Translations under genes and position numbers: made by a program | NCBI GenBank assembly: GCA_964587655.1 | Contig: CAZPMT010000001.1 | Location: 17,459 to 81,458, forward strand | Length of the DNA stretch: 64,000 nt | Origin: an uncultured Nitrospiraceae bacterium | GTDB lineage: Bacteria > Hydrogenedentota > Hydrogenedentia > Hydrogenedentales > SLHB01 | Direction of reading: 5' to 3' | In this document: positions 1-64,000 of the stretch, piece after piece | How positions within the stretch are numbered: the first letter of the stretch is position 1 | How the letters are laid out: every line of letters starts with the position of its first letter | The notes under the pieces: generated by a model | What the model saw: only the letters and a program-made list of their open reading frames with translations | Told to the model about the DNA's origin: nothing | Databases searched by the model: none

Positions 1-78
1 GGGCTTGGAACTCACGGTGAACGAGGTGATACTATCTCCTCTTGGTCGTGACAGGAACGCAAGCCGGGAGGGGCACTC

Positions 79-1026
79 ATGCAGCGGCGAATCTGGATCG
101 TGTTGATAGGAGTTGCGATCATGACGGGATGTGCGACGACGTATCACGCGGGTGCGCCGAGTGGGGCAATCGACGTGATTGCCCACCGCGGCGCGAGCGC
201 CTATGCGCCTGAGAACACGTTGGCGGCGTTCAAGCGGGCCAAGGAACTTCAGGCGGATTGGTTTGAACTCGACTGCACGCTTACGAAGGACGGGCAGATC
301 ATTGTCATTCATGATGACAAGGTTGACCGCGTGACAAACGCGAAGGGCGCCGTGGCCGATATGACCCTGGCGGAGCTGAAAGAACTCGACGCCGGAACGT
401 GGAAGGACGCGAAGTTCGCCGGCGAGAAACTGCCGACGCTGGCGGAAGCCCTGGACTTCGCGAAGGCGGCGCGAATCGGGGTATATGTCGAGATCAAGAA
501 CAGCGCGGACGACAGCGCCCTCATCCGTGACGTCATGAAGATGACCGAGGGCCGCCATACCCCGCTTGACCCGAAGACGCGACGCGAGACGATGTCGATG
601 ATCCGCGCGAGCCGGACGCGCAACCTCGAACTGACGGAGAAGGTGATCGAACTCGTGCGGAAACGCCGCATGGCGAGCCAGGTCGTGATCCAATCGTTCT
701 CGCCGATCGTGTGCGTGATCGCGCTGACCGAGGCGCCAAGGTTTCGCACTGAGATGCTGGGATCAAAGGACAAGGACAATCCGGAGCGGTGGCCTATGTA
801 CCTTAGGTGGATGGAGCTGCTCGCCCCGCCGGGATTCAACACGAACCCGGAATCGTTCGAGGAGCCGCTGTTGAGGCAATGTCACGCCGAGGGCCGCACG
901 ATGGCGATCTGGACCTTGGACGAAGAGGCCGACATCCGGCACTTCGCGGAGCTTGGGGCGGATGCCATAATAACGAACAAGCCGGACATGTGCCTTAGGC
1001 TCCTCAAGGAGATGAGGAAACACTGA
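79..1026 (+). CDS. glycerophosphodiester phosphodiesterase (GDPD) family lipoprotein
   Basis: HRGASAYAPENT and DCTLTKDGQ..VIHD motifs typical of GDPD; N-terminal lipoprotein signal ending in a Cys (LIGVAIMTGC). Confidence 0.8.
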   Translation: MQRRIWIVLIGVAIMTGCATTYHAGAPSGAIDVIAHRGASAYAPENTLAAFKRAKELQADWFELDCTLTKDGQIIVIHDDKVDRVTNAKGAVADMTLAELKELDAGTWKDAKFAGEKLPTLAEALDFAKAARIGVYVEIKNSADDSALIRDVMKMTEGRHTPLDPKTRRETMSMIRASRTRNLELTEKVIELVRKRRMASQVVIQSFSPIVCVIALTEAPRFRTEMLGSKDKDNPERWPMYLRWMELLAPPGFNTNPESFEEPLLRQCHAEGRTMAIWTLDEEADIRHFAELGADAIITNKPDMCLRLLKEMRKH

Positions 1027-1077
1027 GCGGTTGTAAGAAATGCGGCACAATACGCCCATTCACTCAGCGGCCCTGGA

Positions 1078-1224
1078 ATGGCGTCATTCCCGCGAAAGCG
1101 GGAATCCAGTGCGCCCGTATATCGGTCCATAATACGGGCGCCCGTATATCGGTCCATAATACGGGCGGATGTCGCGGGTCGGCGTGTGTACTCTGGATTC
1201 CCGCTTTCGCGGGAATGACGCCAT
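1078..1224. mobile_element. MITE-like palindromic element with 32-bp perfect terminal inverted repeats ATGGCGTCATTCCCGCGAAAGCGGGAATCCAG and an internal 2x tandem hairpin
   Basis: IR-L 1078-1109 and IR-R 1193-1224 are exact reverse complements; each arm is itself a hairpin (ATTCCCGC-GAAA-GCGGGAAT); internal tandem duplicate CGCCCGTATATCGGTCCATAATACGGGCG x2; a shorter second copy at 57325-57391. Confidence 0.5.
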
Positions 1225-1270
1225 TTTGGGATTGTTTCACAAGCTCTGAGGCGTACTGGCGGGTGTTCTG

Positions 1271-2677
1271 ATGCGAAACGTAAAGGCAGGATCGAAGCCG
1301 CAAATACTCATTGCGTACGGCGAGATTCCGTATGCGGACGCCTTGGCCCGTTTCCTCGGGGTGGACCAGTACGAGATCGAGCGATGCCACGACGCTAAGG
1401 GGGTTCTCCGGCACGTCGCGGCGCGCAAGAGTCGTAATCCTTTTGGCATCATAGTATTAGACCTTGATCTGTGCGAGGAGAGATCGCCCGGTTCCGGCAA
1501 TATTGACCTCGTTTCGTTCGTACGGCGTCAGCAGCCGGAAGCGAAGGTGGTCCTGCTTTTCGACATATCGAAGATCGAGCGGGCCATCGAAGGCATTAGA
1601 AACGGCGCCTACTTCTATCTTCCAAGAAACAGCTTGCCTTCGGACGTTGCGCTTGTCGTGGGCAAGGCATTGAGGCACACAAGCACCGAGGCGGCCCTGG
1701 ACGAATACGAGCAGAGCGCGTTTGAAGCCATCGTCGGGGGCACGCCTGCCATGAAACGGGTGATCGAACTGATCACCAAGGTGGCGCCGACGGACAGCAC
1801 GGTCCTGTTGTTGGGCGAGAGCGGCACTGGAAAAGAAGTGCTCGCCCACGCGGTGCACCGGCTGAGCGCCCGGCGGGACAAACCGTTCATAGCGATAAAC
1901 TGCGCGGCCCTGCCCGAGACGTTGCTCGAGAGCGAGATGTTCGGCCACGTGAAGGGCGCCTTCACGGGAGCGGAGACAGAGAAGCGGGGGTTGTTCGAGG
2001 AGGCGGACGAAGGCAGCATTCTCCTGGACGAGATCGGGGACATGTCGCCCCTGACGCAGGCGAAGCTGTTGCGCGTGCTCCAGAACGGCGAGATCCGTCC
2101 CGTGGGCGCGTCGGTTGTCAAGCGGGTCGACGTGCGGGTCATTGCCGCGACGAATCGGGACTTGGTCGAAGCGGTCCAATCCGGCCGGTTCCGGGAGGAC
2201 TTGTATTTCAGGTTGAACGTGATCCAGATCCGCATTCCGCCGTTACGGGAGCGGCTCGATGCGCTGCCGGCCCTTGTGAATCACTTCATGACGCGCTTCA
2301 ACGCCAAGTTCGGAAAGCACGTCCACGGCGTGGACGACCACGCGCAGATCCTTCTGCGGAACTACGCCTATCCGGGCAACGTCCGGGAACTCGAGAGCGT
2401 GATCGCGCACGCCGTGATCATGTGCGACGGCGACGTGTTGACGGCGCGCGATATGCCCGACAGCGTCCGCCTGGGCACGGGCGCGAGGCTCGCCCTGCCC
2501 AACTATGCGTCGGCGGCGATCCCGACGTTGAGCGAACTCGAAGAGCAGGCCATCCGCTCGACACTGGACAAGGTCGAGGGAAACCAGACGGACGCCGCCA
2601 AGAAACTCGGCATATCCCGTTCGACGTTGTGGCGGAAGATGAAGGAATACGGCATTGCGAACGTGTCTCGGGCTTAG
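1271..2677 (+). CDS. sigma-54-dependent transcriptional activator (NtrC-family AAA+ enhancer-binding protein) with degenerate N-terminal receiver-like domain and C-terminal Fis-type HTH
   Basis: Walker A GESGTGKE, GAFTGA motif (ESEMFGHVKGAFTGA), C-terminal HTH AAKKLGISRSTLWRKMKEYGI. Confidence 0.85.
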   Translation: MRNVKAGSKPQILIAYGEIPYADALARFLGVDQYEIERCHDAKGVLRHVAARKSRNPFGIIVLDLDLCEERSPGSGNIDLVSFVRRQQPEAKVVLLFDISKIERAIEGIRNGAYFYLPRNSLPSDVALVVGKALRHTSTEAALDEYEQSAFEAIVGGTPAMKRVIELITKVAPTDSTVLLLGESGTGKEVLAHAVHRLSARRDKPFIAINCAALPETLLESEMFGHVKGAFTGAETEKRGLFEEADEGSILLDEIGDMSPLTQAKLLRVLQNGEIRPVGASVVKRVDVRVIAATNRDLVEAVQSGRFREDLYFRLNVIQIRIPPLRERLDALPALVNHFMTRFNAKFGKHVHGVDDHAQILLRNYAYPGNVRELESVIAHAVIMCDGDVLTARDMPDSVRLGTGARLALPNYASAAIPTLSELEEQAIRSTLDKVEGNQTDAAKKLGISRSTLWRKMKEYGIANVSRA

Positions 2678-2781
2678 GGTTTCGGGTTCAGGATTTCGAT
2701 CCCGGTCTCCTCAATGGGTAGTCATGATCTTCCCTTATTGCACTGCCTGGCGCCGCTCTAAAGAAGCTGACGGAGGATTCG

Positions 2782-3870
2782 ATGGACTCGCGTGAACGAG
2801 TGTTTCGCACGCTGGCGTTTGAGGAGCCGGACCGGGTTCCAATCGACCTGTGGCTATCAAGCGGGATGCGGGAAAAGCTGACGGGCGCAGGATGGCCGTC
2901 CTATGAGGCGCTTCTCGATTCGTACGACGTGGACTTGCGCTACATCGAGGGGCCTCAGTACGCAGGTCCGGCGTTGCGGACCTTCGCCGACGGTACTGAC
3001 GAGGACCTCTGGGGCGTGCGACGGCGGACCGTGGTCGCGGCAGTCGGTGACGGAACGGAGACGTACAAGGAAGTCGCGTGGTCGCCGCTCGCGGACGCGC
3101 GGTCCGTCGAAGAGGTCGACGCGTACGGGCACTGGCCGTCGCCGGACTGGTTCGACTACGGCGGAATCGAGCGTCAATGCGAAGCCATCCGGCGCGGAGG
3201 GCGGGTCGTCGTGTTCATGGGAGACCGCATGAATCGCCTCGCCCAACTAAAGCCTGCCATGTACATCCGAGGCGTCGAGCAGATCCTGTCGGACATGCTC
3301 ATGAATCCGGAGATTGCCGCGGCGATCTTCGCGCGAATTCGGGATTTCTACCTCGCCTACGCGGAACGTATTTTCGAGGCGGCACGCGGAAAACTCGATA
3401 TGCTTCTCATGGGCGATGATTTTGGTTCTCAGCAGGCCCCGCTGGTTTCTCCTGAGATGTGGATTGATTTTCTGGGCGCGGGCTTCGAAAGCTTCATCGC
3501 GATTGCGAAGCACTATGGCCTGCGGGTCATGCACCACACGTGCGGCAGCGTTCGTCCGCTTGTGCCTCTGATGATCGAGCGCGGGCTGGACGTTCTTCAG
3601 TCGCTTCAGCCAGAAGCCGCGGACATGGATGCGGGAATGCTCAAGCGGGAATTTGGAAAGAGGCTCGCGTTTCACGGCGGGATCTCGATCCAGAAGACGC
3701 TTCCGTTCGGAACGCCGCGCGAAGTGCGGGACGAAGTGCGGGATCGCATACGGGCGCTGGCGCCGGGCGGAGGCTACATCTTATGCACCGCCCACAACAT
3801 CCAGGCCGATACGCCGGTGGAAAACGTGCGGGCGCTACTTGACGCATACCTCGAGTTTAGCGAATATTGA
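2782..3870 (+). CDS. uroporphyrinogen decarboxylase (URO-D) family protein (MtaA/CmuA-like)
   Basis: N-terminal RVFRTLAFEEPDRVPIDLW and overall URO-D-like TIM-barrel sequence pattern; 362 aa. Confidence 0.6.
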   Translation: MDSRERVFRTLAFEEPDRVPIDLWLSSGMREKLTGAGWPSYEALLDSYDVDLRYIEGPQYAGPALRTFADGTDEDLWGVRRRTVVAAVGDGTETYKEVAWSPLADARSVEEVDAYGHWPSPDWFDYGGIERQCEAIRRGGRVVVFMGDRMNRLAQLKPAMYIRGVEQILSDMLMNPEIAAAIFARIRDFYLAYAERIFEAARGKLDMLLMGDDFGSQQAPLVSPEMWIDFLGAGFESFIAIAKHYGLRVMHHTCGSVRPLVPLMIERGLDVLQSLQPEAADMDAGMLKREFGKRLAFHGGISIQKTLPFGTPREVRDEVRDRIRALAPGGGYILCTAHNIQADTPVENVRALLDAYLEFSEY

Positions 3871-3871
3871 C

Positions 3872-3895
3872 GACAAGGGGTTGCAACCCCTTGTC
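3872..3895. repeat. 24-bp perfect palindrome GACAAGGGGTTGCAACCCCTTGTC (copy 1 of 4)
   Basis: exact palindrome 2 bp after the stop of the upstream URO-D gene and 24 bp before the start of the next; further copies at 15387-15410, 38494-38517 and 49276-49299 (1 mismatch). Confidence 0.85.
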
Positions 3896-3919
3896 TGTAT
3901 CTTCCTGAAAGGAAACGAT

Positions 3920-5017
3920 GTGCTGAAGCAATTGCCCCTCAAACAGCCCAAGCCGGACGTCAAGGAATTCGTCGACATCATTCTCGGGCGGACGAGATCA
4001 AGCCGGACGCCGCTCGTCGAGTACATCGTGGACGACGCGGTGCGGCGGCCCGTGGTCACGGAGCTCCTCGGGCGCGCGTGGGTGGATCACGGTCCCGATC
4101 GCGAAATTCAGAGCACTTACTGGGAAAACTTCATCGCGTTCTGGCACAGGCTGGGCTACGACTTTGTCCGTTTCGAGCAGGGATTGGGCTTCCAGGTCGG
4201 CTCACTCGCCGTGGGTGATACCGCGCCGGGCGTGGACAAGATGCGTCACTGGGCCGATGAGCACCGGGGCGGCATCATGACCTGGGAGGACTTCGAGCGT
4301 TATCCGTGGCCGCGGATCGAAGAAGTGGACTTTTTTCCGATGGAGTATATGAACGCGCATCTCCCGGAAGGCATGGGATTGATCACGTGCCACGGAGGTG
4401 GAGTTTTCGAGCACGTCTCCCGTTTGATGTCATTGGAAGGCATCTGCATCGCCGTCTACGAGAACCCGGAGCTTGTCCGGGCCGTCGCGGACAAAGTGGG
4501 CGAACTGCTGTTTTCTTATTACCGTCATCTCGTGGGTTTCGAGAACGTGGTCGCACTCTTCCAGGGCGACGACATGGGGTTTCGGACACAGACGTTGCTG
4601 GGTCCCGACGATCTGCGCAAGTACTGCCTGCCCTGGCACAAGCGTTTCGCGCGGCTTGCACACGATCACGGCCTCCCCTACTTTCTGCACTCGTGCGGGA
4701 ACATCGAGGCCATCATGGAGGACCTGATCACGAACGTAAACATCGACGCCAAGCATTCCTTCGAGGATGCGATCATGCCCGTGGAGGCGTTTCAGGAACG
4801 CTACGGCGACCGCATTGGCGTATTAGGCGGCGTCGATATCAACCGTTTGACGCAGGACGCTCCCGGCGAGGTCCGGCGTCACACGCGTTTTCTGGTCGAG
4901 ACTTGCGGCGCCCGTGGCCGGTATGCGATCGGTTCGGGCAATTCAATTCCAAGCTACATCCCCGTGGAAAACTACCTGGCGATGATCGATGAAGCGGTGG
5001 AAATGATGCCAAGTTGA
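3920..5017 (+). CDS. URO-D family protein, paralog 2 (GTG start; the ORF-track N-terminal extension is rejected)
   Basis: the in-frame GTG at 3920 is preceded by AAAGGAAA RBS; the track's 462-aa ORF starts inside the upstream gene; URO-D-like sequence (LPWHKRFARLAHDHGLPYFLHSCGNIE). Confidence 0.6.
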   Translation: MLKQLPLKQPKPDVKEFVDIILGRTRSSRTPLVEYIVDDAVRRPVVTELLGRAWVDHGPDREIQSTYWENFIAFWHRLGYDFVRFEQGLGFQVGSLAVGDTAPGVDKMRHWADEHRGGIMTWEDFERYPWPRIEEVDFFPMEYMNAHLPEGMGLITCHGGGVFEHVSRLMSLEGICIAVYENPELVRAVADKVGELLFSYYRHLVGFENVVALFQGDDMGFRTQTLLGPDDLRKYCLPWHKRFARLAHDHGLPYFLHSCGNIEAIMEDLITNVNIDAKHSFEDAIMPVEAFQERYGDRIGVLGGVDINRLTQDAPGEVRRHTRFLVETCGARGRYAIGSGNSIPSYIPVENYLAMIDEAVEMMPS

Positions 5018-5039
5018 GCGCGAGGAGGGGATTGGGACC

Positions 5040-6380
5040 TTATGTCCCGAGGGTCCATCCCTCGCGGTATGGCGGGTTGATGTACTGATTGGCCTCGGGC
5101 ACGTTGGTTATGGTCATGTTCGGGCTGTCCCAGAGCAGCTTCTTACCGGTGCGGATCGCGATGTTGCCCAGGAGGACGACTTCGGCCAACGGTCCCGCGA
5201 AATCGAAATTGGAGCCTGCGGGTTCGCCGCCTTTGCACGCGTTGATCCACTCTTGGTAATGGCCTGGAGAGCGCGGGAGTTTCTTCGGGGGAGGGCCGTA
5301 TTCCTTCATCCGGGTTTCGGGGATGATGCGGTGGTTCAGCATTTTCCCTTTGTCGCCGACGTAGAGCATGCCATCGCCGCCGCCGAATTGCCGGTCCGGT
5401 TCGAGTTCCTCCGGACGATGCGGCATCAATCCGCCATCGTACCACGTCAGCGTCACGGCGGGCCGGTCCCCTACCGCCGGGAATTCGTAATACACGATCG
5501 AGGCGGTTGGTGCGCTTTCGTTGTTGACTTCGGGCGGACATTGCGCGGCGGTCGACGTTGCTTCGACACTTGTGGGATGTCCCAGTTTGAGCGCCTTGAA
5601 GATCGCGGAAAAGTTGTGGCAGCCGATGTCGCCCAACACGCCCGTGCCGAAATCCCACCAGCCGCGCCAAACGAACGGGTTGTAAGCGTGCTCGACATAT
5701 GGCCGCAGGGGCGCCGGCCCAAGCCAGAGGTCCCAGTCGAGCGTGGCCGGCGCCGGGGAAGATCCTTGTGGGCGCGCCATGCCGCGAGGCGAAATCGAGG
5801 GATTCCGATTGCACCACCCGTGGATCTCGCGCACGTTCCCGATGGCGCCGTCCCAAATAAGCTCGCACAATACGCGTGACTCTTCGGAGGCCTGGCCCTG
5901 GTTGCCCATCTGGGTCGCAACCTTTGCCTTTCGGGCGGCTTCGGCGACCACGCGGGCTTCGTGGATCGAGTGCGTCAGCGGTTTCTCGCAATAGACGTGC
6001 TTACCGAGCTGGATCGCCGCCATTGAGACGACCGCATGCAGGTGGTCCGGGGTACCCACAACCACCGCATCGATGTCCTTCTGTTTTTCGAGCATGACGC
6101 GGAAATCGCGGTATCTCTTGGCCTGGGGATAGCGCTCGTACACTTTCGCCGCGTACGCATCGTCAACGTCGCACAGGGCGACAATGTTCTCACTCTTGAG
6201 ATTGTCGATGTTGTTGCCGCCTTGGCCGCCGACGCCGATCCCGGCGATATTGAGCTTCTCATTGGGCGAAACTTTGCGCCGTTTCTTCTTGGCGGCAACC
6301 GCCGGACCGGCTGCCAAGGCGCCCACGGTTGCGGCAGTTCCCATCAAGAAGTAGCGCCGTGAAATCCCCGCGTCTCTCAT
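5040..6380 (-). CDS. Gfo/Idh/MocA family NAD(P)-dependent oxidoreductase with twin-arginine (Tat) signal peptide
   Basis: MRDAGISRRYFLMGTAATVGALAAGPAVAA Tat signal; Rossmann motif GIGVGGQG; start chosen at the ATG preceded by a GGAGGG RBS. Confidence 0.75.
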   Translation of the reverse strand: MRDAGISRRYFLMGTAATVGALAAGPAVAAKKKRRKVSPNEKLNIAGIGVGGQGGNNIDNLKSENIVALCDVDDAYAAKVYERYPQAKRYRDFRVMLEKQKDIDAVVVGTPDHLHAVVSMAAIQLGKHVYCEKPLTHSIHEARVVAEAARKAKVATQMGNQGQASEESRVLCELIWDGAIGNVREIHGWCNRNPSISPRGMARPQGSSPAPATLDWDLWLGPAPLRPYVEHAYNPFVWRGWWDFGTGVLGDIGCHNFSAIFKALKLGHPTSVEATSTAAQCPPEVNNESAPTASIVYYEFPAVGDRPAVTLTWYDGGLMPHRPEELEPDRQFGGGDGMLYVGDKGKMLNHRIIPETRMKEYGPPPKKLPRSPGHYQEWINACKGGEPAGSNFDFAGPLAEVVLLGNIAIRTGKKLLWDSPNMTITNVPEANQYINPPYREGWTLGT

Positions 6381-6572
6381 GCTGAAATCCCTCCATCGTG
6401 ACTCTTGCGTTGCATTTTCGGGACCATTCCTGTCCGTCATTGTAAGCGTACCGGGCAAGCGCAGGCAACCTACTCACATTCTGTTGGGCCTTGGATCCAA
6501 GATCCGGTCGTTGGTTTGCCCGCGTAGTCGTTTTTTTGGTAGTGTCTTGGCAAACAGAGTAACGGTAGATCC

Positions 6573-7487
6573 ATGCGTATCGATATCGCAGGCCAGACGG
6601 ATATAGGACGCCGGAAGAAGAACAACGAGGATTTCTTCGGCGTTTTCCGTGAAGACACGCCCGATCTGCAACTCTTTGAAGAAGGGGCTTTCCTGTGCGT
6701 GGCGGACGGGCTCGGCGGCCACATGGGGGGAGAGATCGCCAGCAAGCTCGCGGTCTCCATTCTGAGGGACGCCCTGAAGGAAAAGGCCCAGGACCCACAT
6801 GAAGGGGAAGAAGCGGACGACAAGAAATCCGGGATCATCCCCGTGTTGAGCGAAGGGATCCGCCGCGCGAATGAAAGCGTCTATCGCACGAACCTGGACC
6901 TAGTCAAGCGTGAGCGCCCCATGGGTACAACCTTGCTGGGCGTAGTCGTCGAGCGCAAGAAAGTCCATATCGCAAACGTCGGCGACTCCCGCTGCTATCA
7001 CATCCGCGATGCTGAGATCATCGACAAGACCGAGGACCATTCGTGGGTGGACGAACAGGTCAAGCTGGGTCTAATGTCCCGCGCCGAGGCCGAGTCGGAT
7101 TTGCGCCGGAACCTAGTCACCCGCTGCATCGGCACCGAGCCCGAAGTCGCCGTCGACGCTTACGTCTGGCACGTTGTCCCCGGAGACATCCTCCTGCTCT
7201 GCACGGACGGCCTCGTCAACATGGCGAAGGACGCCGACATCGTCGAAGTCTTTCGCAAGCGGGGCACGTCGGCGGAGATCGCCACGCGCCTGGTCAGCCT
7301 GGCCAACGAAAAAGGGGGCCGCGACAACATCACTGTCATCGTAGCGCACATCAGCCCGACCATCGGCCATTTCGTCTCCGGTTTCTTTCGGAAACACTGG
7401 AAAACGATAATCAAAACCATCCTCGTGCTGGCTTTCGGTGCGGCATGCTTCGCCGCGGGCTATTACTTACGAGGAATGGGATTCTGA
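6573..7487 (+). CDS. PP2C-family Ser/Thr protein phosphatase with C-terminal transmembrane anchor
   Basis: GQTDIGRRKKNNED, ADGLGGH, NVGDSRCY and LLCTDGL motifs typical of PP2C; C-terminal hydrophobic helix. Confidence 0.8.
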   Translation: MRIDIAGQTDIGRRKKNNEDFFGVFREDTPDLQLFEEGAFLCVADGLGGHMGGEIASKLAVSILRDALKEKAQDPHEGEEADDKKSGIIPVLSEGIRRANESVYRTNLDLVKRERPMGTTLLGVVVERKKVHIANVGDSRCYHIRDAEIIDKTEDHSWVDEQVKLGLMSRAEAESDLRRNLVTRCIGTEPEVAVDAYVWHVVPGDILLLCTDGLVNMAKDADIVEVFRKRGTSAEIATRLVSLANEKGGRDNITVIVAHISPTIGHFVSGFFRKHWKTIIKTILVLAFGAACFAAGYYLRGMGF

Positions 7488-7498
7488 TGCGACGGCGC

Positions 7499-9633
7499 TC
7501 ATTGCTGCGTTCTTGCCGTCAATCGCAGGACGGCCGCTTTGCCGCCTGACACTTCCATCGCAAGCCTGCCTTGCCGGAAATCGTAGGCGCGGCAACTGAA
7601 CGCGTAGGCGTCGTTCACGAAGCATTCGATAATGGAACCCTGGACGAATACCTCCAGCGTGATCGGCGTCGCGGCGTCCATGACGATCTTTCGCGGATAC
7701 TTGAACGTTGCCCCGGCGATCTCCGCCTCCTGAATCTCCGGACGCAACGTCAGGCGGTAACCCGAGTCCGTGGCATCCTGATCGCGCATGCCCAGCGTGA
7801 AGACCGCCTTGGGATCGAGTTGGATCCGGCAAAGAAGCATGTAGTTTTCCGGCACATCGAACAGGCATCGTGCGCCCTTCCCGGCGGGCTCCGCGATGAG
7901 TCCGTTGTCAGTGTACCGCCATTGTTCGCCTACACATTTGAACTCAGGCCTGTTCGCTAGTTCGAGAACCGTTCGCGAGAACGCCGCCGCCGCCTCGGCC
8001 ACTGGCCGGAAGAGTAGTTGCCCGCCCGGGCCGGCGTAGACCTCGCGCGGCACGCTCTGATCGCCGCCCCACTCGAAACCGCCGCCGTCCTTCTCGCCGC
8101 TGAGGTCGCGTATCCAACCCGTGATGACGTGCCGCTTCCCATCGAACATCCGTTTCGCCGCGTACAGAATCGGCGTATCGATCGAGATCGCGGGCGGGAG
8201 ACGATACGGGCCGCGTATGTTGTCCGCATACCGCATGTCCGTCGTGCCCGCGCTCGGCGAATGGATTAGATAGTAGGTGTTGTCGATCTTGAACAGGTCC
8301 GGACACTCCGGCGTCCCCTCTCCGAGCGGAGGTTCGAGCTCGAGCGGCTCGGTCTGTTCCCACTTCACGAGATCGTTCGAGACGGCGACGCCCTGCACCG
8401 GCTTGCCGGTCTTCGCATCGCGCGCGCACAAGATCATCCAGTACCGCTTATCGCCGTCGTTCCAGAAGACGTACGGGTCGCGGAAGTCCGAGTTCTGATA
8501 ATGGATCTCATCGCCGCGAAAACCATGTTCGGGATGCTTCGTCCACGCGATCAGATCCGGACTCGTCGCGTGCATGATCCACTCGCGCCCCTCGGGATTC
8601 GCGGGGTTCCAGCCGGTGTAGAAGATGTGAAACGCGCCGTCTCTTTCCGTAACAGATCCCGTGAACATGTGCAGACCGTCAGGCCCGTCAGGTTTCCCGT
8701 CCGGCACAAGGGCCGTCGGCAGTTCCTTCCAATGAATGAGATTCGTCGAGGCGATGTGTTCCCAAGGCACCTTCTCGATGGCGCGCAAGTAGAAGATGTG
8801 ATACTGCCCCTGCCAGAAAAACGGTATCGTGTCCGCCAGACGTCCCACCTCGGGACGATAGTGAATCGGCGACGCATAGGGTTCGACGTATCCCGTGCAA
8901 GGCATGACATCCTCCTTTCTCATCAGTACCGCCAATTCATCGTCTCTCAGCGCGCGCGACCAGAGGGCCGCCTCCTCCATTTCGCCGGTGAACGGGCGCA
9001 CGACCTGGCCGCTGTCCGTCTCCGCGCCGATGAGGACCGGCTCCGCATTCTGTGTCAGGTCCCCGCCCTTCCACCACTTCTTCGCCATCACCTTGCCGTC
9101 GCAAATTACCTCGATGGTCCTCCCGTCGTAACGCCCCGCGAAATCGTGCCACGCCGCCGCATTGATGTCCGAAACGGGAAAGCTGACCATGACAAACCCA
9201 TTCCTCGAGTGGACCTCAAACCCGACGTCGGGGCCCGGCGTGCCGCCGAGGTCCACGCTGAAAAGGTTGAACGTCACAACGTCATGACTGCCCCTCTTGC
9301 AGAACAATCCATAACTCCATTGCCCCTTCGGGTCACGCGCCCGCAGGTACACCGTTATCCCGTTGCCGGTGACCGTCAGATCCTTTCCCGCATCGAAATA
9401 TGCGTCCGACATCCGGGCCGCTTTGCCCCCGGGCAAGGCCCCCTCGCCCCCCGCATCCACCCCAACCTCGATCTCACCCGATTCCCTCAACGGAATCGCC
9501 GCCCCCTTCCCGCCGTCGCCAAGCATCCAGCGCGCCGCCGCACGATCAAGGACCTCCTGTCGCGACGCGCCCACGGCCGATGCAGCCGCCAACAGCAGTA
9601 TCGCACATGCCGACACAAAAGTCCTCTTCATCA
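7499..9633 (-). CDS. secreted GH32-family (beta-fructofuranosidase/levanase-like) 5-bladed beta-propeller glycoside hydrolase with N-terminal LamG/concanavalin-like domain
   Basis: signal peptide MKRTFVSACAILLLAAASA; GH32 blocks: nucleophile region GRLADT..YHIFY, FRDPYVFW (RDP), TPECPDLF (EC); LamG-like N-terminal segment. Confidence 0.55.
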
Positions 9634-9990
9634 CTGCCCTCCCATTTGCCACGCAGAACCCGGAATCGTCCATTCGCTTTCGATCACGAGTGCGATAATG
9701 GTAAAGAGTTTGTGCAGTCCCCGCAAATCCGATCGCGCGCGGGCAAGCCGATAGCATCGAACGCGCCGCCAGAGGAACGTCTCCACTTTGCTCATGAAAC
9801 TGTCGCTCGCCAGAGGACACCCCGTCTGCGTGCGAATCGAGCCATGACCAAGACGATAACATATTGCCCGCCCCCAGCCAGATAAAGGGTAACTGTTCTT
9901 GACACGGCCTTAAGGAATGTCGCACCATGATTCTATTGCTTTGACCGCCTGAAGGGAGATGGCGGATAGTCAGGGCTGCGGGGATAGATC

Positions 9991-12900
9991 ATGCCTGCAT
10001 TGTTGGACGAGTATATATTCACAGGCGTAACGGGCAATGCGGCGTGGGCCGCCATCAAGACGGCGTGGGAAGTCGCCACTAAGAAGTCATGGGAACAGAT
10101 CTATCTCGACGCGTTCCCGAAGGCGCTTGCCGCTTCGAAGGAACAACCCAGGAAGTACACTGATGGCGCTGAGCCTTTATTGAATGGCGCCGCCCTGCAG
10201 CGCGCCATCACACGCGCGGCGGCGTCACCGCTTGCCGACCACGCTCTCACCGAGTTGACCGGGGATGCACTCGTGAAACATCTCGGGGCCGTCATGGCCG
10301 AGGAGCGGGTAATCGAGTTCGAGGGGAACAACCTGGCGGAGGAAGGATACGCACAGGTAGTGCGCAACCTCGTCCGCTCTGCCCATGCCGTCTTCTGGGA
10401 CGGTGTCGTGAAGAACGAGACGGCCTTCCGCAATGGCGTGTTCTTGGAGTTCCAGGCGAACCGCGCCCAACTACAAGACATCAAAGACGCCCTCTCTAAG
10501 CTCAGCCTGTTGAAAGCGCTGGACGAGAAACAGGATTACCAGACACGGCTTCTCGAGCGGCAGTCGCTTTCAATGGACGAGATCAAGGGTATTGTCTTGC
10601 GCATTGAAGAGCGCCTCGCCCGGAAATCCTTCGATAGGGAACTGGACGAGGTACTGCCTCCCGCGAAGCGAGAGCCTGCGGGTGCACCGAAGTTCGAAGC
10701 CGACTTCGTTCATGCCTATCCGCTGCAAGCGAACTTCACGGGGCGGAAAACGGAACGCCAGGCGCTTCTCGACGTGAAGTATGACGTTTTCGTCAGCTAT
10801 AGCCATAAGGACAAAGAATGGGTGCACGGACGGCTATTGCCCGGTCTGGAGAGATCGGGACTGAAGGTGTGCCTTGACTTTCGGGACTTTGAGCTGGGCG
10901 TTTCAGCGGCCATCAACATGGAGCGCGCAGTGCAGCAAAGCCGGAAGACCATTCTCGTGCTTACACCGAACTGGGTCGAAAGCGAGTGGACGGAATTTGA
11001 GTCCCTGCTGATCCAGACCAAAGATCCGGCAGGCCGGCGTCAACGCATGTTGCCGGTGATGCTCGAGGAATGCAGCCTGCCTGACCGTTTGAGCATTCTG
11101 ACGTATGCGGACTTCAGAAATGAACAGGATTGGGAGTTCCAACTCGAGCGCGTGTTGCGCACACTCTGTGTTGAAAGGACAACTGCTCCGCCAAGCGATA
11201 AGCTTCCCGTAGTCCAACCCATCATCCAGCCCGATTTTGTCCATCCGTATCCGCTGCAAGCTAACTTCACGGGGCGGAAGAAGGAACGCGGCGCGCTGAC
11301 GACGTGGTTTGTCCAGCGTGAGCAGCCGGTGTATGCCGTGGTCGCCATAGGGGGTATGGGCAAGTCGGCGGTAACGTGGGTGTGGGTGTTGCAGGATCTG
11401 CTGGGGCTGCGCACATTCACGAAGGAGGCGTGCGCGGTCGAGCAGGAGAACCGTCCCGAGGGGGTGTTGTGGTGGAGCTTCTATGACAGCAAGGCACGGT
11501 TTGCGTCGTTCCTAGATCGCGCGCTGGAATACGCGAGCGGCGGGGCCGTGGACCCGCGCGGGATACCGTCGGAACACGACAAGGCGGACAAGCTCATCGA
11601 CCTGCTCGAAAAGCGCGACATCCTCCTGGTGCTCGATGGGTTTGAGCGTGAACTCCGGGCGTATGCGAGTCTGAACGCGCCATACATGGGAGACGGTGAG
11701 GAAAGACACGAGGTCACGGAACAGCGCGTGTGCGTCGACCCGCACGCGGCCTACTTCCTCCAGTGGGCGGCGTCACTGCCGTTGCGGGGCCGGATCCTGA
11801 TGACGACCCGCCTCATGCCGCGCGATCTGGAGGGGAACGACGGCAATCCACTTGACGGCTGTGCGAATAACGAACTGAAAGGCTTCGACCCGGCCGATGT
11901 GGCGGCTTTCTTCCGCGCCGAGGGCATCAAAGGAATGCCATCCGAGATCAAGGCGGCCTGCGCTCCTTACGCATACCATCCACTCGCCGTTCGGCTGTTG
12001 GCCGGGGCGATCATCCGAGACAAACGCAAACCGCGGGACATTGAGACCGCCAAGCGGCACGTGGTCACGGCGGAACTGAAGGGCAAGGACAAGCATCACA
12101 TCCTGCAGGTGGCTTACGATGAATTGGCCGCGAAGCGCCGCAAAATCCTGAGCCAGATCGCCGCGTTCCGCAATCCCATGACCTTCGAAACCTTGGCGGC
12201 CGTGCTGCCCGTGAGCGGCGCACACGAACTGGAAGTCATCCTGGACGAGTTGGTCGAGCGCGGCCTGCTGCTCTGCAACGACGGCCTATACGACCTGCAT
12301 CCCGTCGTGCGGCAATATGCCTACGAACGGCTGACGGACAAGGAAGGCGTCCACACGCGCTTGCGCGACCATTTCAGCGCCGTGCCCATGCCGCAGGACA
12401 CGGAGAAGGTCAAATGCATCGAAAACCTCGACCCCGTGATCGAGCTGTACCACCACACGGTCCGGGCGGGGCAGTTCGACGAGGCCTGTGACGTATTCTA
12501 CGTGCGTCTCCAGGACGTTCTGTACTACCGCTTCGGGGCGTACGATCGCTGCATTGAACTCTTGTGCGCACTGTTCCCGGAGGGAGAGCCTTTGGTCAAA
12601 GACGGCCAGGCCAAGGTACCACGACTGACGAAGGAATCCGACCAAGCCTGGGCGCTGAACGCCCTTGCCTGCTGTTGCAGTGCGTCCGGCCAACCCCGGC
12701 GGGCTTTGCCGCTGTTTGAGCTACAGAACAAGCTCCGGGATGACGCAAAGGACGAGATGAATCTTGCCATTGGCCTGGAAAACTTGGCCTGTATGGCGCA
12801 ACTCCACCTCGGCCAACTGGGTGCTGCCGAAGAGAACCTCCGTCGGAGCATCGCCTTGTCTCGGGAGATTAGGGACGCGCTCGGGGTGGCTGACGCGTGC

Positions 12901-13578
12901 CAGAATTTGGGGCTGTTGCTGGCATGCCTGGGAGGGTTTGGTGAGAGCGAGACAGAATTGGACGCGGCGGTGCGGGGCTTCAAGGAGCAAGAAAAGACGC
13001 AGGGCGAGGGCATCGTTGAGTGCAGCCGCGCCCTGCGGGCCATCATCATGGGAGATGCCCAAGCCGCGTTGGCAGCCGCCCGTCACGCGCTGGAGTTGTG
13101 GCACAAGACGGCAAGAGAGAGATTCCGCTACGAGCGCGACCGCGTGCGGGTCGAGTGGTTGGTAGGCTGGGCGCTGACGGCCCTGGCGGAAGAGCGGCCG
13201 GGGGACGTGGCCAGTCTCCTTGCCGAGGCCGAACAGCATCTCACCGAGGCACTGACCCGTTGCCGGAACATCAACATGGTCGATCACGAGCCGGACATTC
13301 TCCTGGCTTGGGCGCGTTGGCATTTCGCGAAAGGGGACGCGGTTCGCGCGAGCCAGTGGGCTGCGGAGGCCCTATTCATCGCCGACCGGTGCGAGTACCG
13401 GCTGAAGCAGGCCGACATCCACAACTTCCTTGCGCGGCTTGCGCTTGATGCCGGTGACAAGGCCGCAGCACGAAGCGAAGCCGGGATCGCGAAGGAACGC
13501 GCTTGGTGCGACGGCCCACCGCATTGTTACAAACCCGCCCTCGATGAAGCCGAACGCCTGTTGAAAGAGATCGGGTAA
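9991..13578 (+). CDS. TIR-domain / STAND (NB-ARC-like P-loop NTPase) / TPR-repeat protein with ~250-aa unknown N-terminal domain; candidate defense or signalling NTPase
   Basis: TIR: YDVFVSYSHKDKEWVHGRLL...; P-loop AIGGMGKSAVTW, Walker B ILLVLDGFE; C-terminal TPR-like helical repeats; an intragenic direct repeat (10702-10759 / 11233-11290) brackets the TIR. Confidence 0.8.
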   Translation: MPALLDEYIFTGVTGNAAWAAIKTAWEVATKKSWEQIYLDAFPKALAASKEQPRKYTDGAEPLLNGAALQRAITRAAASPLADHALTELTGDALVKHLGAVMAEERVIEFEGNNLAEEGYAQVVRNLVRSAHAVFWDGVVKNETAFRNGVFLEFQANRAQLQDIKDALSKLSLLKALDEKQDYQTRLLERQSLSMDEIKGIVLRIEERLARKSFDRELDEVLPPAKREPAGAPKFEADFVHAYPLQANFTGRKTERQALLDVKYDVFVSYSHKDKEWVHGRLLPGLERSGLKVCLDFRDFELGVSAAINMERAVQQSRKTILVLTPNWVESEWTEFESLLIQTKDPAGRRQRMLPVMLEECSLPDRLSILTYADFRNEQDWEFQLERVLRTLCVERTTAPPSDKLPVVQPIIQPDFVHPYPLQANFTGRKKERGALTTWFVQREQPVYAVVAIGGMGKSAVTWVWVLQDLLGLRTFTKEACAVEQENRPEGVLWWSFYDSKARFASFLDRALEYASGGAVDPRGIPSEHDKADKLIDLLEKRDILLVLDGFERELRAYASLNAPYMGDGEERHEVTEQRVCVDPHAAYFLQWAASLPLRGRILMTTRLMPRDLEGNDGNPLDGCANNELKGFDPADVAAFFRAEGIKGMPSEIKAACAPYAYHPLAVRLLAGAIIRDKRKPRDIETAKRHVVTAELKGKDKHHILQVAYDELAAKRRKILSQIAAFRNPMTFETLAAVLPVSGAHELEVILDELVERGLLLCNDGLYDLHPVVRQYAYERLTDKEGVHTRLRDHFSAVPMPQDTEKVKCIENLDPVIELYHHTVRAGQFDEACDVFYVRLQDVLYYRFGAYDRCIELLCALFPEGEPLVKDGQAKVPRLTKESDQAWALNALACCCSASGQPRRALPLFELQNKLRDDAKDEMNLAIGLENLACMAQLHLGQLGAAEENLRRSIALSREIRDALGVADACQNLGLLLACLGGFGESETELDAAVRGFKEQEKTQGEGIVECSRALRAIIMGDAQAALAAARHALELWHKTARERFRYERDRVRVEWLVGWALTALAEERPGDVASLLAEAEQHLTEALTRCRNINMVDHEPDILLAWARWHFAKGDAVRASQWAAEALFIADRCEYRLKQADIHNFLARLALDAGDKAAARSEAGIAKERAWCDGPPHCYKPALDEAERLLKEIG

Positions 13579-13624
13579 CGCTTCGGCGGCGGACGTTGCC
13601 CTGCCGTAGCGTGCTGAACGCTGG

Positions 13625-13692
13625 TGGCGCGACGTTTCCAACGTCGCGGGGTAGCTGCCAGATCGAACTGCGACGTTGGAAACGTCGCGCCA
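13625..13692. terminator. 23-bp perfect inverted repeat (TGGCGCGACGTTTCCAACGTCGC / loop 22 nt) downstream of the TIR-STAND gene and convergent with the PIN operon; stem-loop, possibly a bidirectional terminator
   Basis: arms 13625-13647 and 13670-13692 are exact reverse complements; no T-run, so a rho-independent terminator is uncertain. Confidence 0.35.
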
Positions 13693-13776
13693 CTGTGAAT
13701 AGTTTGTCAAGTTATTTTGGCGCGCCGCCTAAGCGTCAATGAACGGCGAAAACGGAGCGCGAACGCGGCGTCCTCG

Positions 13777-13968
13777 CTATTTTGCTGCGTCTTCCCGCCG
13801 CTTGGCGGCAGATTGCCACATTCTTGCCGCAGGGCTGTCGGCGGTTGCAAGCCTGTGAAGACGCTTCTGACGCTCTTCCTCCGCCGTCAATCCCTCGTAC
13901 TCATTCAGAAGCTCTGCCTGGATGCGGTTCTTCATCTCAATGCAGTCAAATGCCATTTTGTCGTTCAT
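13777..13968 (-). CDS. small (~63 aa) protein, paralog A of a 3-member family (FDC[VI]EM motif) encoded immediately downstream of nuclease genes; putative antitoxin/partner
   Basis: MNDKMAFDCIEMKNRIQAELLNEYEGL... paralogous to 32186-32383 and 30787-30963; starts 2 nt after the PIN gene stop. Confidence 0.45.
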   Translation of the reverse strand: MNDKMAFDCIEMKNRIQAELLNEYEGLTAEEERQKRLHRLATADSPAARMWQSAAKRREDAAK

Positions 13969-13970
13969 GG

Positions 13971-14432
13971 CTAGACGACCTCCTTTGGAGAACGAATCTC
14001 GACTAACGGATACCCTTGTTGAAGGTTGACCGCGTTGAAACCGCGGATCTTGTCGAGATGAACAATGTGCTTGAAGTTCCAACTTACGATCATGTCCACA
14101 CGTTCCACCGACGCGATAGCGACATGGTGCGCGTCATTGCGCGAGGCCCTTCCTACAATGCTCGCTTCAAGATAACCGTCGCGTAATGCCTCCGACTCAA
14201 ACGAGCTTTCCACCAACTCATAGGCGTGATCGGGCAAGTCTGCCAGTAAGGCCTGAATCTCGCGCGGCGCCTTGTCCAGTTCGTCCAAGACAACATCGGA
14301 AATGACAAACACGACCCTGCCTGCTCGAGCCATTTCAAAGAGCGCCGAGCTTTCCGAAGCGAATTTCCCGTCCAAACACCCTCCTACCACCGAGGTGTCT
14401 ATGTAGATGCGCTGTTTTCTCATGTGCCGCAT
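13971..14432 (-). CDS. PIN-domain ribonuclease (VapC-like toxin)
   Basis: RIYIDTSVV N-terminal PIN motif, SWNFKHIV C-terminal motif, conserved acidic residues; paralog at 32364-32843. Confidence 0.75.
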   Translation of the reverse strand: MRHMRKQRIYIDTSVVGGCLDGKFASESSALFEMARAGRVVFVISDVVLDELDKAPREIQALLADLPDHAYELVESSFESEALRDGYLEASIVGRASRNDAHHVAIASVERVDMIVSWNFKHIVHLDKIRGFNAVNLQQGYPLVEIRSPKEVV

Positions 14433-14537
14433 CTCCCGTCGAGATTGTAGCAGAATCCGGGGAATTCAGAAACTATTTGGGAAAGCGAGTCGCTGTGCGC
14501 GCGGGTCTGGGCCGAATGCGGCGCCTGTGGTCCGTCG

Positions 14538-15347
14538 TTATTTCCAGCGGGCGGCTTGTTCGTCTATTAGGCGGCGGGCGTTGTTGTAGAGGATGTTGCG
14601 CATCTCCTGTGTTTCGATGTGGGCGAACACGACGCAGCCGGCGGCCACCATGGGATCAAACCAAGGGTAGTCGGTGCCGAAGAGGACTTTTTCGGAGCCG
14701 GCGTCGCGGCACATCCACTCGATGAGTCCGTATATGTGGTAGGCCGCCGTCAACTCGAGGTACACGTTGGGAAAATCCGCCGCGAGCCGGATGGCTTTGT
14801 CAAACGCGCCGTAACACGAGTGGCCGAGGATGAGGCGGACGTCGGGATAGCGCTCGGCGACTTTGCGCATGTCGTTCGCGCCGCATCCGCCGTCGGCGCC
14901 CCAGGTGTGCGAAAGCACCATCCACTTCTCGCTGTGCGCGCGCTCCCACACGGGCCGGTAGTTGTCACCATCAACTGGGTAGGCGTGCATGCTGGGGTGG
15001 ACCTTCATGCCGACGACGCCCGGACGGCCCAGGCAGGCGTTCATCTCGCCTTCAATGTCTTGCACGAAATTCGGGTTAATCGTGCAGTAACCGTAAACGC
15101 GCCCGGGATGGCGCTGGACTGCATCGAGCATCTCGCGATTGCCTTCGCGCGTATCGCCGGCCAGTGCGCTGTGCGGCGAGAGGATAATGCTCTCGATGTT
15201 GTCGCGGTCCATGCCCGCGATCATCTTCTCGAGGGGCGCTTCGGGCATGAAGATGCCGTTGAACGGACCGAGATGGCCGTGGGAGTCAATGATGGGACAT
15301 CCTCCGCCGTTCACGAACAGGTCGCTTAGCGCCATCGTTCCTTCCAT
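14538..15347 (-). CDS. amidohydrolase-2 family metal-dependent hydrolase (TIM barrel)
   Basis: IIDSHGHLGP metal-binding start, HSCYG and FGTDYPW motifs typical of PF04909-like amidohydrolases. Confidence 0.7.
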   Translation of the reverse strand: MEGTMALSDLFVNGGGCPIIDSHGHLGPFNGIFMPEAPLEKMIAGMDRDNIESIILSPHSALAGDTREGNREMLDAVQRHPGRVYGYCTINPNFVQDIEGEMNACLGRPGVVGMKVHPSMHAYPVDGDNYRPVWERAHSEKWMVLSHTWGADGGCGANDMRKVAERYPDVRLILGHSCYGAFDKAIRLAADFPNVYLELTAAYHIYGLIEWMCRDAGSEKVLFGTDYPWFDPMVAAGCVVFAHIETQEMRNILYNNARRLIDEQAARWK

Positions 15348-15350
15348 GTA

Positions 15351-15372
15351 GGGACGGGTTTGAAACCCGTCC
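15351..15372. promoter_or_regulatory. perfect hairpin GGGACGGGTTTGAAACCCGTCC abutting the amidohydrolase start codon
   Basis: 10-bp stem with 2-nt loop located 4-25 nt upstream of the start at 15347, between palindrome A copy 2 and the gene. Confidence 0.4.
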
Positions 15373-15386
15373 TACGATCTCCTATG

Positions 15387-15410
15387 GACAAGGGGTTGCA
15401 ACCCCTTGTC
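15387..15410. repeat. 24-bp palindrome GACAAGGGGTTGCAACCCCTTGTC (copy 2)
   Basis: exact copy; ~17 bp after the upstream gene stop (15427) and ~40 bp before the downstream start (15347). Confidence 0.85.
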
Positions 15411-15426
15411 GTCCGTCCACCAAGTT

Positions 15427-16174
15427 TCACCACGCGATCTCGCTGATAAGCCGTTCGAGGTTTCGGTGGGCAATCGCTTCGCGCGCCTCCTCGCCGATCT
15501 CCGCCCGGTACACCATGAGTACATAACCGCCGGCATAGTTGCGCGGCAGGCCGGAACCGAACACGATGTGGTTATACCCCACCTTGTTGACGATGCTCTG
15601 TAGTTGTCCCGCGGTCTCGAGTCGATTCGTCGTGATGAAAAACCGTTCGTACCTTCTCATGAGGGGCCGGAAATATCGGTCCTGTCCCCAACAGCCGGTC
15701 TCTGTGAGGATGAGTGTGAGCCGCGGGAAGTCGCGCATGATCTGATATACGCCCTGCCATCCGCCGGGCACTTCCGGAAACGGCACAATCACCGGGAGGT
15801 AACACGCGGCGAACAACTCCAATAGATTGCCGCAGGCCACGGGATCGAGCGTGAAACAGTGCCGTGTCGGAAACGCTCGCGCCGCTAGCACGCCTGACGC
15901 CCGCGCGTGTTTGACGAATTCCCCCGCAGGAAGCATCTCCTCGCAACACGTGGGCACAAACGTTATCGTCGGGTACAGGCGCGTGTACGCGTCCAGATCC
16001 GGGAGACGCCGGTTGCCCACGTCAAAATCGCGTTCCCACGCATCCCGGTGCCACACGAGGGCCTTCTGAATGCCGGAGTGGTCGAGTTCCGCGACGAGGT
16101 CCTTGACGGTTTCGATCTCGCGCGGCAGCGCGATGGCCCCGCGTCCGTACGACACGTCGCAATCAAAAAAGTCC
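15427..16174 (-). CDS. amidohydrolase-like TIM-barrel protein (probable GTG start overlapping the PBP1A stop)
   Basis: sequence resembles amidohydrolase-2 fold proteins; start inferred at GTG with a GGAGA RBS; the track's longer ORF overlaps the PBP gene. Confidence 0.45.
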
Positions 16175-18367
16175 ACGAAGTTCCGTCTCCGATCCCAACG
16201 GCTGCATTCCGGCCGCGTCCATCCGTTCGACCGGTGGCATGGTCCCCGCGATAAACGCTTCGCGAAACGATCCGCCTTCGACCCCCGTATTCCGGTCCAC
16301 CTGGAAAAAGGTGACGCCATCGGGCACTTCGAAATCCTGCACCGGCAGGCCTTCCTCCGCGGCAATCATGAAATCTGTCCAGACGGGGTTGGCCAGGCGT
16401 CCGCCCGTAAAATCCTTCCCGTGGCCTAGGGGCCGGTTGTCACGATAACCGATCCAGACCACGCATGTGAAATCGGTTGTGAACCCGCAGAACCAGACGT
16501 TCCGGCTCTCATTGCTCGTGCCCGTTTTCCCGCCGCGTGTGCGGCCCGGTTCCGCCTTGTCCCATTGGGCCTGCGTATTGGCGCCCGTGCCGAAACGGCA
16601 TACGCCCTGCATCAAGTAGGTGAGCACGTAAGCCACGTTCGCGTTCATGACCTCTTCGCGCGCGGCAGGTTTAGTCATGCCGGAAACGGTGACGCCGTCG
16701 CGGTTCCGGATTCGCGCGATCATCACTGGGTCATAGCGGACGCCTCCGTTCGCGAAGCACGAGTAGGCGACGCAATGATCGATAACGGTAACGTCCGGCG
16801 AGCCGAGCGCAATCGTGAGTCCCACGGCGTTATCGATGGGCGTTCGGATCCCGGCGCGTTCGAGGAGCGACCGCACCTGCGGCATCCCTAACCGTTCGAC
16901 GAGTTTGATCGAGACGATGTTGATCGATTTCGCGAGCGCATTACGCAGCGTAATCGGGCCTTGGTAGTCGCCGCCGAAGTTCTTGGGCGTCCACACGTTT
17001 CCCCACGGATCCACGCGGACGAACGGCTCGTCGACCTCGATGTCGGAAGGGGTCATGCCGTTTGCGATGGCGGTGGCCCAGACGAACGGTTTGATGCTTG
17101 AACCGGGCTGGCGCCGGGCCTGCGTGGCGGTGTTGTACTTCTCTTGTTCGAAGTCGCGTCCGCCTACCATCGCGCGAATGTATCCCTTGCTGCCGGGACG
17201 GTTGTCGATACAGACGAGCGCCCCGGTCACGGGCGTGAACTCGCTCTCCTTGCCGTCGCGTTTGAGTGCTTCGCGCTTCTTGGCGTCGAAGTCATCGAGC
17301 GCCTTGAAAAGGCTCTGCTCGGCGGCCTGCTGCATGCGCCAATCGAGGGTCGTGCGGACCTCGAGGCCTTCCTGAAAGACTTCGGTCTTATCGGCCTGAC
17401 TCAGCAGATACTGGCGGATCTCCTCGACGAAATACGGCGCCTTGAACTTGTTCGGCTCCCAGATTCCTTTGCCGTCCGCGGCCAACTGCTGCCGCTTCTC
17501 CGGCGTCATGACCGAATCCTCGACGGATTCCTTGATCGCGGCGTCGTATTCCTGCTGGGTGATGAACTGGTTTTCGAGCATCTGCTGGAGAACGATGTTG
17601 CGTCGCTGGCGCGAGTTTTCCAGGTAGTGAAACGGCTCGTTCTTGTTCGGCGACCGCGGCAAGCCGGCCAGCAACGCCGCCTCGCCGAGTGTCAATTGCC
17701 AGCAGTGCTTGCCGAAATACTGTTGTGAAGCCGCCTCGACTCCATAGGCGCTCACACCGAGGAACACCTGGTTCAGGTACAACTCGAGAATCTCGTCCTT
17801 CGTGAAATCCCGCTCGATCTGAAGCGCGATCAGGGCTTCGCGGAGTTTCCGTTTCACGGTCCGCTCCTGTCCCACCTCGAGCGGCTCGACGTTCCGGACC
17901 ACCTGTTGCGTGATGGTGCTTCCCCCGCGCATACGCTGCCCCGACAGTAACGATGAAACGAACGCGTTCAGGATCGCGTCCGGACGCACCCCCTTATGCT
18001 GGTAGAAGGTGTCATCTTCGGTGGCCAGAAACGCCTTCTGCACGTACAACGGGATCTCCGACAGGTTCACCAACTGGCGCTGCTCGATCGAGAACTCGCC
18101 CAGAAGTTCGCCATCCGCTGAGTACACCTTGCTGCCGACTTTCGGCCGGAACGTCTCGAGGGCCTGGATCGCGCTCTTCGTGTCGTTCAAGATCCACACA
18201 AACGCCCCGAGCGCCGCGCCCCAGCCCGCGGCGAGTAGGAGCATGCCCGCAAGGAACAGACCCGCGCAACCGCGCTTTCGAGGAAGCAAGAGGGCGGTTG
18301 TATCCACAGTTTGTCGTGGCTTGACAAACTGTGCGGCGGTTTCGCTTGAGGCGTCCATTGATCGCAT
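16163..18367 (-). CDS. penicillin-binding protein 1A family (bifunctional GT51 transglycosylase / transpeptidase)
   Basis: GT51 motif ATEDDTFYQHKGV, transpeptidase SSIKPF (SxxK), N-terminal TM anchor. Confidence 0.85.
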   Translation of the reverse strand: MRSMDASSETAAQFVKPRQTVDTTALLLPRKRGCAGLFLAGMLLLAAGWGAALGAFVWILNDTKSAIQALETFRPKVGSKVYSADGELLGEFSIEQRQLVNLSEIPLYVQKAFLATEDDTFYQHKGVRPDAILNAFVSSLLSGQRMRGGSTITQQVVRNVEPLEVGQERTVKRKLREALIALQIERDFTKDEILELYLNQVFLGVSAYGVEAASQQYFGKHCWQLTLGEAALLAGLPRSPNKNEPFHYLENSRQRRNIVLQQMLENQFITQQEYDAAIKESVEDSVMTPEKRQQLAADGKGIWEPNKFKAPYFVEEIRQYLLSQADKTEVFQEGLEVRTTLDWRMQQAAEQSLFKALDDFDAKKREALKRDGKESEFTPVTGALVCIDNRPGSKGYIRAMVGGRDFEQEKYNTATQARRQPGSSIKPFVWATAIANGMTPSDIEVDEPFVRVDPWGNVWTPKNFGGDYQGPITLRNALAKSINIVSIKLVERLGMPQVRSLLERAGIRTPIDNAVGLTIALGSPDVTVIDHCVAYSCFANGGVRYDPVMIARIRNRDGVTVSGMTKPAAREEVMNANVAYVLTYLMQGVCRFGTGANTQAQWDKAEPGRTRGGKTGTSNESRNVWFCGFTTDFTCVVWIGYRDNRPLGHGKDFTGGRLANPVWTDFMIAAEEGLPVQDFEVPDGVTFFQVDRNTGVEGGSFREAFIAGTMPPVERMDAAGMQPLGSETELRGLF
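18305..18333. repeat. 29-bp split palindrome CACAGTTTGTC-N7-GACAAACTGTG (copy 1 of 3), inside the 5' end of the PBP1A ORF
   Basis: exact 11-bp arms; copies at 19838-19866 and 20139-20167. Confidence 0.8.
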
Positions 18368-18509
18368 ACGGAGAGCTTACCATTCCATGTTTTTGCGCTG
18401 CAAAGGCGTGACGGCACGCCGCAACAAGGGTGTTAATCCCCATCGGTGGCCGATGGATGCATGACCCTGAATTCGGCAGTTGAAACCGAGAGGAATCGTC
18501 CGAACGCTG

Positions 18510-18603
18510 GACGAGGCGGACTCTATGGACGAAATGGACGTAACCCCGCAGGAGAGCCTTTTCGGTGTCCACGTCGTCCATAAAGTCCATGCCGTCCATC
18601 ATT
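18510..18603. repeat. ~95-bp imperfect hairpin element built from 9-bp-periodic GTGGAC / GTCCAC half-sites (4 per arm)
   Basis: reverse complement aligns closely with 52950-53042; arms contain (R)TGGAC-N3 repeated four times with period 9. Confidence 0.7.
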
Positions 18604-20122
18604 GAGGCTGTCGGAAGCTCACTTCGCCGAGGGTTGCCGAGATCATCATGAATACGGCGCAGAACACGCATCCCAGAACCGCCAGCGCGAGCAGATTGGG
18701 CGCCATGTGCCGCTGCAGCAGGAAGACCGCCGCGCTCGCAACCGCCGAAGCGAAACTAATGCGAATCAGGGACGCCCAAGGAAACGACCAGCGCAGGTGG
18801 CGACGTGATGCCAAGGCCAGGAGCACGGCCAGTACGGCGTTCGCGGCGAGGCGGGCCATGCCGCAACCCACATAGCCGTACGTGCCGATGGCCAGCCTGT
18901 TGATGACGAGATTCACGGCGATGCTGACAACCGTAATCGCCAGCAGCGTCCCGGTACGCTTGGCGAGATGGAGACCGAACGAGGCGTAATAGCTCAAGCC
19001 ATAGACAAGAGCGGCCGCGACGAGCCAAGGGGCCACCAGATACGCGGCCCGATACTCCAATCCTGTGAGCGTGAACATGACGTGATGGCCCAGCACGGCC
19101 AGCATTGCGCATAGCGGGAGGCAGAACAGGAGAAACTGGCGCGTCAGTTGGCGCAACAGATCCTCCGTGGCCTCTCTGCCCTTTGTTTCGTAGAGCGCGG
19201 TCACCGCGGGAAACACGGCCACCATCAAAGTGTGGAGGACCATGCTAATGGGTTGTTCGATAAGCTGGCACGCCGCGGCATAGGCGCCCACCATGGCGTC
19301 GCCCCGGAAGTACTTCAAGAGGTAACGGTCCGTATTCCCCAGGAAGAAATTCAGGATGAGCGTGCCCAGAATGGGCAGCCCATAAAGAAGGCATTCCTTC
19401 AATAAGGCCTTCTGCGCGGACGTGAGAGAAAGGGGAATGGGATGAACGAGATCGCGTCGCATCAATGAAAGGGCGATGACTATCGAGGCGAGCCCTAGTC
19501 CGCACAAGAACCCCACGACGCCGGTCCCGGAAAGCCAAAGTACGAGAAGCCCAAGGGGCAAGCGTAACACGGCGTTCGAGGCGGCGGCCACGGAGTAGGC
19601 CCACGGTTTGCCTTTTGCGCGGGCTGTCGCCAGACCCAACTCCATGAGACTGTTTCCGACGAACACGAGAGCGGCCACACCGAGAAGGCTACGGTAAGAT
19701 CCGAAGAGGGATTCAGGTCCGGCGGCCCACACAATCCCAAGCAGAACAAGGCTGCCGCCAATGCCGGCCCAGCGCAGCAGGGCCACGACGGAGTTGAACG
19801 CAAAAGGGTCGGCCCCGGCTCCTCCTTCCTCCTTGGAACAGTTTGTCGCCGCTTGACAAACTGTGGCGTAACGCGGGTAGAAGCGCAACAGGAGGATGGT
19901 CAGCCAGATCGCGCCGGTCGTAGTCAGGAACATCACGAGGCGCATCGTAAGGTCGTAACGTCCGAAATCCTCCGGCGATAACACAAACCGGGTCAGCACG
20001 GCGGTCGTCACAAACGCCATAACGGCGGGAACGACGCGTCCGGGCAGGTAGGCAAGGGTGTCCTTGCCGATCGAGGCCAGCGTGGGCGTGTTATCTGGAA
20101 TCGCGGGATCTTGGGAAGTCAT
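18599..20122 (-). CDS. polysaccharide biosynthesis protein, Wzx-like oligosaccharide flippase (MOP superfamily)
   Basis: ~12-14 predicted TM helices, typical MOP flippase composition; contains an in-frame copy of the 29-bp palindrome encoding a hydrophilic loop (TVCQAATNCS). Confidence 0.6.
   Translation of the reverse strand: MTSQDPAIPDNTPTLASIGKDTLAYLPGRVVPAVMAFVTTAVLTRFVLSPEDFGRYDLTMRLVMFLTTTGAIWLTILLLRFYPRYATVCQAATNCSKEEGGAGADPFAFNSVVALLRWAGIGGSLVLLGIVWAAGPESLFGSYRSLLGVAALVFVGNSLMELGLATARAKGKPWAYSVAAASNAVLRLPLGLLVLWLSGTGVVGFLCGLGLASIVIALSLMRRDLVHPIPLSLTSAQKALLKECLLYGLPILGTLILNFFLGNTDRYLLKYFRGDAMVGAYAAACQLIEQPISMVLHTLMVAVFPAVTALYETKGREATEDLLRQLTRQFLLFCLPLCAMLAVLGHHVMFTLTGLEYRAAYLVAPWLVAAALVYGLSYYASFGLHLAKRTGTLLAITVVSIAVNLVINRLAIGTYGYVGCGMARLAANAVLAVLLALASRRHLRWSFPWASLIRISFASAVASAAVFLLQRHMAPNLLALAVLGCVFCAVFMMISATLGEVSFRQPQ
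19838..19866. repeat. 29-bp split palindrome ACAGTTTGTC-N7-GACAAACTGTGG (copy 2), in-frame inside the flippase ORF
   Basis: sequence match. Confidence 0.8.
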
Positions 20123-21750
20123 AGGACGGAAACCTGTTCACAGTTTGTCGTGATTTGACAAACTGTGGGAACGCTTTCCCGCGGCGCGTCTTCCTGCTCG
20201 GTGGCGATACCGTACCGGATCGCAAGGCCGAAGAACGTCCAGATGACGATACCGTGTCTCATGTTGATTAAGAACAGGGATTCGGCCATACCGGAAAGCA
20301 ACGTTGCAAGGAAACCGAACATGGCCGCCGTGACAAGCTCATGGTCCAATTCCCTACCTTCAAGCCGCTTGCGCAAACGGTAAAGCATCCACCCCACGCT
20401 ACCGATCAGGAACACCGCCGCCGCCGTGCCGAGCAGACCGAATTCGGCGAGCATCAGCAGGTACATGTTGTGCGGGTGGGGCAGGGTGATATGCCCGCGG
20501 TAGTAGAAGACGAATCCGACGTCGCTGAAGCCCTCGTAGGCCCAACCGTACTCGGTTTCGAGCCGGGGGTACATCGCGCCGGGTCCCGTGCCGAACAGGG
20601 GATGGTCAAGCCACACGAGGGCCGCTGTCCGCATGCTCTCCGTGCGGCCTCCGATACTTTGCACTTCGTAGTATCCGCGCGACCAGAAGCGGCTGAAGTC
20701 GTACGTCATGAACAGATAGGCCATGCCGCAGATCAGCACGGCGAAAAAGCCGCCTATCAGGAACAGTTCGACGCCGCGAGACTTTTTCCTCGAGAGCAAC
20801 AGGTAGGCGAAGACGAGCATCAGGGTTATGCCGGAGACCCCCAAGGCCGTGCGAGAGAGAGAGAACAGGATGCCAATGAATATCGCTCCAGCCGCGGCCA
20901 GGTACAAGCCGCGAAAGAGCGCCCCCTTCTGTCGCACGCCAAGGACCACGCAGATGACCATGAATATCTGGAGCAGCGCGGCGGCCGTGTTCGGATGCCC
21001 AAGCGGGGTCCTTCCGCGCGCGAGATCCAGGGTGCCGAAACCGAAGCCCGTCCAGCCGAGAAGTCCAATGACACGTTCCGGCATCAGGCCGAACACGGCC
21101 AGGATAAGGCCGGTGGCGGCGGCCAGGCCGATCATCGCCTGCATGCACACTCGAGAATGAGACTTGGAAAGGTTGGTCATTGGAATGACGGCCACGAGCG
21201 CCATCGGGAACACGATCGCTCCCAGGGAAAGGACTTCGGCAATCGCCGACCTATCCTTCACGTAAGGGTCCCAAAACTGGTTGAGAAAGAGGGAAAAGGC
21301 GCAAAGACCCGCAAACAACAGAAGTCCCGCAACAAACCTGCGAGCGAAACGCTGCTCGGGCGAAACATCCCCGGCGCGCGCGTACCGGTCCCAGGGAACG
21401 GTCAGCGCGAGCAGGAAGACGCATGGAACCGTAAGCCAATATGCAACGGGGATGCGGAAACGCTCGTTGATGACGATCGAGAAGATATCGTCAATCCGGT
21501 TGAGACCCGCAAAACAGTACAGCGCGGGCAGGAGCAGGATAATTCCCGGCGCGCCCACCATCTTATACGCTGCGGCCACAAGCAGTATACCGAATGCCAC
21601 CAGCGCGGCCGCGCCGTAGTTCATCGCGGCTATCACGCCCGCCGCGACGCAGAGAACCACCGTCACGGGCAGAAGTATGCGTGCCGCCTGTTGCCGCTTC
21701 CCGTGCAGGTACAGTGCCGGGCCTGTGCCCAAGTCTCGGCTCTGCGCCAT
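20119..21750 (-). CDS. O-antigen ligase / polymerase family (Wzy_C-like) integral membrane protein
   Basis: many TM helices, a large periplasmic loop and an FSLSRTALG-type segment typical of the WaaL/O-antigen ligase family; start chosen at MAQSRD (internal to the track ORF). Confidence 0.55.
   Translation of the reverse strand: MAQSRDLGTGPALYLHGKRQQAARILLPVTVVLCVAAGVIAAMNYGAAALVAFGILLVAAAYKMVGAPGIILLLPALYCFAGLNRIDDIFSIVINERFRIPVAYWLTVPCVFLLALTVPWDRYARAGDVSPEQRFARRFVAGLLLFAGLCAFSLFLNQFWDPYVKDRSAIAEVLSLGAIVFPMALVAVIPMTNLSKSHSRVCMQAMIGLAAATGLILAVFGLMPERVIGLLGWTGFGFGTLDLARGRTPLGHPNTAAALLQIFMVICVVLGVRQKGALFRGLYLAAAGAIFIGILFSLSRTALGVSGITLMLVFAYLLLSRKKSRGVELFLIGGFFAVLICGMAYLFMTYDFSRFWSRGYYEVQSIGGRTESMRTAALVWLDHPLFGTGPGAMYPRLETEYGWAYEGFSDVGFVFYYRGHITLPHPHNMYLLMLAEFGLLGTAAAVFLIGSVGWMLYRLRKRLEGRELDHELVTAAMFGFLATLLSGMAESLFLINMRHGIVIWTFFGLAIRYGIATEQEDAPRESVPTVCQITTNCEQVSVL
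20139..20167. repeat. 29-bp split palindrome CACAGTTTGTC-N7-GACAAACTGTG (copy 3), at the ligase/flippase gene junction
   Basis: sequence match; encodes the C-terminal TVCQITTNC of the upstream ORF. Confidence 0.8.
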
Positions 21751-21862
21751 TGTCACGAATCCTTCTTCTTGTCGCGGCGGTCTAAGGCCAAGAGGAACTG
21801 TCCAAGCAACGCCAAGAGGATGGTACGCCGTAGCAAGGCAGCGTCGCAAACACTCTGGCTAC

Positions 21863-22025
21863 GTGGCTCCGTGGCCGCGGCGTCCCCGCCGCGCTTCGGC
21901 ATACGCACGTCGCGTCGAGCCATTCTTGACGTGGCCGCGGCGTCCACGCCACGTTTCGGCATACGCACGTTACGTCGAGCGGTTTTTGACGGGAACGCGG
22001 CGGGGACGCCGCGGCCACGATACCA
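21863..22025. repeat. tandem ~59-bp direct repeat (2 copies) ending in an inverted partial copy; CGTGGCCGCGGCGTCCNCGCCGCG hairpin family
   Basis: TGGCCGCGGCGTCCCCGCCGCGCTTCGGCATACGCACGTCGCGTCGAGC repeated, then CGCGGCGGGGACGCCGCGGCCACG; related hairpin at 50583-50690. Confidence 0.7.
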
Positions 22026-22096
22026 TTGGTTACGGGTCGAGCATTTCCGTTAGAATTGGTGCGGGAGTATTACACGAGGGAGAAAGGATTGAGAAC

Positions 22097-24463
22097 ATGA
22101 GAAACATCACAGTTGTTCTGTCTCTAGCATGTCTGTTGATATCGGGAATCGCAATCGCAGCGGAGGACGATATGAAGAAAGCCATGCCTTCCATTCAGGT
22201 GGGCGAATTCCGGCAGGAGGCCGCTACGTTTTTCGGAACGAAGGACGGCTTGCCCACCGAGAACGTTCTCGCCGTGGCCGTTGCCGCGGACAACGCCGTA
22301 TACGCCGGAACTGAAACGGGACTGGCGCGGCTTTCGGGCAAGATCTGGCAACCCGTTACGGGCATCGAGAACAAACCCGTTACGCTCTTGTCGGCGACGC
22401 CTTCAGGCGTTCTCTTCGCCGTGGCCGGAAACACGTTGTATCGCGTCGCTGCGGACGGCGCGACGCGCGTAGCGGATCTGCCGCAAGGCGCTTCCGCGAC
22501 CGGCCTCGCCGCGACCGAAAAAGGACCTCTCGTCAGCACAGGCAAGGGTGTCTTCACATTGCAGGGAACGGCCCTTGAGCCTGCGACAGGCGCAAACTCG
22601 GTGATCGAGGCCAATCGCCCGAAGACGGCATTAGCCGTCGGTCCGGACGGGGCCGTTATGGTTGCCGGCGAAGCCGGTCTCTACCGATTCGACGGAGTTG
22701 AAGCCGCCAAGGGCTCGCCAATCCGCGTCGCGGACGCGAAACGGAGCTGGGCCCCACAAGATGTTCGAGGGCTGGTGTTCGATGCCAAAGGTCGGCTCTG
22801 GTTTGCCAGTCCGCAAGGCGTCGGCTGCCGTGCGGCGGATAGCGCGTGGTCGTTGTACACGGGCGCGGAAGGTTTGCCATACGACCAGTTCACGTGTATC
22901 GCCGCGGGCGAGGACGGCGTTGTCTGGTTCGGCACCGAGAAGGGCGCCATCCGATTCGATGGAACGCATTGGGAGTTCCGGCAAGGCCTTCGCTGGCTGC
23001 CCGATGACAACGTGCGCGCAATCGCCGTGGATCGCGACGGCAACGCCTGGATCGCCACCGCGAAGGGCGTCGGTTTCATCGAGCGGAGGCCCATGACCCT
23101 CAAGGACAAAGCCAAATTCTACGAGGACGAGATCGATAAGTATCATCGGCGCACGGAGCACGGATACGTCCTCGAGGTCGGACTGAAGAAGCCCGGCGAC
23201 AAAAGCGAATGGACTCAATCCGACAGCGACAACGACGGCCTGTGGACGGGCATGTACGGCGCCGGGGAATGTTTCGCGTATGCAGCGACGAAGAGTCCGG
23301 AGGCGAAGAAGCGGGCGAAGGCGGCGTTCGAGGCGCTGCGCTTCCTCAACGTTGTGACGCAGGGCGGCAACCCGCCGGCATTGCCAGGATTCGTCGCGCG
23401 ATCCATATTGCCGGCAAGCGGCCCAAATCCAAATGAGAAGAACTACACGGCAGAGAATGACCGCAACAGCCAGAAGGGCGATGCTCTATGGAAGGTCGTT
23501 GCGCCGCGCTGGCCGACGAGCGCCGACGGAAAATGGTACTGGAAATGCGACACGAGTTCAGACGAACTCGACGGCCATTACTTCCTCTATGCGCTATACT
23601 ACGATCTGGTAGCGGACACCGATGAAGAGAAACAGCGCGTGCGCGACCTCGTCAAGGCCATCACCGACCACCTGGTCGAACACGACTTCTGTCTTGTGGA
23701 TTGGGATGGAAAACCGACGCGTTGGGCGGTCTACAGTCCGTCTCAGCTCAACCACAATCCGTTCTGGGTGGCGGAGCGCGGCCTGAACTCGGTCAGCATG
23801 CTCTCCTATCTTTCCGTGGGCTATCACGTGACAGGCGACGCGAAGTACCGGGACGCCTTCGACATGTTAGTCCGCGACCACGGCTATGCGATGAACATGA
23901 TGAACCCGAAGGGGCAGTATGGACCCGGATCGAACAACCAGTCTGACGACGAAATGGCGTTCATGAGCTTCTACAACCTTATCAAGTACTGCCACGATCC
24001 GGTTGTGCGCAACATGGCCCGTTTCGCGTTCAGCAACTACTGGATGCTCGAGCAGCCTGAATTGAACCCCTTCTTCAACTTCGTCTATGCCGGAGTGTCC
24101 CTGGGGACCGAGTATAGAGACGCCTACGGGGCCTATGACCTCGCACCGGGCGGAGCCTGGCTGGAACAGTCCCTCGAAACCCTCGAACGTTTCCCGCTGG
24201 ACCGCATCGACTGGCGGCACACGAACAGCCACCGCATCGACCTCCTCCCGCTGCCTTACTATACACGGGAAGACCGCAACACGAAGGGAAAGGGATACCG
24301 GCGAAACGGCCTCGTCGTCCCCGTCGACGAGATGCATTTCAACCACTGGAACCACGACGTATGGGAATTGGATACGGGCGGGAATGGAGCAAGCTTGGCC
24401 ACCGGCACGGTGTTCCTGTTGCCCTACTACATGGGCCTTTATCACGGCTTCATCGCCGAGTAA
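22097..24463 (+). CDS. secreted protein with N-terminal beta-propeller-type repeats (two-component-regulator-propeller-like) and a large C-terminal domain of unknown function
   Basis: signal peptide MRNITVVLSLACLLISGIAIAA; repeated WFGT/WIAT..KG motifs; RBS GAGGGAGAAAGG upstream; C-terminal 450 aa not recognised. Confidence 0.45.
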   Translation: MRNITVVLSLACLLISGIAIAAEDDMKKAMPSIQVGEFRQEAATFFGTKDGLPTENVLAVAVAADNAVYAGTETGLARLSGKIWQPVTGIENKPVTLLSATPSGVLFAVAGNTLYRVAADGATRVADLPQGASATGLAATEKGPLVSTGKGVFTLQGTALEPATGANSVIEANRPKTALAVGPDGAVMVAGEAGLYRFDGVEAAKGSPIRVADAKRSWAPQDVRGLVFDAKGRLWFASPQGVGCRAADSAWSLYTGAEGLPYDQFTCIAAGEDGVVWFGTEKGAIRFDGTHWEFRQGLRWLPDDNVRAIAVDRDGNAWIATAKGVGFIERRPMTLKDKAKFYEDEIDKYHRRTEHGYVLEVGLKKPGDKSEWTQSDSDNDGLWTGMYGAGECFAYAATKSPEAKKRAKAAFEALRFLNVVTQGGNPPALPGFVARSILPASGPNPNEKNYTAENDRNSQKGDALWKVVAPRWPTSADGKWYWKCDTSSDELDGHYFLYALYYDLVADTDEEKQRVRDLVKAITDHLVEHDFCLVDWDGKPTRWAVYSPSQLNHNPFWVAERGLNSVSMLSYLSVGYHVTGDAKYRDAFDMLVRDHGYAMNMMNPKGQYGPGSNNQSDDEMAFMSFYNLIKYCHDPVVRNMARFAFSNYWMLEQPELNPFFNFVYAGVSLGTEYRDAYGAYDLAPGGAWLEQSLETLERFPLDRIDWRHTNSHRIDLLPLPYYTREDRNTKGKGYRRNGLVVPVDEMHFNHWNHDVWELDTGGNGASLATGTVFLLPYYMGLYHGFIAE

Positions 24464-24490
24464 GACGTGAATCGTTGAAAGGAAAATCCG

Positions 24491-25690
24491 ATGAAGATCG
24501 CCGCGGCGGTTATATTGGGCGTTCTTCTGGGCGGCCTTTGCGCGGCCCAGGATACTGCGAAGACGCGCGCTCTCGCGCCGCTGACCGTGGGCAAGGACGG
24601 TATGATCCTGCGCGACGGGAAACCGTATCGCGCCATCGGCATCAACTATTTCAGCGCGTTCAGCCGCACCCTCGATAATCCCAAGGACACTGGCTATCGC
24701 CAGGGATTCGATGAACTGGCAAAGCGGGGGATTCCGTTCATCCGGTTCATGGCGTGCGCGTTTTGGCCGCGGGACTGGAAGCTCTATCGCGAGGACAAAG
24801 AAGCGTACTTCCGTTTGTTGGACGATGTCGTGAAGGCCGCCGACGAGAAGGGCATCGGGCTTGTTCCCAGCCTCTTCTGGTACATGGCGTGTATTCCGGA
24901 CCTCGTGGACGAATCGTGCGGCCAGTGGGGGAATCCCGACAGCAAGACGATAGCGTTCATGCGGACGTACACGGCGGAGGTGGTCCAGCGATACAAGGAC
25001 TCACCGGCGATCTGGGCGTGGGAACTCGGCAACGAGTACAGTCTCGCCGCGGACTTGCCCAACGCCGCCGATCATCGTCCGCCGGTGCACCCGACCCTCG
25101 GCACGCGGACCGCGCGCAGCGCCGCCGATGATATGACGCACGACATGATCGCTGCCGCGTGCCGCGAGTTCGCCAAGGAGGTGCGCATGTACGACAAGCT
25201 CCGTCCGATCACGACGGGCCACAGCCTCCCGCGGGCCTCCGCGCATCATCAGCGCATCGAGAAATCCTGGACCGCCGATACGAAGGAAGAATTCCAGGCG
25301 AATCTCATCGACGTTACCCCGGACCCGATGGACCTGGTTTCGGTTCACGTGTATCCCTTCGACGAAAAGAGCCGCTTCGGCCGGGAGAAGACCTCATACG
25401 AAGAGGTGCTGTCGCTGTGCATGCAGAGCGCCGCCAAGGCCGGGAAGGCGCTCTTCGTCGGCGAGTTCGGCGCCTCGGACAACGAAAAGGACGCCGGTCC
25501 GGAGGACGCCCGCAGGAACAATGCGGAAATGATCGCCGCCATCGAGAAGACGCGTGTCCCCTTGGCCGCATTGTGGGTCTTCGATCTCGCGGATCAGGAC
25601 TCGTTCATCAACGTGACGCCGGCAAACCAGCGCGCATATCTCTTGGACGAACTCGCAAAGGCGAATCAGCGGATTCGTGAAGAGAAATAG
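24491..25690 (+). CDS. secreted glycoside hydrolase, clan GH-A / family 5-like
   Basis: signal peptide; WELGNEY motif (catalytic acid/base NE(P) of the GH5 superfamily); TIM-barrel-like composition. Confidence 0.5.
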   Translation: MKIAAAVILGVLLGGLCAAQDTAKTRALAPLTVGKDGMILRDGKPYRAIGINYFSAFSRTLDNPKDTGYRQGFDELAKRGIPFIRFMACAFWPRDWKLYREDKEAYFRLLDDVVKAADEKGIGLVPSLFWYMACIPDLVDESCGQWGNPDSKTIAFMRTYTAEVVQRYKDSPAIWAWELGNEYSLAADLPNAADHRPPVHPTLGTRTARSAADDMTHDMIAAACREFAKEVRMYDKLRPITTGHSLPRASAHHQRIEKSWTADTKEEFQANLIDVTPDPMDLVSVHVYPFDEKSRFGREKTSYEEVLSLCMQSAAKAGKALFVGEFGASDNEKDAGPEDARRNNAEMIAAIEKTRVPLAALWVFDLADQDSFINVTPANQRAYLLDELAKANQRIREEK

Positions 25691-25714
25691 CGTTTCGCGT
25701 CAAGGGCACATTGG

Positions 25715-26116
25715 ATGAGCAGCGATAATAGCACCGTGAAATCATGCAGGAGCGAGACGGAGGCGCATCTCGCGCGTTCGCTGCTCGAGTCCGCCGGAAT
25801 CAAGGCGGCCGTCCATCGATTCAGCCGCTATCGCGCGATCGCGGGGGCCGGGTTTCTCGTCAAAGTCCCGCCGAGGGATCTGGGGCGCGCCCGATCAATC
25901 CTCAAGAAGACCGACCGCGAAACCGACATGGACGAGTACATCAGCAGCGACGACGAAAGCTATCACCGGTGTCCCGAATGCGATTCCGTCAATGTTGACG
26001 TCGTGCCGCTCGCCAGCGCGAAGCTGTGGCTGTCCGTGTTGTTGATCGGTATTCCCACTCTGTTCATGAAGCGGAATTACACCTGCCGCAAATGTAAACA
26101 CACGTGGATCGAGTAG
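25715..26116 (+). CDS. DUF2007-like putative signal-transducing protein with C-terminal zinc-ribbon and TM segment
   Basis: N-terminal segment resembles the DUF2007 fold pattern; CPECDS...CRKCKHTW cysteine pairs; hydrophobic stretch. Confidence 0.35.
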   Translation: MSSDNSTVKSCRSETEAHLARSLLESAGIKAAVHRFSRYRAIAGAGFLVKVPPRDLGRARSILKKTDRETDMDEYISSDDESYHRCPECDSVNVDVVPLASAKLWLSVLLIGIPTLFMKRNYTCRKCKHTWIE

Positions 26117-26144
26117 AAGCGCGATTGGAAACGAAACCCGGATA

Positions 26145-28823
26145 TTGGAGGCAATAGCAATGCTACTCGTCGTTATGGCCAGCATGATCCTTTCCGTGGG
26201 CGTGGCGGGGCCGCCCGCGTGGACGTTTGATGCGGACGCCCTGGGGTGGACGCCTAACCAACACTTGGCCAATGTGTCCGTTCAAAACGGGTCCCTGTGC
26301 GCGGACGGAGTTGGTTCAGATCCTTTCTTCGCCCTGACCGGCTTAGACATCGCGACGACACCTTGGCAGTACGTCGTCATCAGCCTGAAAGCCAGCAACG
26401 GCGGAGAAGGCCAGCTCTTCTGGTCCGGCGAGACAACCGGACAATACGGGGGGCTTACGGAAGAGAAAAGCACGCGCTTCGCGGTATCGGGCGGAAACAC
26501 GGTGCAGGACGTGGTCCTGTTTCCCTTCTGGCAGACAGAAGGAGTCGTCCGACAATTACGCCTTGACCTATATGACGGCGCCCACTTCGAGATCGACGCT
26601 ATACGCATAATGTCTTGGAGTACCGGGGCCGCGCCGTTGACAAACGTCTTTTCATGGAACTTCGCTGAAGATACGTCTATGTGGCAGGTGCATCCGGCGG
26701 CCGCGGAACTCTTCGCGCCGCCTGTCCAACTGGACGTCGCAAGTAAAGGCTGGATCGCAGTCACGCTCAAGTCGGACATCAGCGGCGCCGCCAGCATCCT
26801 CTGGAGCACGGGCGACACGCGAGGTGTCCATACGTCCGATTTCACCATCGAGGCGAACCCCGAACCCCACACATATCTCGTCGAAATGGAGGGCATTGCC
26901 GACTGGCACACTCCCGTAGTGGCGTTCGGCATCCGGTTGCCGGAGCGCGAGCAGGTGCGGCTGGACGCCATAACGATTTCGGACAAGCCCTTGGGGCCGG
27001 CGGACCTCGCTGTAACGTACCTGGGCGCCCAGGACGCCCTGAACCGCACCGGCATGCCATCGCGAGTGCTGGCCGTCGTCACCAACCGCGGCGGAGCGGC
27101 GAGCGAGACGTGCGAGGCGCAGTTGGTCCTCTCTCCGAACCTCCGGTTTCACGACTGCACGCCCGAACAGCGCGTGCCCGCCCTCGGCCACGGGGAGATG
27201 AAGGAGCTGTCGTGGACGATAGTGACCCAATTGCCGAGTGCCCACAAGCTCTCCCTGAAGGTGGGCGACGGGAAAATGGTCGAGGGGGCCATCCAGGTGT
27301 CGCAATCTCTCCTGTTGGACAAGACCGATTACGTTCCGAAGCCCGTACCCGTCCCGACGAGTATCGATCTGTGCGCGTTCTATTTCCCGGGCTGGGACTC
27401 GGACGCGAAATGGGATTGTTTGCGGCGAGTGGCCCCGATTCGCCGTCCGGCGCTGGGCTACTACGACGAATCCAACCCCGAGTGCGTGGACTGGCAGATA
27501 AAGTGGGCCGTCGAGAACGGGATCTCGTGTTTTCTGGTCGACTGGTACTGGAGTGCCGGGTCTCAGATGCTGACCCATTGGTTCGACGCCTACCGAAAGG
27601 CCCGCTACAGGGACATGTTGAAAGTCGCCATCATGTGGGCGAACCACAATGCCCCGGACACGCATTCAATCGAGGATTGGCGCAATGTGACCAAACATTG
27701 GATCGATAACTACTTCAACCTGCCCGCGTATTACAGGATAGAAGGCAAACCCGCCATCTTTATTTGGGCCCCGGCGGGCATACGTCATTACCTCAAGGGT
27801 TCGGCCGCCGTCAAACAGTGCTTCGATGAATCGCAGACGATGGTGCAACAAGCCGGATACCCTGGCATCGCCTTTGTGGCCATGTGCTACGATTTTTCTC
27901 CCGATACCATCCAGACCTTGCTCCAAGAGGGTTACACCGGCATCACCACGTATCACGAGTGGGGATCGGAAGCGGCGCAAGGCATGGCGCGCAAGCGCAT
28001 GCCGTATGCCAGTGTCGCGAAGACCGCCCCCGAGGCGTGGGCAAAGAAGAACGCCGCCGCAGGCGCTCTAACATATTATCCGGTGGTCGAAACCGGTTGG
28101 GATTCCAGGCCGTGGCACGGCGACAAAGCGTTCGTGATCGAGGGACGGACACCGCAGCTCTTCGAGAGCCTGCTCGCAAAGGCCAAGGCCTATGCCGCGG
28201 AAAATGCCAAGAACATCGTCATATTGGGTCCCGTCAACGAATGGGGAGAGGGCAGTTACATCGAACCCTGTGTCGAATTCGGCTTTGACATGCTCGAGGC
28301 GATCCGCAAGGTGTTCGGAAGCGTAGATCCCAAGCTCTGGCCCGTGAACGCGGGACCAAGGGACGTCGGTCTCGGACCCTATGATTTCCCGCCTCGAGCC
28401 ACGGTAAGCGCCTGGACGTTCGACGGCCCCTCGTGCGGATGGAAGCCAATGATGGGCGTCGGCGACTTCACTTGTTCTAAGGGCTGTCTGCGGTTCCGCA
28501 CCACATCGGACGATCCCGCCATCGTTACGGATTCCTGCGGGGCGCAGGCCTCAGCCTTCGGAAGAGCGGTCGTGGAAATGCAGGTTACAGGACCTCTGCC
28601 TCCTGATGCTCATGCGCAACTCTTCTGGTCGGCTGACAGCCAGGCCACCTCCGAGCCCGCGAGCGCCCGGTTTTCCCTTATCGCGGACGGACAGATGCAC
28701 AGCTACACCCTCGATCTGAAGAACAACCCGCGGTGGCGGGGCCGGATAACACTCCTGCGGTTCGACCCGTGCGATACAAAGGACGCGCTGATCGTCATGG
28801 ACGCGTTTCGACTGGAACCCTAG
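26145..28823 (+). CDS. large secreted protein with central WbsX-family (PF14307-like) glycosyl transferase/hydrolase TIM-barrel region
   Basis: signal peptide; CAFYFPGWD...ISCFLVDWYWS...MWANHN resembles WbsX-family signature blocks; flanking beta-rich domains. Confidence 0.4.
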   Translation: MEAIAMLLVVMASMILSVGVAGPPAWTFDADALGWTPNQHLANVSVQNGSLCADGVGSDPFFALTGLDIATTPWQYVVISLKASNGGEGQLFWSGETTGQYGGLTEEKSTRFAVSGGNTVQDVVLFPFWQTEGVVRQLRLDLYDGAHFEIDAIRIMSWSTGAAPLTNVFSWNFAEDTSMWQVHPAAAELFAPPVQLDVASKGWIAVTLKSDISGAASILWSTGDTRGVHTSDFTIEANPEPHTYLVEMEGIADWHTPVVAFGIRLPEREQVRLDAITISDKPLGPADLAVTYLGAQDALNRTGMPSRVLAVVTNRGGAASETCEAQLVLSPNLRFHDCTPEQRVPALGHGEMKELSWTIVTQLPSAHKLSLKVGDGKMVEGAIQVSQSLLLDKTDYVPKPVPVPTSIDLCAFYFPGWDSDAKWDCLRRVAPIRRPALGYYDESNPECVDWQIKWAVENGISCFLVDWYWSAGSQMLTHWFDAYRKARYRDMLKVAIMWANHNAPDTHSIEDWRNVTKHWIDNYFNLPAYYRIEGKPAIFIWAPAGIRHYLKGSAAVKQCFDESQTMVQQAGYPGIAFVAMCYDFSPDTIQTLLQEGYTGITTYHEWGSEAAQGMARKRMPYASVAKTAPEAWAKKNAAAGALTYYPVVETGWDSRPWHGDKAFVIEGRTPQLFESLLAKAKAYAAENAKNIVILGPVNEWGEGSYIEPCVEFGFDMLEAIRKVFGSVDPKLWPVNAGPRDVGLGPYDFPPRATVSAWTFDGPSCGWKPMMGVGDFTCSKGCLRFRTTSDDPAIVTDSCGAQASAFGRAVVEMQVTGPLPPDAHAQLFWSADSQATSEPASARFSLIADGQMHSYTLDLKNNPRWRGRITLLRFDPCDTKDALIVMDAFRLEP

Positions 28824-38744: not shown

Positions 38745-39089
38745 ATGAAAACTCAACTTTGCCGTGCGGGACGGGGCCGTGACTTCACGTATCCCGTCAT
38801 CCTTGTGCTGCTTGGAGTGATGGGTTGCCTGCTGGTCTCCGTAAATGCCTTGGCGGCAACCGCCCCCTGCGTCAGTTCGTTGGGTCAGCTTCGGCAAATA
38901 AACACCAGCGGCCTTGCCGTGCATGCCATGTCAGCCGCCCTCGCACCAACCAGAGTGCTTGAGGTGCCGCCGGCGCACATCGAGGTATCGGCAGCGGCTT
39001 CATTGCCAACGACCGGCATTATTGGGCTCGCCATTGTCGCGGTAGCTTGCATCATCGCCGGCGCATTTATCATCCTCCGCCGCGAATAA
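38745..39089 (+). CDS. small secreted protein with C-terminal LPXTG-like sorting signal (SLPTTG + TM helix + RRE)
   Basis: N-terminal signal peptide; C-terminus LPTTGIIGLAIVAVACIIAGAFIILRRE; sigma70-like promoter TTGACG-N17-TACATT ~150 bp upstream. Confidence 0.4.
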   Translation: MKTQLCRAGRGRDFTYPVILVLLGVMGCLLVSVNALAATAPCVSSLGQLRQINTSGLAVHAMSAALAPTRVLEVPPAHIEVSAAASLPTTGIIGLAIVAVACIIAGAFIILRRE

Positions 39090-39266
39090 CCGGCCACAAT
39101 GCACCAACGAACAAAGACGGCGGAACGTCGAAGATCCGTGTCGGCGGGGCGGGATTGCGCTACGTTTTCGCGCCCGAGGAAGAATGAAATAGGGCCGTTG
39201 CCATTTTGAAGCGTGCGCACTTATAATAGGCGCTCTTGAAAACGGGTTTCCAGGAGGGAATCTTCC

Positions 39267-41258
39267 ATGGCTAAAGAAAGCCAGCCGTCCGTGCTCAATG
39301 GCGAAGAACTCGTCAAACAGGAAGTAATCACTCGAGAGGAACTGGCCAACGCCCACGCGCATGAAGCCGCTACGGGTACACCGTGGTACCGGCAGCTTCT
39401 CCAAACGAAGAAGATGAGCTTCGGCGCGCTCGAGGATATTCTGTTCCGCGAGTTCCATCCGCGCTCACTTCGTGACGAACATGCCCGCCTCGGCCAGACC
39501 CTCGTCAGTATCAAGGCAATCACTCAGAATCAGCTTACCCAAGCGTTGGCGGAACAAAGCCGCAGCGGACGGCTCTTGGGGAACATTCTCCTGGATCTTC
39601 GTCTCATAACGCGCGAGATGATGACGAAGGCCCTCGCCCGGCAGCACGGGATCGAATGTGCCGAATTAAAGAGCATGCCCAGCACCCCGGAAGCTCTCGA
39701 TTGTGTTCCTCGAAACGTGGCGCGCGACAACCTTATGTTGCCGGTCCGTATCGAGGGAGACAAACTAACCGTACTCATCCCCGACCCGCAGGTTCTGGAC
39801 CGTTTGCAGAAGGTCGGTATTCTGTTGGGTAAGCGGATTCATCCCGTCCTTACAACGGTGGAAGATATGGCGGCAGAGATTGCGCTCCGCTACGGAGGAG
39901 GTGTGAAGAGCCGCCCCGTCGAGGCGCCTCGCACGAAACCCGCAGTTCAGCAGATTACCAACGCAGCACAACCGCGACCGCCCAAGACGCCGGCACAGGC
40001 TGAATCGAAACCCCAACCAAAGGTGACCAAAATGGAAGAAACAAAACAAACAGCTTCAGAGAGTCAAGGGAAAGTCGATCTGAAACGTTTTGAGGAAATT
40101 GCGAGGGAAGCATCCGGCGTCCCGGTGATGAAACTTGTAACAACCATTATCGAAGGGGCGGTGAATTCAGGAGCAACGGACATCCACCTTGACCCGCAAG
40201 ACCCTGAAATGCGCGTAAGATACCGTATTGACGGCATTCTTCACGACATAATGAGTATTCCCGCCGAAGCGCAGAACGCGGTGATATCACGCATAAAGAT
40301 CATGAGCGACATGGATATCACCGAGACCCGGCATCCGCAGGACGGTCACATAAGCATGGAGGTGGCTAACCAAGAGTTCGATATCCGCGTCGCCACCCTC
40401 CCTACGTTTCTCGGCGAACGCGTTGTACTTCGCCTGCTTGACCAATCCACCGTGCTTTCCGGCATTAAAGACTTGGGTCTCGAATCGGATGATGAGAAGC
40501 GGCTTCGCAATATCATTGGCCAGCCATATGGAATGGTCCTTGTCACCGGGCCGACTGGGAGCGGTAAGACGACAACACTGTATGCCGCTCTTAATCAGAA
40601 GAACGTCATCACGGACAGTATTGTCACACTCGAGGATCCCATTGAGTATCAGCTCTCAGGCATAAACCAGGTCCAGATTGAATCGGACATTGACGTGACG
40701 TTCGCGACCACCCTGCGGGCAGCGTTACGACAGGATATTGATGTACTTCTTGTCGGTGAAATTCGCGACGTTGATACGGCGCGGATAGCAATTCGTGCTG
40801 CAATGACCGGGCACTTAGTGTTCAGCACGCTTCATACAAATGATGCACCCGAAGCTATCAGTACACTTAGAAACATGGGTATTCCGTCTTACCTAATCGC
40901 CAGTGCTCTTACCGCCGTTGTTGGCCAACGCCTTGTAAGAATGATTTGTCCTCATTGCAGAACGGAGTTTAAGCCCCCAAAGACGCTCCTTAAATCAGTC
41001 GGCTTACCCGAAACGACAAATGCGCTATTTCGAGGTGCAGGTTGTGAAGTTTGCTACCACACCGGATGTAAGGGTAGGACGGGCATATTTGAGATCTTAG
41101 AGGTGACACCCTCAATTCGGCGTATGATAGCAGTGGACGAATCAATAGAGAAGATAGCGCAAGCAGCCAAAGTTAAGACGCTTTCCGATCGATGCCGATT
41201 GAAGCTCAAGGAAGGTGTAGTAGCGCCTGAAGAGTTCTTCCGAACCATTAGAATGTGA
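39267..41258 (+). CDS. GspE/PilB-family type II secretion / type IV pilus assembly ATPase with N-terminal GspE_N domains and C-terminal tetracysteine motif
   Basis: Walker A LVTGPTGSGKTTTLYAAL; Asp box and His box regions; CPHCR...CEVCYHTGC zinc motif. Confidence 0.8.
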   Translation: MAKESQPSVLNGEELVKQEVITREELANAHAHEAATGTPWYRQLLQTKKMSFGALEDILFREFHPRSLRDEHARLGQTLVSIKAITQNQLTQALAEQSRSGRLLGNILLDLRLITREMMTKALARQHGIECAELKSMPSTPEALDCVPRNVARDNLMLPVRIEGDKLTVLIPDPQVLDRLQKVGILLGKRIHPVLTTVEDMAAEIALRYGGGVKSRPVEAPRTKPAVQQITNAAQPRPPKTPAQAESKPQPKVTKMEETKQTASESQGKVDLKRFEEIAREASGVPVMKLVTTIIEGAVNSGATDIHLDPQDPEMRVRYRIDGILHDIMSIPAEAQNAVISRIKIMSDMDITETRHPQDGHISMEVANQEFDIRVATLPTFLGERVVLRLLDQSTVLSGIKDLGLESDDEKRLRNIIGQPYGMVLVTGPTGSGKTTTLYAALNQKNVITDSIVTLEDPIEYQLSGINQVQIESDIDVTFATTLRAALRQDIDVLLVGEIRDVDTARIAIRAAMTGHLVFSTLHTNDAPEAISTLRNMGIPSYLIASALTAVVGQRLVRMICPHCRTEFKPPKTLLKSVGLPETTNALFRGAGCEVCYHTGCKGRTGIFEILEVTPSIRRMIAVDESIEKIAQAAKVKTLSDRCRLKLKEGVVAPEEFFRTIRM

Positions 41259-41259
41259 G

Positions 41260-41933
41260 TTGCTTTATATCTTATCCAAACAGCGGAGTTTGAGGCCTAG
41301 TGTCGTTCTGTTAGTAACCTGTGGAAAACTGGCCTTTTCTTCACTTTGATGGTGCTATCTTACTTGTCGCTACTAAGACGCAAGTTCCTGAAATTATTCA
41401 TGTTATCAAGTTATCAAACAGAAAGAATGGATTTTAGTATATTAACGGAACTCGTTTTACCACAGTAGTTTAACTGACAGTATCTTCTACTAGATGAAGG
41501 TTATATTCTACAGGAGATTATGGTTCCACGGGATGTGAATACATGTTGCAGTTGATTTAAGGAAATCGCCATTTCTCAACAAAAAGAGCCTTGTTGATAA
41601 CTAGAAGAAACAGTATGAAACATAAAGGTACAGCGCTTTCACGTAAATGCTGCTGTCAATATATAATAAAGGAAGCACATATCCACAGCAAAAAATGAAA
41701 AGTGGCGTTAATAAAGGTACATCAAGAGAGATGTAAAGATTGATCTACACAAAAGAGAGAAAACCTGATCAATCATTCAATAATAATCCACAATCTATCT
41801 TTCGAAATCGAAACAGGTTACAATACTTATCCAAAGATTTTCAGACACTACTACTAAGACTACTTGTTTTACATATCGTCATTGATCATAATATGCATCG
41901 CAATCCACACAGGAGAAACGAGGGAGACTTAGA
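41260..41933. other. 670-bp AT-rich non-coding region with six DnaA-box-like 9-mers (TTATCCACA, at most 1 mismatch) immediately upstream of dnaN; candidate oriC
   Basis: boxes at 41272-41280 (TTATCCAAA), 41320-41328 (rc TTTTCCACA), 41679-41687 (ATATCCACA), 41784-41792 (TAATCCACA), 41827-41835 (TTATCCAAA), 41901-41909 (CAATCCACA); GC ~37% vs ~65% for the window. Confidence 0.4.
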
Positions 41934-43040
41934 ATGAAGATACATATTCCACGTCAGGATCTTCTTGACAAGGTAAATCAGGTGAAGACGGTTGTTTCAT
42001 CTAAGTCGGCGCTCCCGATTCTCTCTCACATTCTCATGGAAACACAGGAGAGCGCCGTTCGTCTTTCGGCAACTGATTTGAAAGTGAGTATTGAGTCCGT
42101 TGCTGATTGCTCAGTTGATGAAGCAGGTTCTCTTACGGTTTCTTCTCAGCGCTTAGCGATGATTCTTGCCGAGCTTCCAAATGCTGACATTACGTTGGAA
42201 CTGGCAAAGAACAATGTTGTTACTCTTACGTGTGGAAGAATTAAGACGAAGTTGTTTAGTATGGCGCCGGAGGAATTTCCGCCACTAAGAACATTTGATA
42301 ATATCGAGCCGTTGGTATTATCGCAATCGATGCTTTGTGGTATGTTCGCAAAGACGTCTTTCGCTATATGCTCCGATCAAGCTCGCTATAACTTGACGGG
42401 GATTCTTTTCGAGATTAAAGATGGAAGATTGATTGTTGTAGCGACGGATGGGCGTCGGATGAGTCTTTGTGTGGAAACAGATGGAGTGCCAAAGGGTGTA
42501 AATGTAAAGGTTATTATTCCAGGGAAAATGGTAGCTGAACTTGAACGCCTATTGGGTAGCGATGGTGATGTCTCCGTTTATATCGATGAGTCGCAAACAG
42601 CATTCGCGTTTAATTCAGCGCGCTTGGTCACAGCCCTTATAGAAGGCAACTTTCCTAACTATGAGATGGTGGTTCCAAAAAAGCATGACAAGGAAGTATT
42701 AATAAGTACCGCTGTCTTAACAGAAGCAGTTCGTCGTACGCGGACAATGACGAACGATAAGTTTAACTCGGTGCGATTTGTTCTTGTAAGTGGTTCAATG
42801 ACGTTGAAGGTAGTCACGCCCGAAGTAGGTGAGTACGAGGAAGAAATCCCTGTCGAATATGATGGAGAAAGAGTTGAGATTGCCTTTAACCCTGATTTTG
42901 TTCTCGATATTCTTCGCCATATAGAGACGGAAATGCTCTGTCTTATTCTAAAGGATACGACAAGCCCTGGTGTCGTGAAACCATATGCCGAAGCGCCTCT
43001 TGATTCCTATGTCAATGTAATTATGCCTATTCGGCTGTAA
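41934..43040 (+). CDS. dnaN: DNA polymerase III beta subunit (sliding clamp)
   Basis: MKIHIPRQDLLDKVNQVKTVVSSKSALPILSHILMETQ... three-domain beta-clamp pattern, 368 aa; strong RBS AGGAGAAACGAGGGAG. Confidence 0.85.
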   Translation: MKIHIPRQDLLDKVNQVKTVVSSKSALPILSHILMETQESAVRLSATDLKVSIESVADCSVDEAGSLTVSSQRLAMILAELPNADITLELAKNNVVTLTCGRIKTKLFSMAPEEFPPLRTFDNIEPLVLSQSMLCGMFAKTSFAICSDQARYNLTGILFEIKDGRLIVVATDGRRMSLCVETDGVPKGVNVKVIIPGKMVAELERLLGSDGDVSVYIDESQTAFAFNSARLVTALIEGNFPNYEMVVPKKHDKEVLISTAVLTEAVRRTRTMTNDKFNSVRFVLVSGSMTLKVVTPEVGEYEEEIPVEYDGERVEIAFNPDFVLDILRHIETEMLCLILKDTTSPGVVKPYAEAPLDSYVNVIMPIRL

Positions 43041-43044
43041 CTTA

Positions 43045-44304
43045 TCATGATGATTGATCTGAACTATTGCTGCTTTTCAACATGTTTGCAATTGTAGCGG
43101 CAAATTTTGCTATTATCTTTTCCCGTTCATAGAAATCCGCTTGCTTAAGTGTATTTAGCTGCCATTCCAAGATAGTGTCTGTCTTCTCAGCTATTTCCAT
43201 TAGTAAGACTGACATCTGCTGCGCTGTCTTCCAATCGATACAGGGGCCGAGATTATTATCGCGTATTTCGCAACCAAGAGGACTGTCTGCATCACATACC
43301 GCCAATATGGGAGTACCGGATGTAATTCCCGCAATTATTTTGGAAGGAATGAACGAACTCTTACTTGCACCCTTTTCCGTGATTACAAACAAATCGGTTT
43401 TATGTAGTGCAGCCGCAAACGCTGACTCATCCAAGAAAGGCCCAAATGTAAAGCGTGAATCTTGTACAGCATCAATCCAAGACTCAACCGAGAATGCTTC
43501 AGATCCATTTCCATAAACTGCAAACTCAAACGGCATGGTGCTCTTCTGTAACATCTTACAAAAACAAAGTAGGTCCTGTTTTTCGCCTATATTCCCTGCA
43601 TATAGAAGACGGATAGGTTGATTAGGTGAACGCCCAATCTTAGACGGCAGTTTACGAATCTCCTCCGCCAACGAAGCATTAAGCCAATTCGGCAGATATA
43701 GAATTTGCTGATTTCGCTGGCGAAACTGCTCTAATCGCGTAACCATAGCCGGTGATATTGTGCTCCAGACATCTGCTCGGTTGAATAGAAATCGTTGCAC
43801 TGAATCTAAGATCCCCGGAACAAACTTTCCTGTTGCAATGCCGCTTGCCGCTGCGGCATCTGCCGAAAGATCCTGCACATTAAGCCAGAGCGGCTTACCA
43901 TAAATGAGCTTGTTTATTGCTGCAAAACCCACGGCGCCGACAAGTGGACAATAGGTCATAACCAGATCGAAAGCTCGTCCGCCTGGAAGAGACCTAATCA
44001 ATGACAGAAAGAACGATGCTTCATAGAAAAGCCGTTGAACAAAGGAACCGGGCTTGCTTGGAATGAAGATTCCATAACGTTCGACATGTACGCCCTTTTC
44101 CTCATATCGTTGAACTCTCAACCCATTCTTCCCGCTCTTATCCTTCCATTCCGGATAGTATGGATAGACACAACGAACTGTAACATCGTAGCCGCGTTCG
44201 ACCAGTCCATAACAAAGGTCGCTGAAGATTGCACCTCCCCCGCCCCGATCGGGGCTGAACACATTGACAATAATGAGCAGGCGCGGCTTGTCTCTTGTGA
44301 CCAT
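43045..44304 (-). CDS. glycosyltransferase family 4 protein (WbuB-like); low-GC (~43%)
   Basis: Glyco_trans_4-like N-terminus (LLIIVNVFSPDRGGGG) and GT1-type C-terminal domain. Confidence 0.75.
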   Translation of the reverse strand: MVTRDKPRLLIIVNVFSPDRGGGGAIFSDLCYGLVERGYDVTVRCVYPYYPEWKDKSGKNGLRVQRYEEKGVHVERYGIFIPSKPGSFVQRLFYEASFFLSLIRSLPGGRAFDLVMTYCPLVGAVGFAAINKLIYGKPLWLNVQDLSADAAAASGIATGKFVPGILDSVQRFLFNRADVWSTISPAMVTRLEQFRQRNQQILYLPNWLNASLAEEIRKLPSKIGRSPNQPIRLLYAGNIGEKQDLLCFCKMLQKSTMPFEFAVYGNGSEAFSVESWIDAVQDSRFTFGPFLDESAFAAALHKTDLFVITEKGASKSSFIPSKIIAGITSGTPILAVCDADSPLGCEIRDNNLGPCIDWKTAQQMSVLLMEIAEKTDTILEWQLNTLKQADFYEREKIIAKFAATIANMLKSSNSSDQSS

Positions 44305-44461
44305 GAATCTTCCTTAACCTGTATGTCGATTCAAGCAAGCTCTATTCTTACAGACGGACGTGGCTCTCGTCCATGTTTGGATCGCCATAACTATTCTGCA
44401 TTTCAATCGACGGTTGATTTTTGCTAGAGTACATTATAATCGGGTTCAGGAGGATATAGTG

Positions 44462-45637
44462 ATGACAGTGACCATTCTTGCAGTCCTGCTAGCCGTTGCA
44501 GGCGCGGATAGTAACGCAGCCGCCCAAAAGGCAACAACCGCGGAGGAAACGTCAATGCTGAAGTTTGAAAAGATACGCATCGGAACCGTGACCTATGAAG
44601 CCGGCGCGGTATTTGACGTAAACAATGACGGTATTCTCGATATCGTCTCGGGTGAGTACTGGTTTGAAGGGCCGGACTTCCAAAAACAGCACAAGATCTG
44701 CGATATCCAACGGGTGGACGATTACTACGACGACTTCAGCGACTATCCTATCGATGTCAACGGCGACGGGTATCTCGACATCGTCACCGGCGGCTGGTGG
44801 GGCGAGACGCTTCGCTGGCGTGAGAACCCGAAAGGACAGATCGTCGAATGGAAGGCCCATGACATCGGTAAGACAGGCAGTATTGAGCGCGCCTGCTTTT
44901 GGGACATCGATGGCGATGGAAACGTGGAGGTCGTGCCTAACTGCCCAGGAAAGCCATTCGTCGCGTTTAAGCTTGACCGCGATGCAGCCGGAAAAGGCGC
45001 GGGAACGTTCAAGAGATTCGTGTTGTCTGATATTCCTCAGGGTCATGGTCTCGGTTTCGGAGACATATCCGGAAGCGGACGCGGGGACATCGTCAGTGCC
45101 GGCGGATGGCTTGAAGCGCCGGCCGACCGATGGAATGGCAAGTGGGAATGGCATCCCGAATTCAATTTTGGCGGCGCCAGTGTGCCTATCCTGGTCCATG
45201 ATGTAAACGGTGATGGGCTCAACGACATCATCGTAGGCCAGGGCCACGACTATGGTCTCGCGTGGTGGGAACAGCGCAAGGACGGCGAGGGCAAGCGCAC
45301 CTGGATTAAGCACGACATCGATCCGAACCGCTCGCAGTATCACGATATGCAGTTGGTCGACATTGACAACGACGGCCAACTGGAACTGATTACCGGCAAG
45401 AGGTACCGTGCGCATCAGGAGAACGATCCCGGTTCGCTCGACCCGATCGGAATCTACTATTTTAAGATCAACGGCGGCAACTTCGTCCGAAACACGATCG
45501 ACTATGGACCCGCCGGAAAAGCCAGCGGCGCCGGCATATACTTCTGGGTACAGGACATCGACGGCAACGGATGGAAAGACGTCCTTGCCCCAGGCAAAGA
45601 CGGATTGTTCTTGTTTAAGAATCTCGGCCCGAAATAG
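44462..45637 (+). CDS. secreted FG-GAP repeat (integrin-alpha-like beta-propeller) protein
   Basis: signal peptide MTVTILAVLLAVAGA; repeated DxNxDGxxDIV FG-GAP motifs; GGAGGA RBS. Confidence 0.6.
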   Translation: MTVTILAVLLAVAGADSNAAAQKATTAEETSMLKFEKIRIGTVTYEAGAVFDVNNDGILDIVSGEYWFEGPDFQKQHKICDIQRVDDYYDDFSDYPIDVNGDGYLDIVTGGWWGETLRWRENPKGQIVEWKAHDIGKTGSIERACFWDIDGDGNVEVVPNCPGKPFVAFKLDRDAAGKGAGTFKRFVLSDIPQGHGLGFGDISGSGRGDIVSAGGWLEAPADRWNGKWEWHPEFNFGGASVPILVHDVNGDGLNDIIVGQGHDYGLAWWEQRKDGEGKRTWIKHDIDPNRSQYHDMQLVDIDNDGQLELITGKRYRAHQENDPGSLDPIGIYYFKINGGNFVRNTIDYGPAGKASGAGIYFWVQDIDGNGWKDVLAPGKDGLFLFKNLGPK

Positions 45638-45653
45638 ATCGACGGATAGGAAT

Positions 45654-46898
45654 TCAGAATACAGAATGGCCCGTCGTCGCGGTCTTGTAGATTTCTTCTA
45701 GACCATTCATGTGGCTCTCAGGGTCGTGGTTGGCGCGGACTCGTTCCCGTGCGGCCATTCCCATCTCGCGCAGGCGATGTTTATCTCGGGCAAGCTCACG
45801 AAGCGCATCCGCGAGGGACTCGGCGTCTCCTGGGCGAAAAAGGCGTCCAACGCTGTCGTCGACCAATTCCGGGAGGCCGCCAATCGAGCTGGCCGCGACG
45901 GGCTTACCTAGCGCCATTGCCTCGACTATTGCGTATGGCTGGTTCTCGTACCACTCCGACGGCACGATCACGAGACGGGCGCCACGGATCAGGTCAAAGA
46001 GTTCCTTGCCCTTCTTGTATCCAACCCGGTGAACGCCCCTGAGGCCGCGCTCCGCGATTGCGCGATCCAGCCCGCTCTCTTCGGGGCCGGTTCCGGCGAT
46101 GACCAGTGGGATATCCACGCCCATCCGCTCGTACGCCGTCAGCAGAGTGTACACGCCTTTGTGCTTGAGAAGCTGGCCGAAAAACAGGAGATAATCGCCG
46201 GGATCGAATTGCGGCTTGTATGCGGATGCGTCCAGAAAGTTGTTGAGGTGATCGATTGGCGGCATAGGAAGACCGAACGATTCAACCTTCTCCTTGAGGA
46301 AGTGCGAAGGAGAGATGAAACGATCGACCCCGTTCGGGTAAAGGCCGAACATCGTATGGACCACCTTGGCGGTGAAGGCCAGGAAGCTCGCGGACGCGCT
46401 GTCGTTGTAACACCGGTTTTTCAGAATGCTGAGAAACCGGCGGGGCCGGCACTCCTCGCACACGCGGCCATGCGTGAACAGCACGTTATTGGCGCACACC
46501 GGCTGGTAATCGTGGAGCGTTTGGACGACGGGCACGCCCGCGCGGCGCGCCGCGAGAATCACTGAAGGCGAAAGCTGATAGAACAGGTTTTGGCAGTGCA
46601 CCACATCCGGACGGAACTCGGAGATCGCCTTTGCCATTACGGCGGCTGCGCCTCGATGGTAAACCCCGTGCACGTATGCCGCGAGTCGCTCGCCCGCGCC
46701 CGCACCCTTCCACGTCTTGTTGGTCAATCCGGCCGGAACCGTATACAGGGGATAGTTCGCCGGCAAGTTGTCGGGCTGGTCCATGGACAGGAAGGCGGCT
46801 TCGTGTCCGTGGCGCGTCAACAGACATGCGAGGTCCAACGCATATCGGTCGGCGCCGCCTGTCAGTTTGTGATACTTGTTGACGACGAGGACTCTCAC
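45654..46898 (-). CDS. glycosyltransferase family 4 protein
   Basis: GT4 architecture; EX7E-like C-terminal motif region; MRVLVVNKYHKLTGGADRY N-terminus. Confidence 0.75.
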   Translation of the reverse strand: MRVLVVNKYHKLTGGADRYALDLACLLTRHGHEAAFLSMDQPDNLPANYPLYTVPAGLTNKTWKGAGAGERLAAYVHGVYHRGAAAVMAKAISEFRPDVVHCQNLFYQLSPSVILAARRAGVPVVQTLHDYQPVCANNVLFTHGRVCEECRPRRFLSILKNRCYNDSASASFLAFTAKVVHTMFGLYPNGVDRFISPSHFLKEKVESFGLPMPPIDHLNNFLDASAYKPQFDPGDYLLFFGQLLKHKGVYTLLTAYERMGVDIPLVIAGTGPEESGLDRAIAERGLRGVHRVGYKKGKELFDLIRGARLVIVPSEWYENQPYAIVEAMALGKPVAASSIGGLPELVDDSVGRLFRPGDAESLADALRELARDKHRLREMGMAARERVRANHDPESHMNGLEEIYKTATTGHSVF

Positions 46899-48094
46899 GG
46901 ACGCGTTTCCCTTCGCCGGCTCGCGATGACCTCCTGATAAACGTTGATCGTCTCAATGGAGATCGAATCCCAATTCAGTTTCTTCTCGATCAGCTCGCGT
47001 GAGCGGCGGCCCTTTGCGCTTCGCAGTTCGTCGTTCGAGACGAGCGCCGTCACGGCTTCCGCCAATGCGGGCGCGCTGCCACGTTCGAACAGGATGCCGT
47101 TCTCGTTTTCGACCGAATACAGGGCGTACTCGCGATCCGGCAACACCAGCGGCAACCCGCAGCTTGCCGCCTCGAGCACGGTGATCGACCAGTCGCCCGG
47201 CCACACGCCAATGTCCGCGGCGCTATAGAACGAAGACAGTTCGCCGTTGTCGACAAATGGGATCCAGGTCACGTGTTTGGCTATGCCGCGTCGCGCGATG
47301 ATCCCTTCGAGTTCCGCGCGGTATTCGGGCGGCGCGTTTCCGACTATCAGCAAATGTGCGCGCGGATCGCGCCTCACGACCTCCGCCATTGCCTCGATCA
47401 ACACATGATTGTCCTTGTTTCGCGTGATCTTCCCCGCGTTCACGATCACGACTGCTTCCGGCGGAATGCCTAAGCGCGCGCGGACGGCGGCGCCCCGCTC
47501 GGAATCGCGTTTGAACCGCTCGGGATCCGCCCCAAGGTGGACAAGCGTCGTCAGCCGCTCCTCGATGCCGAATTCCTCTCGAACGAGCCGCCGAACTTCG
47601 TGCGACATCGGCATGACGCGGCCCACGCTGCCTATCCACAACGGACGCAGCACGCGACGAAAGATCCCGTAGAAGATCCTTTTCTGAAAAGTATATGGCT
47701 GGATGTTGAAGTAATTGTTGTGATCGTCGAGCACCAGCGGATAACGCCGCCGCCGGTTGCCCGCGAGAACTTGCCAGGTCGGGATCGTTATTACATTATG
47801 GGCGTGGATGATATCCGGCGCCTGGGCCTCGATCTCACGCCAGAGACCCCTGAGATAGACCCAGTTATGCGCGCGCCAGTGAGTGGGACTCGGCAAACGG
47901 ACCAGCATAACACCGTTGACCTCCTCGCGCGCGGCCCCCACTTGGCGATCTCTCACGAGCGCCGCCCCGGAAGGCATACGATCCGAAGCGATTATCGAGA
48001 CCTGATGGCCGCGCCGCGCCTGTGCGGGCGCGAGGCAGTTTTCCTGATAGCCCATTTCGCCTTGGTAAAAACTGGTTACGTGCAGGATCTTCAT
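46895..48094 (-). CDS. glycosyltransferase family 4 protein
   Basis: MKILHVTSFYQGEMGYQE N-terminus, GT4 fold; 4-nt overlap with the downstream GT4. Confidence 0.7.
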   Translation of the reverse strand: MKILHVTSFYQGEMGYQENCLAPAQARRGHQVSIIASDRMPSGAALVRDRQVGAAREEVNGVMLVRLPSPTHWRAHNWVYLRGLWREIEAQAPDIIHAHNVITIPTWQVLAGNRRRRYPLVLDDHNNYFNIQPYTFQKRIFYGIFRRVLRPLWIGSVGRVMPMSHEVRRLVREEFGIEERLTTLVHLGADPERFKRDSERGAAVRARLGIPPEAVVIVNAGKITRNKDNHVLIEAMAEVVRRDPRAHLLIVGNAPPEYRAELEGIIARRGIAKHVTWIPFVDNGELSSFYSAADIGVWPGDWSITVLEAASCGLPLVLPDREYALYSVENENGILFERGSAPALAEAVTALVSNDELRSAKGRRSRELIEKKLNWDSISIETINVYQEVIASRRRETRP

Positions 48095-48342
48095 GGTGTT
48101 GACCAAGTATCTGACGCGGAATCGCCTCAACGGCGGCACGGCGGTTCACTCTGGAGCGTGGGCTATCAACGCCAGTTCGGAGAACATCTCCGGCCAAAGT
48201 CGTGCAAACTTGTCGTCGATTGCGCGTCCGAAGAGACGCGGCCCAACGTAGTATCCCAACTTTTCCACACCCGCAAAACCGCAGTACAGGCGTTCTTCGC
48301 TGGTCACCATGAGTCTCGTCTCAATATGGTCCCCATCAGCCC

Positions 48343-49236
48343 CTACAACAGCCCTGAGCGTTCCAGGGCCTTGGCGAAGATTCTCTTTTCGACGGCGGTG
48401 AGTTCGCGTTGCGGCGGACGTACCGCGCCGGCGTCAAAACCGCGCAAACGGAGACCTTCCTTGTAGTACGCCACCATGCGCCCGTATTGGAACAGGTTGC
48501 ACGCATGAGCAAGTTTCACTTGGCCTTGCCACGCTTTTTTCAGATCTCCCTTCCGGACGCTGTTGAAGATCCCCAGGAATAACTCAGGGACTGCGTTAGC
48601 CGTACTCGACACGGATCCGTTTGCGCCCGCGACCAGCGCCTGGAACGTGTACTCGTCCACGCCGTTGATGACGTTGAATCCCTTCGGGACGCTCGCAAGG
48701 ATCCGCGTGAGCGCGGACATATCGCTGCTGCTGTCTTTCATGCCGATGATATTTTCGAAGCGCTGGGCCAGTGAGCAGATTAACGCAGGCGACAGCCAGT
48801 TCCTCGCGCAACCGGGAATGTTATAGAGGAGGATCGGAAAACCCTTTGCCGCGTTCGCCACGGCCCCGTAATGCGCCGCTAACGCCGCATCGTCGTAGGC
48901 ATAGAAACCAGGCGCCACTACGCCGGCGGCGGCCGCGCCCGATTCCATTGCGTGCCGCGTCAGCTCGATTGTGGACGCGGTGTCGAGACAACCCGTTTGC
49001 GCGATTACTTTGAGACGTTTGCCAGCCGCCGCCACGACCGTCTCGATAAGCCTCTTACGTTCATCGAGTGTCATGAGCATGCCCTCGCCGGTGGTGCCGC
49101 CAGGGAACAGGCCGTGCACGCCCTGGCCGGCGAGCCGCGCCGCGAGCGCGCCCGCTTTCTCATAGTCAACCAGTTTTCCGTTCTTCGTGAAAGGGGTCAA
49201 CAGCGCGGGGATTACACCTTCGAGATGAAACTTCAT
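48343..49236 (-). CDS. DapA/NAL-family class I aldolase (4-hydroxy-tetrahydrodipicolinate synthase / N-acetylneuraminate lyase family)
   Basis: MKFHLEGVIPALLTPFTKNG...GVHGLFPGGTTGEG; Schiff-base lysine region; start at ATG 49236 with GGAGGT RBS. Confidence 0.7.
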   Translation of the reverse strand: MKFHLEGVIPALLTPFTKNGKLVDYEKAGALAARLAGQGVHGLFPGGTTGEGMLMTLDERKRLIETVVAAAGKRLKVIAQTGCLDTASTIELTRHAMESGAAAAGVVAPGFYAYDDAALAAHYGAVANAAKGFPILLYNIPGCARNWLSPALICSLAQRFENIIGMKDSSSDMSALTRILASVPKGFNVINGVDEYTFQALVAGANGSVSSTANAVPELFLGIFNSVRKGDLKKAWQGQVKLAHACNLFQYGRMVAYYKEGLRLRGFDAGAVRPPQRELTAVEKRIFAKALERSGLL

Positions 49237-49275
49237 GGTTACCTCCATTCGGCAAATCGTCAAGATTACTCTATA

Positions 49276-49299
49276 GACAAGGGGTTGCAACTCCTTGTC
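49276..49299. repeat. 24-bp palindrome GACAAGGGGTTGCAACTCCTTGTC (copy 4, one mismatch)
   Basis: 20 bp after the stop of the lipoprotein gene (49319) and ~40 bp before the DapA-family start (49236). Confidence 0.8.
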
Positions 49300-49318
49300 T
49301 TGGTTTCGGGTCTGTGCG

Positions 49319-50086
49319 TCAGTCAAGAGTGTGGAGCAGTTGGCCAAGGCGCGTGTAAGTCTCCTTAAAGCCCGTCTTCAGGGCCTTGATGTATTCCTCT
49401 TGATTCGGGATCCATGGCTCGTGCGGGGCCAACGCCGTCGCCCACTCGAAACGGAACGTTGTTCCGAAACCTTCGAGCACCAGCCTTGCCGACGGCGCCT
49501 CGATGTCAATGGCGGCTTTGTCCGACCAGAGGTCTTTCTTCTGGAAGATGATCAGGTTTGTTCGCGCGAACTTCCGTAGCGCCCCCTGCGGCTCATCGCT
49601 TGCCGATGAGCCGATCACGATCTGCGTCGGCGAGATCTTGCGGCCATCCGGCGCGACGAGGCAGGCCGTTATGCCGCGCAGTCCCACCACGTCATACGCG
49701 ATGCTCATATCCGGAAGCATCGAGACGAGACGGCATTCGAACACGAGGTAGTTTTCCTGCACGCGCGCCGCGGCCGCATCGAGCTTGGGATCGATCTTTT
49801 CGCCCTGTTCGAGCGACTTCGCGCGCCGCAACCGCGTTACGTCCGAGCCCAGCCACACCGCATAGGAATCCGGGGAGAAAAGCTCAGGATACGGGCCCTT
49901 TTCGAGTTGAATCCCCGAGATGAACGTCGCCGGGAAAAACTCAGTCACGAACACCGGCTCGACTTTCGACGCGTCCTCTTTCCCTGTCTTGCAGGAAATA
50001 GTGAAAATGCCGGCGGCCAGCGTAACGCACAGAAGGCGTGTCGGCACGCCCCACCACACGATCATCCGCTTCAAACGCAGGGTCAT
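49319..50086 (-). CDS. hypothetical lipoprotein
   Basis: signal peptide with lipobox (..TISC); no recognised domain. Confidence 0.45.
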   Translation of the reverse strand: MTLRLKRMIVWWGVPTRLLCVTLAAGIFTISCKTGKEDASKVEPVFVTEFFPATFISGIQLEKGPYPELFSPDSYAVWLGSDVTRLRRAKSLEQGEKIDPKLDAAAARVQENYLVFECRLVSMLPDMSIAYDVVGLRGITACLVAPDGRKISPTQIVIGSSASDEPQGALRKFARTNLIIFQKKDLWSDKAAIDIEAPSARLVLEGFGTTFRFEWATALAPHEPWIPNQEEYIKALKTGFKETYTRLGQLLHTLD

Positions 50087-50517
50087 CAGGATCCTCCTCT
50101 TGGAGGTTTTTCATCGGGCTTGTCTTTCTTCTCGCCCTCGGGCTTGAGCGGGACCTCTTCCTTCTTTTCGGTCCCGTCGCGGCGGAAGACTTTCTGAACG
50201 TTTGCCGGATCATCCGCCGGACCAGTCAGCAGCATCTTGTAGATCGAGGGATACCCGAGGCTGGGGATATACTCCATTTCCAGCCAATACCCCTGTTTTC
50301 CTTTCACGGTCTCCTCGCCAACTATGGCCAGGCGCATCTTGCCGAGCTGGACCGTTCCGCCGTCTTTCGTCTGGCCCCCCGTGACGACGTACCACGCCCA
50401 TGCTCCCACTTTCGGGTTTACCAGTTTTCCAGAGAATACATCGCTGATAACCCCCTATGCCCGCGCTGTTGCGCAAGAGAATACAAGCAGGAGAACGCAC
50501 GCAGCAACGCGCTTCAT
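50086..50517 (-). CDS. small secreted protein gene interrupted by an in-frame TAG directly after the signal-peptidase site (MKRVAACVLLLVFSCATARA-*-GVISDVF...)
   Basis: ATG at 50515-50517, 20-codon signal peptide, TAG at 50455-50457, then in-frame continuation to the 107-aa ORF (MGAWAWYVV...). Confidence 0.35.
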
Positions 50518-50582
50518 TTGATCCGCCTCCATCCGTACATCCAGACCGATGCGATCATCCTATCACAGCGGCTCGGCGCGAA

Positions 50583-50690
50583 TCACTGGCATCGTGGCCG
50601 CGGCGTCCTCGCCGCGTACTCGTCAGGAGCCGCTTTAAGCGAAGCATGTGCGCCGAAACGCGGCGAGGACGCCGCGGCCACGATGCCAGT
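50583..50690. repeat. 33-bp perfect inverted repeat CACTGGCATCGTGGCCGCGGCGTCCTCGCCGCG with 42-nt loop
   Basis: arms 50583-50615 / 50658-50690; same motif family as 21863-22025. Confidence 0.75.
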
Positions 50691-50938
50691 GAACTTGCGC
50701 AGGGGTTAGCGGATGAAGTAAGGGGGAGAGAAACAGCGGGAGCAGCGTCGGGAATGCTCTATCTTTAGGGGGTTATGACTGCCCCACTCGACGTCCATGT
50801 GAGACGTTATATGAGCTGTTCTCGAAACGCTGCTCCAACTGACAGAGCCATTATACCACATTTTGCCGCTGTCAACGGCGGGACAAAGAAAAAATCTGGC
50901 ACGGCTGCAACCCGTTGGCACAGACTGATGTGGAAGCA

Positions 50939-51493
50939 TCACTCGCCGGCGGCGCCGCGCTGGTGCGGCGGTTCTGTGGAATCGTCGTTGCTTAGATACG
51001 CGAGCAACTTGTCCCAATAGGCCAGCACAATCCACAGCAGGAACGGCAATGTGATGGCGATGAACCCGATCGCCGTCGGCAGGGCCGTCTTTTTGGCCAG
51101 GAACGTGAGAAGGATTGTGGCCACGTGAAATACGAAGATGATGCCGATGCCGATGCCCAGAATACGAAGGCGTCTCAACCACTTGATCTTAGGCGTTGCC
51201 AGCACCAGCGCGATGTACGGCGCGATGTTGGTGATCAGGTGGCCGATGTCTTCCATGAGCATAGTGCCGTAAGCCAGGGATGTGTCCGTGTTAAGGAAGC
51301 CGGCCTTCGTGACAATGACATCCCCGATTGGATACTGGACGATGTACTTGAGGATCAGGAACGCAACGTGGCCCAAGACCCAAGTGTACGCCGGCAGGAC
51401 CATCAGCCACAGAACAAGGCAGATCGGCGCCAAGACGAGGAAACGCAGGCATAACCACAGCGTGTTTCGCGCGGGATGCGATGCATCGCTCAT
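50939..51493 (-). CDS. polytopic membrane protein of unknown function, translationally coupled to the upstream exosortase-like gene
   Basis: 5-6 TM helices; start ATG preceded by GGAGG and overlapping the upstream stop. Confidence 0.45.
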   Translation of the reverse strand: MSDASHPARNTLWLCLRFLVLAPICLVLWLMVLPAYTWVLGHVAFLILKYIVQYPIGDVIVTKAGFLNTDTSLAYGTMLMEDIGHLITNIAPYIALVLATPKIKWLRRLRILGIGIGIIFVFHVATILLTFLAKKTALPTAIGFIAITLPFLLWIVLAYWDKLLAYLSNDDSTEPPHQRGAAGE

Positions 51494-52818
51494 GATGGCC
51501 TCCGCCTCACCAGTAACTCGACCCAGCCCATCCACAACGCCACCACGAATACGATGTAGATTCCCTGCCAGATGTATTCGTGAGAGAACTTGAACCACTT
51601 GCCGCCGCTATCGATCGCCCCCACCACCGCCAGACACGCAAGCCGGAGCGCGTTGACCCAGTAGAGAATCGGAAGACCAATAAAGATCCCGGCAAAACGC
51701 TTCCACCAACGCGCCGGAAACGCCAGGATCGCCGCAAGAAAAATCGCCATCGCCTGGACCGCGCCGCAGTCCGGGACGACAATAAAGTTGAACCCTACGT
51801 CTCGCCGCGCCTTCGGGTTTCCCTGTGCGGCTGCGGCTTCCTGCTTGGCCTGTTCTTCCAACTGGGCTGCTTCCGCGCGCTTCTGTTCGATCTGCATCGC
51901 GCGGGCATCCTCCGGCAGCGAAGTATCCTTCTCCAATTCGGCCAACTGCGACTTCGTGTCGGCAAGACGCCGCCCGAAACCCGGTTTCAGCACAAAAGAA
52001 ACCAGCGGGCCGGTATCCCGCTGTTTCATTTGTGCAAGTTTCATCTCCGCGGCCTGGATCTGTTGCGAAGGTGCCGGCTCAGCATACTCGTACGCAATGA
52101 ATCCGCCGATGAGAAGCAACAGTATTCCGACAAGGGCGATGAGGATACCCGCAGTTCGCCAACCTTTGAGGGCGTATATGGTTGCTCCGCACGCAACACT
52201 GACCAGCCCCATTCCGAGCAAGAGCAGCGCACCGGGTATCGAAAGCAGCGCGAGGCAACCGAATGCAGGTACCCAGAACAATAACATGGGATATTCCCGT
52301 TGCAGATCGTAGAATCCCTGGGACGCCTGCAGGATCGCGTCCGATTTCAGCCGCGCCACCTCCTGCTCTGCATCCTTCATGCTCCGCCGGTACGTCGCCG
52401 CCTGGTACTCCCACGCCTCCCACGGAGTGAGCGGCGGCTCCGCGCTCGAGCCGGCCTTCAACGCGATCGGCGGCGGAAGCTTCGGCGCCTCTTCCCCGCG
52501 GCCTAACGCCTCCAACGCCGCCCGCACGGCAGCTTCCCGGCCCCGATACCGTTCCGCGCTGCCCACTTCGCATGAATGACCGACGCGCTTCAAGAGAACC
52601 GTCGTGCTCCGCGCCACCTGAAGGAGGTACCAATCATTGAATTTCGTCCAACGGGCCAGTTCGTAGCCAAAGAGCAGGACAAACACGCTGATCACGAACA
52701 CCGACACGAACATGATGGTTCTGCGCCGCAACGCCTTCTTGCGCCCTGCGTCGGAATGCCCGGATGACGGAGGATTCTCCGGATTCTCTTGCGTCAGTGT
52801 TTCAACGGAATCGGACAT
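51490..52818 (-). CDS. membrane protein with C-terminal exosortase/archaeosortase-like catalytic region (putative)
   Basis: C-terminal FIVVPDCGAVQAM...ARWWKR...YWVNALRLACL resembles the exosortase Cys / Arg / N-x-x-R signature; long hydrophilic coiled-coil N-terminal region. Confidence 0.35.
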   Translation of the reverse strand: MSDSVETLTQENPENPPSSGHSDAGRKKALRRRTIMFVSVFVISVFVLLFGYELARWTKFNDWYLLQVARSTTVLLKRVGHSCEVGSAERYRGREAAVRAALEALGRGEEAPKLPPPIALKAGSSAEPPLTPWEAWEYQAATYRRSMKDAEQEVARLKSDAILQASQGFYDLQREYPMLLFWVPAFGCLALLSIPGALLLLGMGLVSVACGATIYALKGWRTAGILIALVGILLLLIGGFIAYEYAEPAPSQQIQAAEMKLAQMKQRDTGPLVSFVLKPGFGRRLADTKSQLAELEKDTSLPEDARAMQIEQKRAEAAQLEEQAKQEAAAAQGNPKARRDVGFNFIVVPDCGAVQAMAIFLAAILAFPARWWKRFAGIFIGLPILYWVNALRLACLAVVGAIDSGGKWFKFSHEYIWQGIYIVFVVALWMGWVELLVRRRPS

Positions 52819-52949
52819 GCTTCGGATATGCTCCTGTTTGCAGCCGCAGCTTTGCGCCAGAGGATATCAGGTACTCGGACCGACCTGCAAACAGACCTGC
52901 GCCATGTCGGCAATCGATTCCCTACGGATTCGGACACTGCAAACAATAA

Positions 52950-53042
52950 GTGGACGGCGTGGACTTTGTGGACGATGTGGACGCCGAAAAAGATCACCTG
53001 CAGGGTTGCGTCCACTTTGTCCACAACGTCCACGCCGTCCAC
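52950..53042. repeat. ~93-bp hairpin element of 9-bp-periodic GTGGAC/GTCCAC half-sites (copy 2, inverted orientation relative to 18510-18603)
   Basis: GTGGACGGCGTGGACTTTGTGGACGATGTGGAC..loop..GTCCACTTTGTCCACAACGTCCACGCCGTCCAC. Confidence 0.75.
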
Positions 53043-53084
53043 TACTTGGACAAACCCAACTGGCTCCGATTGCCGAATCTAGGT

Positions 53085-54052
53085 CTAGGTACGCACCGAA
53101 CGCCGCAATGCTTCAAGCGCGGAGAGAAAGTCCGCCGGAGGCGGCGTCGAGAAGATCATCTCCTTGCCGGTCCCCGGGTGGACGAACCCGAGGCGTTCCG
53201 CATGGAGGGCTTGGCCTTCGAGGCCTCCGAGCGCCGCCGCCACGGCAGGATCATGCTTCCAAGCAGAGTAATCGACAACGCCGTATACCGGGTCGCCCAA
53301 CACGGGACGTCCCGCGTATCTCAAGTGTACGCGGATCTGGTGCGTGCGCCCGGTCTCGAGGACAAGGGCGACGAAACTTGCGTGGCCGAATCGTTCGAGC
53401 ACCTCGAATCGCGTTACGGCGTCGCGTCCGCGAATGCCCGTGACCGACATCCGCGCCGGATCGGTCATGCTTCGTCCTATGGGGACATTGATCCGCCCGC
53501 GATCTTCGGGAAACTCCCCTCGCACAAGCGCTAGATAACGGCGATCAAAGGAATGCTCGCGGGCCTGTTCCGAAAGGCCGGCGAACGCCCGCGCGGTCTT
53601 CGCCATCACAAGCAGGCCGGATGTGAATCGGTCGATGCGATGTACGATGCCGGGCCGCGTCATGTCGGTTCCCGTCGATTGGAAATCCGGGCAATGGTGC
53701 AGGACGGCATTGACGAGCGTGCCGGTGAAGTGGCCCGGCGCGGGGTGTACAACCAGTCCGGAAGGCTTGTTGACGACGACAACGTCGGAATCCTGATACA
53801 CGATATCGAGGGGGATATTTTCAGGCTGCGGTATCGCCGGTGGCGGCGGAGGGATCTCGACTGCGACCTTGTCGCCGGGGGTCATAGCCCGGCCGGGGCG
53901 CGTGCACACGCCGCCGTTCACGGTAACAAGCCCGTCCTTGATCAGCTTCTTGATGAACGATCGCGACGCGTCTTCGATCACCTCGGTCAGATAGACGTCG
54001 AGCCGGAACTTGTCGAATTCCTCTCCGGCGATATCCTCAAAGGAGCGTTGCG
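53085..54052 (-). CDS. rluD: 23S rRNA pseudouridine synthase, RluD/RluA family
   Basis: S4 domain plus catalytic HRIDRFTSG (HRLD-type aspartate motif); GTG start overlapping the xylB stop. Confidence 0.8.
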
Positions 54053-55563
54053 ACACGGCGGAACCCCGGCGCCAGGGCGCGATAACCGGCCTGGTATTCT
54101 GCGAACCATGCGTCGTACTCGCGCGACCGCCCCGCGTCCGGCGCGCAGGAGTCCACGACGCTGATCGTGGCGTCGCAGGCTTCCTCGACGGAACCGTACA
54201 TCCCCGTGGCGACTGTCGCCAGCAACGCCGCGCCGTACGCCGGACCTTCATCCACGTTGATGAGGACCAGCGGGGCCTTGTTTACATCCGCTTGGATCTG
54301 CCGCCACACCGCGCTCCGCGCGCCTCCGCCGGACGCCCGCACCTGCTCGATTGGAACGCCCATCCCACGGATGATCTCGAGACTGTCGCGCATGCCGAAC
54401 GCAACGCCCTCGAGCACGGCGCGTGCCATGTGCGCCCGCGTATGGCGCAGCGACAACCCGATGAACGCCCCCTTTGCGAACGGGTCCTTGTGCGGCGTCC
54501 GTTCCCCGGTCAAGTAAGGCAGAAACGTGAGGCCTTCCGCGCCGATCGGAATCCGCGCGGCGGCCGCCGTGATGTACTCGTATGGGTCCGCGCCCGTTTC
54601 GGCGGCCACGGCCTTCTCCCCCTGGCACAGCGCGTCGCGAAACCAGCGCAATGAGCCGCCGGCGCTTAACATCACGCCCATCACGTGCCATTTCCCCGGT
54701 ACCGAGTGGCAGAACGTGTGGACGCGCCCCTGCGGGTCCATGCTCACCTTGTCGCTGAACGCGAACACGACCCCGCTCGTGCCGACGGTCGAAGAGATCA
54801 CGCCGCTGCGCACAATACCGCACCCGACGCCGCCCGCAGCCTGATCGCCGCCGCCGGCCACCACGGGAATCCCTTGCGGGAGCCCCGTCTTCGCGGCGGC
54901 CTCCGCGCTGAGCTTGCCGGTCACTTCCGGACCTTCAAAGGCCCGCGGCATGAAATCGCGCGGCACGTCCAGGATCGACATCAGTTCGGTGTGCCACGCG
55001 CGCTTCTTCACGTCGAACAGAAGCGTACCCGACGCATCGGCGACGTCGGTCGCGAATTCCCCCGTCAATTCAAAGCGGATGTAGTCCTTTGGAAGGAGGA
55101 CCTTCCGGACCTTCTCGTATACGTCCGGCTCGTTGTCCCGCAGCCAGAGGATTTTCGGCGCCGTGAACCCCGTCAGCGCGGGATTGCACACCATTTCAAT
55201 CAGCTTCTCCGCGCCAACCTTCGACGTGATATCGTCGCACTGTTTCGCCGTGCGCTGGTCGCACCAGAGGATGGCCGGGCGAAGGACGCGGTTTGACGCA
55301 TCGAGGAACACCGAGCCGTGCATCTGGCCCGTCAGACCGAGGCCCTTGACGTCGGCGGCCTTCACCCCCGGTGCATGCGCCAGTCGCGCCAGCGCATCGA
55401 GCGCCGCTTGTTTCCAGTCCGCGGGATCCTGCTCGGCCCAGTTCGGCTTCGGGCTGTGCAACGGGTACTCGACCAGCGACTTCGCAACTACCTTTCCCGA
55501 TGCATCGACGGCTACGGCCTTCGTTCCGGTCGTTCCCACGTCAAGGCCTACTACAAGCGCCAT
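54037..55563 (-). CDS. xylB: xylulokinase (FGGY-family carbohydrate kinase)
   Basis: MALVVGLDVGTTGTKAV N-terminus, FGGY N- and C-terminal domains, 508 aa. Confidence 0.8.
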   Translation of the reverse strand: MALVVGLDVGTTGTKAVAVDASGKVVAKSLVEYPLHSPKPNWAEQDPADWKQAALDALARLAHAPGVKAADVKGLGLTGQMHGSVFLDASNRVLRPAILWCDQRTAKQCDDITSKVGAEKLIEMVCNPALTGFTAPKILWLRDNEPDVYEKVRKVLLPKDYIRFELTGEFATDVADASGTLLFDVKKRAWHTELMSILDVPRDFMPRAFEGPEVTGKLSAEAAAKTGLPQGIPVVAGGGDQAAGGVGCGIVRSGVISSTVGTSGVVFAFSDKVSMDPQGRVHTFCHSVPGKWHVMGVMLSAGGSLRWFRDALCQGEKAVAAETGADPYEYITAAAARIPIGAEGLTFLPYLTGERTPHKDPFAKGAFIGLSLRHTRAHMARAVLEGVAFGMRDSLEIIRGMGVPIEQVRASGGGARSAVWRQIQADVNKAPLVLINVDEGPAYGAALLATVATGMYGSVEEACDATISVVDSCAPDAGRSREYDAWFAEYQAGYRALAPGFRRVATLL

Positions 55564-55672
55564 GTCTCATCTCCCTCTCGCGTTCGCAATACGGTACTTC
55601 AGACCCCCTGTCTCATACAAAAAAGCAGGGCTAATAACTTAGCCCTGCTCGTGCTCAAATCGTGATGGAGTA

Positions 55673-55867
55673 CTACGACGACTCGCTTATCGAGGCCACG
55701 TTCCGCGCGATCGCCTTTGCCAGCTTGCGACGCCGCTTCTCGCTCGGCTTCTCGTAATGCTTGATCTCCTTGATGCGTTGCATGATGCCCTCCTTATTGC
55801 ACTTCTTCTTGAAACGCCGAAGTGCTTTCTCGAAGGGCTCATCCGGCTTAACCCGCACTTTCGTCAC
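55673..55867 (-). CDS. rpsU: 30S ribosomal protein S21
   Basis: MTKVRVKPDEPFEKALRRFKKKCNKEGIMQRIKEIKHYEKPSEKRRRK, 64 aa. Confidence 0.9.
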   Translation of the reverse strand: MTKVRVKPDEPFEKALRRFKKKCNKEGIMQRIKEIKHYEKPSEKRRRKLAKAIARNVASISESS

Positions 55868-56004
55868 GCAGTTTCAACCTCCTCTCAAGAAAGATTTCGC
55901 GGACTTACCCGCTCGGGCCCAATCAGACCCGCAAATTGACCAAAACCCCGCACCCTTGAACAAAGAAGTATCTTACCAAACTTCCGCTCTCTTGTCAAAA
56001 GTGT

Positions 56005-56457
56005 GTGATTCACGAGGCCGAGCGCGCCCTCGATATCAAAGAGGTCCCTGTCGGCTGCGTAATCGTTCACGATGGCGAGATCATCGGCAAAGCCCACAAC
56101 CAGCGCGAGGTACTGCAAGATCCAACGGCGCACGCCGAAATACTCGCCATCACACAGGCCGCCACGCATCTCGGGACCTGGCGGCTCGAAAACACGAAGC
56201 TCTTTGTTACCCTCGAACCCTGTCCCATGTGCGCGGGGGCCATCATCCTCGCCCGCATTGCCGAGGTGTACTTCGGCGCGTACGACCCCAAGGCCGGCGC
56301 CTGCGGCACCCTGATGAACCTACTCGAAGACACCCGGTTCAACCACCAGCCCGCCGTGTTCCCCGGGTTGCTAGCCGAAGAATGCGGTGCGCTTCTCACC
56401 AACTTCTTCCGCAGAATCCGCGAAACCGGCAGAACACCCCGCCCTGAATCGAACTAG
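56005..56457 (+). CDS. tadA: tRNA-specific adenosine deaminase
   Basis: zinc-binding HAE and PCPMCAGA motifs, 150 aa, GTG start. Confidence 0.85.
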   Translation: MIHEAERALDIKEVPVGCVIVHDGEIIGKAHNQREVLQDPTAHAEILAITQAATHLGTWRLENTKLFVTLEPCPMCAGAIILARIAEVYFGAYDPKAGACGTLMNLLEDTRFNHQPAVFPGLLAEECGALLTNFFRRIRETGRTPRPESN

Positions 56458-56962
56458 CGTAGTCACTCATGCTGCTCGCCGCTCCCGCGAAAGCCCAGCG
56501 CGCGCCGCGAACGTCCAATCCGTCCGATCCGTCCAATACGTCCACGAGGAACCCTCAGCCTAACGCACGACGCGCGCCCCTTGAACGGATTCCTAAGGCC
56601 TCAACGCCAAGACGCCAAGATCCGCCGCCCTTCTTTGTGACGTCGCGTCTTTGCGTTATGCCGTTCGGTTGCCCCTATGCCGCGCCGCAAGAATATGCTT
56701 AATCTGCGTAAAATATAACGGTCGTAAATTGAATACCCCTCGTTTCGCGGGCGGATTCAAGCGGCAAGCGCATCCCCGCCCAACGACCCCAAACCCCACC
56801 CCTTGTCCCGCCATGTACCGTCCATCAGCCGCCTACCGCCATCCACAACCACAAGCCCCCCACCCACTTACCTACAGCCTCCAGCCTACAGTCTCCAGCC
56901 TGACAGTGGAACGCCGTGGGCTATATTATAGAGGGACTTGATCCGAAACCCGGATAGCCACG

Positions 56963-57005
56963 GTACTTTTCGTCCACCAAGTCCACCAGGTCCACTAAGT
57001 CCACA
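56963..57005. repeat. five tandem 9-bp units GTCCACNNN (GTCCACCAA GTCCACCAG GTCCACTAA GTCCACAAG GTCC); related 4-unit array CGTCCRATM at 56513-56548
   Basis: direct inspection; same half-site and 9-bp period as the hairpin elements at 18510-18603 and 52950-53042. Confidence 0.7.
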
Positions 57006-57324
57006 AGGTCCTTATCGCCTACAACATCGCCCTGCTCCAGGTCATGCTCAACCGCGCAGCCGTCTCCATGCGAAACGCCCCCCTTGTCGACGACACCGTA
57101 GCGTCCACCGACGCATACCACATGAAATCGTCCAAACCCAGCGCGCATCTCGAAGCATTCACCAGAATTTCGCGCGAGTACAGGCATTTCGCGACAATGG
57201 TCAAGGCGTCCGAGCCCGTCGAGCCCGACCCGGCGGACTTCTTCAACTACAAAACCCGTACCGCGATCGATACCGACCTTGACCCAGACAACGATCTATT
57301 TCTTCATCTGTGCCACCCCACATC

Positions 57325-57391
57325 GTCATTCCCGCGAAAGCGGGAATCCAGGACCGCACGCACGCTGGATTCCCGCTTTCGCGGGAATGAC
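57325..57391. mobile_element. short copy of the MITE-like element: GTCATTCCCGCGAAAGCGGGAATCCAG inverted repeats separated by 13 bp
   Basis: arms 57325-57351 / 57365-57391 identical to the TIRs of the element at 1078-1224. Confidence 0.5.
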
Positions 57392-57719
57392 GGCGAGGGC
57401 GGGGATGACGACTGGCGCCGGTTTTTCCTTGTCATTATGTCCCTTCCTGCGGCTGCGAACTACTGCAATTTCTTCCTAAGAAAACAAGGTCTTCTTTGTG
57501 TTCTCTGAGTTCTTTGTGGTTGAAATTACACGAATCTGTCCGTTTGGCTGCGGCTATGCCGCGTTGCGTTCTATACATTCCTTCTGTTTGATTCATCGCT
57601 GCGAAACGGAGATGATTGTCGCGGTCTTGACGCGAAGCAACGCGTTGGACATGAGCGAAGGTGGTCCGTGTCGGTGGTGATTGACTTGATTCCTGATTTC
57701 GCAGCGAAAGGACGGGGGC

Positions 57720-59033
57720 ATGTCCGAAAACAGTAGACGCGATTCCTTAGCGGCGCCTCGTTGGGCCGTTCCGGTCGCGATCATGTTGCAGTGCGTGGGC
57801 CTTGCTGCGTGTATCGGGGCGCTGGCGCTCGATTCACGGGCTCTGGCGTGGGTGGGCGCGGTCTATCTTGCGGGCGCGTGGCTTATAGAATGGGCGGGAT
57901 GCATGACGGCGCGTCGGAACCTGAAGGAGATGCCTCTTTTCGGCCACGGGGAGATCGAGTCCGGTCCCTCGGACAGGCTTCCGCCGGTCACGTTGATTGC
58001 CGCGGCGCGCAACGAAGAGAGATCGATTGAAGCGGCTGTGCGTTCGATGGCCGCGATGGAATATCCGGACTTCGAGATCATTTTCGTGGACGATCACTCG
58101 ACGGACGCCACGCCGCATATCCTCGACCGCCTGGCGGAGGCGTACAACCAAGTGCGCGTCTTTCACAATCCGCCCATGCTGATTGGGTGGGCCGGCAAAC
58201 AGAACGCGGTGTGGCACGCGGTTAAGCAGCTCAACCCGGATCGCGAGTGGCTGCTGTTTACGGACGCCGATATCATGTTCGGCCCGACCGTCCTGCGCGA
58301 CGCGGTCCTGTTTGCGGAAAGGGAGAAGATCGATTTCATGACCTGCATTCCGCAGGTGGAAACGGATTCGCTTCTCGAGGAACTCGCGCTGGTCCGAAGA
58401 TGGGCTCACCACTTGGCGTGTTTTCAGTATGGAAGACTGAATGACGGCAAGACGACAGCCCTGGGCATCGGCGCGTTCCTGCTGGTGCGGCGTGAAGCCT
58501 ATCTGGCGGCGGGAGGGCACGCCGCCATCGCGGCCGATCTCTGCGACGACGCGGCGCTTGCCCGGTTATTGAAGAAATCCGGCGCAACGATTGGTTTCTC
58601 GCGGGCCGGAGATCAGTTGCGGTGCCATCAGTACTACGGCTTCCGCGAGACGATGCGGAATCTCGTGCGCAAACAGCAGATCGCGTGTCACGACCGCTAC
58701 GGGGCCTATGTGTCCACAATGCTGCACGCGCTGATCCAGTCGATCCTCCCACTGCCTCTCGCATTCGCGTGTATTGCGGTCCAGATTGCCGGGGGGGCGT
58801 TCTCCGTAGCCTTGACTATGCTCGCGGCGTCGGCCTTCGGACTCTACGCGCAGGGAGTTCGGTCATTCTCGGTCGCGCGGGCGATCTCGCGGATACATTC
58901 CATATCGCCGTTTCTGCATCCGGTGTGCGGCATCTTCCGAATGTGGCAGACGTCCGTCGCGATGTTCCGCAAGGCGTCCGGCAGGGGTTTGGAGTGGCGT
59001 GGACGCGAGGCCGGTGTTTCGGAGCGCTCATGA
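57720..59033 (+). CDS. glycosyltransferase family 2 membrane protein
   Basis: GT2 A-domain (VTLIAAARNEE...EIIFVDDHSTD), flanking TM helices. Confidence 0.7.
   Translation: MSENSRRDSLAAPRWAVPVAIMLQCVGLAACIGALALDSRALAWVGAVYLAGAWLIEWAGCMTARRNLKEMPLFGHGEIESGPSDRLPPVTLIAAARNEERSIEAAVRSMAAMEYPDFEIIFVDDHSTDATPHILDRLAEAYNQVRVFHNPPMLIGWAGKQNAVWHAVKQLNPDREWLLFTDADIMFGPTVLRDAVLFAEREKIDFMTCIPQVETDSLLEELALVRRWAHHLACFQYGRLNDGKTTALGIGAFLLVRREAYLAAGGHAAIAADLCDDAALARLLKKSGATIGFSRAGDQLRCHQYYGFRETMRNLVRKQQIACHDRYGAYVSTMLHALIQSILPLPLAFACIAVQIAGGAFSVALTMLAASAFGLYAQGVRSFSVARAISRIHSISPFLHPVCGIFRMWQTSVAMFRKASGRGLEWRGREAGVSERS

Positions 59034-64000: not shown

What the first reader, a model, noticed from the sequence alone, without database searches (positions are those of the whole stretch)
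3872..3895. 24-bp perfect palindrome GACAAGGGGTTGCAACCCCTTGTC recurring at fixed position between co-directional genes
There are four copies: 3872-3895, 15387-15410, 38494-38517 and 49276-49299 (one mismatch). Three of them sit 2-20 bp after a stop codon and 24-40 bp before the next start codon. The flanking genes belong to the same apparent metabolic set (URO-D paralogs, amidohydrolase-2 proteins, DapA-family aldolase). The stem is 9 bp with a TTGCAA loop, the spacing is exact, and the sequence is conserved. This argues for a functional element such as an intercistronic mRNA-processing or stability hairpin, an attenuator, or a palindromic operator defining a small regulon, rather than chance. 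A second perfect hairpin (15351-15372) abuts one downstream start codon.
Basis: seen in the sequence. Interest (0 to 1): 0.55.

Follow-up and report, generated by a model that had tools for sequence, protein, structure and literature searches.

The report
Mobile REP-like palindrome, not an operator
The four 24-bp palindromes are real, but they are copies of a small selfish DNA hairpin found in many bacterial phyla next to a particular single-strand DNA transposase-like enzyme; they are not a control site shared by a set of metabolic genes.

Summary
Observation confirmed. GACAAGGGGTTGCAACCCCTTGTC occurs at 3872, 15387 and 38494 (perfect) and 49276 (one mismatch), against zero expected by chance.

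The regulon/operator and dedicated RNA-element readings are not supported. The 20-nt core occurs in more than 116 places in genomes carrying at least ten phylum-level labels (GC 28-63%). Flanks are not conserved and neighbouring genes are unrelated. Copies are 3-4 fold depleted in long ORFs and rare between divergent genes.

The one recurrent neighbour is a Y1 HUH domain (Pfam Y1_Tnp). Its closest relatives are RayT/REP-associated and IS200/IS605 TnpA enzymes. Of 80 metagenome loci chosen only by homology to that domain, 77 carry CAAGGGG-N6-CCCCTTG (205 copies, about 0.9 expected). The usual position is 5-8 nt after the domain. Stand-alone genes sit in REPtron-like loci.

In relatives of the window organism (probably Hydrogenedentota), the palindrome is present at one orthologous site in a 94% relative. 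It is absent at 80-83% identity: 1 degenerate match in 77 kb against 4 in 64 kb.

Best reading: non-autonomous REP-like hairpins moved in trans by a Y1 enzyme encoded outside the window. Any mRNA effect is secondary.

Atypical features: no GTAG tag, full dyad symmetry, a stem conserved across phyla, and a partner domain often nested in type IIG restriction-modification genes.

The parts
3872..3895 (.). Palindrome copy 1 (perfect 24 bp), between two co-directional URO-D family genes
   Evidence: The identical sequence is on an independent Logan contig, L117. It is absent after the orthologous URO-D stop in relatives at 74-81% identity, L204, L206 and L207.
15387..15410 (.). Palindrome copy 2 (perfect 24 bp), between a 249/312-aa gene and an Amidohydro_2 gene on the minus strand
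   Evidence: It is present at the orthologous site in the 94% relative L198/L199 with a symmetric centre change (TTGCAA to TAGCTA). It is absent in the 81-83% relatives L200, L202 and L203.
38493..38518 (.). Palindrome copy 3 (perfect 26 bp) in a long spacer upstream of a PASTA-domain ORF
49275..49300 (.). Palindrome copy 4 (26 bp, one mismatch), between an unannotated 255-aa gene and a DHDPS/DapA-family gene on the minus strand
15348..15375 (.). Second, unrelated hairpin GTAGGGACGGGTTTGAAACCCGTCCTAC: a GTAG...CTAC 'double-foot' REP-like hairpin
   Evidence: Single copy in the window. It is a clean indel, absent from the 94% relative (alignment A2). Its form matches the GT[AG]G-tagged and 'double foot' REPs described in PMC6006769 and PMC8266576.

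Best explanation
The four palindromes are copies of a REP-like, non-autonomous mobile DNA hairpin. The family consensus is nGAACAAGGGG-N6-CCCCTTGTTCn; this genome carries the GACAAGGGGTTGCAACCCCTTGTC variant.

Inferred mechanism. On single-stranded DNA, for example the lagging-strand template, the element folds into a hairpin with a 10-bp stem and a 4-nt loop. A Y1 HUH endonuclease/transposase of a small RayT/IS200-like clade recognises this hairpin. The enzyme is encoded elsewhere in the genome, or was formerly present. It cuts and rejoins single-stranded DNA beside the hairpin, so copies spread in trans. Copies persist where they do little harm, chiefly just downstream of stop codons and inside operon spacers.

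Shown here: the family exists across phyla; it is tightly and reciprocally linked to that Y1 domain; copies avoid coding sequence and divergent spacers; and the window copies are lineage-specific insertions.

Inferred, not shown: that a Y1 enzyme actually cleaves this hairpin; that the window genome encodes one; and any effect of the hairpin on the flanking mRNAs. Such an effect, whether 3' end protection, partial termination or translational coupling, would be a side consequence.
For: 1. The copies are not chance: 4 found against 0 expected.

The records carry labels from Bacteroidota (Ignavibacteria, Kapaibacteria, Chlorobi, Balneolales, Bacteroidia), Syntrophia/Smithella, Trueperaceae, Spirochaetota, Nitrospirota, Patescibacteria, Gastranaerophilales, Chloroflexota and Myxococcota, at GC 0.28-0.63.

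3. Conservation stops about 13-14 nt from the centre. The two positions just outside the consensus covary (paired in 60% and 50% of copies, against 32% and 29% expected).

4. Neighbouring proteins form no shared family, with one exception: a Y1_Tnp domain in 8 of 116 loci, with the palindrome 5-130 nt 3' of it in 7 of them (5' of it in L049).

5. Reciprocal test. Of 80 metagenome loci selected only by Y1-domain homology, 77 carry CAAGGGG-N6-CCCCTTG. That is 205 copies in 474 kb, against about 0.9 expected. In 61 loci a copy is within 400 nt of the domain. The typical position is 5-8 nt after the ...NRxKHxLP end, often with a second copy upstream.

6. REPtron-like stand-alone loci exist. In Trueperaceae L243 the Y1 gene sits between nuoD and nuoE and is bracketed by palindromes, with a solo copy between nuoF and nuoG. 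In KSB1 L244 the Y1 gene is flanked by arrays of 9 or more copies.

7. Domain identity. Pfam PF01797 matches at E 1e-12 to 1e-14. The best NCBIfam match is REP-associated tyrosine transposase. The nearest solved structures are IS200/IS605 TnpA. The HUH histidines and the Tyr are invariant.

8. Gene-boundary bias typical of REPs. A long ORF (150 codons or more) spans 29% of copies against 82% of random positions. Spacer classes are co-directional 52, convergent 20 and divergent 6, against a background of 430/102/98.

9. Lineage-specific presence. A copy is present in the 94% relative and absent from both tested orthologous sites at 80-83% identity. There is 1 degenerate match in 77 kb of relatives, against 4 copies in 64 kb of the window.
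Against: - No Y1 domain is encoded in the 64-kb window (tblastn E > 7). Its presence in this genome could not be tested.
- The element lacks the GT[AG]G tetranucleotide that defines canonical REPs and that TnpA_REP requires (PMC8266576).
- It is a perfect dyad, so it has no REP/iREP strand asymmetry.
- The self-complementary centre is not explained by a hairpin model.
- The genome-wide copy number in this organism is unknown.
- The Y1 domains score below NCBIfam's curated cut-offs for both RayT and IS200.
- No biochemical evidence exists for this clade.
Confidence: 0.8

Rival explanations
1. Intercistronic RNA hairpin. The element is selected in this genome for what it does in the polycistronic transcript: a 3'-exonuclease barrier, differential mRNA stability, a processing site, or modulation of translational coupling.
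For: Three copies lie inside apparent operons, 1-19 nt after a stop codon. The RNA hairpin is stable and dominates the predicted local fold: -23 kcal/mol for the 66-nt context of copy 1, z = -4.4. In the 94% relative the stem is intact while the 16-nt flank has 3 substitutions and an indel. E. coli REPs are reported to act as local regulators in 3' UTRs (bioRxiv 10.64898/2026.03.23.713779, abstract listed).
Against: At both orthologous sites examined (one of them the same conserved gene pair) relatives at 80-83% identity lack it. The identical sequence is found in unrelated contexts across phyla, inside ORFs and in tandem or nested arrays. This reading does not explain the link to the Y1 enzyme. 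At most it is an exapted side effect.
Confidence: 0.12
2. Palindromic operator of a dimeric transcription factor that defines a small regulon (URO-D, amidohydrolase-2 and DapA-like genes).
For: The 24-bp dyad symmetry extends through the centre, which suits duplex recognition by a symmetric dimer better than it suits a hairpin. The flanking genes in the window are enzymes of plausibly related catabolism. A sigma-54 activator is encoded at 1271-2677, upstream of the URO-D pair.
Against: Across 116 loci the neighbours share no family and no regulator. Copies sit after stop codons rather than in promoter regions, and divergent spacers are under-represented. Copy 3 is next to a PASTA/FGE-sulfatase gene, not to the metabolic set. 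Orthologous operons in relatives lack the site. The only recurrent partner is a single-strand DNA transposase-like domain.
Confidence: 0.03
3. Minimal MITE. Two abutted terminal inverted repeats of a DDE-type insertion sequence, or an excision or circle-junction footprint, moved by a classical transposase.
For: The element is a perfect inverted repeat with no internal sequence. Half-palindromes are stacked around full copies in some loci (L071, L095, L081, L102), which suggests breakage and joining at the centre. Many copies are flanked by TA...TA-like bases.
Against: No DDE transposase recurs near the copies. No consistent target-site duplication is seen. The strong reciprocal association is with a Y1 HUH domain, which acts on single-stranded hairpins.
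Confidence: 0.05

Closest known systems
REP / REPtron systems: repetitive extragenic palindromes with TnpA_REP (RAYT), especially the group 3 'perfect palindrome' REPs and the subclass 2.4 / group 4 RAYTs
   Same: Both are short (24-28 nt) G+C-rich hairpins, multi-copy, extragenic and biased to the 3' side of genes. The cognate gene is a Y1 HUH protein flanked by copies or arrays of the hairpin (L243, L244). Hairpins also occur in frame inside the Y1 gene and inside other genes, as reported for subclass 2.4 (PMC6006769). The distribution across phyla is patchy, as for group 4 (PMC5581495).
   Different: There is no GT[AG]G tag at the hairpin foot. The element is fully dyad-symmetric, including the loop, so both strands give the same hairpin. 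The stem sequence CAAGGGG/CCCCTTG is conserved across phyla, whereas REPs are normally species- or genus-specific. The Y1 signature (DHVH ... WAQK[YF] ... YIxxNRxKH, with 63 aa between HUH and Y) matches none of the published subclass signatures in Table 1 of PMC6006769. Scores are below the NCBIfam RayT cut-off. The domain is often nested in a type IIG R-M enzyme.
IS200/IS605 family (TnpA Y1 transposase; IS608, ISDra2)
   Same: The nearest solved structures to the Y1 domain are 2EC2, 2XM3 and 2VJV. The enzyme gene is bracketed by hairpins. Single-strand 'peel and paste' chemistry is the natural model. Horizontal spread is patchy.
   Different: The left and right hairpins are the same perfect palindrome, rather than distinct imperfect LE/RE structures with guide tetranucleotides. 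The dispersed copies are bare hairpins without element ends. No tnpB or iscB cargo was seen. The score is below the NCBIfam IS200 cut-off.
Rickettsia palindromic elements and other in-frame palindromic insertions
   Same: Copies can sit in frame inside protein-coding genes without breaking them. The palindrome has no stop codon in any frame and its length is a multiple of three. It is translated as NKGLQPLV in the R-M enzymes and lies within a T9SS sorting-domain coding sequence (L036/L037).
   Different: This element is much shorter (24-28 bp against about 100-150 bp). It has a known candidate enzyme partner and is found in many phyla.

Membership tests
REP / REPtron (RAYT-mobilised repetitive extragenic palindrome) | Short (20-40 nt) palindromic unit able to form a stable single-strand hairpin | tested here: met
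   10-bp stem and 4-nt loop. DNA fold -9.9 kcal/mol, z = -4.4. The RNA fold dominates the local context.
REP / REPtron (RAYT-mobilised repetitive extragenic palindrome) | Many dispersed copies per genome, mostly extragenic and biased to the 3' side of genes | tested here: inconclusive
   The window holds 4 copies in 64 kb. The genome-wide count for this organism is not available. Across 105 instances in other genomes, a long ORF (150 codons or more) spans 29% of copies against 82% of random positions, and divergent spacers are under-represented. Several copies per genome are seen in Trueperaceae, Smithella, Chloroherpetonaceae and Balneola.
REP / REPtron (RAYT-mobilised repetitive extragenic palindrome) | Conserved GT[AG]G tetranucleotide at or near the 5' foot of the hairpin | tested here: not met
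   The flank consensus is n-G/A-A-A then CAAGGGG, with no GTAG. The requirement for GTAG is documented in PMC8266576 and PMC6006769. The separate hairpin at 15348-15375 does carry GTAG...CTAC.
REP / REPtron (RAYT-mobilised repetitive extragenic palindrome) | Cognate Y1 HUH gene flanked by copies of the same hairpin (REPtron arrangement) | tested here: met
   Met in other genomes: 77 of 80 Y1-selected loci, plus L243 and L244. No Y1 gene is present in the window itself, and the rest of this genome could not be searched.
REP / REPtron (RAYT-mobilised repetitive extragenic palindrome) | Strand-specific recognition and cleavage of the single-stranded hairpin by the Y1 enzyme | not testable with these tools
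   This needs purified protein and oligonucleotide cleavage assays. The perfect dyad symmetry means both strands present the same hairpin.
Y1 HUH transposase superfamily (Pfam PF01797), for the partner domain | HUH metal-binding motif and a single catalytic Tyr in the conserved order, with a score above the Pfam gathering threshold | tested here: met
   48-53 bits against a cut-off of 23. D-H-V/I-H and Y are invariant in alignments A1 and A3. The domain aligns to the HUH and Y regions of 2EC2 and 2XM3.
NCBIfam NF047646 REP-associated tyrosine transposase / NF033573 IS200 transposase | Score at or above the curated equivalog cut-off | tested here: not met
   48-55 bits against a cut-off of 80 for RayT. 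36-44 bits against a cut-off of 55 for IS200.
IS200/IS605 insertion sequence | Distinct subterminal LE and RE imperfect hairpins with guide and cleavage tetranucleotides that delimit a conserved element | tested here: not met
   The same perfect palindrome is found on both sides of the gene. There is no conserved sequence beyond about 14 nt from the centre.
Intrinsic (Rho-independent) terminator | G+C-rich hairpin followed directly by a U-tract | tested here: not met
   Only copy 1 passes a lax 5-of-8 T test. Copies 2 and 4 do not.
Transcription-factor operator / regulon | Site recurs upstream of functionally linked genes and is conserved at orthologous promoters, with a co-occurring regulator | tested here: not met
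   Neighbouring genes are unrelated. The position is after stop codons. The site is absent at orthologous positions in relatives.
Rfam RNA families | Match to any curated covariance model at its gathering score | tested here: not met
   No match in the whole window.

The most novel reading that the evidence does not exclude
The palindrome and its Y1 domain form a previously undescribed, horizontally spreading system that differs from both REP/RAYT and IS200/IS605. It would be a tag-less, fully dyad-symmetric hairpin whose stem is conserved across at least ten phylum-level labels. Its centre would be kept self-complementary by arm-to-arm templating or by breakage and joining at the centre. Its HUH enzyme would usually be a domain nested, in frame, inside type IIG (MmeI/Eco57I-like) restriction-modification proteins. 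That arrangement would imply a functional coupling between restriction-modification and single-strand hairpin processing, rather than mere insertion.
Probability: 0.25. Interest if true: 0.8.

Novelty: new variant of a known kind. Interest (0 to 1): 0.6.

Why it matters
For annotating this genome, the palindromes should be marked as REP-like mobile repeats. They should not be used to infer a regulon that links the URO-D, amidohydrolase and DapA-like genes.

More broadly, REP/RAYT systems are regarded as lineage-specific and mostly vertically inherited, with a GTAG-tagged hairpin. Here one hairpin stem is shared by Deinococcota, Bacteroidota, Desulfobacterota, Spirochaetota, Hydrogenedentota-like and other genomes. 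It is paired with a small distinct Y1 clade: 166 clusters at E <= 1e-30 among 1.84 billion representatives.

More than a third of the best-scoring members of that clade are embedded in larger proteins, those examined being type IIG restriction-modification enzymes. This offers a tractable case for three questions: how HUH enzymes recognise an untagged symmetric hairpin, how such elements cross phyla, and whether an R-M enzyme has recruited (or been colonised by) a single-strand DNA nuclease domain.

Tried and rejected
- Rfam at gathering scores over the whole window gave no match.
- A full-text literature search for the core sequence gave no paper.
- BLAST against phages gave only weak partial matches. 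BLAST against plasmids gave none.
- The ARAGORN tRNA-Gly at 13604-13696 might have pointed to an integration site. It turned out to be a false call on an inverted-repeat doublet.
- Attempt to find the window genome: the URO-D protein is recorded only on a 3.4-kb Logan contig. The genome-wide copy number and the presence of a Y1 gene therefore could not be determined.
- Integron attC, CRISPR repeat, parS/dif-type sites, protelomerase sites and sequencing-adapter artefact were considered from memory. They were dropped for these reasons: the flanks are unconserved; copies are solitary; there is no associated integrase or cas gene; and the sequence occurs in independent assemblies, both long-read and short-read.
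- The search for a shared neighbouring protein other than Y1 found none; clusters of 3 loci or fewer were synteny between close relatives.
- Assignment of the Y1 clade to a published subclass (1.2 or 2.4 of PMC6006769) stayed ambiguous, because the motifs only partly match.
It was repeated with database proteins.

Full report
**1. The observation**

A search for GACAAGGGGTTGCAACCCCTTGTC with up to three mismatches finds exactly the four reported sites. Copies at 3872, 15387 and 38494 are perfect, and the copy at 49276 has one mismatch. None is expected in dinucleotide-preserving shuffles. These are the only perfect palindromes of 24 bp or more in the window. Beyond the palindrome, the flanks of the four copies share nothing.

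Pfam confirms the neighbouring genes: two URO-D family genes; an Amidohydro_2 gene preceded by a 249/312-aa gene; and a DHDPS/DapA-family gene preceded by an unannotated 255-aa gene. Copy 3 lies upstream of a PASTA-domain ORF that precedes a very large PASTA/BACON/FGE-sulfatase gene.

Distances from the upstream stop codon are 1, 16 and 19 nt. Distances to the next start codon are 24, 51 (or 39) and 39 nt. The spacing is therefore similar between copies, not exact. The predicted hairpin has a 10-bp stem and a 4-nt loop, in RNA and in DNA.

The rest of the window is a mixed neighbourhood: GDPD, a sigma-54 activator, Gfo/Idh/MocA, PP2C, GH32, a TIR-TPR protein, PBP1A, polysaccharide genes, T2SSE, dnaN and glycosyltransferases. 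The named homologues closest to its PBP1A are from Candidatus Hydrogenedentes/Hydrogenedentota, at 60-65% identity.

**2. The element is not confined to this genome**

By the labels on the records, the counts are:
- Ignavibacteria, Kapaibacteria and Chlorobi: 24
- Smithella, Syntrophaceae and records labelled Deltaproteobacteria: 23
- Trueperaceae: 15
- Bacteroidia: 13
- Balneolales: 8
- Spirochaetota: 6
- Nitrospirota: 4
- Single or double records from Patescibacteria, Gastranaerophilales, Chloroflexota, Myxococcota and others

Locus GC ranges from 0.28 to 0.63. Several genomes hold many copies. The core also occurs in 35 IMG/VR stretches, and in one examined (a Smithella prophage-like contig) the copies bracket a single 426-aa ORF, 1.7 kb apart. 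It was not found in plasmids.

Over 121 instances the consensus is nGAACAAGGGGTTGCAACCCCTTGTTCn. Sequence conservation ends about 13-14 nt from the centre. The next two positions outward are variable but covary: they are complementary in 60% and 50% of copies, against 32% and 29% expected. The window carries the less common GA...TC variant.

**3. What travels with it**

All-against-all comparison of ORFs within 2.5 kb of the instances found no shared neighbour family, with one exception. That exception is a group of large ORFs in which the palindrome is translated as NKGLQPLV.

These ORFs are Eco57I/MmeI-like type IIG restriction-modification proteins. They carry a roughly 130-aa Pfam Y1_Tnp (IS200-like HUH transposase) domain, in frame, between the 'EFPxVF' segment and the 'GGFDVVIGNPPY' methyltransferase motif. 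In 7 of the 8 loci the palindrome sits 5-130 nt after the domain; in L049 it lies upstream.

NCBIfam ranks the domain closest to REP-associated tyrosine transposase, then to IS200 transposase. Both scores are below the curated cut-offs. The nearest solved structures are IS200/IS605 TnpA proteins. The HUH histidines and the tyrosine are invariant.

*Reciprocal test.* Eighty metagenome loci were fetched only by homology to the Y1 domain.
- 48 hold the TTGCAA-centred core with three mismatches or fewer.
- With the centre left free (CAAGGGG-N6-CCCCTTG, at most one mismatch per arm), 77 of 80 hold it.
- That amounts to 205 copies in 474 kb, against about 0.9 expected by chance.
- In 61 loci a copy is within 400 nt of the domain.
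- Most often the copy is 5-8 nt after the conserved ...NRxKHxLP end, and often a second copy lies 12-130 nt upstream.

*Other forms of the domain.* Database homologues include many stand-alone proteins of 150-230 aa, which JGI labels 'REP element-mobilizing transposase RayT'. Two were inspected in NCBI MAGs:
- In a Trueperaceae genome, the Y1 gene is inserted between nuoD and nuoE. It is bracketed by palindromes, and another solo copy lies between nuoF and nuoG.
- In a KSB1 genome, the Y1 gene is flanked on both sides by arrays of nine or more copies at about 50-nt spacing.

This is the REPtron arrangement described for TnpA_REP (PMC6006769; PMC8266576).

The clade is small and well separated: 166 clusters at E <= 1e-30 and 359 at E <= 1e-10 among 1.84 billion representatives. 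Fifty-five of the best 150 are longer than 400 aa, that is, nested in larger proteins.

**4. Placement relative to genes**

A stop-to-stop ORF of 150 codons or more spans 29% of palindromes, against 82% of random positions in the same loci. With a crude greedy gene call, palindromes fall in 52 co-directional, 20 convergent and 6 divergent spacers. The background is 430, 102 and 98.

Distances from the upstream stop range from 0 to several hundred nt, with a median near 50. The pattern is therefore 'after genes, not in promoters', as for REPs, and not a fixed register. A minority of copies really are inside ORFs and in frame. Examples are the R-M genes, the Y1 genes themselves, and a T9SS sorting domain in L036/L037. 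This is possible because the palindrome has no stop codon in any frame and its length is a multiple of three.

**5. Orthologous sites in relatives of the window organism**

The gene order PBP1A, 249-aa gene, Amidohydro_2 is conserved in metagenome contigs whose PBP1A is 94%, 83%, 82% and 81% identical to the window's.
- The 94% relative has the palindrome at the same place. Its centre is changed symmetrically (TTGCAA to TAGCTA), while the 16-nt flank has three substitutions and a 3-nt indel. It lacks the second hairpin, which is a clean indel (alignment A2).
- The 81-83% relatives have unrelated spacer sequence and no palindrome.

Downstream of the URO-D gene, relatives at 74-81% identity also lack it. 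One of them has a flavodoxin-like gene in that position. In total there is one degenerate match in 77 kb of these relatives, against four copies in the 64-kb window. The copies are thus recent, lineage-specific acquisitions and not ancestral regulatory sites.

**6. Interpretation**

The evidence fits a REP-like non-autonomous hairpin spread in trans by a Y1 HUH enzyme. The chemistry is inferred from established knowledge of IS200/IS605 TnpA and E. coli TnpA_REP: both bind folded single-stranded hairpins and cut beside them (PMC8266576).

The operator/regulon reading fails on neighbour diversity, on position, and on absence from orthologous operons. The terminator reading fails for two of three copies. 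An effect on the polycistronic mRNA is plausible as a by-product, because the hairpin is stable and copy 1 begins one nucleotide after a stop codon. It cannot be the reason the sequence exists in this form in so many unrelated contexts.

**7. How it differs from known REPs**

- It has no GT[AG]G tag.
- The stem is conserved across phyla, and the centre hexamer changes with the Y1 lineage.
- The centre is itself usually self-complementary. TTGCAA, ATTAAT, GCATGC, CTTAAG, TTTAAA, TAGCTA and similar hexamers make up 55 of about 100 copies that do not have TTGCAA, against 1/64 by chance. Hairpin stability cannot select for this.
- Half-palindromes are stacked around full copies in several loci.
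- The symmetric double change in the 94% relative is a further sign.

Together these features hint at arm-to-arm templating or at breakage and joining at the centre. This remains unexplained.

The palindrome-encoded peptide NKGLQPLV is part of the C-terminal tail of most stand-alone Y1 proteins. It persists in degenerate form where the DNA symmetry has decayed.

The Y1 motif signature (DHVH, WAQK[YF], YIxxNRxKH, with 63 aa between HUH and Y) matches none of the subclass signatures tabulated in PMC6006769. It shares two traits with subclass 2.4 / group 4: in-frame hairpin insertions and a multi-phylum spread. I found no paper describing this palindrome or a Y1 domain nested in type IIG R-M enzymes. 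The searchable library is incomplete, so prior description cannot be excluded.

**8. Verdict**

In the window, this is an ordinary consequence of a mobile REP-like repeat. The family it belongs to is an atypical and apparently undescribed variant of the REP/RAYT theme. Its cross-phylum reach and its partnership with restriction-modification genes deserve follow-up.

Noticed in passing
L031:239-3976, L081:161-4276, and about 60 of loci L118-L197: A Y1_Tnp (HUH) domain is nested in frame inside roughly 1200-aa Eco57I/MmeI-like type IIG restriction-modification ORFs. It lies between the 'EFPxVF' segment and the 'GGFDVVIGNPPY' motif. Palindromes are translated within the same ORF. I found no description of this in the searchable literature.
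   Followed up: partly
window 15348-15375: GTAGGGACGGGTTTGAAACCCGTCCTAC is a GTAG...CTAC 'double-foot' hairpin of the canonical REP type. It is a single copy in the window and is absent, as a clean indel, from the 94% relative. It is a second, unrelated mobile hairpin next to palindrome copy 2.
   Followed up: partly
window 13604-13696: ARAGORN calls a 93-nt tRNA-Gly(tcc) here, but Rfam finds no tRNA. The sequence is a REPIN-like doublet of two inverted, internally palindromic 24-nt units (13624-13647 and 13670-13693).
   Followed up: yes
window 50583-50692 and 57317-57399: Two further long inverted-repeat doublets. The first has 35-nt arms, 100% complementary, 40 nt apart. The second has 35-nt arms, 91% complementary, 13 nt apart. 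Each arm contains its own small hairpin, so both are REPIN-like. This genome appears to carry several families of palindromic repeats.
   Followed up: no
window 40001-44000: A low-GC island (0.445 against about 0.60 elsewhere) covers the end of a T2SSE/PilB-like gene, dnaN (41934-43040) and part of a glycosyltransferase gene. No dnaA lies next to dnaN.
   Followed up: no
L243:5321-6100 (Trueperaceae, JBOFGY010000091.1): A stand-alone Y1 gene with flanking palindromes is inserted inside the nuo operon, between nuoD and nuoE. One palindrome is translated near its N-terminus (QNKGLQPLV).
   Followed up: partly
L244:5840-6900 (KSB1, JAFGSB010000070.1): BIME-like arrays of nine or more palindromes at about 50-nt spacing lie on both sides of a stand-alone Y1 gene. 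Several different centre hexamers (TGGCCA, CAGTTG, CTGCAG, GTACAA) occur within one array.
   Followed up: partly
L081:1250-2830; L102:2236-2800; L071:655-694; L095:345-383: Nested or stacked structures are present. Repeated left halves precede, and repeated right halves follow, a full palindrome. These are read through in frame as LNKGLQMSD... repeats in L081.
   Followed up: no
L036:1600-1700 and L037:3215-3315: The palindrome lies inside the coding sequence of a T9SS C-terminal sorting domain (...GLNKGLQPLVPEQEIKIYNLLG...) in two paralogues. The MAG is labelled Hyphomicrobiales, but its GC of 0.32-0.36 makes a mis-binned Bacteroidota contig likely.
   Followed up: no
L200:12945-13050 and L203:13058-13178: The orthologous spacer in the 82-83% relatives holds tandem heptamer repeats, (GTGCGAA)n followed by (CCCGAAA)n, in place of the palindrome.
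   Followed up: no
window 9991-13578: A 1195-aa TIR-domain and TPR protein, which may be a defence-related gene. It is followed by the inverted-repeat doublet and by a PIN-domain gene (13971-14432).
   Followed up: no

Follow-up and report, generated by a model that had tools for sequence, protein, structure and literature searches.

How did a TIR domain come to be enclosed, within one reading frame, by two copies of the same short sequence? The gene that raises this question lies in a 64,000-nt stretch of DNA, hereafter called the window. An initial annotation had taken the repeat for the scar of a modular insertion or duplication bracketing the TIR domain, and had proposed that the TIR domain could be excised by recombination between the two copies.

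Domain layout of the encoded protein

The gene is a single ATG-initiated ORF encoding 1195 aa (Table 1), and the AF2 model of the full-length protein has a mean pLDDT of 77. The protein is probably a cytoplasmic STAND/NLR-type ATPase from a large environmental family, and we are fairly confident that the gene carries two heads in series, an N-terminal domain (N-domain) and a TIR domain, with the start of the NTPase duplicated between them.

Table 1. Parts of the gene and their positions in the window.
Feature	Coordinates (nt)	Strand	Basis
Whole gene: N-domain – L1 – TIR head – L2 – STAND NTPase – TPR	9991..13578	+	ORF and domain matches
N-domain, aa 1–236, no Pfam family	9991..10698	+	
Repeat copy 1 (L1), aa 237–259, orphan duplicate of the NTPase start	10700..10766	+	Repeat, HMMs, AF2
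Unique bracketed segment, TIR head (TIR_2 and spacer aa 389–413)	10777..11230	+	Pfam, homolog alignment
Repeat copy 2 (L2), aa 414–436, N-terminal element of the STAND module	11231..11297	+	Repeat, conservation
STAND NTPase (NB-ARC-like)	11299..12417	+	Invariant columns, PF00931 in homologs, 6mfv profile match
C-terminal TPR sensor-like array, aa ~810–1195	12418..13575	+	Pfam, NCBIfam, AF2

The TIR domain is matched by Pfam TIR_2 (PF13676; aa 266–388, nt 10786–11154, E = 1.4e-24, 87.3 bits vs. a cut-off of 28), by PF01582 (TIR; 49.2 bits vs. a cut-off of 21.3) and by the PADLOC TIR models ThsB, bSEFIR and PDC-S66. The C-terminal array, modelled by AF2 as helical repeats with pLDDT >90, contains TPR_12 (Pfam, aa 935–998) and an AfsR-type TPR region (NCBIfam, aa 918–1155). 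For the central module, the Pfam scan gave no significant NB-ARC match on the window protein itself; many homologs at 45–50% identity, however, carry a precomputed PF00931 (NB-ARC) match, and the family profile matches PH0952 (6mfv; E = 2.2e-9), the match covering its helical and winged-helix part. The module possesses a Walker A motif (AIGGMGKS, aa 452–459, nt 11344–11367) and a Walker B motif of the hhhhD[DG] form (LLVLDGFE, aa 545–552, nt 11623–11646), in which G454, G455, G457, K458, S459, D549 and G550 are invariant or nearly so across homologs, as well as GLPL-like (HPLA) and MHD-like (LHP, aa 769–771) motifs. Just N-terminal of the P-loop, within L2, lies an hhGRExE-type element (NFTGRKKER, aa 425–433), in which T427, G428 and R429 do not vary among 36 sequences. 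Judged by its motifs and homologs, the module is a STAND NTPase despite the missing Pfam match on the query. The order of N-domain, TIR, P-loop NTPase and TPR given in the initial annotation is thus borne out, directly by Pfam for TIR_2 and TPR_12, and by PF00931 in homologs and the 6mfv profile match for NB-ARC. The NTPase is under purifying selection (dN/dS 0.10–0.20), and the N-domain evolves faster (dN/dS 0.47). Members of the family share a conserved body, which runs from the L motif through an NB-ARC-like NTPase to a TPR array, and their heads are interchangeable, comprising TIR, DUF4062, Mrr_cat, PNP_UDP, the N-domain and short hydrophobic heads.

The N-terminal region had been described as an unknown domain, which holds insofar as it belongs to no Pfam family; it is, however, not a one-off but an unannotated N-terminal module of wide distribution, with 156 clusters. 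It stands at the extreme N-terminus in nearly all of the 150 matches listed, a few of which start at residue 54–112 or cover the appended L motif only. Structure prediction gave an all-helical domain composed of a globule (aa 1–141) and a long stalk helix (aa 143–221), followed by a Pro/Glu-rich tail; a fold search against the PDB returned no match. Its partners include NB-ARC, NACHT, AAA_16, DUF4062, PNP_UDP, TIR, Metallophos and Nuc_deoxyrib_tr-like domains. It is stacked on further modules as N-domain–PNP_UDP–NB-ARC–TPR (P0142), N-domain–DUF4062–AAA_16 (P0129, P0152) and N-domain–TIR–P-loop (P0256), and it also occurs in effector-only proteins, fused to TIR (P0160, P0227), DUF4062 or a metallophosphoesterase. 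An HMM search found no second N-domain within the 64-kb window.

The initial annotation had also placed the gene in a small defence island. The neighbours are instead housekeeping (metabolic and cell-wall) genes, namely a GFO/IDH oxidoreductase, PP2C, GH32, amidohydrolases and PBP1A, with dnaN further away. At E ≤ 0.1, PADLOC matched only the gene's own TIR domain (TIR models over aa 248–400), with no match for aa 414–1195 or for the PIN_3 gene and the small ORF beside the gene.

The repeated element and the segment it brackets

The two copies of the direct repeat are 67 nt long and 84% identical, and they enclose the pair of segments noted earlier (10702–10759 and 11233–11290, ~85%); the core with one mismatch, earlier given as 36 bp, measures 32 nt (10717–10748 and 11248–11279) and contains exact-identity runs of 14 and 17 nt only. 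Since the start-to-start spacing is 531 nt, i.e., 177 codons, the copies are in frame. The core occurs at just these two sites in the window (0 expected from shuffles). The encoded peptides, ADFVHAYPLQANFTGRKTERQAL in copy 1 and PDFVHPYPLQANFTGRKKERGAL in copy 2, have 19 of 23 residues in common, and at these 19 positions the same codon is used 13 times, where local codon usage would predict 8.25 (P = 0.02). The similarity far exceeds the random-DNA level, and protein conservation accounts for part of the 84% identity. At 20 other family loci the DNA of the L motif has 50–79% identity with the copies in the window (all pairwise comparisons: mean 63%, 95th percentile 79%), whereas the single L of a close relative, L002 (also P0121), is 89.6% identical to L1 and 92.5% to L2, compared with at most 79% for any other family L. 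Both L1 and L2 are specific to the lineage of the window and L002.

The 23-aa element had been regarded as a linker present twice. Two copies are indeed there; a linker role is contradicted by its conservation, as the element (..YPLQANFTGR..ER..L) is the obligatory start of the NTPase module, corresponding to the STAND 'hhGRExE' element, and no neutral linker. We checked whether it might be a generic repeated element: each of the 119 family homologs has one copy only, adjoining the P-loop on its upstream side, the homologs together bearing at least six head types (TIR, DUF4062, Mrr, PNP_UDP and the N-domain among them), and the L-motif HMM matches twice in the window protein only, among 389 proteins. 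The family-core HMM likewise matches the ORF twice, with positions 2–23 at aa 239–260 and with the full core at aa 415–1195. Because the element is single-copy elsewhere and starts the NTPase, copy 2 is functional and copy 1 is an orphan. In the AF2 model L2 forms a strand (415–417) and a helix (430–441) packed in the NTPase, and L1 is coil with a pLDDT of 24–32, which may partly stem from thin alignment depth there. L1 would now serve as a disordered tether, while L2 would still be part of the NTPase fold.

The bracketed segment aligns to TIR-headed homologs from residue ~3–6 through to their linker. Those homologs have only 3–8 residues ahead of [YF]DVFISYSH, and the window TIR has LDVK directly ahead of YDVF. 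In this alignment the bracketed piece corresponds to an entire native TIR head, beginning near residue 3 and ending at its L, in agreement with the earlier reading that the 531 bp encode precisely one TIR domain. The segment PNWVESEWTEFE keeps the family consensus NW..SEWT.FE; we assume that the catalytic Glu of TIR NADases lies in the W-x-x-x-E segment, which makes the residue found here a candidate. We searched for a close donor TIR and found none, the best matches reaching 60–70% aa identity. These nearest TIRs are often tagged with named effector-associated domains (TIR–EAD7, TIR–EAD9, EAD1–TIR, TIR–bDLD1). The GC3 of the TIR segment (0.67 vs. 0.73–0.80) is a weak hint of foreign origin.

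A search for TIR-lacking relatives was successful. L002, which has one L and lacks the bracketed TIR segment, aligns in three blocks (window 9917–10776, 86.9%; 11231–11504, 89.4%; 11555–12590, 88.6%), and the homology of L1 to its NTPase start extends to 10776. It carries a 62-nt frameshifting deletion, and its single L is mosaic, some sites being of the L1 type and others of the L2 type. P0002, a distant relative, is intact and has the order N-domain–L–NTPase–TPR without TIR (N-domain 43% identity to that of the window protein, E = 6e-66; core 62% identical), and P0134 is also an N-domain–L–NTPase protein without TIR; these three are the only N-domain-headed relatives of the family that were found, apart from one fragment, L003, that ends before the junction, and so small a number weakens the case for a gain of the TIR. 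In a neighbour-joining tree of the core, the window protein, P0002 (N-domain head) and P0003 (PNP head) were grouped in 60 of 60 bootstraps, and the window protein was never sister to a TIR-headed member. As the element is single elsewhere, TIR-less relatives exist and the bracketed piece is a native TIR head, L1 is most likely the orphan scar of head stacking. The repeat does mark a modular junction.

Origin of the two-headed gene

We postulate that the starting point would have been an N-domain–L–NTPase–TPR gene like L002 and P0002, into which recombination would have brought the entire TIR head of another, TIR-headed gene of the family, the lineage's own L element being duplicated in the process. 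Of the joins, one would have been illegitimate and would lie no more than ~4 codons from where the native TIR begins (nt ~10767–10779). We lean towards this history, in which an N-domain-headed gene acquired its TIR head through L-duplicating recombination, and parsimony favours a TIR insertion here over losses in the relatives. Such a product resembles the scars of domain shuffling and of homology-facilitated illegitimate recombination, of which de Vries & Wackernagel 2002 and Prudhomme et al. 2002 reportedly gave accounts: one junction lies in L, a conserved segment common to both partners, the other is illegitimate and at an arbitrary site near the donor start, and the product is in frame. 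Unlike a simple one-anchor insertion, however, the anchor in the window is itself duplicated, and the mechanism is read from the product only.

The opposite course, in which the two-headed gene is ancestral and homologous recombination between L1 and L2 removed the TIR from L002 and left a hybrid L, seems rather unlikely to us; the gene could then have formed earlier, e.g., by in-frame fusion of a truncated N-domain–L fragment to a downstream TIR–L–NTPase–TPR paralog. The mosaic L together with the frameshifting deletion means that the TIR-less state of L002 could be a secondary loss: its L has an L1-type first codon and upstream flank followed by L2-type codons 2, 6, 17, 18 and 23 onward, it is slightly nearer to L2 than to L1, and the gene is already decaying. 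Moreover, pS between L1 and L2 (0.44) exceeds that between either copy and L002 (0.30 for L1, 0.21 for L2), an order that fits both copies predating the split of the window and L002. However, the mosaic shows no clean single crossover (sites 3, 11 and 21 are of the opposite type), the synonymous differences are tiny in number (3.5 to 7.5), and P0002 and P0134, which are more distant, are likewise TIR-less, so that the TIR would have to have been lost twice independently, or these genes would need another origin. Removal of 531 nt does leave the frame intact, as a loss would require and as the initial annotation had stated, but any ongoing excision is likely to be rare, since the exact runs shared by L1 and L2 span only 14 and 17 nt and the TIR-less relative is a diverged lineage. 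Identical runs of 14–17 nt are shorter than RecA-mediated recombination usually needs to be efficient. The same in-frame geometry, the natural occurrence of both TIR-plus and TIR-minus forms, and the fact that family heads swap exactly at L, with a core tree independent of head type, might point to a recombination cassette that toggles the TIR head within a population, the L DNA being the shuffling joint of the family. We find this highly improbable: the repeats are merely 84% identical, excision would be irreversible without a donor, and L002, which differs by 11–13% over the whole gene, represents another lineage and not a switch variant. The family-wide same-codon fraction in L is 0.366 vs. 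0.384 expected (ratio 0.95, compared with 1.02 in the P-loop and 0.985 elsewhere); L thus lacks excess synonymous conservation, and therefore its DNA is not selected as a recombination site.

Another reading is that L1 is functional and no relic: it might act, within one molecule or between molecules, as a decoy or latch that docks on the NTPase in place of L2 and keeps the protein inactive, or it might position the TIR domains in an oligomer. All highly conserved family positions (YPLQANFTGR..ER..L) are kept in L1 although it lies outside the NTPase, and its nonsynonymous divergence from the L of L002 is low (pN 0.058), yet a young age explains this preservation equally well, and two non-conservative changes (P242A and K254T) have already occurred. 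L1 is, moreover, predicted to be disordered and undocked, and no such element separates the N-domain from the effector in any of the six stacked or effector-only proteins identified above by their numbers, which makes a present function of L1 quite improbable. That the contig is a chimera joining two paralogous genes at their common motif is scarcely credible, although its source is of the metagenome type and the protein is a singleton in a collection of 15 billion proteins: a collapse at the motif would yield one L instead of two, exact repeats of 14–17 nt are far below assembler k-mer sizes, the junction between L1 and TIR (10767–10779) is in frame and at no repeat, and L002 is collinear with the gene on either side, with identity staying at 87–89% throughout. 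A bolder extension of the gain scheme, which we consider doubtful, is that head exchange has been caught midway, with L-anchored addition followed by L1–L2 resolution (L002 being the resolved form), and that the N-domain represents a new class of large effector-associated adaptors with a coiled-coil stalk. Were this so, a stack-then-resolve cycle would let a lineage try a new effector while the old head is retained, and the N-domain would link the receptors into a network with those TIR, DUF4062 and phosphoesterase effectors that carry an N-domain of their own.

Putative function and relation to known systems

By analogy with what is known of the family, the TPR array would bind a trigger, ATP-dependent oligomerisation of the NTPase would gather the TIR domains, and their clustering would turn on an NAD+-cleaving or signalling activity; the N-domain with its coiled-coil stalk would add homotypic association or recruit N-domain-tagged effectors. 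In this working scheme defence, NAD+ cleavage by the TIR domain and the part played by the N-domain are all putative.

The antiviral STAND NTPases (Avs-type, or bacterial NLR-like, proteins) that Gao et al. 2022 reportedly characterised share with the window protein a tripartite layout, in which a STAND NTPase stands between an effector at the N-terminus and a TPR-like sensor at the C-terminus, as well as the principle of one NTPase-sensor body with exchangeable effectors (TIR, Mrr-type nuclease, PNP_UDP and others). Unlike Avs and bNACHT proteins, the NTPase/TPR part of the window protein has no PADLOC Avs or bNACHT match; unlike Avs-type systems, the gene lacks a defence-gene neighbourhood and the protein has two stacked heads and a duplicated NTPase start. 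Many exchangeable N-terminal effectors, together with TPR sensors, have been described for STAND clades (PMC13581612), as have versions fused to effector-associated domains (EADs; PMC13581612, Extended Data Fig. 2 legend). The gene exemplifies such part-swapping among these sensors and is not a novel kind of system.

In its distribution the N-domain resembles an EAD, a principle set out (PMC8195603) and treated along with bacterial Death-like domains (bDLDs) by Kaur, Burroughs, Iyer and Aravind (PMC8195603, PMC7159879): it is terminal, on STAND NTPases or on stand-alone effectors (TIR, DUF4062, metallophosphoesterase, deoxyribosyltransferase-like), and the TIR subtype of the window is commonly tagged with EAD1, EAD7, EAD9 or bDLD1. 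Unlike these domains, it is larger (a ~140-aa globule and a ~80-aa stalk helix vs. 62–105 positions in the Pfam models compared), has no match to the Pfam EAD/bDLD models at E ≤ 0.1, resembles no named EAD in fold, and reaches an hhalign probability below 1% (0.8% against an EAD1–TIR protein, 0.1% against a TIR–bDLD1 protein).

Among solved structures, the family profile picked out PH0952 from Pyrococcus horikoshii alone. PH0952, a STAND NTPase with a TPR sensor, has the NTPase–winged-helix–TPR arrangement in common with the window protein, and its FVGRKRE…GIGKT aligns with L2 and the P-loop; unlike the window protein it has no effector head, and the similarity is remote (E = 0.04 in a single-sequence search). 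Plant TNL receptors differ in host and in the sensor, which is TPR and not LRR in this bacterial protein, and in lacking the extra N-domain, and Pfam NB-ARC falls below significance on the window protein. Common to both are a TIR domain followed by an NB-ARC-type NTPase and the GLPL-like (HPLA) and MHD-like (LHP) motifs.

The duplicated element of the STAND module

We show here that the window protein belongs to a head-swapping STAND family and has two heads, with the first element of the module present in two copies, one on either side of the extra head. A repeat search of its ORF recovered a single outstanding direct repeat, whose 67-nt copies, 84% identical, are spaced 531 nt (177 codons) apart and share a near-perfect 32-nt core with one mismatch, TATCCGCTGCAAGC[G/T]AACTTCACGGGGCGGAA. 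The core has just two sites in the 64-kb window and none in shuffles, which rules out a chance or low-complexity origin of the repeat. Given the position of the TIR_2 match, one TIR domain lies between the copies, as the initial annotation had claimed; only the length and coordinates of the repeat are slightly corrected here.

Coordinates of the features (nucleotides of the window, or residues of the window protein where marked aa)
Feature	Position	Strand	Details
STAND gene	9991-13578	+	1195 aa
Repeat copy L1	10700-10766		
Repeat copy L2	11231-11297		
L1 peptide	aa 237-259		ADFVHAYPLQANFTGRKTERQAL
L2 peptide	aa 414-436		PDFVHPYPLQANFTGRKKERGAL
TIR_2	aa 266-388		Pfam, E 1.4e-24
TPR_12	aa 935-998		Pfam
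L002 DNA match	9917-10776		86.9%
L002 DNA match	11231-11504		89.4%
L002 DNA match	11555-12590		88.6%
Hairpin	13624-13693		between convergent STAND gene and small ORF; perfect 24-nt inverted repeat, 22-nt spacer
63-aa ORF	13780-13968	−	no family match; 3' of PIN_3 gene; RBS, start almost abutting
Twister-P5 candidate (rejected)	13807-13856	+	antisense of small ORF
PIN_3-domain gene	13971-14432	−	E 2.6e-6
PASTA/BACON/FGE-sulfatase protein	33891-37853	−	1320 aa
T2SS/T4P ATPase gene	39267-41258	+	MshEN + T2SSE
dnaN	41934-43040	+	

Among 5.8 billion proteins searched, 260 relatives of the window protein were recovered. They have in common the body, which extends from L2 to the C-terminal end and makes up 65-67% of the query, and they vary in the part before it. 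Among the 120 matches listed, the heads are TIR (~60), DUF4062 (18), Mrr_cat (8) and PNP_UDP (2); short hydrophobic heads and the N-terminal domain of the window protein itself (N-domain; in P0002) also occur among the matches listed. Whichever the head, the motif PLQANFTGR..E is present exactly once in 119 of 119 homologs, ~25 residues before the P-loop GGMGKS, and the window protein alone has two copies; hence, the reading of the repeat as a generic repeated linker is ruled out. Likewise, an HMM of the L motif gave a double match in the window protein alone among 389 proteins scanned. The family-body HMM matches the ORF twice: aa 239-260 correspond to profile positions 2-23, and aa 415-1195 to the whole profile. 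Moreover, the NTPase-region profile matches PH0952, a solved STAND-TPR protein (6mfv, E 2e-9), whose FVGRKRE…GIGKT lies opposite L2 and the P-loop in the alignment, and NB-ARC (PF00931) is recorded in many homologs. Because of its single copy before the P-loop in each homolog, the HMM matches and the PH0952 alignment, we infer that L is no neutral linker but the conserved element with which the STAND module begins; we take it to be the element described for STAND proteins as 'hhGRExE'. L2 is then the working copy and L1 most likely the orphan. In the full-length predicted model (pLDDT 77), residues 213-261, L1 included, are coil (pLDDT ~24-32), L2 contributes strand 415-417 and helix 430-441 within the NTPase (pLDDT ~61-80), and the TPR array exceeds 90. 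The model fits L1 being a vestigial tether, with the caveat that L1 is covered by few aligned sequences.

The exchange of heads at L can be attributed to its position at the module boundary. In a synonymous-codon test on 26 non-redundant loci, which counted amino acid-identical codon pairs in conserved columns, the same-codon fraction in the L motif was 0.366 (expected 0.384, ratio 0.95), compared with 0.358 (expected 0.351, ratio 1.02) in the P-loop region and 0.364 (expected 0.37, ratio 0.985) in the rest of the conserved columns. Since L has no same-codon excess, its DNA conservation is fully explained by protein constraint, and DNA-level selection on it as a family-wide recombination site is ruled out.

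Origin of the TIR head

When aligned with TIR-headed homologs, the TIR segment covers them from residue ~3-6 up to their own L, and by this alignment the bracketed piece corresponds to a whole native TIR head. Native heads have just 3-8 residues before [YF]DVFISYSH, and the window protein has four (LDVK) between the end of the L1 homology and YDVFVSYSH; thus the 5' join lies within ~4 codons of the native TIR start (nt ~10767-10779). The homology of L1 to the NTPase start extends, with a 1-nt offset, through the 7-mer CGACGTG, which ends at 10776 (GCGCT-TCT-CGACGTG at the end of L1, window 10762-10779, versus GCGCT-GA-CGACGTG at the NTPase start). Speculatively, this offset could represent junction microhomology with a frame-restoring indel. 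After this 7-mer of L1 comes GTG AAG TAT GAC, in which the GTG may once have been the start codon of the TIR gene. A search for a close donor TIR found none above ~70% amino acid identity, the best matches being at 60-70%. The GC3 of the TIR segment (0.67, versus 0.73 and 0.80 in the flanks) gives a hint that is too weak to call a foreign origin. The nearest TIRs (P0272-P0390, including P0274, P0283, P0322 and P0335) are most often small two-domain proteins with named adaptor domains, as TIR–EAD7, TIR–EAD9, EAD1–TIR and TIR–bDLD1.

The TIR-less form that the initial annotation had proposed searching for does exist. With the N-domain as the sole query, P0121 (77% amino acid identity) was recovered; it is encoded on contig L002, which has a single L and no counterpart of the TIR segment. 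L002 lacks 62 nt of the NTPase region around window 11505-11566 (interval compared: window ~11493-11566, L002 1043-1054) at a short CGTCG-type microhomology; this deletion shifts the frame, the gene is called as two ORFs, and it is probably a decaying pseudogene. An intact TIR-less relative, P0002 (1100 aa), shares the N-domain, to which it is 43% identical across aa 1-259 (E 6e-66); a single L connects this domain to a body 62% identical to that of the window protein. A metagenome scan gave one extra N-domain gene fragment, L003 (89.8% DNA identity), which ends before the junction; its homology begins at window position 9894, ~97 nt 5' of the start codon. The upstream neighbour in L003 (1-822) is the C-terminus of an FAD/NAD oxidoreductase, and that in the window is a GH32 gene, so the STAND gene stands in differing contexts among close relatives. 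In the GTDB species representatives, a single-protein scan found no orthologs and a profile scan returned only members of the L-motif family.

The close relatives bear on how the second head arose. L1 and L2 are 89.6% and 92.5% identical to the single L of L002, and the L of 20 other family loci is 50-79% identical to the window copies; these identities place both copies in the window/L002 lineage. L2 as a foreign, donor-derived joint is ruled out, given its 92.5% identity to the relative's L versus at most 79% to that of any other family member. The same codon is used at 13 of the 19 amino acid-identical codons of L1 and L2 (8.25 expected, P = 0.02). A neighbour-joining tree built on 731 columns of the body from 118 proteins placed the window protein, P0002 and P0003 (PNP_UDP head) together in 60/60 bootstraps, and a TIR-headed protein was never the sister of the window protein.

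It seems reasonably probable that the TIR head was inserted in the window lineage, and parsimony favours such a gain because P0002, the homolog P0134 and L002 are all TIR-less and one head is the family norm. The opposite direction, in which recombination between L1 and L2 removed the TIR from L002, is less probable but has support of its own: the L of L002 mixes sites of the L1 type with sites of the L2 type, its gene is decaying, and the synonymous divergence between L1 and L2 (0.44) exceeds that of either from L002 (0.30 for L1, 0.21 for L2), values based on only 3.5-7.5 differences. Excision of the TIR as an ongoing process would probably be rare: L002 differs by 11-13% throughout, and the exact identity runs between L1 and L2 are just 14 and 17 nt. 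Of the modular scar described initially, the duplicated first element of the NTPase around a complete TIR head stands.

NLR/STAND immune receptors, whether of bacteria, fungi, plants or animals, are known to swap their N-terminal effectors; to our knowledge, the recombination events behind head swaps are almost never visible. That such receptors are modular is well established (PMC13581612, PMC8195603), and the protein is not a new type of defence system. Our additions are modest but real: a scar seen at the nucleotide level, matched by a relative that has the single joint, and an unannotated N-domain family. The junction can be read to the nucleotide, and a close relative has the single-joint TIR-less form; the exchange boundary is thereby pinned to a specific 23-residue element, which gives a concrete testable model for head stacking or removal.

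The N-domain family and the proposed switch

The N-domain has no match in Pfam, NCBIfam or PADLOC. A profile search of 1.84 billion representatives gave 156 clusters at 50% identity (32 at E<1e-30), making the family a candidate Pfam entry; among the matches listed, it lies at the N-terminus in nearly all clusters, in host proteins of 60 to 4192 aa. It directly heads STAND NTPases of the NB-ARC, NACHT and AAA_16 types, and it also precedes an effector and an NTPase, as in P0142 (N-domain–PNP_UDP–NB-ARC–TPR), P0129 and P0152 (N-domain–DUF4062–AAA_16) and P0256 (N-domain–TIR–P-loop). In further proteins it is joined to an effector only: TIR (P0160, P0227), DUF4062 (P0124), metallophosphoesterase (P0149) or a deoxyribosyltransferase-like domain (P0130, P0131). 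An L-HMM scan found no L remnant behind the N-domain in any of these effector-bearing proteins. This distribution resembles that of effector-associated adaptors and fits the EAD principle as named by Kaur et al. (PMC8195603), although the N-domain has no detectable relation to EAD1 or bDLD1, hhalign against EAD1- and bDLD1-bearing proteins being negative. It evolves faster than the NTPase (dN/dS 0.47 versus 0.10-0.20). In the largest host, P0235 (4192 aa), the N-terminal N-domain is followed by a stretch that matches the TPR part of the family body ~20 times in succession, an extreme expansion of the sensor array.

By homology, the window protein should act as an NLR-like switch: the TPR array would sense a trigger, the NTPase would oligomerise, the clustered TIRs would cleave NAD+ or make a signal, and the N-domain would add association or recruitment.

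Genomic neighbourhood

The locus is ordinary chromosome and no defence island. The small defence-island context suggested initially was not borne out, as the neighbours are of housekeeping type (a GFO/IDH/MocA oxidoreductase, PP2C, GH32+LamG, two amidohydrolase-like genes and PBP1A) and neither the PIN_3 gene nor the 63-aa ORF has a PADLOC match. With the small gene 3' of the PIN gene, the arrangement is opposite to that usual for VapBC. Each arm of the hairpin is itself palindromic (GCGACGTTTCCAACGTCGC), the predicted RNA fold over 13579-13720 reaches −78.7 kcal/mol (z −7.2), and nothing in Rfam matches the hairpin, which probably serves as a bidirectional terminator or represents a REP-like element. 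An Rfam scan of 9-15 kb gave nothing besides a sub-threshold Twister-P5 ribozyme (20 bits versus a gathering threshold of 37.6, E 0.91), which we dismiss as chance.

Elsewhere in the window, a protein of unusual architecture combines six PASTA repeats, BACON and a C-terminal FGE-sulfatase domain, with no NTPase seen; STAND sensors include FGE-sulfatase-like domains (PMC13581612). The T2SS/T4P ATPase gene has a GC content of 0.53 and a GC3 of 0.57, clearly lower than the rest of the window (~0.61 and 0.72-0.78). It adjoins dnaN, which lies 28 kb from the STAND gene and the presence of which indicates that the window is chromosomal, with the replication origin possibly near.

Follow-up and report, generated by a model that had tools for sequence, protein, structure and literature searches.

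A small protein family partnered with PIN-domain nucleases and its probable toxin-first cassette at the Avd/RT junction of a Hydrogenedentes DGR clade

The 64-kb window (the whole 64,000-nt stretch of DNA analysed here) encodes three members of a conserved family of ~60-aa proteins that is absent from Pfam and NCBIfam. These small proteins are encoded directly downstream of one family of PIN-domain nucleases, and the resulting two-gene cassette normally stands alone. In one Hydrogenedentes DGR clade, the cassette was inserted or exchanged more than once at a single point, after the Avd stop and before the RT start. The pair is best read as a toxin-first PIN/antitoxin-like cassette that has repeatedly lodged in this one DGR junction, a reading that we hold at a probability of about 0.6. 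What is new is the uncatalogued partner family and its insertion niche; toxin-antitoxin-like pairs are a kind of system already known. The features of the window are listed below.

13777..13968 (-): small1, 63-aa partner gene (non-window profile E 1.8e-13)
13971..14432 (-): PIN1, stand-alone PIN-domain gene (Pfam PIN_3 2.6e-6; family HMM E 3.4e-78)
30613..30789 (-): second RT N-terminal remnant, MKRIGHVFEQV... (47% identity over residues 1-60 of the other RT fragment; E 2e-9)
30786..30965 (-): small2, intact 59-aa orphan partner gene (non-window profile E 3.9e-20)
30955..31047 (-): PIN C-terminal remnant of 31 codons, RIPLYNG...EVVSYDDED followed by a stop (tblastn, PIN HMM)
31023..31508 (-): GxxExxY / PDDEXK_3 gene, whose ORF reads through the downstream repeat
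31051..31713 (-): block in place of the remaining RT, with a 57-nt repeat, direct repeats and the GxxExxY gene
31714..32189 (-): DGR RT pseudogene, N-terminal ~159 codons in two frames (DNA homology)
32186..32374 (-): small3, 62-aa partner gene (non-window profile E 3.7e-19)
32364..32843 (-): PIN2, intact, inside the DGR operon (Pfam PIN_3; family HMM E 1.3e-68)
32833..33192 (-): avd, DGR accessory gene (NF033474 DivGenRetAVD 1.1e-27; Pfam bAvd 1.4e-21)
33189..33569 (-): four-helix-bundle gene, TIGR02436 / 23S_rRNA_IVP, in the target-Avd interval (NCBIfam 1.1e-24; Pfam 3.2e-20)
~33887-34022: VR-like 3' end of the target gene (71-74% to TR and VR of L006, L181 and L182)
33891..37853 (-): DGR target gene (Pfam: 6 PASTA, BACON and C-terminal FGE-sulfatase/CLec)

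Pairing of the small proteins with one PIN family

The three homologous small ORFs of the original prediction, at 13777-13968(-), 30786-30965(-) and 32186-32374(-), were recovered with an HMM that drew on 101 loci in other organisms and contained zero window sequence. Of the window's 1323 six-frame ORF pieces, it picked out precisely these three, the next best match having an E-value of 0.66. The proteins encoded by small2 and small3 share 50% identity (E 2e-15), and small1 is ~30% identical to both. Pairwise dN/dS values of the small genes were 0.12-0.34, orphan copies included, and 0.16 for small2 versus small3. Close homologs of small3 number 26 (57-69 aa), and a profile search over 1.84 billion representative proteins returned 1524 clusters (50% identity) at E<=1e-3 and 242 at E<=1e-10, among them tandem two-domain small proteins. 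In public records the homologs are labelled hypothetical proteins of Candidatus Hydrogenedentes. The matches to an HMM free of window sequence, the wide distribution of homologs and the low dN/dS together establish the small ORFs as real, conserved genes, and clearly dispose of the possibility that they have neither homologs nor a coding signal.

The small protein has ~60 residues and consists of a conserved 45-residue core, modelled as a two-helix hairpin (consensus K.FDCVEM..R.AL.IYEE.K.MT.EE.LAYW), and a variable tail. The AF2 model of small3 is a helical hairpin with a pLDDT of 80, in which helices span residues 10-25 and 30-47 and the core exceeds 90. Comparison of the model with known structures revealed no specific relative and no DNA-binding fold. 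Neither single sequences nor divergent members nor profiles of the family had a match in Pfam, NCBIfam, PADLOC or the PDB sequences.

Two of the three small genes follow complete PIN genes, at 13971-14432 and 32364-32843, as had been predicted; both match Pfam PIN_3. PIN1 has >4463 homolog clusters, many of them named PIN domain protein of Candidatus Hydrogenedentes. As these homologs have 150 aa, PIN1 likely starts at the ATG at 14423. The most likely start of small1 is the ATG at 13968, 2 nt past the PIN1 stop, and its AAGGAGG Shine-Dalgarno is embedded in the final PIN1 codons. In all three window copies, GGAGG lies 9-10 nt ahead of the small-gene ATG and is encoded by the conserved E-V-V codons of the PIN C-terminus. 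The PIN1-small1 pair has no RT nearby and is convergent with the gene for a 1195-aa TIR/TPR protein, which ends at 13578. A 101-aa TTG ORF overlapping PIN1 was also considered as small1 and was found to be an artefact of mechanical ORF listing.

The AF2 model of PIN2 had a pLDDT of 92.8, and its top 25 Foldseek matches in the PDB were nearly all VapC toxins. D11, E50 and D98 are invariant in PIN alignments, giving the combination of PIN fold and acidic residues seen in VapBC-like toxins. The usual fourth PIN acid is an invariant Asn117 in this family, within a family-specific SWNFKH motif, and the DGR-embedded PIN clade does not have the nearly invariant Asp at alignment position 111; nuclease activity is therefore not guaranteed. 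PDB sequence searches found no solved relative of the PIN protein. The PIN2 clade had zero matches in viral contigs and the wider PIN family had 6 in 2.9 million contigs; the trait is not phage-borne. Upstream of PIN we detected no conserved motif, no promoter by scanning and no enriched 8-mer. The sequence TTCTGAATTC, common to PIN1 and the L179 cassette, was tried as a cassette 5' motif and set aside as a coincidence.

To survey the pairing across genomes, 80 genome and 80 metagenome loci were fetched via the PIN protein, and 156 of these loci had a full-length PIN. The loci came from Planctomycetota, Verrucomicrobiota, Bacteroidota, Acidobacteriota, Nitrospirae, Proteobacteria and others, and from the archaeal Methanosarcinales and Thermoplasmata. 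A match to the small-family HMM (E<=0.01) started within 150 nt of the PIN stop in 126/156 loci, and most of the small genes began 4-20 nt before the PIN gene ended (modal overlap 11-14 nt). A divergent ORF of the FDAV.F.R..R type, for example MKKEFDAVKFQRKVREELS, occupied the same position in 29 of the remaining 30, and the contig of the last, L085, ends before the partner position. A co-directional partner gene thus lies directly 3' of PIN in 155/156 loci, so that the toxin-first order proposed for the window copies proved to be the rule. Across 101 loci the identity matrices of PIN and small proteins co-vary (Mantel r 0.68, a value reached by 0/999 permutations), and the partner evolves faster, with a mean identity of 31% compared to 46% for PIN. 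The near-constant pairing and the co-variation identify the small protein as the specific downstream partner of one PIN family.

When contexts were reached via the small gene, a broken or absent PIN was found beside an intact small gene in 4/10 (L004, L170, L172 and window small2), and these orphan small genes next to decayed PINs are under purifying selection. Such asymmetric decay would be expected of a PIN that does harm when its partner is missing. Together with the VapC-like fold and the constant pairing, it favours a toxin-first PIN/antitoxin-like cassette. The unit is a self-contained two-gene cassette of ~650 bp. Its first gene would encode a VapC-like PIN ribonuclease, and the small gene, whose start overlaps or abuts the PIN 3' end, would be translationally coupled to it. 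We infer from the sequences that the PIN protein is toxic and that the small protein would bind and neutralise it, forming a type II toxin-antitoxin-like pair.

The pair resembles VapBC in the VapC-like toxin fold with conserved acidic residues, in being small, co-directional and overlapping, in its patchy occurrence across phyla and multiple copies, in the faster evolution of the partner, and in the decay of the toxin gene while the partner survives. It differs from VapBC in that PIN comes first, in its Asn at the fourth catalytic acid, and in a partner that is a two-helix hairpin matching no RHH, AbrB, Phd or HTH antitoxin family. HigBA, HicAB and MqsRA share the order of toxin gene first and antitoxin second, with translational coupling. 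The toxins of these systems are RelE-like, HicA or MqsR rather than PIN, and their antitoxins carry HTH or RHH DNA-binding domains. The small family is therefore a candidate new toxin-first antitoxin class, given that a widespread PIN_3-like nuclease gene is invariably followed by one of its members. It also gives a definition to a large 'hypothetical' family of ~60-aa proteins, with ~1500 clusters at 50% identity, for which Pfam, NCBIfam and PADLOC hold no model.

The same strict co-occurrence and co-diversification would also fit a non-toxic two-subunit nuclease or regulator in which the small protein is an obligate cofactor, specificity subunit or chaperone, perhaps acting in defence or RNA processing. 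The tandem two-domain small proteins suggest a structural dimer. A partner without a DNA-binding fold also favours this alternative, as does the fourth acid, whose change to Asn also speaks against a toxin-antitoxin-like pair. Such a cofactor would not, however, be expected to stay under purifying selection beside a decayed PIN. TA-like selfish modules typically show such a patchy spread over phyla and archaea and such insertion into other operons, and the pair had zero PADLOC matches. We consider this alternative unlikely.

Occupation of the Avd/RT junction in a DGR clade

The PIN2-small3 cassette lies in a DGR operon whose target is of the CLec/FGE-sulfatase type (FGE-sulfatase domain at 1.8e-46 by Pfam) and whose Avd shares 72-77% identity with its counterparts in L179, L181 and L182. 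PIN2 likely starts at the ATG at 32831, 1 nt past the Avd stop. The small3 ATG overlaps the final 11 nt of PIN2, and the small3 TGA overlaps the RT ATG. The ORFs downstream of small2 and small3 are N-terminal pieces of a DGR-clade RT, as originally proposed, and the ATGA overlap of small stop and RT start occurs twice in the window (32186-32189 and 30786-30789).

The DGR of the window is now dead, because its RT is frameshifted and truncated and it has no TR. DNA homology of the RT to L181, L182 and L006 stops at 31714, at about codon 159 of ~335, and there is a 1-nt frameshift near 31950-31995 (alignment of 481 nt versus 482 nt). The second RT copy is likewise a remnant of ~30-60 codons and not an intact DGR-clade RT; it is convincing for ~30 codons and then enters the convergent gene 28968-30695 at its 3' end. 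No TR for the VR-like sequence at 33887-34022 turned up when all 64 kb of the window were searched by sensitive blastn. PIN2 and small3 stay intact although this DGR has decayed. The same was observed in two further, independently decayed DGRs: L089/L090 has lost RT residues 69-273 and part of Avd, and in L001/L088 no RT is left apart from a 15-codon remnant.

The small-gene/RT operon junction that was proposed from the window alone recurs in the intact Hydrogenedentes DGRs of L006, L179 and the P0313 contig, where the order is target-Avd-PIN-small-RT-TR. L006/L007, for example, encodes a target, Avd, a 157-aa PIN, a 59-aa small protein and a 339-aa RT, followed by TR; its VR (3099-3224) and TR (6354-6479) show 28 A-to-N differences. 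In total, the cassette was found at the Avd/RT position, with overlap of small stop and RT start, in the window (twice), L001, L006, L089/L090, L179 and the P0313 contig. The RT start, which reads ATGA or GTGA, contains the TGA that terminates the small gene.

Close relatives of these DGRs do without the cassette. L181 is intact and has no PIN-small pair, and its RT and Avd are 89% and 86% identical to those of L179. Alignment of L179 and L181 DNA revealed a clean 652-bp indel that corresponds to PIN-small and runs exactly from the Avd stop to the RT start, and the window carries a 662-bp insertion (32856-32195) relative to L181 at the same point. TGAA occurs on either side of the L179 cassette, and in L181 Avd and RT meet at an ATGA. 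At the Avd/RT junction of L182 there is an IS200-like Y1 transposase, and in L180 a DUF2283 gene lies ahead of the RT; neither has the cassette. The window RT is 85% identical to the L179 RT, whereas PIN2 shares just 59% identity with its L179 counterpart and 75% with the PIN of the stand-alone L171 cassette, indicating that PIN and RT histories disagree. Among the PIN-selected loci, RT or Avd was found near the cassette in 0/80 from genomes and 3/80 from metagenomes, these three holding the closest PIN2 relatives, and >150 cassettes had no RT or Avd within 4-5 kb. PIN-small is thus neither conserved across related DGRs nor largely restricted to them, and the suggestion that the small gene is a required retroelement accessory was not borne out. 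The cassette is normally stand-alone and entered this junction by insertion or exchange more than once. Judged from these alignments, it appears dispensable and mobile relative to the DGR.

On the reading as a toxin-first PIN/antitoxin-like cassette, an embedded copy would be transcribed from the DGR operon, translation of the RT would be coupled to that of the small gene, and the cassette would persist as a selfish or stabilising passenger. Avd and the embedded PIN are separated by 1 nt in the window and by 19 nt in L179, which leaves no room for an own or autoregulated promoter; this absence of promoter space counts against the toxin-antitoxin-like reading of embedded copies.

Small selfish cassettes have repeatedly docked at the Avd-stop/RT-start point of this one DGR clade, the IS200-like transposase and the DUF2283 gene being its other occupants. 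A parallel is provided by Tn3-family transposons, in which TA pairs, including pairs with PIN_3 toxins, are embedded in the transposition module (PMC7157771). These were acquired several times, have been exchanged by recombination and may be expressed from the promoter of the element, and one example has a truncated toxin beside an intact antitoxin (PMC7157771). In both cases a TA or TA-like pair is lodged between core genes of a mobile element or retroelement. The host here is, however, a DGR, at its Avd/RT junction, rather than a transposon, and in the Tn3 pairs the PIN_3 toxin gene comes second, after an RHH_6 antitoxin gene (PMC7157771). A full-text literature search found no description of PIN or TA cassettes inside DGRs.

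The recurrence at one junction leaves some room for PIN-small as a recurrently recruited functional DGR module, a TA-gated or TA-stabilised diversity generator with an undescribed antitoxin fold family. With its final TGA lying within the RT start, the small gene would tie synthesis of the RT to translation of the antitoxin; TR RNA could be a target of the PIN RNase, or the nuclease could ensure that the DGR is retained. The near-identical DGR that does without the cassette and the abundance of cassettes outside DGRs oppose this idea, which we regard as rather doubtful.

A related reading, in which PIN-small is a genuine accessory module of the Hydrogenedentes DGR clade that serves, for example, in TR transcript processing, template RNA removal or gating of RT translation, appears improbable. 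It would account for the identical Avd/RT position and stop/start overlap across the window and its relatives, and the presence of different PIN lineages at the same junction could reflect selection for function. Of the six full-length or near-full-length RT contexts of the clade that were sampled, three have the cassette at this identical junction, a frequency that is compatible with a DGR role and to that extent speaks against a passenger. PIN-small also resembles known DGR accessory genes in that its genes are small, lie between other genes of the DGR cassette and run in the direction of the RT. It is, however, missing from the intact L181 and from L182 and L180, lies overwhelmingly outside DGRs and outlives the DGR in the three decayed loci. 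The accessory genes described in DGR surveys are avd, HRDC, MSL and CH1, with no PIN among them (PMC5758913).

The third copy and the GxxExxY block

The gene at 31023-31508, upstream of small2, encodes a GxxExxY / PDDEXK_3 protein (TIGR04256, 126 bits against a cutoff of 35), in agreement with its original assignment. The direct repeats noted on either side of it were also confirmed; they are 66-nt hairpin-type repeats at 31056-31121 and 31520-31585 with 83% identity. The proposed module of a GxxExxY gene with a small partner gene was an artefact, as a PIN remnant sits between the GxxExxY gene and small2. This remnant (31047-30955) is 68% identical to residues 130-159 of PIN2 (tblastn E 2e-8) and is also matched by positions 125-150 of the PIN HMM (E 2.5e-6). 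Its sequence, RIPLYNG...HTPQEVV, starts ~5 nt past the downstream hairpin repeat of the GxxExxY block. Downstream of it, small2 has a GGAGG Shine-Dalgarno, and its TGA overlaps the ATG of the RT remnant. The position of the PIN remnant identifies the third copy as a truncated duplicate of a PIN-small-RT unit, and this second unit has ~70% DNA identity to the first. The GxxExxY gene is an intruder and not the partner of small2.

That the small protein is a promiscuous partner of different nuclease toxins, PIN and PD-(D/E)XK GxxExxY alike, is very improbable and effectively refuted: small2 does lie 58 nt downstream of the GxxExxY ORF, and a GxxExxY gene also adjoins the small gene in L001/L088, but the family is tied to one PIN family, the adjacency at small2 is secondary with the PIN remnant in between, the order in L001 is opposite, hairpin repeats of its own bracket the GxxExxY cassette, and no GxxExxY gene lies directly upstream of a small gene in the 160 PIN-selected loci (0/160). 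In those 160 loci, GxxExxY-like matches near the cassette occurred only in L088 and L148/L149, and those of L148/L149 are weak and lie ~500 nt upstream of PIN. In L001/L088, whose PIN is 91% identical to PIN2, the GxxExxY gene is a different one (69% nt identity), is bracketed by hairpin repeats and is located 3' of the small gene, after the 15-codon RT remnant.

This confusing locus is thereby explained as a dead DGR with a partial duplicate and a GxxExxY insertion. The window holds a second, older copy, in which PIN has been reduced to 31 codons while the small gene and the RT start were kept, and a GxxExxY cassette bracketed by hairpin repeats fills the gap between the two copies. For annotation, the locus is a warning that physical adjacency does not equal partnership. 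A 57-nt repeat in the window (31588-31644 and 33761-33817) was at first taken to belong with the GxxExxY and four-helix-bundle genes; L179 conserves one copy of it 3' of its target gene, which makes it more likely a sequence intrinsic to the DGR.

Apparent gene insertions at and near the Avd|RT junction

Small insertions seem to favour the junction between the avd stop and the RT start. In closely related diversity-generating retroelements (DGRs), an IS200-like Y1 transposase is found at this junction (L182, 4542-5135) and a DUF2283 gene precedes the RT (L180, 5566-5799). In the intact DGR of L179, the 652-bp insertion carrying a PIN gene and its ~60-aa partner (PIN-small) has TGAA at each side (3565-3600 and 4215-4230). 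Its close relative L181, which lacks PIN-small, has one TGAA only, at the matching site (4470-4480). The TGAA pair in L179 could represent a 4-bp target duplication or microhomology. A further gene is present upstream in the window DGR:

33189-33569 (-), four-helix-bundle TIGR02436 ('23S rRNA IVS protein') gene, between the DGR target and avd

This gene overlaps the start of avd by 4 nt. Since no gene was called in the target-avd spacer of the related DGRs L179 and L181, this small gene, too, appears to have been inserted.

GxxExxY cassettes and repeats associated with the DGRs

In the window and in L001, a comparison locus from another lineage, a nuclease-type block lies directly 3' of the small-family gene, in place of the 3' part of the DGR RT:

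Window 31051-31713 (-), GxxExxY (PD-(D/E)XK) block
L001 6190-6830, GxxExxY (PD-(D/E)XK) block

In each case, hairpin-forming direct repeats lie either side of the GxxExxY gene. Those of the window are at 31056-31121 and 31520-31585 (DNA fold z -3.95 for copy a), and those of L001 at 6332-6361 and 6799-6828 (DNA fold z -5.66). This repeat-bracketed arrangement at the same RT position in both lineages suggests that the GxxExxY units are small mobile cassettes that have repeatedly landed in, or deleted, DGR RT genes.

A second type of repeat was found within the window DGR:

33761-33817 and 31588-31644, two copies of a 57-nt repeat, 84% identical

The first copy is 3' of the target gene and is 90% conserved in L179 (2623-2674). 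The second directly follows the RT truncation point and may be what is left of the DNA beside the lost TR. In the intact DGR of L006, the sequence immediately 3' of the RT is repeated (73-77%) near the locus start, upstream of the target gene or within its 5' end, so that the two repeats (58-378 and 6053-6295) bracket most of the cassette.

Architecture of the small family

Members of the small family include tandem two-domain proteins of 110-155 aa (P0147, P0148 and P0152, among others), and in some cases two copies adjoin. Loci noted for the tandem or paired form were:

L004 5995-6453
L168 4269-4553

These arrangements hint at a dimer of hairpins as the functional unit, which would make a four-helix bundle. 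Of the other members, one is fused to DUF4926 and one matches HicA_toxin.

Neighbouring genes in the window

Two larger plus-strand reading frames are also present:

9991-13578 (+), TIR-domain protein of 1195 aa (TIR_2, 1.4e-24), also with TPR repeats
28968-30695 (+), 575-aa ORF with a Pro/Ala-rich C-terminus

The former is convergent with the stand-alone PIN1-small1 pair and probably encodes a conflict/defence-type STAND-like protein. The latter has no Pfam match. Its Pro/Ala-rich C-terminus is encoded antisense to the second RT remnant, and the 3' end of the ORF may be an artefact of reading on into decayed DGR sequence.

Follow-up and report, generated by a model that had tools for sequence, protein, structure and literature searches.

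What is the split palindrome that recurs three times within an envelope biogenesis locus of the 64-kb stretch of DNA analysed here (the window), and what brought its copies into the coding sequences of that locus? The first-pass annotation had offered two answers, operator sites for a dimeric regulator or a small insertion-prone palindromic element tolerated in frame, and had questioned whether one of the genes concerned, a 507-aa flippase ORF, is a single gene.

Three palindromes in the PBP1A/flippase/ligase locus

The genes concerned are all read from the minus strand. They encode PBP1A, a class A penicillin-binding protein with Transgly and Transpeptidase domains (16163..18367; in relatives, the start is the second ATG, at 18358), a Wzx/MOP-family polysaccharide flippase of 507 aa with Polysacc_synt and MurJ matches (18599..20122) and an O-antigen ligase/polymerase-like membrane protein with a Wzy_C domain (20119..21750), whose start was adopted from the identical contig L126, where the gene is called at 543 aa.

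The whole 64-kb window was searched for CACAGTTTGTC-N7-GACAAACTGTG with up to three mismatches allowed. Exactly three matches were retrieved, two without mismatches (18305-18333 and 20139-20167) and one (19837-19865) with a single mismatch located in the flank (AACAG, plus strand), and no degenerate copies were present elsewhere in the window at this threshold. Since the chance expectation was 0.00 in 100 dinucleotide shuffles, the three palindromes of the first-pass annotation are confirmed, as is their location inside minus-strand ORFs. The coordinates given there hold for the two outer copies, while the middle one, placed at 19838-19866, starts one base earlier; likewise, the arms, described as exact over 11 bp, are so in copies 1 and 3, with one flank mismatch in copy 2. 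This mismatch is only apparent because the outer C and G belong to the flank: the mobile core is 27 bp long (10+7+10) and reads ACAGTTTGTC-N7-GACAAACTGT on the coding strand. By our own calculation, the chance of three points falling within 1.86 kb of 64 kb is about 0.0025 (3*(1.86/64)^2). Rfam had no match in the window.

Copy 1 (18306..18332, minus strand; ACAGTTTGTC-AAGCCAC-GACAAACTGT) occupies codons 12-21 of PBP1A, numbering from the first ATG, and lengthens the cytoplasmic N-terminal tail of the protein by QFVKPRQTV. Copy 2 (19838..19864, minus strand; loop AAGCGGC) adds TVCQAATNC to the loop that follows TM2 of the flippase (TM2-TM3). Copy 3 (20140..20166, minus strand; loop AAATCAC) supplies TVCQITTNC to the product of the Wzy_C gene; it lies within the last 15 codons of this gene, six codons ahead of the stop, and 17 nt 5' of the flippase start codon, which overlaps the end of the gene (ATGA). 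All three are in the same orientation. Since their loops differ, the copies did not simply copy one another. The predicted folding energy of the DNA hairpin is -8.7 to -9.9 kcal/mol; isolated RNA copies fold with -12.7 and -14.7 kcal/mol, and copy 3 RNA in a 66-nt context folds with -17.6 kcal/mol.

Empty and filled sites in relatives

Comparison with orthologues revealed a relative, L127, with 92-95% nucleotide identity to the window, in which the same genes are present and all three sites are empty. The difference is exactly 27 bp at every copy site, with no target-site duplication. At the copy 1 site, the insert is followed on its 3' side by G in the window, where the empty site has C; copy 2 is an exact insertion between GCC and TCC, and copy 3 was inserted between C and G. 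Altogether, 11 of 11 independent filled/empty site pairs differ by exactly 27 bp and none of the 11 contains a duplication. Such a constant length is the signature of an insertion, and since the net gain is always 27 bp, the reading frame is kept. The second answer of the first-pass annotation, an insertion-prone element tolerated in frame, is thereby supported. In several insertion events, judged from filled/empty pairs and nested copies, flank bases were changed to C or G. No copies were present in the ca. 92 kb of syntenic sequence available from relatives.

The same picture was obtained at the protein level. The flippase alignment has a clean nine-column gap opposite TVCQAATNC in 13 of 13 homologues, including P0001 (93% identity), and the PBP1A insert QFVKPRQTV is missing from all 13 PBP1A homologues compared, so that both inserts represent the derived state relative to the 13 homologues of each protein. 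Since the insert is absent from its homologues, the flippase is a single gene: its MOP/Wzx protein is continuous, with nine residues cleanly inserted in a loop, and the doubt raised about it is not supported.

The window has also lost ca. 0.85 kb relative to L127 between the flippase and PBP1A genes, including a DUF2284 gene. The endpoints of this deletion are at ~18466 and ~18606, and neither coincides with a palindrome copy.

Copies beyond the window

A metagenome scan retrieved at least 233 copies on at least 120 contigs; these counts are lower bounds and are ascertainment-biased. The source samples include JGI 3300027896 and 3300031999. Among the matches listed, the arms are perfect in 208 of 233 copies (89%), 19 have one mismatch and none has four or five. 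One arm variant is compensatory (ACACTTTGTC..GACAAAGTGT) and retains stem pairing. The 7-nt loop is oriented and semi-conserved (consensus AAACCAC), and falls into subfamilies; among the matches listed, 41 of 111 neighbouring copies share the same loop sequence, with 10.4 expected. In 143 copies free of ascertainment bias, the target flank has C at -1 in 90%, C at -4 in 73% and G at +1 in 76%, which gives the consensus 5' C(-4)NNC(-1) and 3' G(+1)NNG(+4) relative to loop orientation. The C at -4 pre-exists in empty sites.

Among the matches listed, the host genes are functionally unrelated and include those for TGT, a GHMP kinase, a methylase, TetR and HlyD, as well as an IS66 transposase, a BNR protein, a GT2-like protein and a histidine kinase. 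Nested and tandem copies were also observed. The copies are spread through many unrelated genes, cluster locally and can land inside or beside each other. When adjacent copies were tested for replication-strand bias, 70 of 110 among the matches listed shared their orientation, a modest concordance.

Five of the six strand/frame combinations of the element contain no stop codon. After in silico removal of elements from ORFs, the combination of orientation and phase that creates a stop was found to be depleted about two-fold among the matches listed (20 vs 43 copies; 9 vs 25 for mid-ORF copies), and the remaining phases were balanced (57/59 and 26/27). In the same set of listed matches, 92% of copies are in ORFs of at least 300 nt, and 61% are mid-ORF vs 78% for random positions, which amounts to a displacement towards ORF ends.

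A Phycisphaerae-labelled MAG and a Hydrogenedentota-like genome have these arms and loops in common; the lineages so labelled in which the element is found are free-living and come from sediment or soil. Scanning of a genome collection yielded at least five loci, with L005 (MAG CAVXEF01) the only true relative among the matches listed. Matches in Treponema, two Nostoc genomes and Oscillibacter were rejected as chance or terminator matches, being AT-rich intergenic hairpins with other flanks and loops. Viral contigs contained no match to the element.

We also looked for a mobilising enzyme. A Pfam scan of the ca. 46 window ORFs found no cognate transposase or RAYT, and all-against-all clustering of 1,103 ORFs from the loci found no cognate transposase recurring beside the copies. 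A phmmer search of the ORFs of 125 loci with approximate IS200, IS608 and RayT queries, which can give no more than a lead, detected no RAYT; the sole IS200-like TnpA found with these approximate queries (L027, 1517-1945) has end hairpins, CCCCGGC..GCCGGGG, that are unrelated to the element. The window showed neither a reverse transcriptase nor a retron.

Origin of the palindromes and comparison with known systems

We conclude that the palindromes are, with high probability, independent and recent insertions of a non-autonomous mobile element of 27 bp, composed of a 10-bp arm, an oriented 7-nt loop and the complementary arm. Several other readings were weighed against this one. Binding of a dimeric transcription factor that co-regulates the PBP1A/flippase/ligase locus would account for the perfect 11-N7-11 dyad symmetry, for the presence of three copies in 1.9 kb at a single functional locus and for the position of two of them within ~45 nt of a start codon. 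Operators would be expected at conserved positions in promoter or intergenic DNA and with a defined regulon, whereas here all three copies are in coding sequence, the orthologous loci of a 92-95% identical relative with the same genes are empty, more than 200 further copies are in unrelated genes, copies may be nested or in tandem, and the length is always exactly 27 bp. The motif is common elsewhere and shows no preference for this locus (at least 120 metagenome contigs), which the first-pass annotation had itself named as refuting evidence, and a locus-specific role, operator function included, is thus very improbable. Core sites of a tyrosine recombinase (lox/dif-like), which would invert or delete segments of the polysaccharide locus and lead to phase variation, also have inverted arms around an asymmetric spacer of 6-8 bp, and the loss of the DUF2284 segment might be taken for an outcome of such recombination. 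Yet the three spacers all differ, which would block strand exchange, the three sites are in one orientation, no copy bounds the one rearrangement that separates the window from L127, no recombinase gene is nearby and copies are dispersed in unrelated genes; we regard this reading as highly unlikely as well. A sequencing or assembly artefact (hairpin adapter, chimera) could produce a short perfect hairpin of constant length, but is hardly credible, since the copies were recovered independently in different datasets and with different assemblers (several JGI metagenomes, a MAG derived from ENA and a Logan assembly identical to the window), group into loop subfamilies, favour a particular target and are depleted in the stop frame.

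Two further readings accept that the element spreads or inserts. Copies may be kept for a REP-like service to the host, as hairpins that stabilise mRNA or couple translation, or as nucleoid-, gyrase- or IHF-type binding sites. The stability of the RNA hairpin (-12.7 to -14.7 kcal/mol), the enrichment near ORF ends and the position of copy 3 exactly at an overlapping stop/start junction are consistent with such a service, and selection on structure could be reflected in the 89% of perfect arms among the matches listed and in the compensatory variant; youth and rapid turnover explain perfect arms equally well. Since orientation relative to transcription is random except for stop avoidance, close relatives do without copies and the majority of copies among the matches listed are mid-ORF, we consider host service unlikely. 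Unlikely, too, is the insertion of the element without a transposase, by templated hairpin ssDNA (retron/msDNA-like) or by microhomology-mediated repair copying other loci. The overwriting of flank bases to C or G, the lack of target duplication and the failure to find a transposase in the window or beside the copies point in this direction, but the window has no visible reverse transcriptase or retron, and a strong, oriented target preference with faithfully copied loop subfamilies fits a site-specific enzyme better than repair. A CRISPR array was ruled out by irregular spacing, an intrinsic terminator by the absence of a T-run and the location of copies in coding sequence, and an uptake-sequence or Chi-like motif by the fact that copies arise by 27-bp insertion and not by point mutation.

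As a mobile insertion, the 27-bp element may be viewed as selfish DNA suited to a gene-dense genome, since it is translatable. Its perfectly conserved stem and semi-conserved loop would serve as the recognition site of a trans-acting enzyme encoded elsewhere in the genome, for which an HUH single-strand transposase (IS200/IS605- or RAYT-like) acting on the folded hairpin is the most plausible candidate. Because no mobilising enzyme was found, we only infer this single-strand mechanism, and two observations count against it: classical IS200/IS605 chemistry does not predict the rewriting of flanks to C or G, and the orientation concordance (70/110 among the matches listed) falls short of the strand bias that IS200/IS605 elements usually have. 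Local hopping and the tolerance of loops and protein termini, rather than regulation of envelope genes, would account for the cluster in the PBP1A/flippase/ligase locus. Likely side effects of the insertions are an extra nine-residue loop in each of three envelope proteins and, 17 nt before the flippase start, a stable mRNA hairpin.

If confirmed, the element would be one of the smallest DNA units for which recent mobility is directly documented, in the form of exact empty and filled alleles in close relatives, and a clear case of selfish DNA fitted to gene-dense genomes, with a length that is a multiple of three and five of six frames free of stops. By continually adding nine-residue loops to proteins it would perform a natural insertion scan of protein tolerance, and could be a source of surface and envelope variation (PBP1A, Wzx flippase, Wzy-like ligase). 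Gene callers and reviewers can be misled by its inserts into suspecting split genes; the inserts can also distort alignments, and in metagenomes they may serve as sharp markers at the strain level. The rewriting of flank bases suggests that the chemistry of insertion may be one not yet characterised.

The closest parallels are with short palindromic repeats. Like REPs and REPINs mobilised by RAYTs, which are palindromic hairpins of 20-40 bp with many copies per genome, family-specific stems and loops and no target duplication described, the element is a short multicopy hairpin (at least 233 copies, 10-bp stem, 7-nt loop). Unlike them, it has no GTAG/CGTC tag in its invariant part, the C-N-N-C flank belonging to the target; its 10-bp stem is AT-rich in a genome of 60% GC, its length is fixed at 27 bp, it is smaller, single hairpins are demonstrably mobile without doublets, and no RAYT was found in the window or among the ORFs of 125 loci. 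REPs are predominantly extragenic, while copies of the element among the matches listed are mostly intragenic; intragenic REPs were catalogued by Di Nocera et al. 2013, with occasional in-frame genic cases, e.g., in Opitutus terrae (PMC3733652).

IS200/IS605 elements and their palindrome-associated derivatives (PATEs) share with the 27-bp element hairpin dependence, the absence of target-site duplication and insertion directly 3' of a short favoured motif, with the element in a fixed orientation to the target. They differ in having separate left- and right-end hairpins with guide sequences and a length of at least ~100 nt, whereas the element is a single 27-nt hairpin; flank bases of the element are sometimes rewritten and its strand bias is weak, unlike in IS200/IS605. 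MITEs (Correia/NEMIS, Nezha, Coxiella QMITEs) are likewise non-autonomous, have inverted-repeat ends and occasionally occur in ORFs, but they are 50-500 bp long and have target-site duplications, of which there are none in 11 of 11 pairs here. The mobile GC-cluster and 'byp' elements of yeast mitochondrial genes are likewise very short palindromic hairpins that have settled in coding regions, but in a eukaryotic organelle, and byp elements are skipped by the ribosome. The 27-bp element, in contrast to byp, holds the frame open and is presumably translated.

Rickettsia palindromic elements (RPEs) are roughly 100-150 bp long, degenerate and not known outside Rickettsia. The 27-bp element, nearly always perfect, is set apart from them by its length, and it is polymorphic between strains ~6% diverged. 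As far as the account in PMC3733652 goes, in which Ogata et al. 2000 is cited for RPEs, the two have in common that they are selfish palindromic DNA found in frame in functional genes, contributing a peptide segment to many unrelated proteins. In the searchable literature, we found no description of the sequence or of similar elements in Planctomycetes/Phycisphaerae. We tentatively raise the possibility, which we hold to be somewhat less than even, that the element represents an undescribed class: a minimal translatable 27-nt hairpin residing mainly in coding DNA, inserted without duplication by a chemistry that overwrites the two flanking target bases with C and G, mobilised by an enzyme and maybe shared across phyla. 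It resembles REP elements and RPEs, yet is smaller, untagged and, among the matches listed, mostly intragenic.

Three copies of a 27-bp element in adjacent genes

A search of the whole 64-kb window for CACAGTTTGTC-N7-GACAAACTGTG with up to three mismatches retrieved exactly three matches, against 0.00 expected by chance from dinucleotide shuffles. The three palindromes reported in the first-pass annotation are thus confirmed, with coordinates and reading frames that were essentially right. They are located inside three minus-strand ORFs: site 1 (18305-18333) in the gene of a class A PBP (PBP1A, 16163-18367; Pfam Transgly and Transpeptidase), site 2 (19837-19865; one mismatch, at the outermost base) in a Wzx/MOP flippase gene (18599-20122) and site 3 (20139-20167) in the gene of a Wzy_C membrane protein (20119-21750), the last two also assigned by Pfam. 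For such clustering (three sites in 1.86 kb of the 64-kb window) we calculated a chance of ca. 0.0025. Half-site searches gave no gain over chance, and the window outside the cluster contains no further copy.

The flippase segment TVCQAATNC is a clean nine-column gap in the alignment of 13/13 homologues (39-94% identity), among them P0001 with 93% identity; likewise, the PBP1A insert QFVKPRQTV is missing in 13/13 homologues. The contig encoding P0001, L127, aligns with window positions 17685-21698 at 92-95% DNA identity, and the alignment is interrupted exactly at the three palindromes. At the base level, the difference at each site is exactly 27 bp, ACAGTTTGTC-N7-GACAAACTGT, with no bases duplicated and none lost; the junctions (slash) are GCCGC/CGATAC at site 1, TACGCC/TCCAAG at site 2 and GCGCCCCC/GAACAGG at site 3. 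The 29-mer originally described includes a flank position at either end, the outer C and G, hence the apparent mismatch of copy 2. Since the inserts are missing in the homologues and in L127, the flippase is one gene with a nine-residue loop insertion, and the three copies postdate a divergence of ca. 6%. The doubt raised earlier as to whether the 507-aa flippase is one gene is not borne out.

The syntenic DNA of the relatives L127, L129 and L132-L136 (ca. 92 kb; PBP1A 76-94% identical) carries no copies. With none elsewhere in the window either, the distribution is patchy and clustered, as would be expected from local hopping or recent invasion. A separate difference lies nearby: relative to L127 (4281-5126), L135 and L136, ca. 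0.85 kb, comprising a DUF2284 gene and the final ca. 15 codons of the flippase gene, is missing from the window at 18466-18606. The replacement of 141 bp carries inverted repeats rich in GGAC/GTCC, its endpoints coincide with no 27-bp copy, and the flippase ends in SFRQPQ instead of the SFRQLFSMLQPRGKTDEGPR of the relatives.

A dispersed, largely intragenic family

When JGI metagenome contigs were scanned for the strict 29-mer, the element was found in at least 120 of them (about 0.46 Mb, 54-63% GC). Among the genome collection matches listed, one was a true relative: 1.1 kb of L005, a MAG with the label Phycisphaerales, contains three copies. For the window PBP1A, the closest proteins carry the label Candidatus Hydrogenedentes/-ota (60-65% identity), and for the L005 PlsX they are those of Sedimentisphaerales and Planctomycetota (75-80%); by these MAG labels, the element may be present in two phyla.

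The loci among the matches listed contain at least 233 copies with a 7-nt loop, and shuffled controls of these loci contain none. The arms of 208 copies are perfect; one, two and three mismatches occur in 19, three and three copies, respectively, and no copy has four or five. In a recurrent variant, ACACTTTGTC..GACAAAGTGT, both arms are altered in a compensatory manner. The loop has an orientation and is conserved in part; among the matches listed, AAACCAC (35 copies), AAACCCC (32), AAGCCAC (30) and AAACGGC (28) predominate. Neighbouring copies in the loci listed share an identical loop in 41/111 cases against 10.4 expected, which fits copying of subfamilies, but genome-specific loop variants would produce the same signal.

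The host ORFs are functionally unrelated: queuine tRNA-ribosyltransferase (TGT), where a copy is located in a stretch without alignment to solved TGT structures, GHMP kinase, methylase, TetR, HlyD, IS66 transposase (three copies within one gene in L042), a BNR protein, a weak GT2 match and a PAS histidine kinase. Envelope genes are therefore not favoured by the element. Together with the absence of the 27-bp insertions from L127, this refutes the first reading of the palindromes as operator sites; the alternative offered with it, a palindromic element tolerated in frame, is supported and considerably sharpened by the exact 27-bp differences.

A net gain of 27 bp never shifts the reading frame. 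We removed the elements in silico and counted orientations by phase in the longest ORF across each junction. Same and opposite orientations numbered 59 and 57 in phase 0 (between codons), 27 and 26 in phase 1, and 43 and 20 in phase 2 (25 and 9 mid-ORF), where the opposite orientation creates an in-frame TGA. Depletion is confined to this stop-creating combination, and orientation relative to transcription is otherwise random. Copies are enriched near ORF ends (mid-ORF share 61%, against 78% for random positions). This pattern is compatible with a selfish, largely intragenic element under weak purifying selection.

Other repeats and genes of the window

A second family, the 24-bp perfect palindrome GACAAGGGGTTGCAACCCCTTGTC, occurs at 3872-3895, 15387-15410 and 38494-38517, in the Phycisphaerae-labelled L005 (3837-3860), and in L007, L079, L101, L105, L122 and L135/L136. 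At least the copy at 15387 is intergenic, and the close relatives L135 and L136 have the palindrome at the orthologous site as well. A third, MITE-like repeat has long inverted ends, each with the hairpin GTCATTCCCGCGAAAGCGGGAATCC; a long (ca. 145 bp; 1079-1223) and a short copy (ca. 75 bp; 57321-57395) are present in the window, and others in L072, L090, L104 and L029. In L090, a 27-bp element is inserted within one of the GTCATTCCCGCGAAAGCGGGAATCC hairpins, the window and L072 being empty at this site.

A low-GC island (40001-45000; 0.44-0.45 versus ca. 0.60 elsewhere) contains dnaN, the DNA polymerase III beta subunit gene (41892-43037), with a 640-bp gap upstream and, on the other strand, a GT4 glycosyltransferase gene; the island may represent an origin region or foreign DNA. 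A 1,196-aa ORF (9988-13575, plus strand) with a TIR domain (residues 264-389) and TPR repeats may encode a defence or signalling protein; it is followed by a predicted, unusually long (93 nt) tRNA-Gly(TCC) at 13604-13696. In a 1,384-aa ORF (33894-38045, minus strand), six PASTA repeats and a BACON domain occur together with an FGE-sulfatase domain at the C-terminus, which is an unusual architecture.

Insertion signature and comparison with known elements

Comparison of all listed loci with one another yielded 11 independent pairs of related sequences with and without the element (86-99% flank identity); all 11 differ by exactly 27 bp, and none shows target duplication. Flank preferences were counted in loop-oriented copies without ascertainment bias (n = 143): a C directly precedes the insert in 90% and a G directly follows it in 76%, with C at -4 in 73% and G at +4 in 50%. 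Copies can also be nested inside the loop of another, as in L117, with the empty form of the outer element surviving in L082, and tandem copies adjoin directly at 27-bp spacing. In several events (site 1, L110, L117, tandem pairs in L122 and L090, several nested copies), the flanking C or G of the filled allele is a different base in the empty or canonical sequence. This may mean that 28-29 nt are transferred and that one or two target bases are overwritten. Adjacent copies agree in orientation in 70/110 cases.

The perfectly conserved 10-bp stem, semi-conserved loop, oriented target preference, lack of duplication and stable hairpin (-8.7 to -9.9 kcal/mol as DNA, -12.7 to -14.7 as RNA) lead us to infer that a sequence-specific enzyme would act on a folded strand. 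An HUH Y1 transposase is the most plausible candidate, since the enzymes best known for acting in this way are of this kind (IS200/IS605 or RAYT type). The 64-kb window contains no such gene, and no gene family recurs beside copies among the listed loci. The single IS200-like TnpA among them (142 aa) belongs to a complete-looking element in L027 (1400-2050), whose CCCCGGC..GCCGGGG end hairpins differ from the 27-bp element; it adjoins an IS630-like transposase gene carrying two 27-bp elements.

No description of the sequence, or of similar elements in these phyla, turned up in the searchable literature; viral contigs gave no matches to the element, and Rfam none in the window. In-frame insertion of palindromic repeats has established precedents: intragenic REPs and the RPEs of Rickettsia (PMC3733652). 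Since it has neither GTAG nor CGTC, the element lacks the REP tag, and it differs from REPs also in being mostly intragenic. Compared with MITEs, it is far smaller and without target duplication; it is also far smaller than RPEs. Given the flank rewriting and the weak strand concordance, classical IS200/IS605 behaviour is not matched either, so a different chemistry is possible, and the insertion chemistry has a real chance of being new.

What the first reader, a model, noticed from the sequence alone, without database searches (positions are those of the whole stretch)
18510..18603. Hairpin elements and arrays built from 9-bp-periodic GTGGAC half-sites
Two ~95-bp imperfect palindromes (18510-18603 and 52950-53042, in opposite orientation) each carry four GTGGAC-N3 units per arm around a ~17-nt loop. 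Two further arrays have the same half-site and 9-bp period but no inverted partner: 56963-57005 (five units) and 56513-56548 (four CGTCCRATM units). All sit in intergenic regions between same-strand genes. A strict 9-bp period places successive sites on progressively rotated helix faces. That is unusual for simple REPs and reminiscent of iteron-like or multimeric protein-binding arrays.
Basis: seen in the sequence. Interest (0 to 1): 0.55.

Follow-up and report, generated by a model that had tools for sequence, protein, structure and literature searches.

The report
Dispersed hairpin repeats of 9-bp modules
These four loci are non-coding copies of a hairpin-forming repeat built from a strict 9-bp module (RTGGAC plus three variable bases); the module occurs in many bacterial phyla and, in nearly all members examined of the main group, inside one conserved gene often found next to type I restriction-modification genes, so this looks like an undescribed REP-like element whose binding partner is unknown.

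Summary
The window, from a Candidatus Hydrogenedentota genome, has four loci with 9-bp-periodic RTGGAC. E1 (18498-18599) and E2 (52950-53051) are hairpins and about 78% identical copies in opposite orientation. A3 (56512-56548) and A4 (56972-57013) are solo arrays. Chance predicts 0.1 three-unit matches; 14 are seen. No Rfam family matches.

The motif is not local. The same hexamer and period occur in at least 120 genome loci from about ten phyla. Arm order there was imposed by the search pattern; it was confirmed independently in gene loci. Twelve of those 120 loci carry the motif inside one gene, the 'four helix bundle suffix' protein (TIGR04258/PF05635, the family related to the DGR protein Avd), which often lies in type I restriction-modification operons. 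There the arrays encode a disordered GxxGxx...STxSTx linker under nucleotide-level constraint. The window has no such gene.

The hexamers are conserved, but the spacers do not pair in register. Sequence, not just the stem, appears to be selected.

My best reading is a REP-like dispersed repeat whose hexamer arrays are binding sites for a multimeric protein. The 4HB-suffix protein is the leading candidate, but this is untested. Replication iterons, DnaA boxes, intrinsic terminators and a coding artefact are not supported.

The parts
18498..18599 (.). E1, a hairpin element. It has one inverted unit GTCCGA (18498-18503), a left arm of 4 x (RTGGAC+N3) at 18507-18539, a 27-nt inter-arm segment at 18540-18566, and a right arm of 4 x GTCCAY at 18567-18599. 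The last base is shared with the TGA stop codon of the 507-aa ORF at 18599-20122 (minus strand, flippase-like by my reading).
52950..53051 (.). E2, a homologous hairpin element in the opposite orientation. The left arm is 4 x GTGGAC at 52950-52982, the 27-nt inter-arm segment is 52983-53009, the right arm is 4 x GTCCAC at 53010-53042, and there is an extra unit TTGGAC at 53046-53051. It lies 42 nt after the stop of the RluD-like ORF (53085-54251, minus strand) and 131 nt before the start of the exosortase-like gene at 52818.
   Evidence: (inverted repeat I3, 88% complementary). The exosortase-like product has a weak PF09721 hit.
56512..56548 (+). A3, a solo array of four CGTCCRATM units. It reads GTCCA on the plus strand. 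It lies 55 nt after the stop of the tadA-like ORF (56005-56457) and has no inverted partner. It is unstructured as RNA.
56963..57013 (+). A4, a solo array of four perfect GTCCAC-N3 units (56972-57004) with degenerate units on both sides. It has the same orientation as A3 and lies 427 nt downstream of it. A promoter-like site lies just upstream at 56900-56927.

Best explanation
E1, E2, A3 and A4 are non-coding members of a family of dispersed repeats found across phyla. The family is built from a 9-bp module: the hexamer RTGGAC plus three variable, C-poor bases.

The usual form is a 'hairpin type' element. Three to five modules are followed, after 0-56 nt, by the same number of inverted modules, and the RTGGAC arm is 5' on either strand. 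E1 and E2 are two copies of one local sub-family, inserted in opposite orientations just after stop codons of co-directional genes. A3 and A4 are solo arrays.

The same module is a near-universal part of the main group of the 4HB-suffix gene (TIGR04258/PF05635), which often sits in type I restriction-modification operons. PF05635 is the family related to Avd, the accessory protein of diversity-generating retroelements (DGRs). In that gene the module sits in frame as a disordered linker.

How it most likely works: the conserved hexamers, spaced every 9 nt, are recognition sites for a multimeric, sequence-specific nucleic-acid-binding protein. The best candidate is the 4HB-suffix protein, because it nearly always carries the motif in its own gene. 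When transcribed, hairpin copies also form long stem-loops at mRNA 3' ends and would act like REP elements on transcript ends.

Shown here: the anatomy, the copy homology, the distribution across phyla, the fixed polarity, the link to the gene, the nucleotide-level constraint and the lack of spacer pairing.

Inferred, not shown: that a protein binds the arrays, which protein it is, any effect on mRNA, and how copies spread.
For: 1. Real and non-random: 14 three-unit matches against 0.1 expected.
2. E1 and E2 are 78% identical over about 101 nt, including the loop, and their flanks are unrelated.
They come from Planctomycetota, Verrucomicrobiota, Lentisphaerota, Chlamydiota, Chlorobiota, Acidobacteriota, Hydrogenedentota, Sumerlaeota, Desulfobacterota, Nitrospinota, Chloroflexota and some Clostridia.
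4. The period is strictly 9 bp. The first base of the hexamer is A in 52% and G in 44% of units. Spacers are C-poor on the TGGAC strand.
5. Twelve of the 120 loci have the hairpin in or next to one gene family, identified as TIGR04258 plus TIGR02436/PF05635. All 30 aligned members, which are 75-86% identical to the reference sequence across phyla, have the G..G..ST.ST linker.
6. In 76 genes from metagenomes, chosen by protein similarity and not by DNA pattern, linker arrays are present in 59 (TGGAC orientation) and 57 (GTCCA orientation) cases, always in that order. Upstream arrays are 24 to 1 in the TGGAC orientation and tail arrays 17 to 1 in the GTCCA orientation. Polarity is therefore a real feature.
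7. Nucleotide-level constraint: codon use in the linker differs sharply from the rest of the gene. The linker is predicted to be disordered, with pLDDT below 50.
8. Spacers are not complementary in register, so the hexamer sequence is what is kept.
9. Intergenic copies are a separate non-coding class. The inter-arm gap modulo 3 is 42/36/34 for intergenic copies, against 67 of 68 equal to 1 for gene-borne copies. The window gaps are 27 nt, which is 0 modulo 3.
10. The window organism is Hydrogenedentota. That phylum has both hairpin loci and the gene (P0043).
11. PF05635 is the family related to the DGR protein Avd (PMC10053308). The closest solved folds are 2GSC and 2RLD. That Avd binds nucleic acid is my recollection, not a result here.
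12. The window also holds several other palindromic repeat families, so this genome tolerates REP-like elements.
Against: - No 4HB-suffix homologue lies in the 64-kb window, and the rest of the source genome could not be read.
- In about 450 kb flanking 4HB-suffix genes only 9 further arrays occur. Having the gene does not by itself lead to many intergenic copies.
- No binding or catalytic activity is known for this protein subfamily.
- A divergent Prevotella homologue has no arrays. The gene can therefore exist without the motif, and the motif may be a passenger.
- No target-site duplication is visible, and no mobilising enzyme was found.
- Any effect on mRNA ends is untested, and there is no U-tract after the hairpins.
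- Genome-level co-occurrence of the gene with intergenic arrays was not measured.
Confidence: 0.5

Rival explanations
1. This is a MITE-like non-autonomous transposon. The arrays would be multi-site terminal inverted repeats bound by an unidentified transposase, and E1 and E2 would be cargo-less copies. The 4HB-suffix and restriction-modification modules would be cargo or insertion hosts.
For: - Polarity is fixed from outside to inside.
- Within a genome, copies share loops and flanks: E1 and E2, the two elements in L132, and a Clostridia MAG family.
- The inter-arm content is variable.
- Arrays bracket gene modules, as [>]N[<] and [>]S[<].
- The elements sit in intergenic positions, with fewer in divergent (promoter) regions: 8 of 45.
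Against: - E1 and E2 have no target-site duplication.
- No transposase or recombinase recurs in about 0.9 Mb around 120 hairpins.
- In the Clostridia family the arrays are internal, and the element ends are a different 27-bp inverted repeat (CCTGGATTCACC...). There the arrays are not the termini.
- Unit number varies in the manner of slippage, up to 34 units.
Confidence: 0.2
2. This is a purely structural RNA or single-stranded-DNA hairpin, acting as a transcript 3'-end stabiliser or terminator. No sequence-specific partner is involved, and the hexamer is just a convenient stem.
For: - The predicted folds are strong, with z-scores of -4 to -10.8.
- E1 and E2 lie directly after stop codons of co-directional genes.
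- Convergent and tandem contexts predominate among the genome loci.
Against: - The same hexamer is kept across about ten phyla, while spacers are free and not paired in register. Selection for structure alone would not conserve sequence.
- Solo arrays exist: A3, A4, and the upstream and tail arrays of the gene.
- The hairpins are not followed by a U-tract, and the consensus terminator scan of 52500-57800 did not flag E2, A3 or A4.
- The arrays are kept inside a coding region.
Confidence: 0.15
3. The arrays act as recombination or linker modules. They would serve as portable short homology, and as stop-free in-frame linkers, that promote fusion, deletion, inversion or shuffling of gene modules in mobile type I restriction-modification / 4HB cassettes. 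Intergenic hairpins would be landing pads or leftovers.
For: - Arrays sit at module junctions: before, inside and after the 4HB-suffix gene, and between the HsdM and HsdS parts of a fused 829-aa ORF.
- One reading frame per arm is nearly free of stop codons, from the logo.
- The gene is found in unrelated contexts, packed tightly between other genes.
Against: - Intergenic hairpins show no phase bias and no remnants of the gene. They are therefore not decayed linkers.
- Only about 30% of genes have an upstream array and about 22% a tail array, and rarely both.
- This idea does not explain why the hexamer itself is conserved.
Confidence: 0.1
4. These are clusters of DnaA boxes or replication iterons.
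For: - GTCCAC is the core of the high-GC DnaA box TTGTCCACA, and a DnaA box is 9 bp long (established knowledge).
- One E2 unit reads TTGTCCACA.
- One phage lineage carries TGTGGACAA dyads.
Against: - The flanking positions do not fit a DnaA box. The position that should be T2 is C in 42% of units and T in only 26%. The position that should be A9 is A in only 25%.
- Half the units are ATGGAC, which breaks the conserved C8.
- There are four loci in 64 kb and no origin context.
Confidence: 0.03
5. The periodicity is a coding artefact: the arrays belong to a peptide-repeat gene, either collagen-like or a 4HB-suffix linker.
For: - Direct GTGGAC-N3 arrays in viral contigs are mostly antisense collagen-like GPQ repeats.
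- The 4HB-suffix gene translates the arrays.
Against: - The window has no homologue of that gene.
- ORFs over the four loci have no family match, apart from one sub-threshold DUF3299 hit.
- The inter-arm gap is 0 modulo 3, not the 1 modulo 3 seen in 67 of 68 coding copies.
- E1 starts at a stop codon.
Confidence: 0.02

Closest known systems
REP / BIME / REPIN elements with their RAYT partner (Enterobacteria, Pseudomonas)
   Same: They are short imperfect palindromes scattered in intergenic regions, often just after stop codons. They come as single units and as inverted doublets that form long hairpins. The family is genetically tied to one protein-coding gene that carries copies at its own locus.
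   Different: REPs have no 9-bp internal module and differ between species. They carry a conserved GT[AG]G at the foot, and their partner is a Y1 HUH transposase. Here the same hexamer is kept across phyla, GTAG is not conserved (it is present by chance beside E2 and absent at E1), and the linked gene is a four-helix-bundle protein with no known catalytic motif.
Rickettsia palindromic elements (RPE; recalled from Ogata et al. 2000, not tested here)
   Same: They are palindromic repeats of about 100 bp found both between genes and in frame inside genes. In genes they are translated into tolerated extra peptide segments.
   Different: RPEs are restricted to one lineage and have no short periodic module. 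They are scattered over many genes rather than being a fixed part of one gene family.
Operator or centromere arrays of ribbon-helix-helix and related proteins (omega 7-bp heptads, MetJ 8-bp metboxes, ParR/ParG sites)
   Same: They are contiguous short repeats with a period shorter than a helical turn, in direct and inverted arrangements and in variable number. The core is conserved while the junctions are free.
   Different: Those arrays sit at one or a few promoters or centromeres of a plasmid or regulon, and their binding protein is known. Here the arrays are dispersed and chromosomal, occur across phyla, sometimes lie inside coding sequence, and no binding protein has been demonstrated.
23S rRNA intervening sequences that encode PF05635 proteins (Leptospira, Coxiella; from memory)
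   Same: A PF05635 four-helix-bundle gene is physically coupled to inverted repeats that can form a long stem. The unit behaves like an inserted selfish cassette.
   Different: In intervening sequences the stem brackets the gene and lies in rRNA. Here the inverted arrays are inside the gene, between helix 3 and helix 4, and the cassette lies in protein-coding operons, often type I restriction-modification operons.
Cyanobacterial STRR heptamer repeats (from memory)
   Same: They are short tandem oligonucleotide repeats in intergenic DNA of unknown function.
   Different: The period is 7 bp and the unit is fully conserved. There is no inverted partner, no link to a gene, and the repeats are confined to one phylum.

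Membership tests
REP/BIME (RAYT-associated) | Dispersed intergenic imperfect palindromes present in several copies | tested here: met
   Four loci lie in 64 kb, all intergenic. E1 and E2 are homologous hairpins.
REP/BIME (RAYT-associated) | Conserved GT[AG]G at the foot of the hairpin | tested here: not met
   E2 has GTAG next to its arm, but E1 has ACGC at the same place. There is no such motif in the unit logo.
REP/BIME (RAYT-associated) | A RAYT (Y1 transposase) gene flanked by the repeats | tested here: not met
   No recurrent transposase-like ORF lies within 4 kb of 120 hairpins. The only recurrent family specific to the hairpins is the 4HB-suffix protein; the other recurrent clusters are common kinase/regulator and oxidoreductase families. 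The window was not scanned exhaustively for Y1_Tnp.
MITE | Terminal inverted repeats | tested here: met
   E2 arms are 88% complementary over 41 nt. E1 also has inverted arms.
MITE | Target-site duplication flanking the element | tested here: not met
   The flanks of E1 and E2 show no direct repeat. None is evident in the Clostridia MAG family either.
MITE | An autonomous parent element with the same ends and a transposase | tested here: inconclusive
   None was found in about 1.5 Mb of fetched flanks. Whole genomes could not be searched.
Plasmid/phage replication iterons | Direct repeats of about 17-22 bp next to a rep gene or origin | tested here: not met
   The period is 9 bp. The four loci are chromosomal and sit between housekeeping and envelope-related ORFs (named from the translations). 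No match to the 4HB gene was found in phages, and only one in plasmids.
DnaA-box cluster | 9-mers matching TT[AT]TNCACA / TTGTCCACA, including T2, C8 and A9 | tested here: not met
   The logo shows that the flanking positions do not match and that 52% of units are ATGGAC.
Intrinsic terminator | A GC-rich stem followed directly by a U-tract | tested here: not met
   No T-run follows E1 or E2 in either direction. The scan of 52500-57800 did not flag E2, A3 or A4.
Any Rfam family | A score at or above the family's gathering threshold | tested here: not met
   There are no matches at gathering threshold in the whole window. Only sub-threshold generic miRNA-hairpin matches appear at permissive E-values.
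Coding linker of the 4HB-suffix gene (TIGR04258) | Arrays lie between the 4HB N-terminal domain and the suffix domain, with inter-arm gap equal to 1 modulo 3 | tested here: not met
   No homologue was found in the window at E below 0.1. The window gaps are 27 nt, which is 0 modulo 3, whereas 67 of 68 gene-borne copies are 1 modulo 3.
RTGGAC-N3 hairpin family defined here | Hexamer RTGGAC, strict 9-bp period, at least 3 units, and the RTGGAC arm 5' of the GTCCAY arm | tested here: met
   E1 and E2 meet all criteria. A3 and A4 meet all except having a partner arm.
Protein-binding operator-like array (RHH type) | Demonstrated binding of a multimeric protein to successive units | not testable with these tools
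   Only indirect support is available: the core is conserved while the spacers are free and unpaired.

The most novel reading that the evidence does not exclude
The RTGGAC-N3 arrays would be the cis-acting sites of a previously unrecognised system spread across phyla. In this reading the 4HB-suffix protein (PF05635, the Avd-related family), often linked to type I restriction-modification operons and 70-85% identical across phyla, recognises the arrays in its own gene and at dispersed genomic hairpins. This would be a new protein/repeat partnership analogous to RAYT/REP, but with a non-enzymatic four-helix-bundle partner. It might be involved in spreading the cassette or in controlling restriction-modification.
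Probability: 0.3. Interest if true: 0.8.

Novelty: new variant of a known kind. Interest (0 to 1): 0.62.

Why it matters
Dispersed hairpin repeats are usually specific to a species. Here one hexamer, one period and one arm order are shared by Planctomycetota, Verrucomicrobiota, Chlamydiota, Chlorobiota, Acidobacteriota, Hydrogenedentota, Desulfobacterota and others. The same motif is also kept at the nucleotide level inside a very strongly conserved gene that often sits in type I restriction-modification operons.

If the link is functional, three things follow:
- The large, uncharacterised PF05635/TIGR04258 family would gain a testable role, namely a defined nucleic-acid ligand.
- It would give a second example, after REP/RAYT, of a repeat family tied to a dedicated protein.
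- It would explain a class of low-complexity 'GQSGQ...STKST' linkers that annotation pipelines treat as ordinary protein sequence.

There is also a practical point. One independent assembly contig from the same run ends inside E2; whether this repeat commonly breaks assemblies or seeds spurious ORFs was not examined.

Tried and rejected
- Rfam, at gathering threshold and at permissive E-values, gave nothing specific.
- Three literature searches (on GTGGAC repeats, TIGR04258 / four helix bundle suffix, and 23S IVS / Avd / REP) found no description of the element.
- A scan of viral contigs for the direct array mostly returned antisense collagen-like GPQ repeats.
- I tried to test arm order in viral contigs by comparing hairpin-type and reverse-type scans. 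The result was confounded by one phage lineage that carries TGTGGACAA dyads in both arrangements. Arm order was settled instead from gene loci chosen by protein similarity.
- I could not retrieve the source genome. Exact-protein look-ups gave only short Logan contigs, and the 127-kb NCBI contig is not indexed.
- Synteny comparison with related Hydrogenedentota gave no result. Only rpsU-xylB-rluD is conserved, there are no arrays in those loci, and the E2 position is not syntenic.
- I tested whether the window's A3-A4 interval is a decayed 4HB-suffix gene. There is no homology and no Pfam hit.
- I tested for register-specific covariation of spacers and of the R:Y pair. None remains once spacers are shuffled within elements. 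The earlier apparent excess (38% against 27.5%) is an effect of composition.
- I compared spacer-triplet usage between gene-borne and intergenic arrays. The correlation is only moderate (0.43-0.48) and not decisive.
- I tested whether the other hairpin in the window (TTCCCGC...GCGGGAA) co-occurs with the arrays or the gene elsewhere. There were 0 hits in 3.4 Mb.
- The E1/E2 loop sequence matches nothing in any fetched locus.

Full report
**1.

- E1 has four (R)TGGAC-N3 units at 18507-18539 and four GTCCAY units at 18567-18599.
- E2 has four perfect GTGGAC units at 52950-52982 and four perfect GTCCAC units at 53010-53042.
- A3 (56512-56548) is a solo array of four CGTCCRATM units.
- A4 (56972-57013) is a solo array of four perfect units plus one or two degenerate ones.

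GTGGACNNNGTGGAC with up to two mismatches occurs 31 times against 5.4 expected. The three-unit pattern occurs 14 times against 0.10 expected. A chain search finds these six arrays and nothing else in the 64 kb.

The inter-arm stretch is 27 nt in both hairpins. E1 on the plus strand aligns with E2 on the minus strand at 79 of 101 positions, including 20 of the 27 inter-arm positions. The flanks are unrelated. Each hairpin carries one extra inverted unit on one side, so the element is asymmetric and the two copies lie in opposite orientations.

Both hairpins fold far better than shuffled sequence as RNA and as DNA. The solo arrays do not fold.

By their translations (names are my reading unless a family hit is cited), the neighbouring ORFs are:
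- E1: a flippase-like 507-aa ORF (18599-20122, whose TGA stop shares a base with the last hexamer) and a PBP1A-like ORF.
- E2: an RluD-like ORF (stop 42 nt away) and an exosortase-like gene (weak PF09721 hit).
- A3 and A4: a tadA-like ORF and a GT2 glycosyltransferase (PF00535).

The window comes from a Candidatus Hydrogenedentota genome. Its xylulokinase is 80-85% identical to named Hydrogenedentes proteins.

**2. The motif is not a local curiosity**

No Rfam family matches. The loci come from Planctomycetota, Verrucomicrobiota (including Akkermansia), Lentisphaerota (Victivallis), Chlamydiota, Chlorobiota (including the isolate Chlorobaculum thiosulfatiphilum DSM 249), Acidobacteriota, Hydrogenedentota, Sumerlaeota, Desulfobacterota, Nitrospinota, Chloroflexota, Armatimonadota and a few Clostridia.

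In those loci:
- The period is strictly 9 bp: 215 chains at period 9 and none at periods 6-8 or 10-13.
- The base before TGGAC is A in 52% and G in 44% of units.
- The three spacer bases are variable but C-poor on the TGGAC strand.
- Arms have 3-5 units as a rule, and up to 34.
- The gap between the arms is anything from 0 to 56 nt.
- Several MAGs have many copies that share loops and flanks, as E1 and E2 do.
- The positions are mostly intergenic, and divergent (promoter) regions are the least common context. My ORF calling there is crude, because ATGGAC and GTGGAC create false start codons.

**3. The key lead is one gene**

I clustered all ORFs within 4 kb of the 120 hairpins. The only recurrent family specific to the hairpins is one protein that overlaps the hairpin itself in 11 loci, or 12 by tblastn. 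The other recurrent clusters are common kinase/regulator and oxidoreductase families.

This protein is the 'four helix bundle suffix domain' protein: NCBIfam TIGR04258 plus TIGR02436, Pfam PF05635 (23S rRNA intervening-sequence protein). More than 8000 homologues were retrieved. The best are 70-85% identical although they come from different phyla.

All 30 aligned members have a linker G(R/Q)xGQxG...STxSTKSTxST at the same place. Many also have an STRSTKSTPST tail. The AlphaFold model shows three helices, a small helical insert, a disordered linker (residues 139-164, pLDDT below 50), then the fourth helix, which is the 'suffix'. The nearest solved folds are 2GSC and 2RLD, both PF05635 members. 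PF05635 is the family related to the DGR accessory protein Avd (PMC10053308).

I then analysed 76 genes from metagenomes that were chosen by protein similarity.
- The linker holds a TGGAC array in 59 genes and a GTCCA array in 57, always in that order.
- Arrays just upstream of the start codon are 24 to 1 in the TGGAC orientation.
- Tail arrays are 17 to 1 in the GTCCA orientation.

The architecture is therefore [>]-N domain-[> <]-suffix-[<]. The arm order, with RTGGAC 5' on either strand, is a real property and not an artefact of my search pattern.

**4. What is under selection**

In the linker, Gly is GGA in 72% of codons against 22% in the rest of the gene. Ser is TCC in 63% against 17%. 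A disordered linker has no reason to fix synonymous sites, so the constraint is on the nucleic acid.

The spacers, in contrast, are not complementary in register. Complementarity is 0.40 against 0.39 after within-element shuffling for intergenic copies, and 0.18 against 0.21 for gene-borne copies. The R:Y pair also shows no register-specific matching. Pairing therefore comes only from the hexamers. What is conserved is the hexamer, the period and the polarity. That pattern argues for sequence-specific, multimeric recognition and against a stem selected merely for stability.

**5. How the window copies relate to the gene**

The window has no homologue of the gene, and ORFs across the four loci have no family match.

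Gene-borne hairpins have an inter-arm gap equal to 1 modulo 3 in 67 of 68 cases. That phase is needed to read xGx and then xST. Intergenic hairpins are spread evenly over the three phases (42/36/34), and E1 and E2 have 27 nt, which is 0 modulo 3. Intergenic hairpins are therefore a genuine non-coding class and not decayed linkers.

A divergent Prevotella member of the gene family (35% identity) has no arrays. The motif was thus acquired within the family, and the array-bearing branch is the one that is nearly identical across phyla.

The gene sits in unrelated contexts, tightly packed between other genes. It is very often in type I restriction-modification operons, as hsdS-[4HB]-hsdR or hsdR-[4HB]-hsdM/S. 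At least 15 of 94 loci have an 80-100% identical hsdM starting a few bases after its stop codon. In three loci a further GTCCA array forms the in-frame linker between the HsdM and HsdS parts of a fused ORF.

Nine bases is three codons, and one frame per arm is almost free of stop codons. The strict period may therefore owe as much to life inside coding sequence as to helical geometry.

**6. Mechanism**

I commit to the following reading. These are REP-like dispersed repeats, and their hexamer arrays are binding sites for a multimeric protein. The best candidate is the 4HB-suffix protein (PF05635, the Avd-related family), which nearly always carries the motif in its own gene. The hairpin copies, when transcribed with the upstream gene, also make stable 3' stem-loops. 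Binding, the identity of the binder, the effect on RNA and the mode of spread are all inferences.

- The MITE reading is weakened by the absence of target-site duplications and of any recurrent transposase. It is also weakened by a Clostridia family in which the arrays are internal to a larger element with different ends.
- The purely structural reading fails to explain conservation of the hexamer across phyla alongside unpaired spacers, or the solo arrays.
- DnaA boxes are excluded by the logo.
- Intrinsic terminators are excluded by the missing U-tract.
- A coding artefact is excluded.

**7. Novelty and limits**

I found no description of the element or of its link to TIGR04258 in Rfam or in the searchable literature. 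That absence is not proof. The kind of element, a dispersed hairpin repeat, is known. The modular 9-bp build, the conservation across phyla and the fixed place in a four-helix-bundle gene often linked to restriction-modification are not, as far as I could find.

The main gaps are these:
- I could not read the rest of the source genome.
- Genome-level co-occurrence was not measured.
- Flanks of the gene elsewhere hold few extra arrays, 9 in about 450 kb. Proliferation, as in this window, is therefore specific to some lineages.

Noticed in passing
window 1077-1225 and 57317-57399: There are two copies of another hairpin repeat, CGTCATTCCCGCGAAAGCGGGAATCCAG paired with its complement. Its six-frame translations give the familiar spurious peptides SFPRKRES, RFRGNDG and IPAFAGMT. 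The first copy has an 83-nt insert containing a perfect 27-bp x2 tandem at 1111-1164. The motif does not occur in any of the 3.4 Mb of fetched loci.
   Followed up: partly
window 3867-3896, 15382-15413, 38489-38522, 49271-49300: There are four copies of a 24-bp perfect palindrome, GACAAGGGGTTGCAACCCCTTGTC. This is another REP-like family in the same genome.
   Followed up: no
window 18305-18333, 19837-19865, 20139-20167: There are three copies of CACAGTTTGTC-N7-GACAAACTGTG. Two of them lie inside the 507-aa ORF at 18599-20122 and the 576-aa ORF at 20119-21849 (flippase-like and O-antigen-ligase-like by my reading), where they are read as '(V)CQxxTNC'. One lies 165 nt from E1.
   Followed up: no
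window 21864-22031 and 50581-50692: These are homologous hairpin elements of about 100 bp built on CGTGGCCGCGGCGTCC.CGCCGCG. The first has a 60-bp tandem duplication.
   Followed up: no
window 36830-38045: A 192-bp unit is repeated five times at 71-75% identity to the reference copy. It is followed by a 12/18-bp TTCGCC/TTCACC-type repeat. This looks like a coding repeat protein on the minus strand.
   Followed up: no
window 56900-56929: A promoter-like site on the plus strand, CTGACA-N16-TATATT, lies about 45 nt upstream of array A4. A4 could therefore lie in a 5' leader.
   Followed up: no
L343 22-4342; also L347, L202, L245, L357: The 4HB-suffix gene is embedded in type I restriction-modification operons, as hsdR-[4HB]-hsdM/S or hsdS-[4HB]-hsdR. 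In L343, L347 and L202 a GTCCA array encodes the linker (SSIESVLSIAST) between the HsdM and HsdS parts of a fused 829-aa ORF. hsdM starts 3-20 nt after the stop of the 4HB gene in at least 15 of 94 loci.
   Followed up: partly
L422 2468-3157 (Prevotella nigrescens NZ_CP082843.1): A divergent protein annotated as 'four helix bundle suffix domain-containing' (35% identity) has no RTGGAC arrays and no low-complexity linker. The arrays were therefore acquired within the family. This rests on one outgroup only.
   Followed up: partly
L248-L337 (IMG/VR contigs): One phage lineage has a conserved non-coding region with TGTGGACAA(T) dyads. They have 2-3 units at a 9-bp period, occur in both inverted arrangements, and are often followed by 'ttttaaatcg'. 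TGTGGACAA is the reverse complement of the high-GC DnaA box TTGTCCACA, so this is probably an origin or regulatory region. It differs from the bacterial hairpins.
   Followed up: partly
L243 1-42 (Logan contig from run SRR13723397): An independent assembly of the same organism breaks exactly inside the right arm of E2. This fits either a repeat or a palindrome that disturbs assembly.
   Followed up: no
L135, L182, L183, L198, L204, L210, L218 (Clostridia MAG): In this genome the RTGGAC arrays are the inner part of a larger element of about 150 bp. That element has its own 27-bp outer inverted repeats (CCTGGATTCACCGCCAAAT..TGAAA). The same array module is thus carried on different backbones in different genomes.
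   Followed up: partly
L216 1139-1364: A hairpin lies next to a remnant of the suffix domain only (46 aa, 54% identity), with no N-terminal domain. This may be an intermediate or decayed form of the gene.
   Followed up: no
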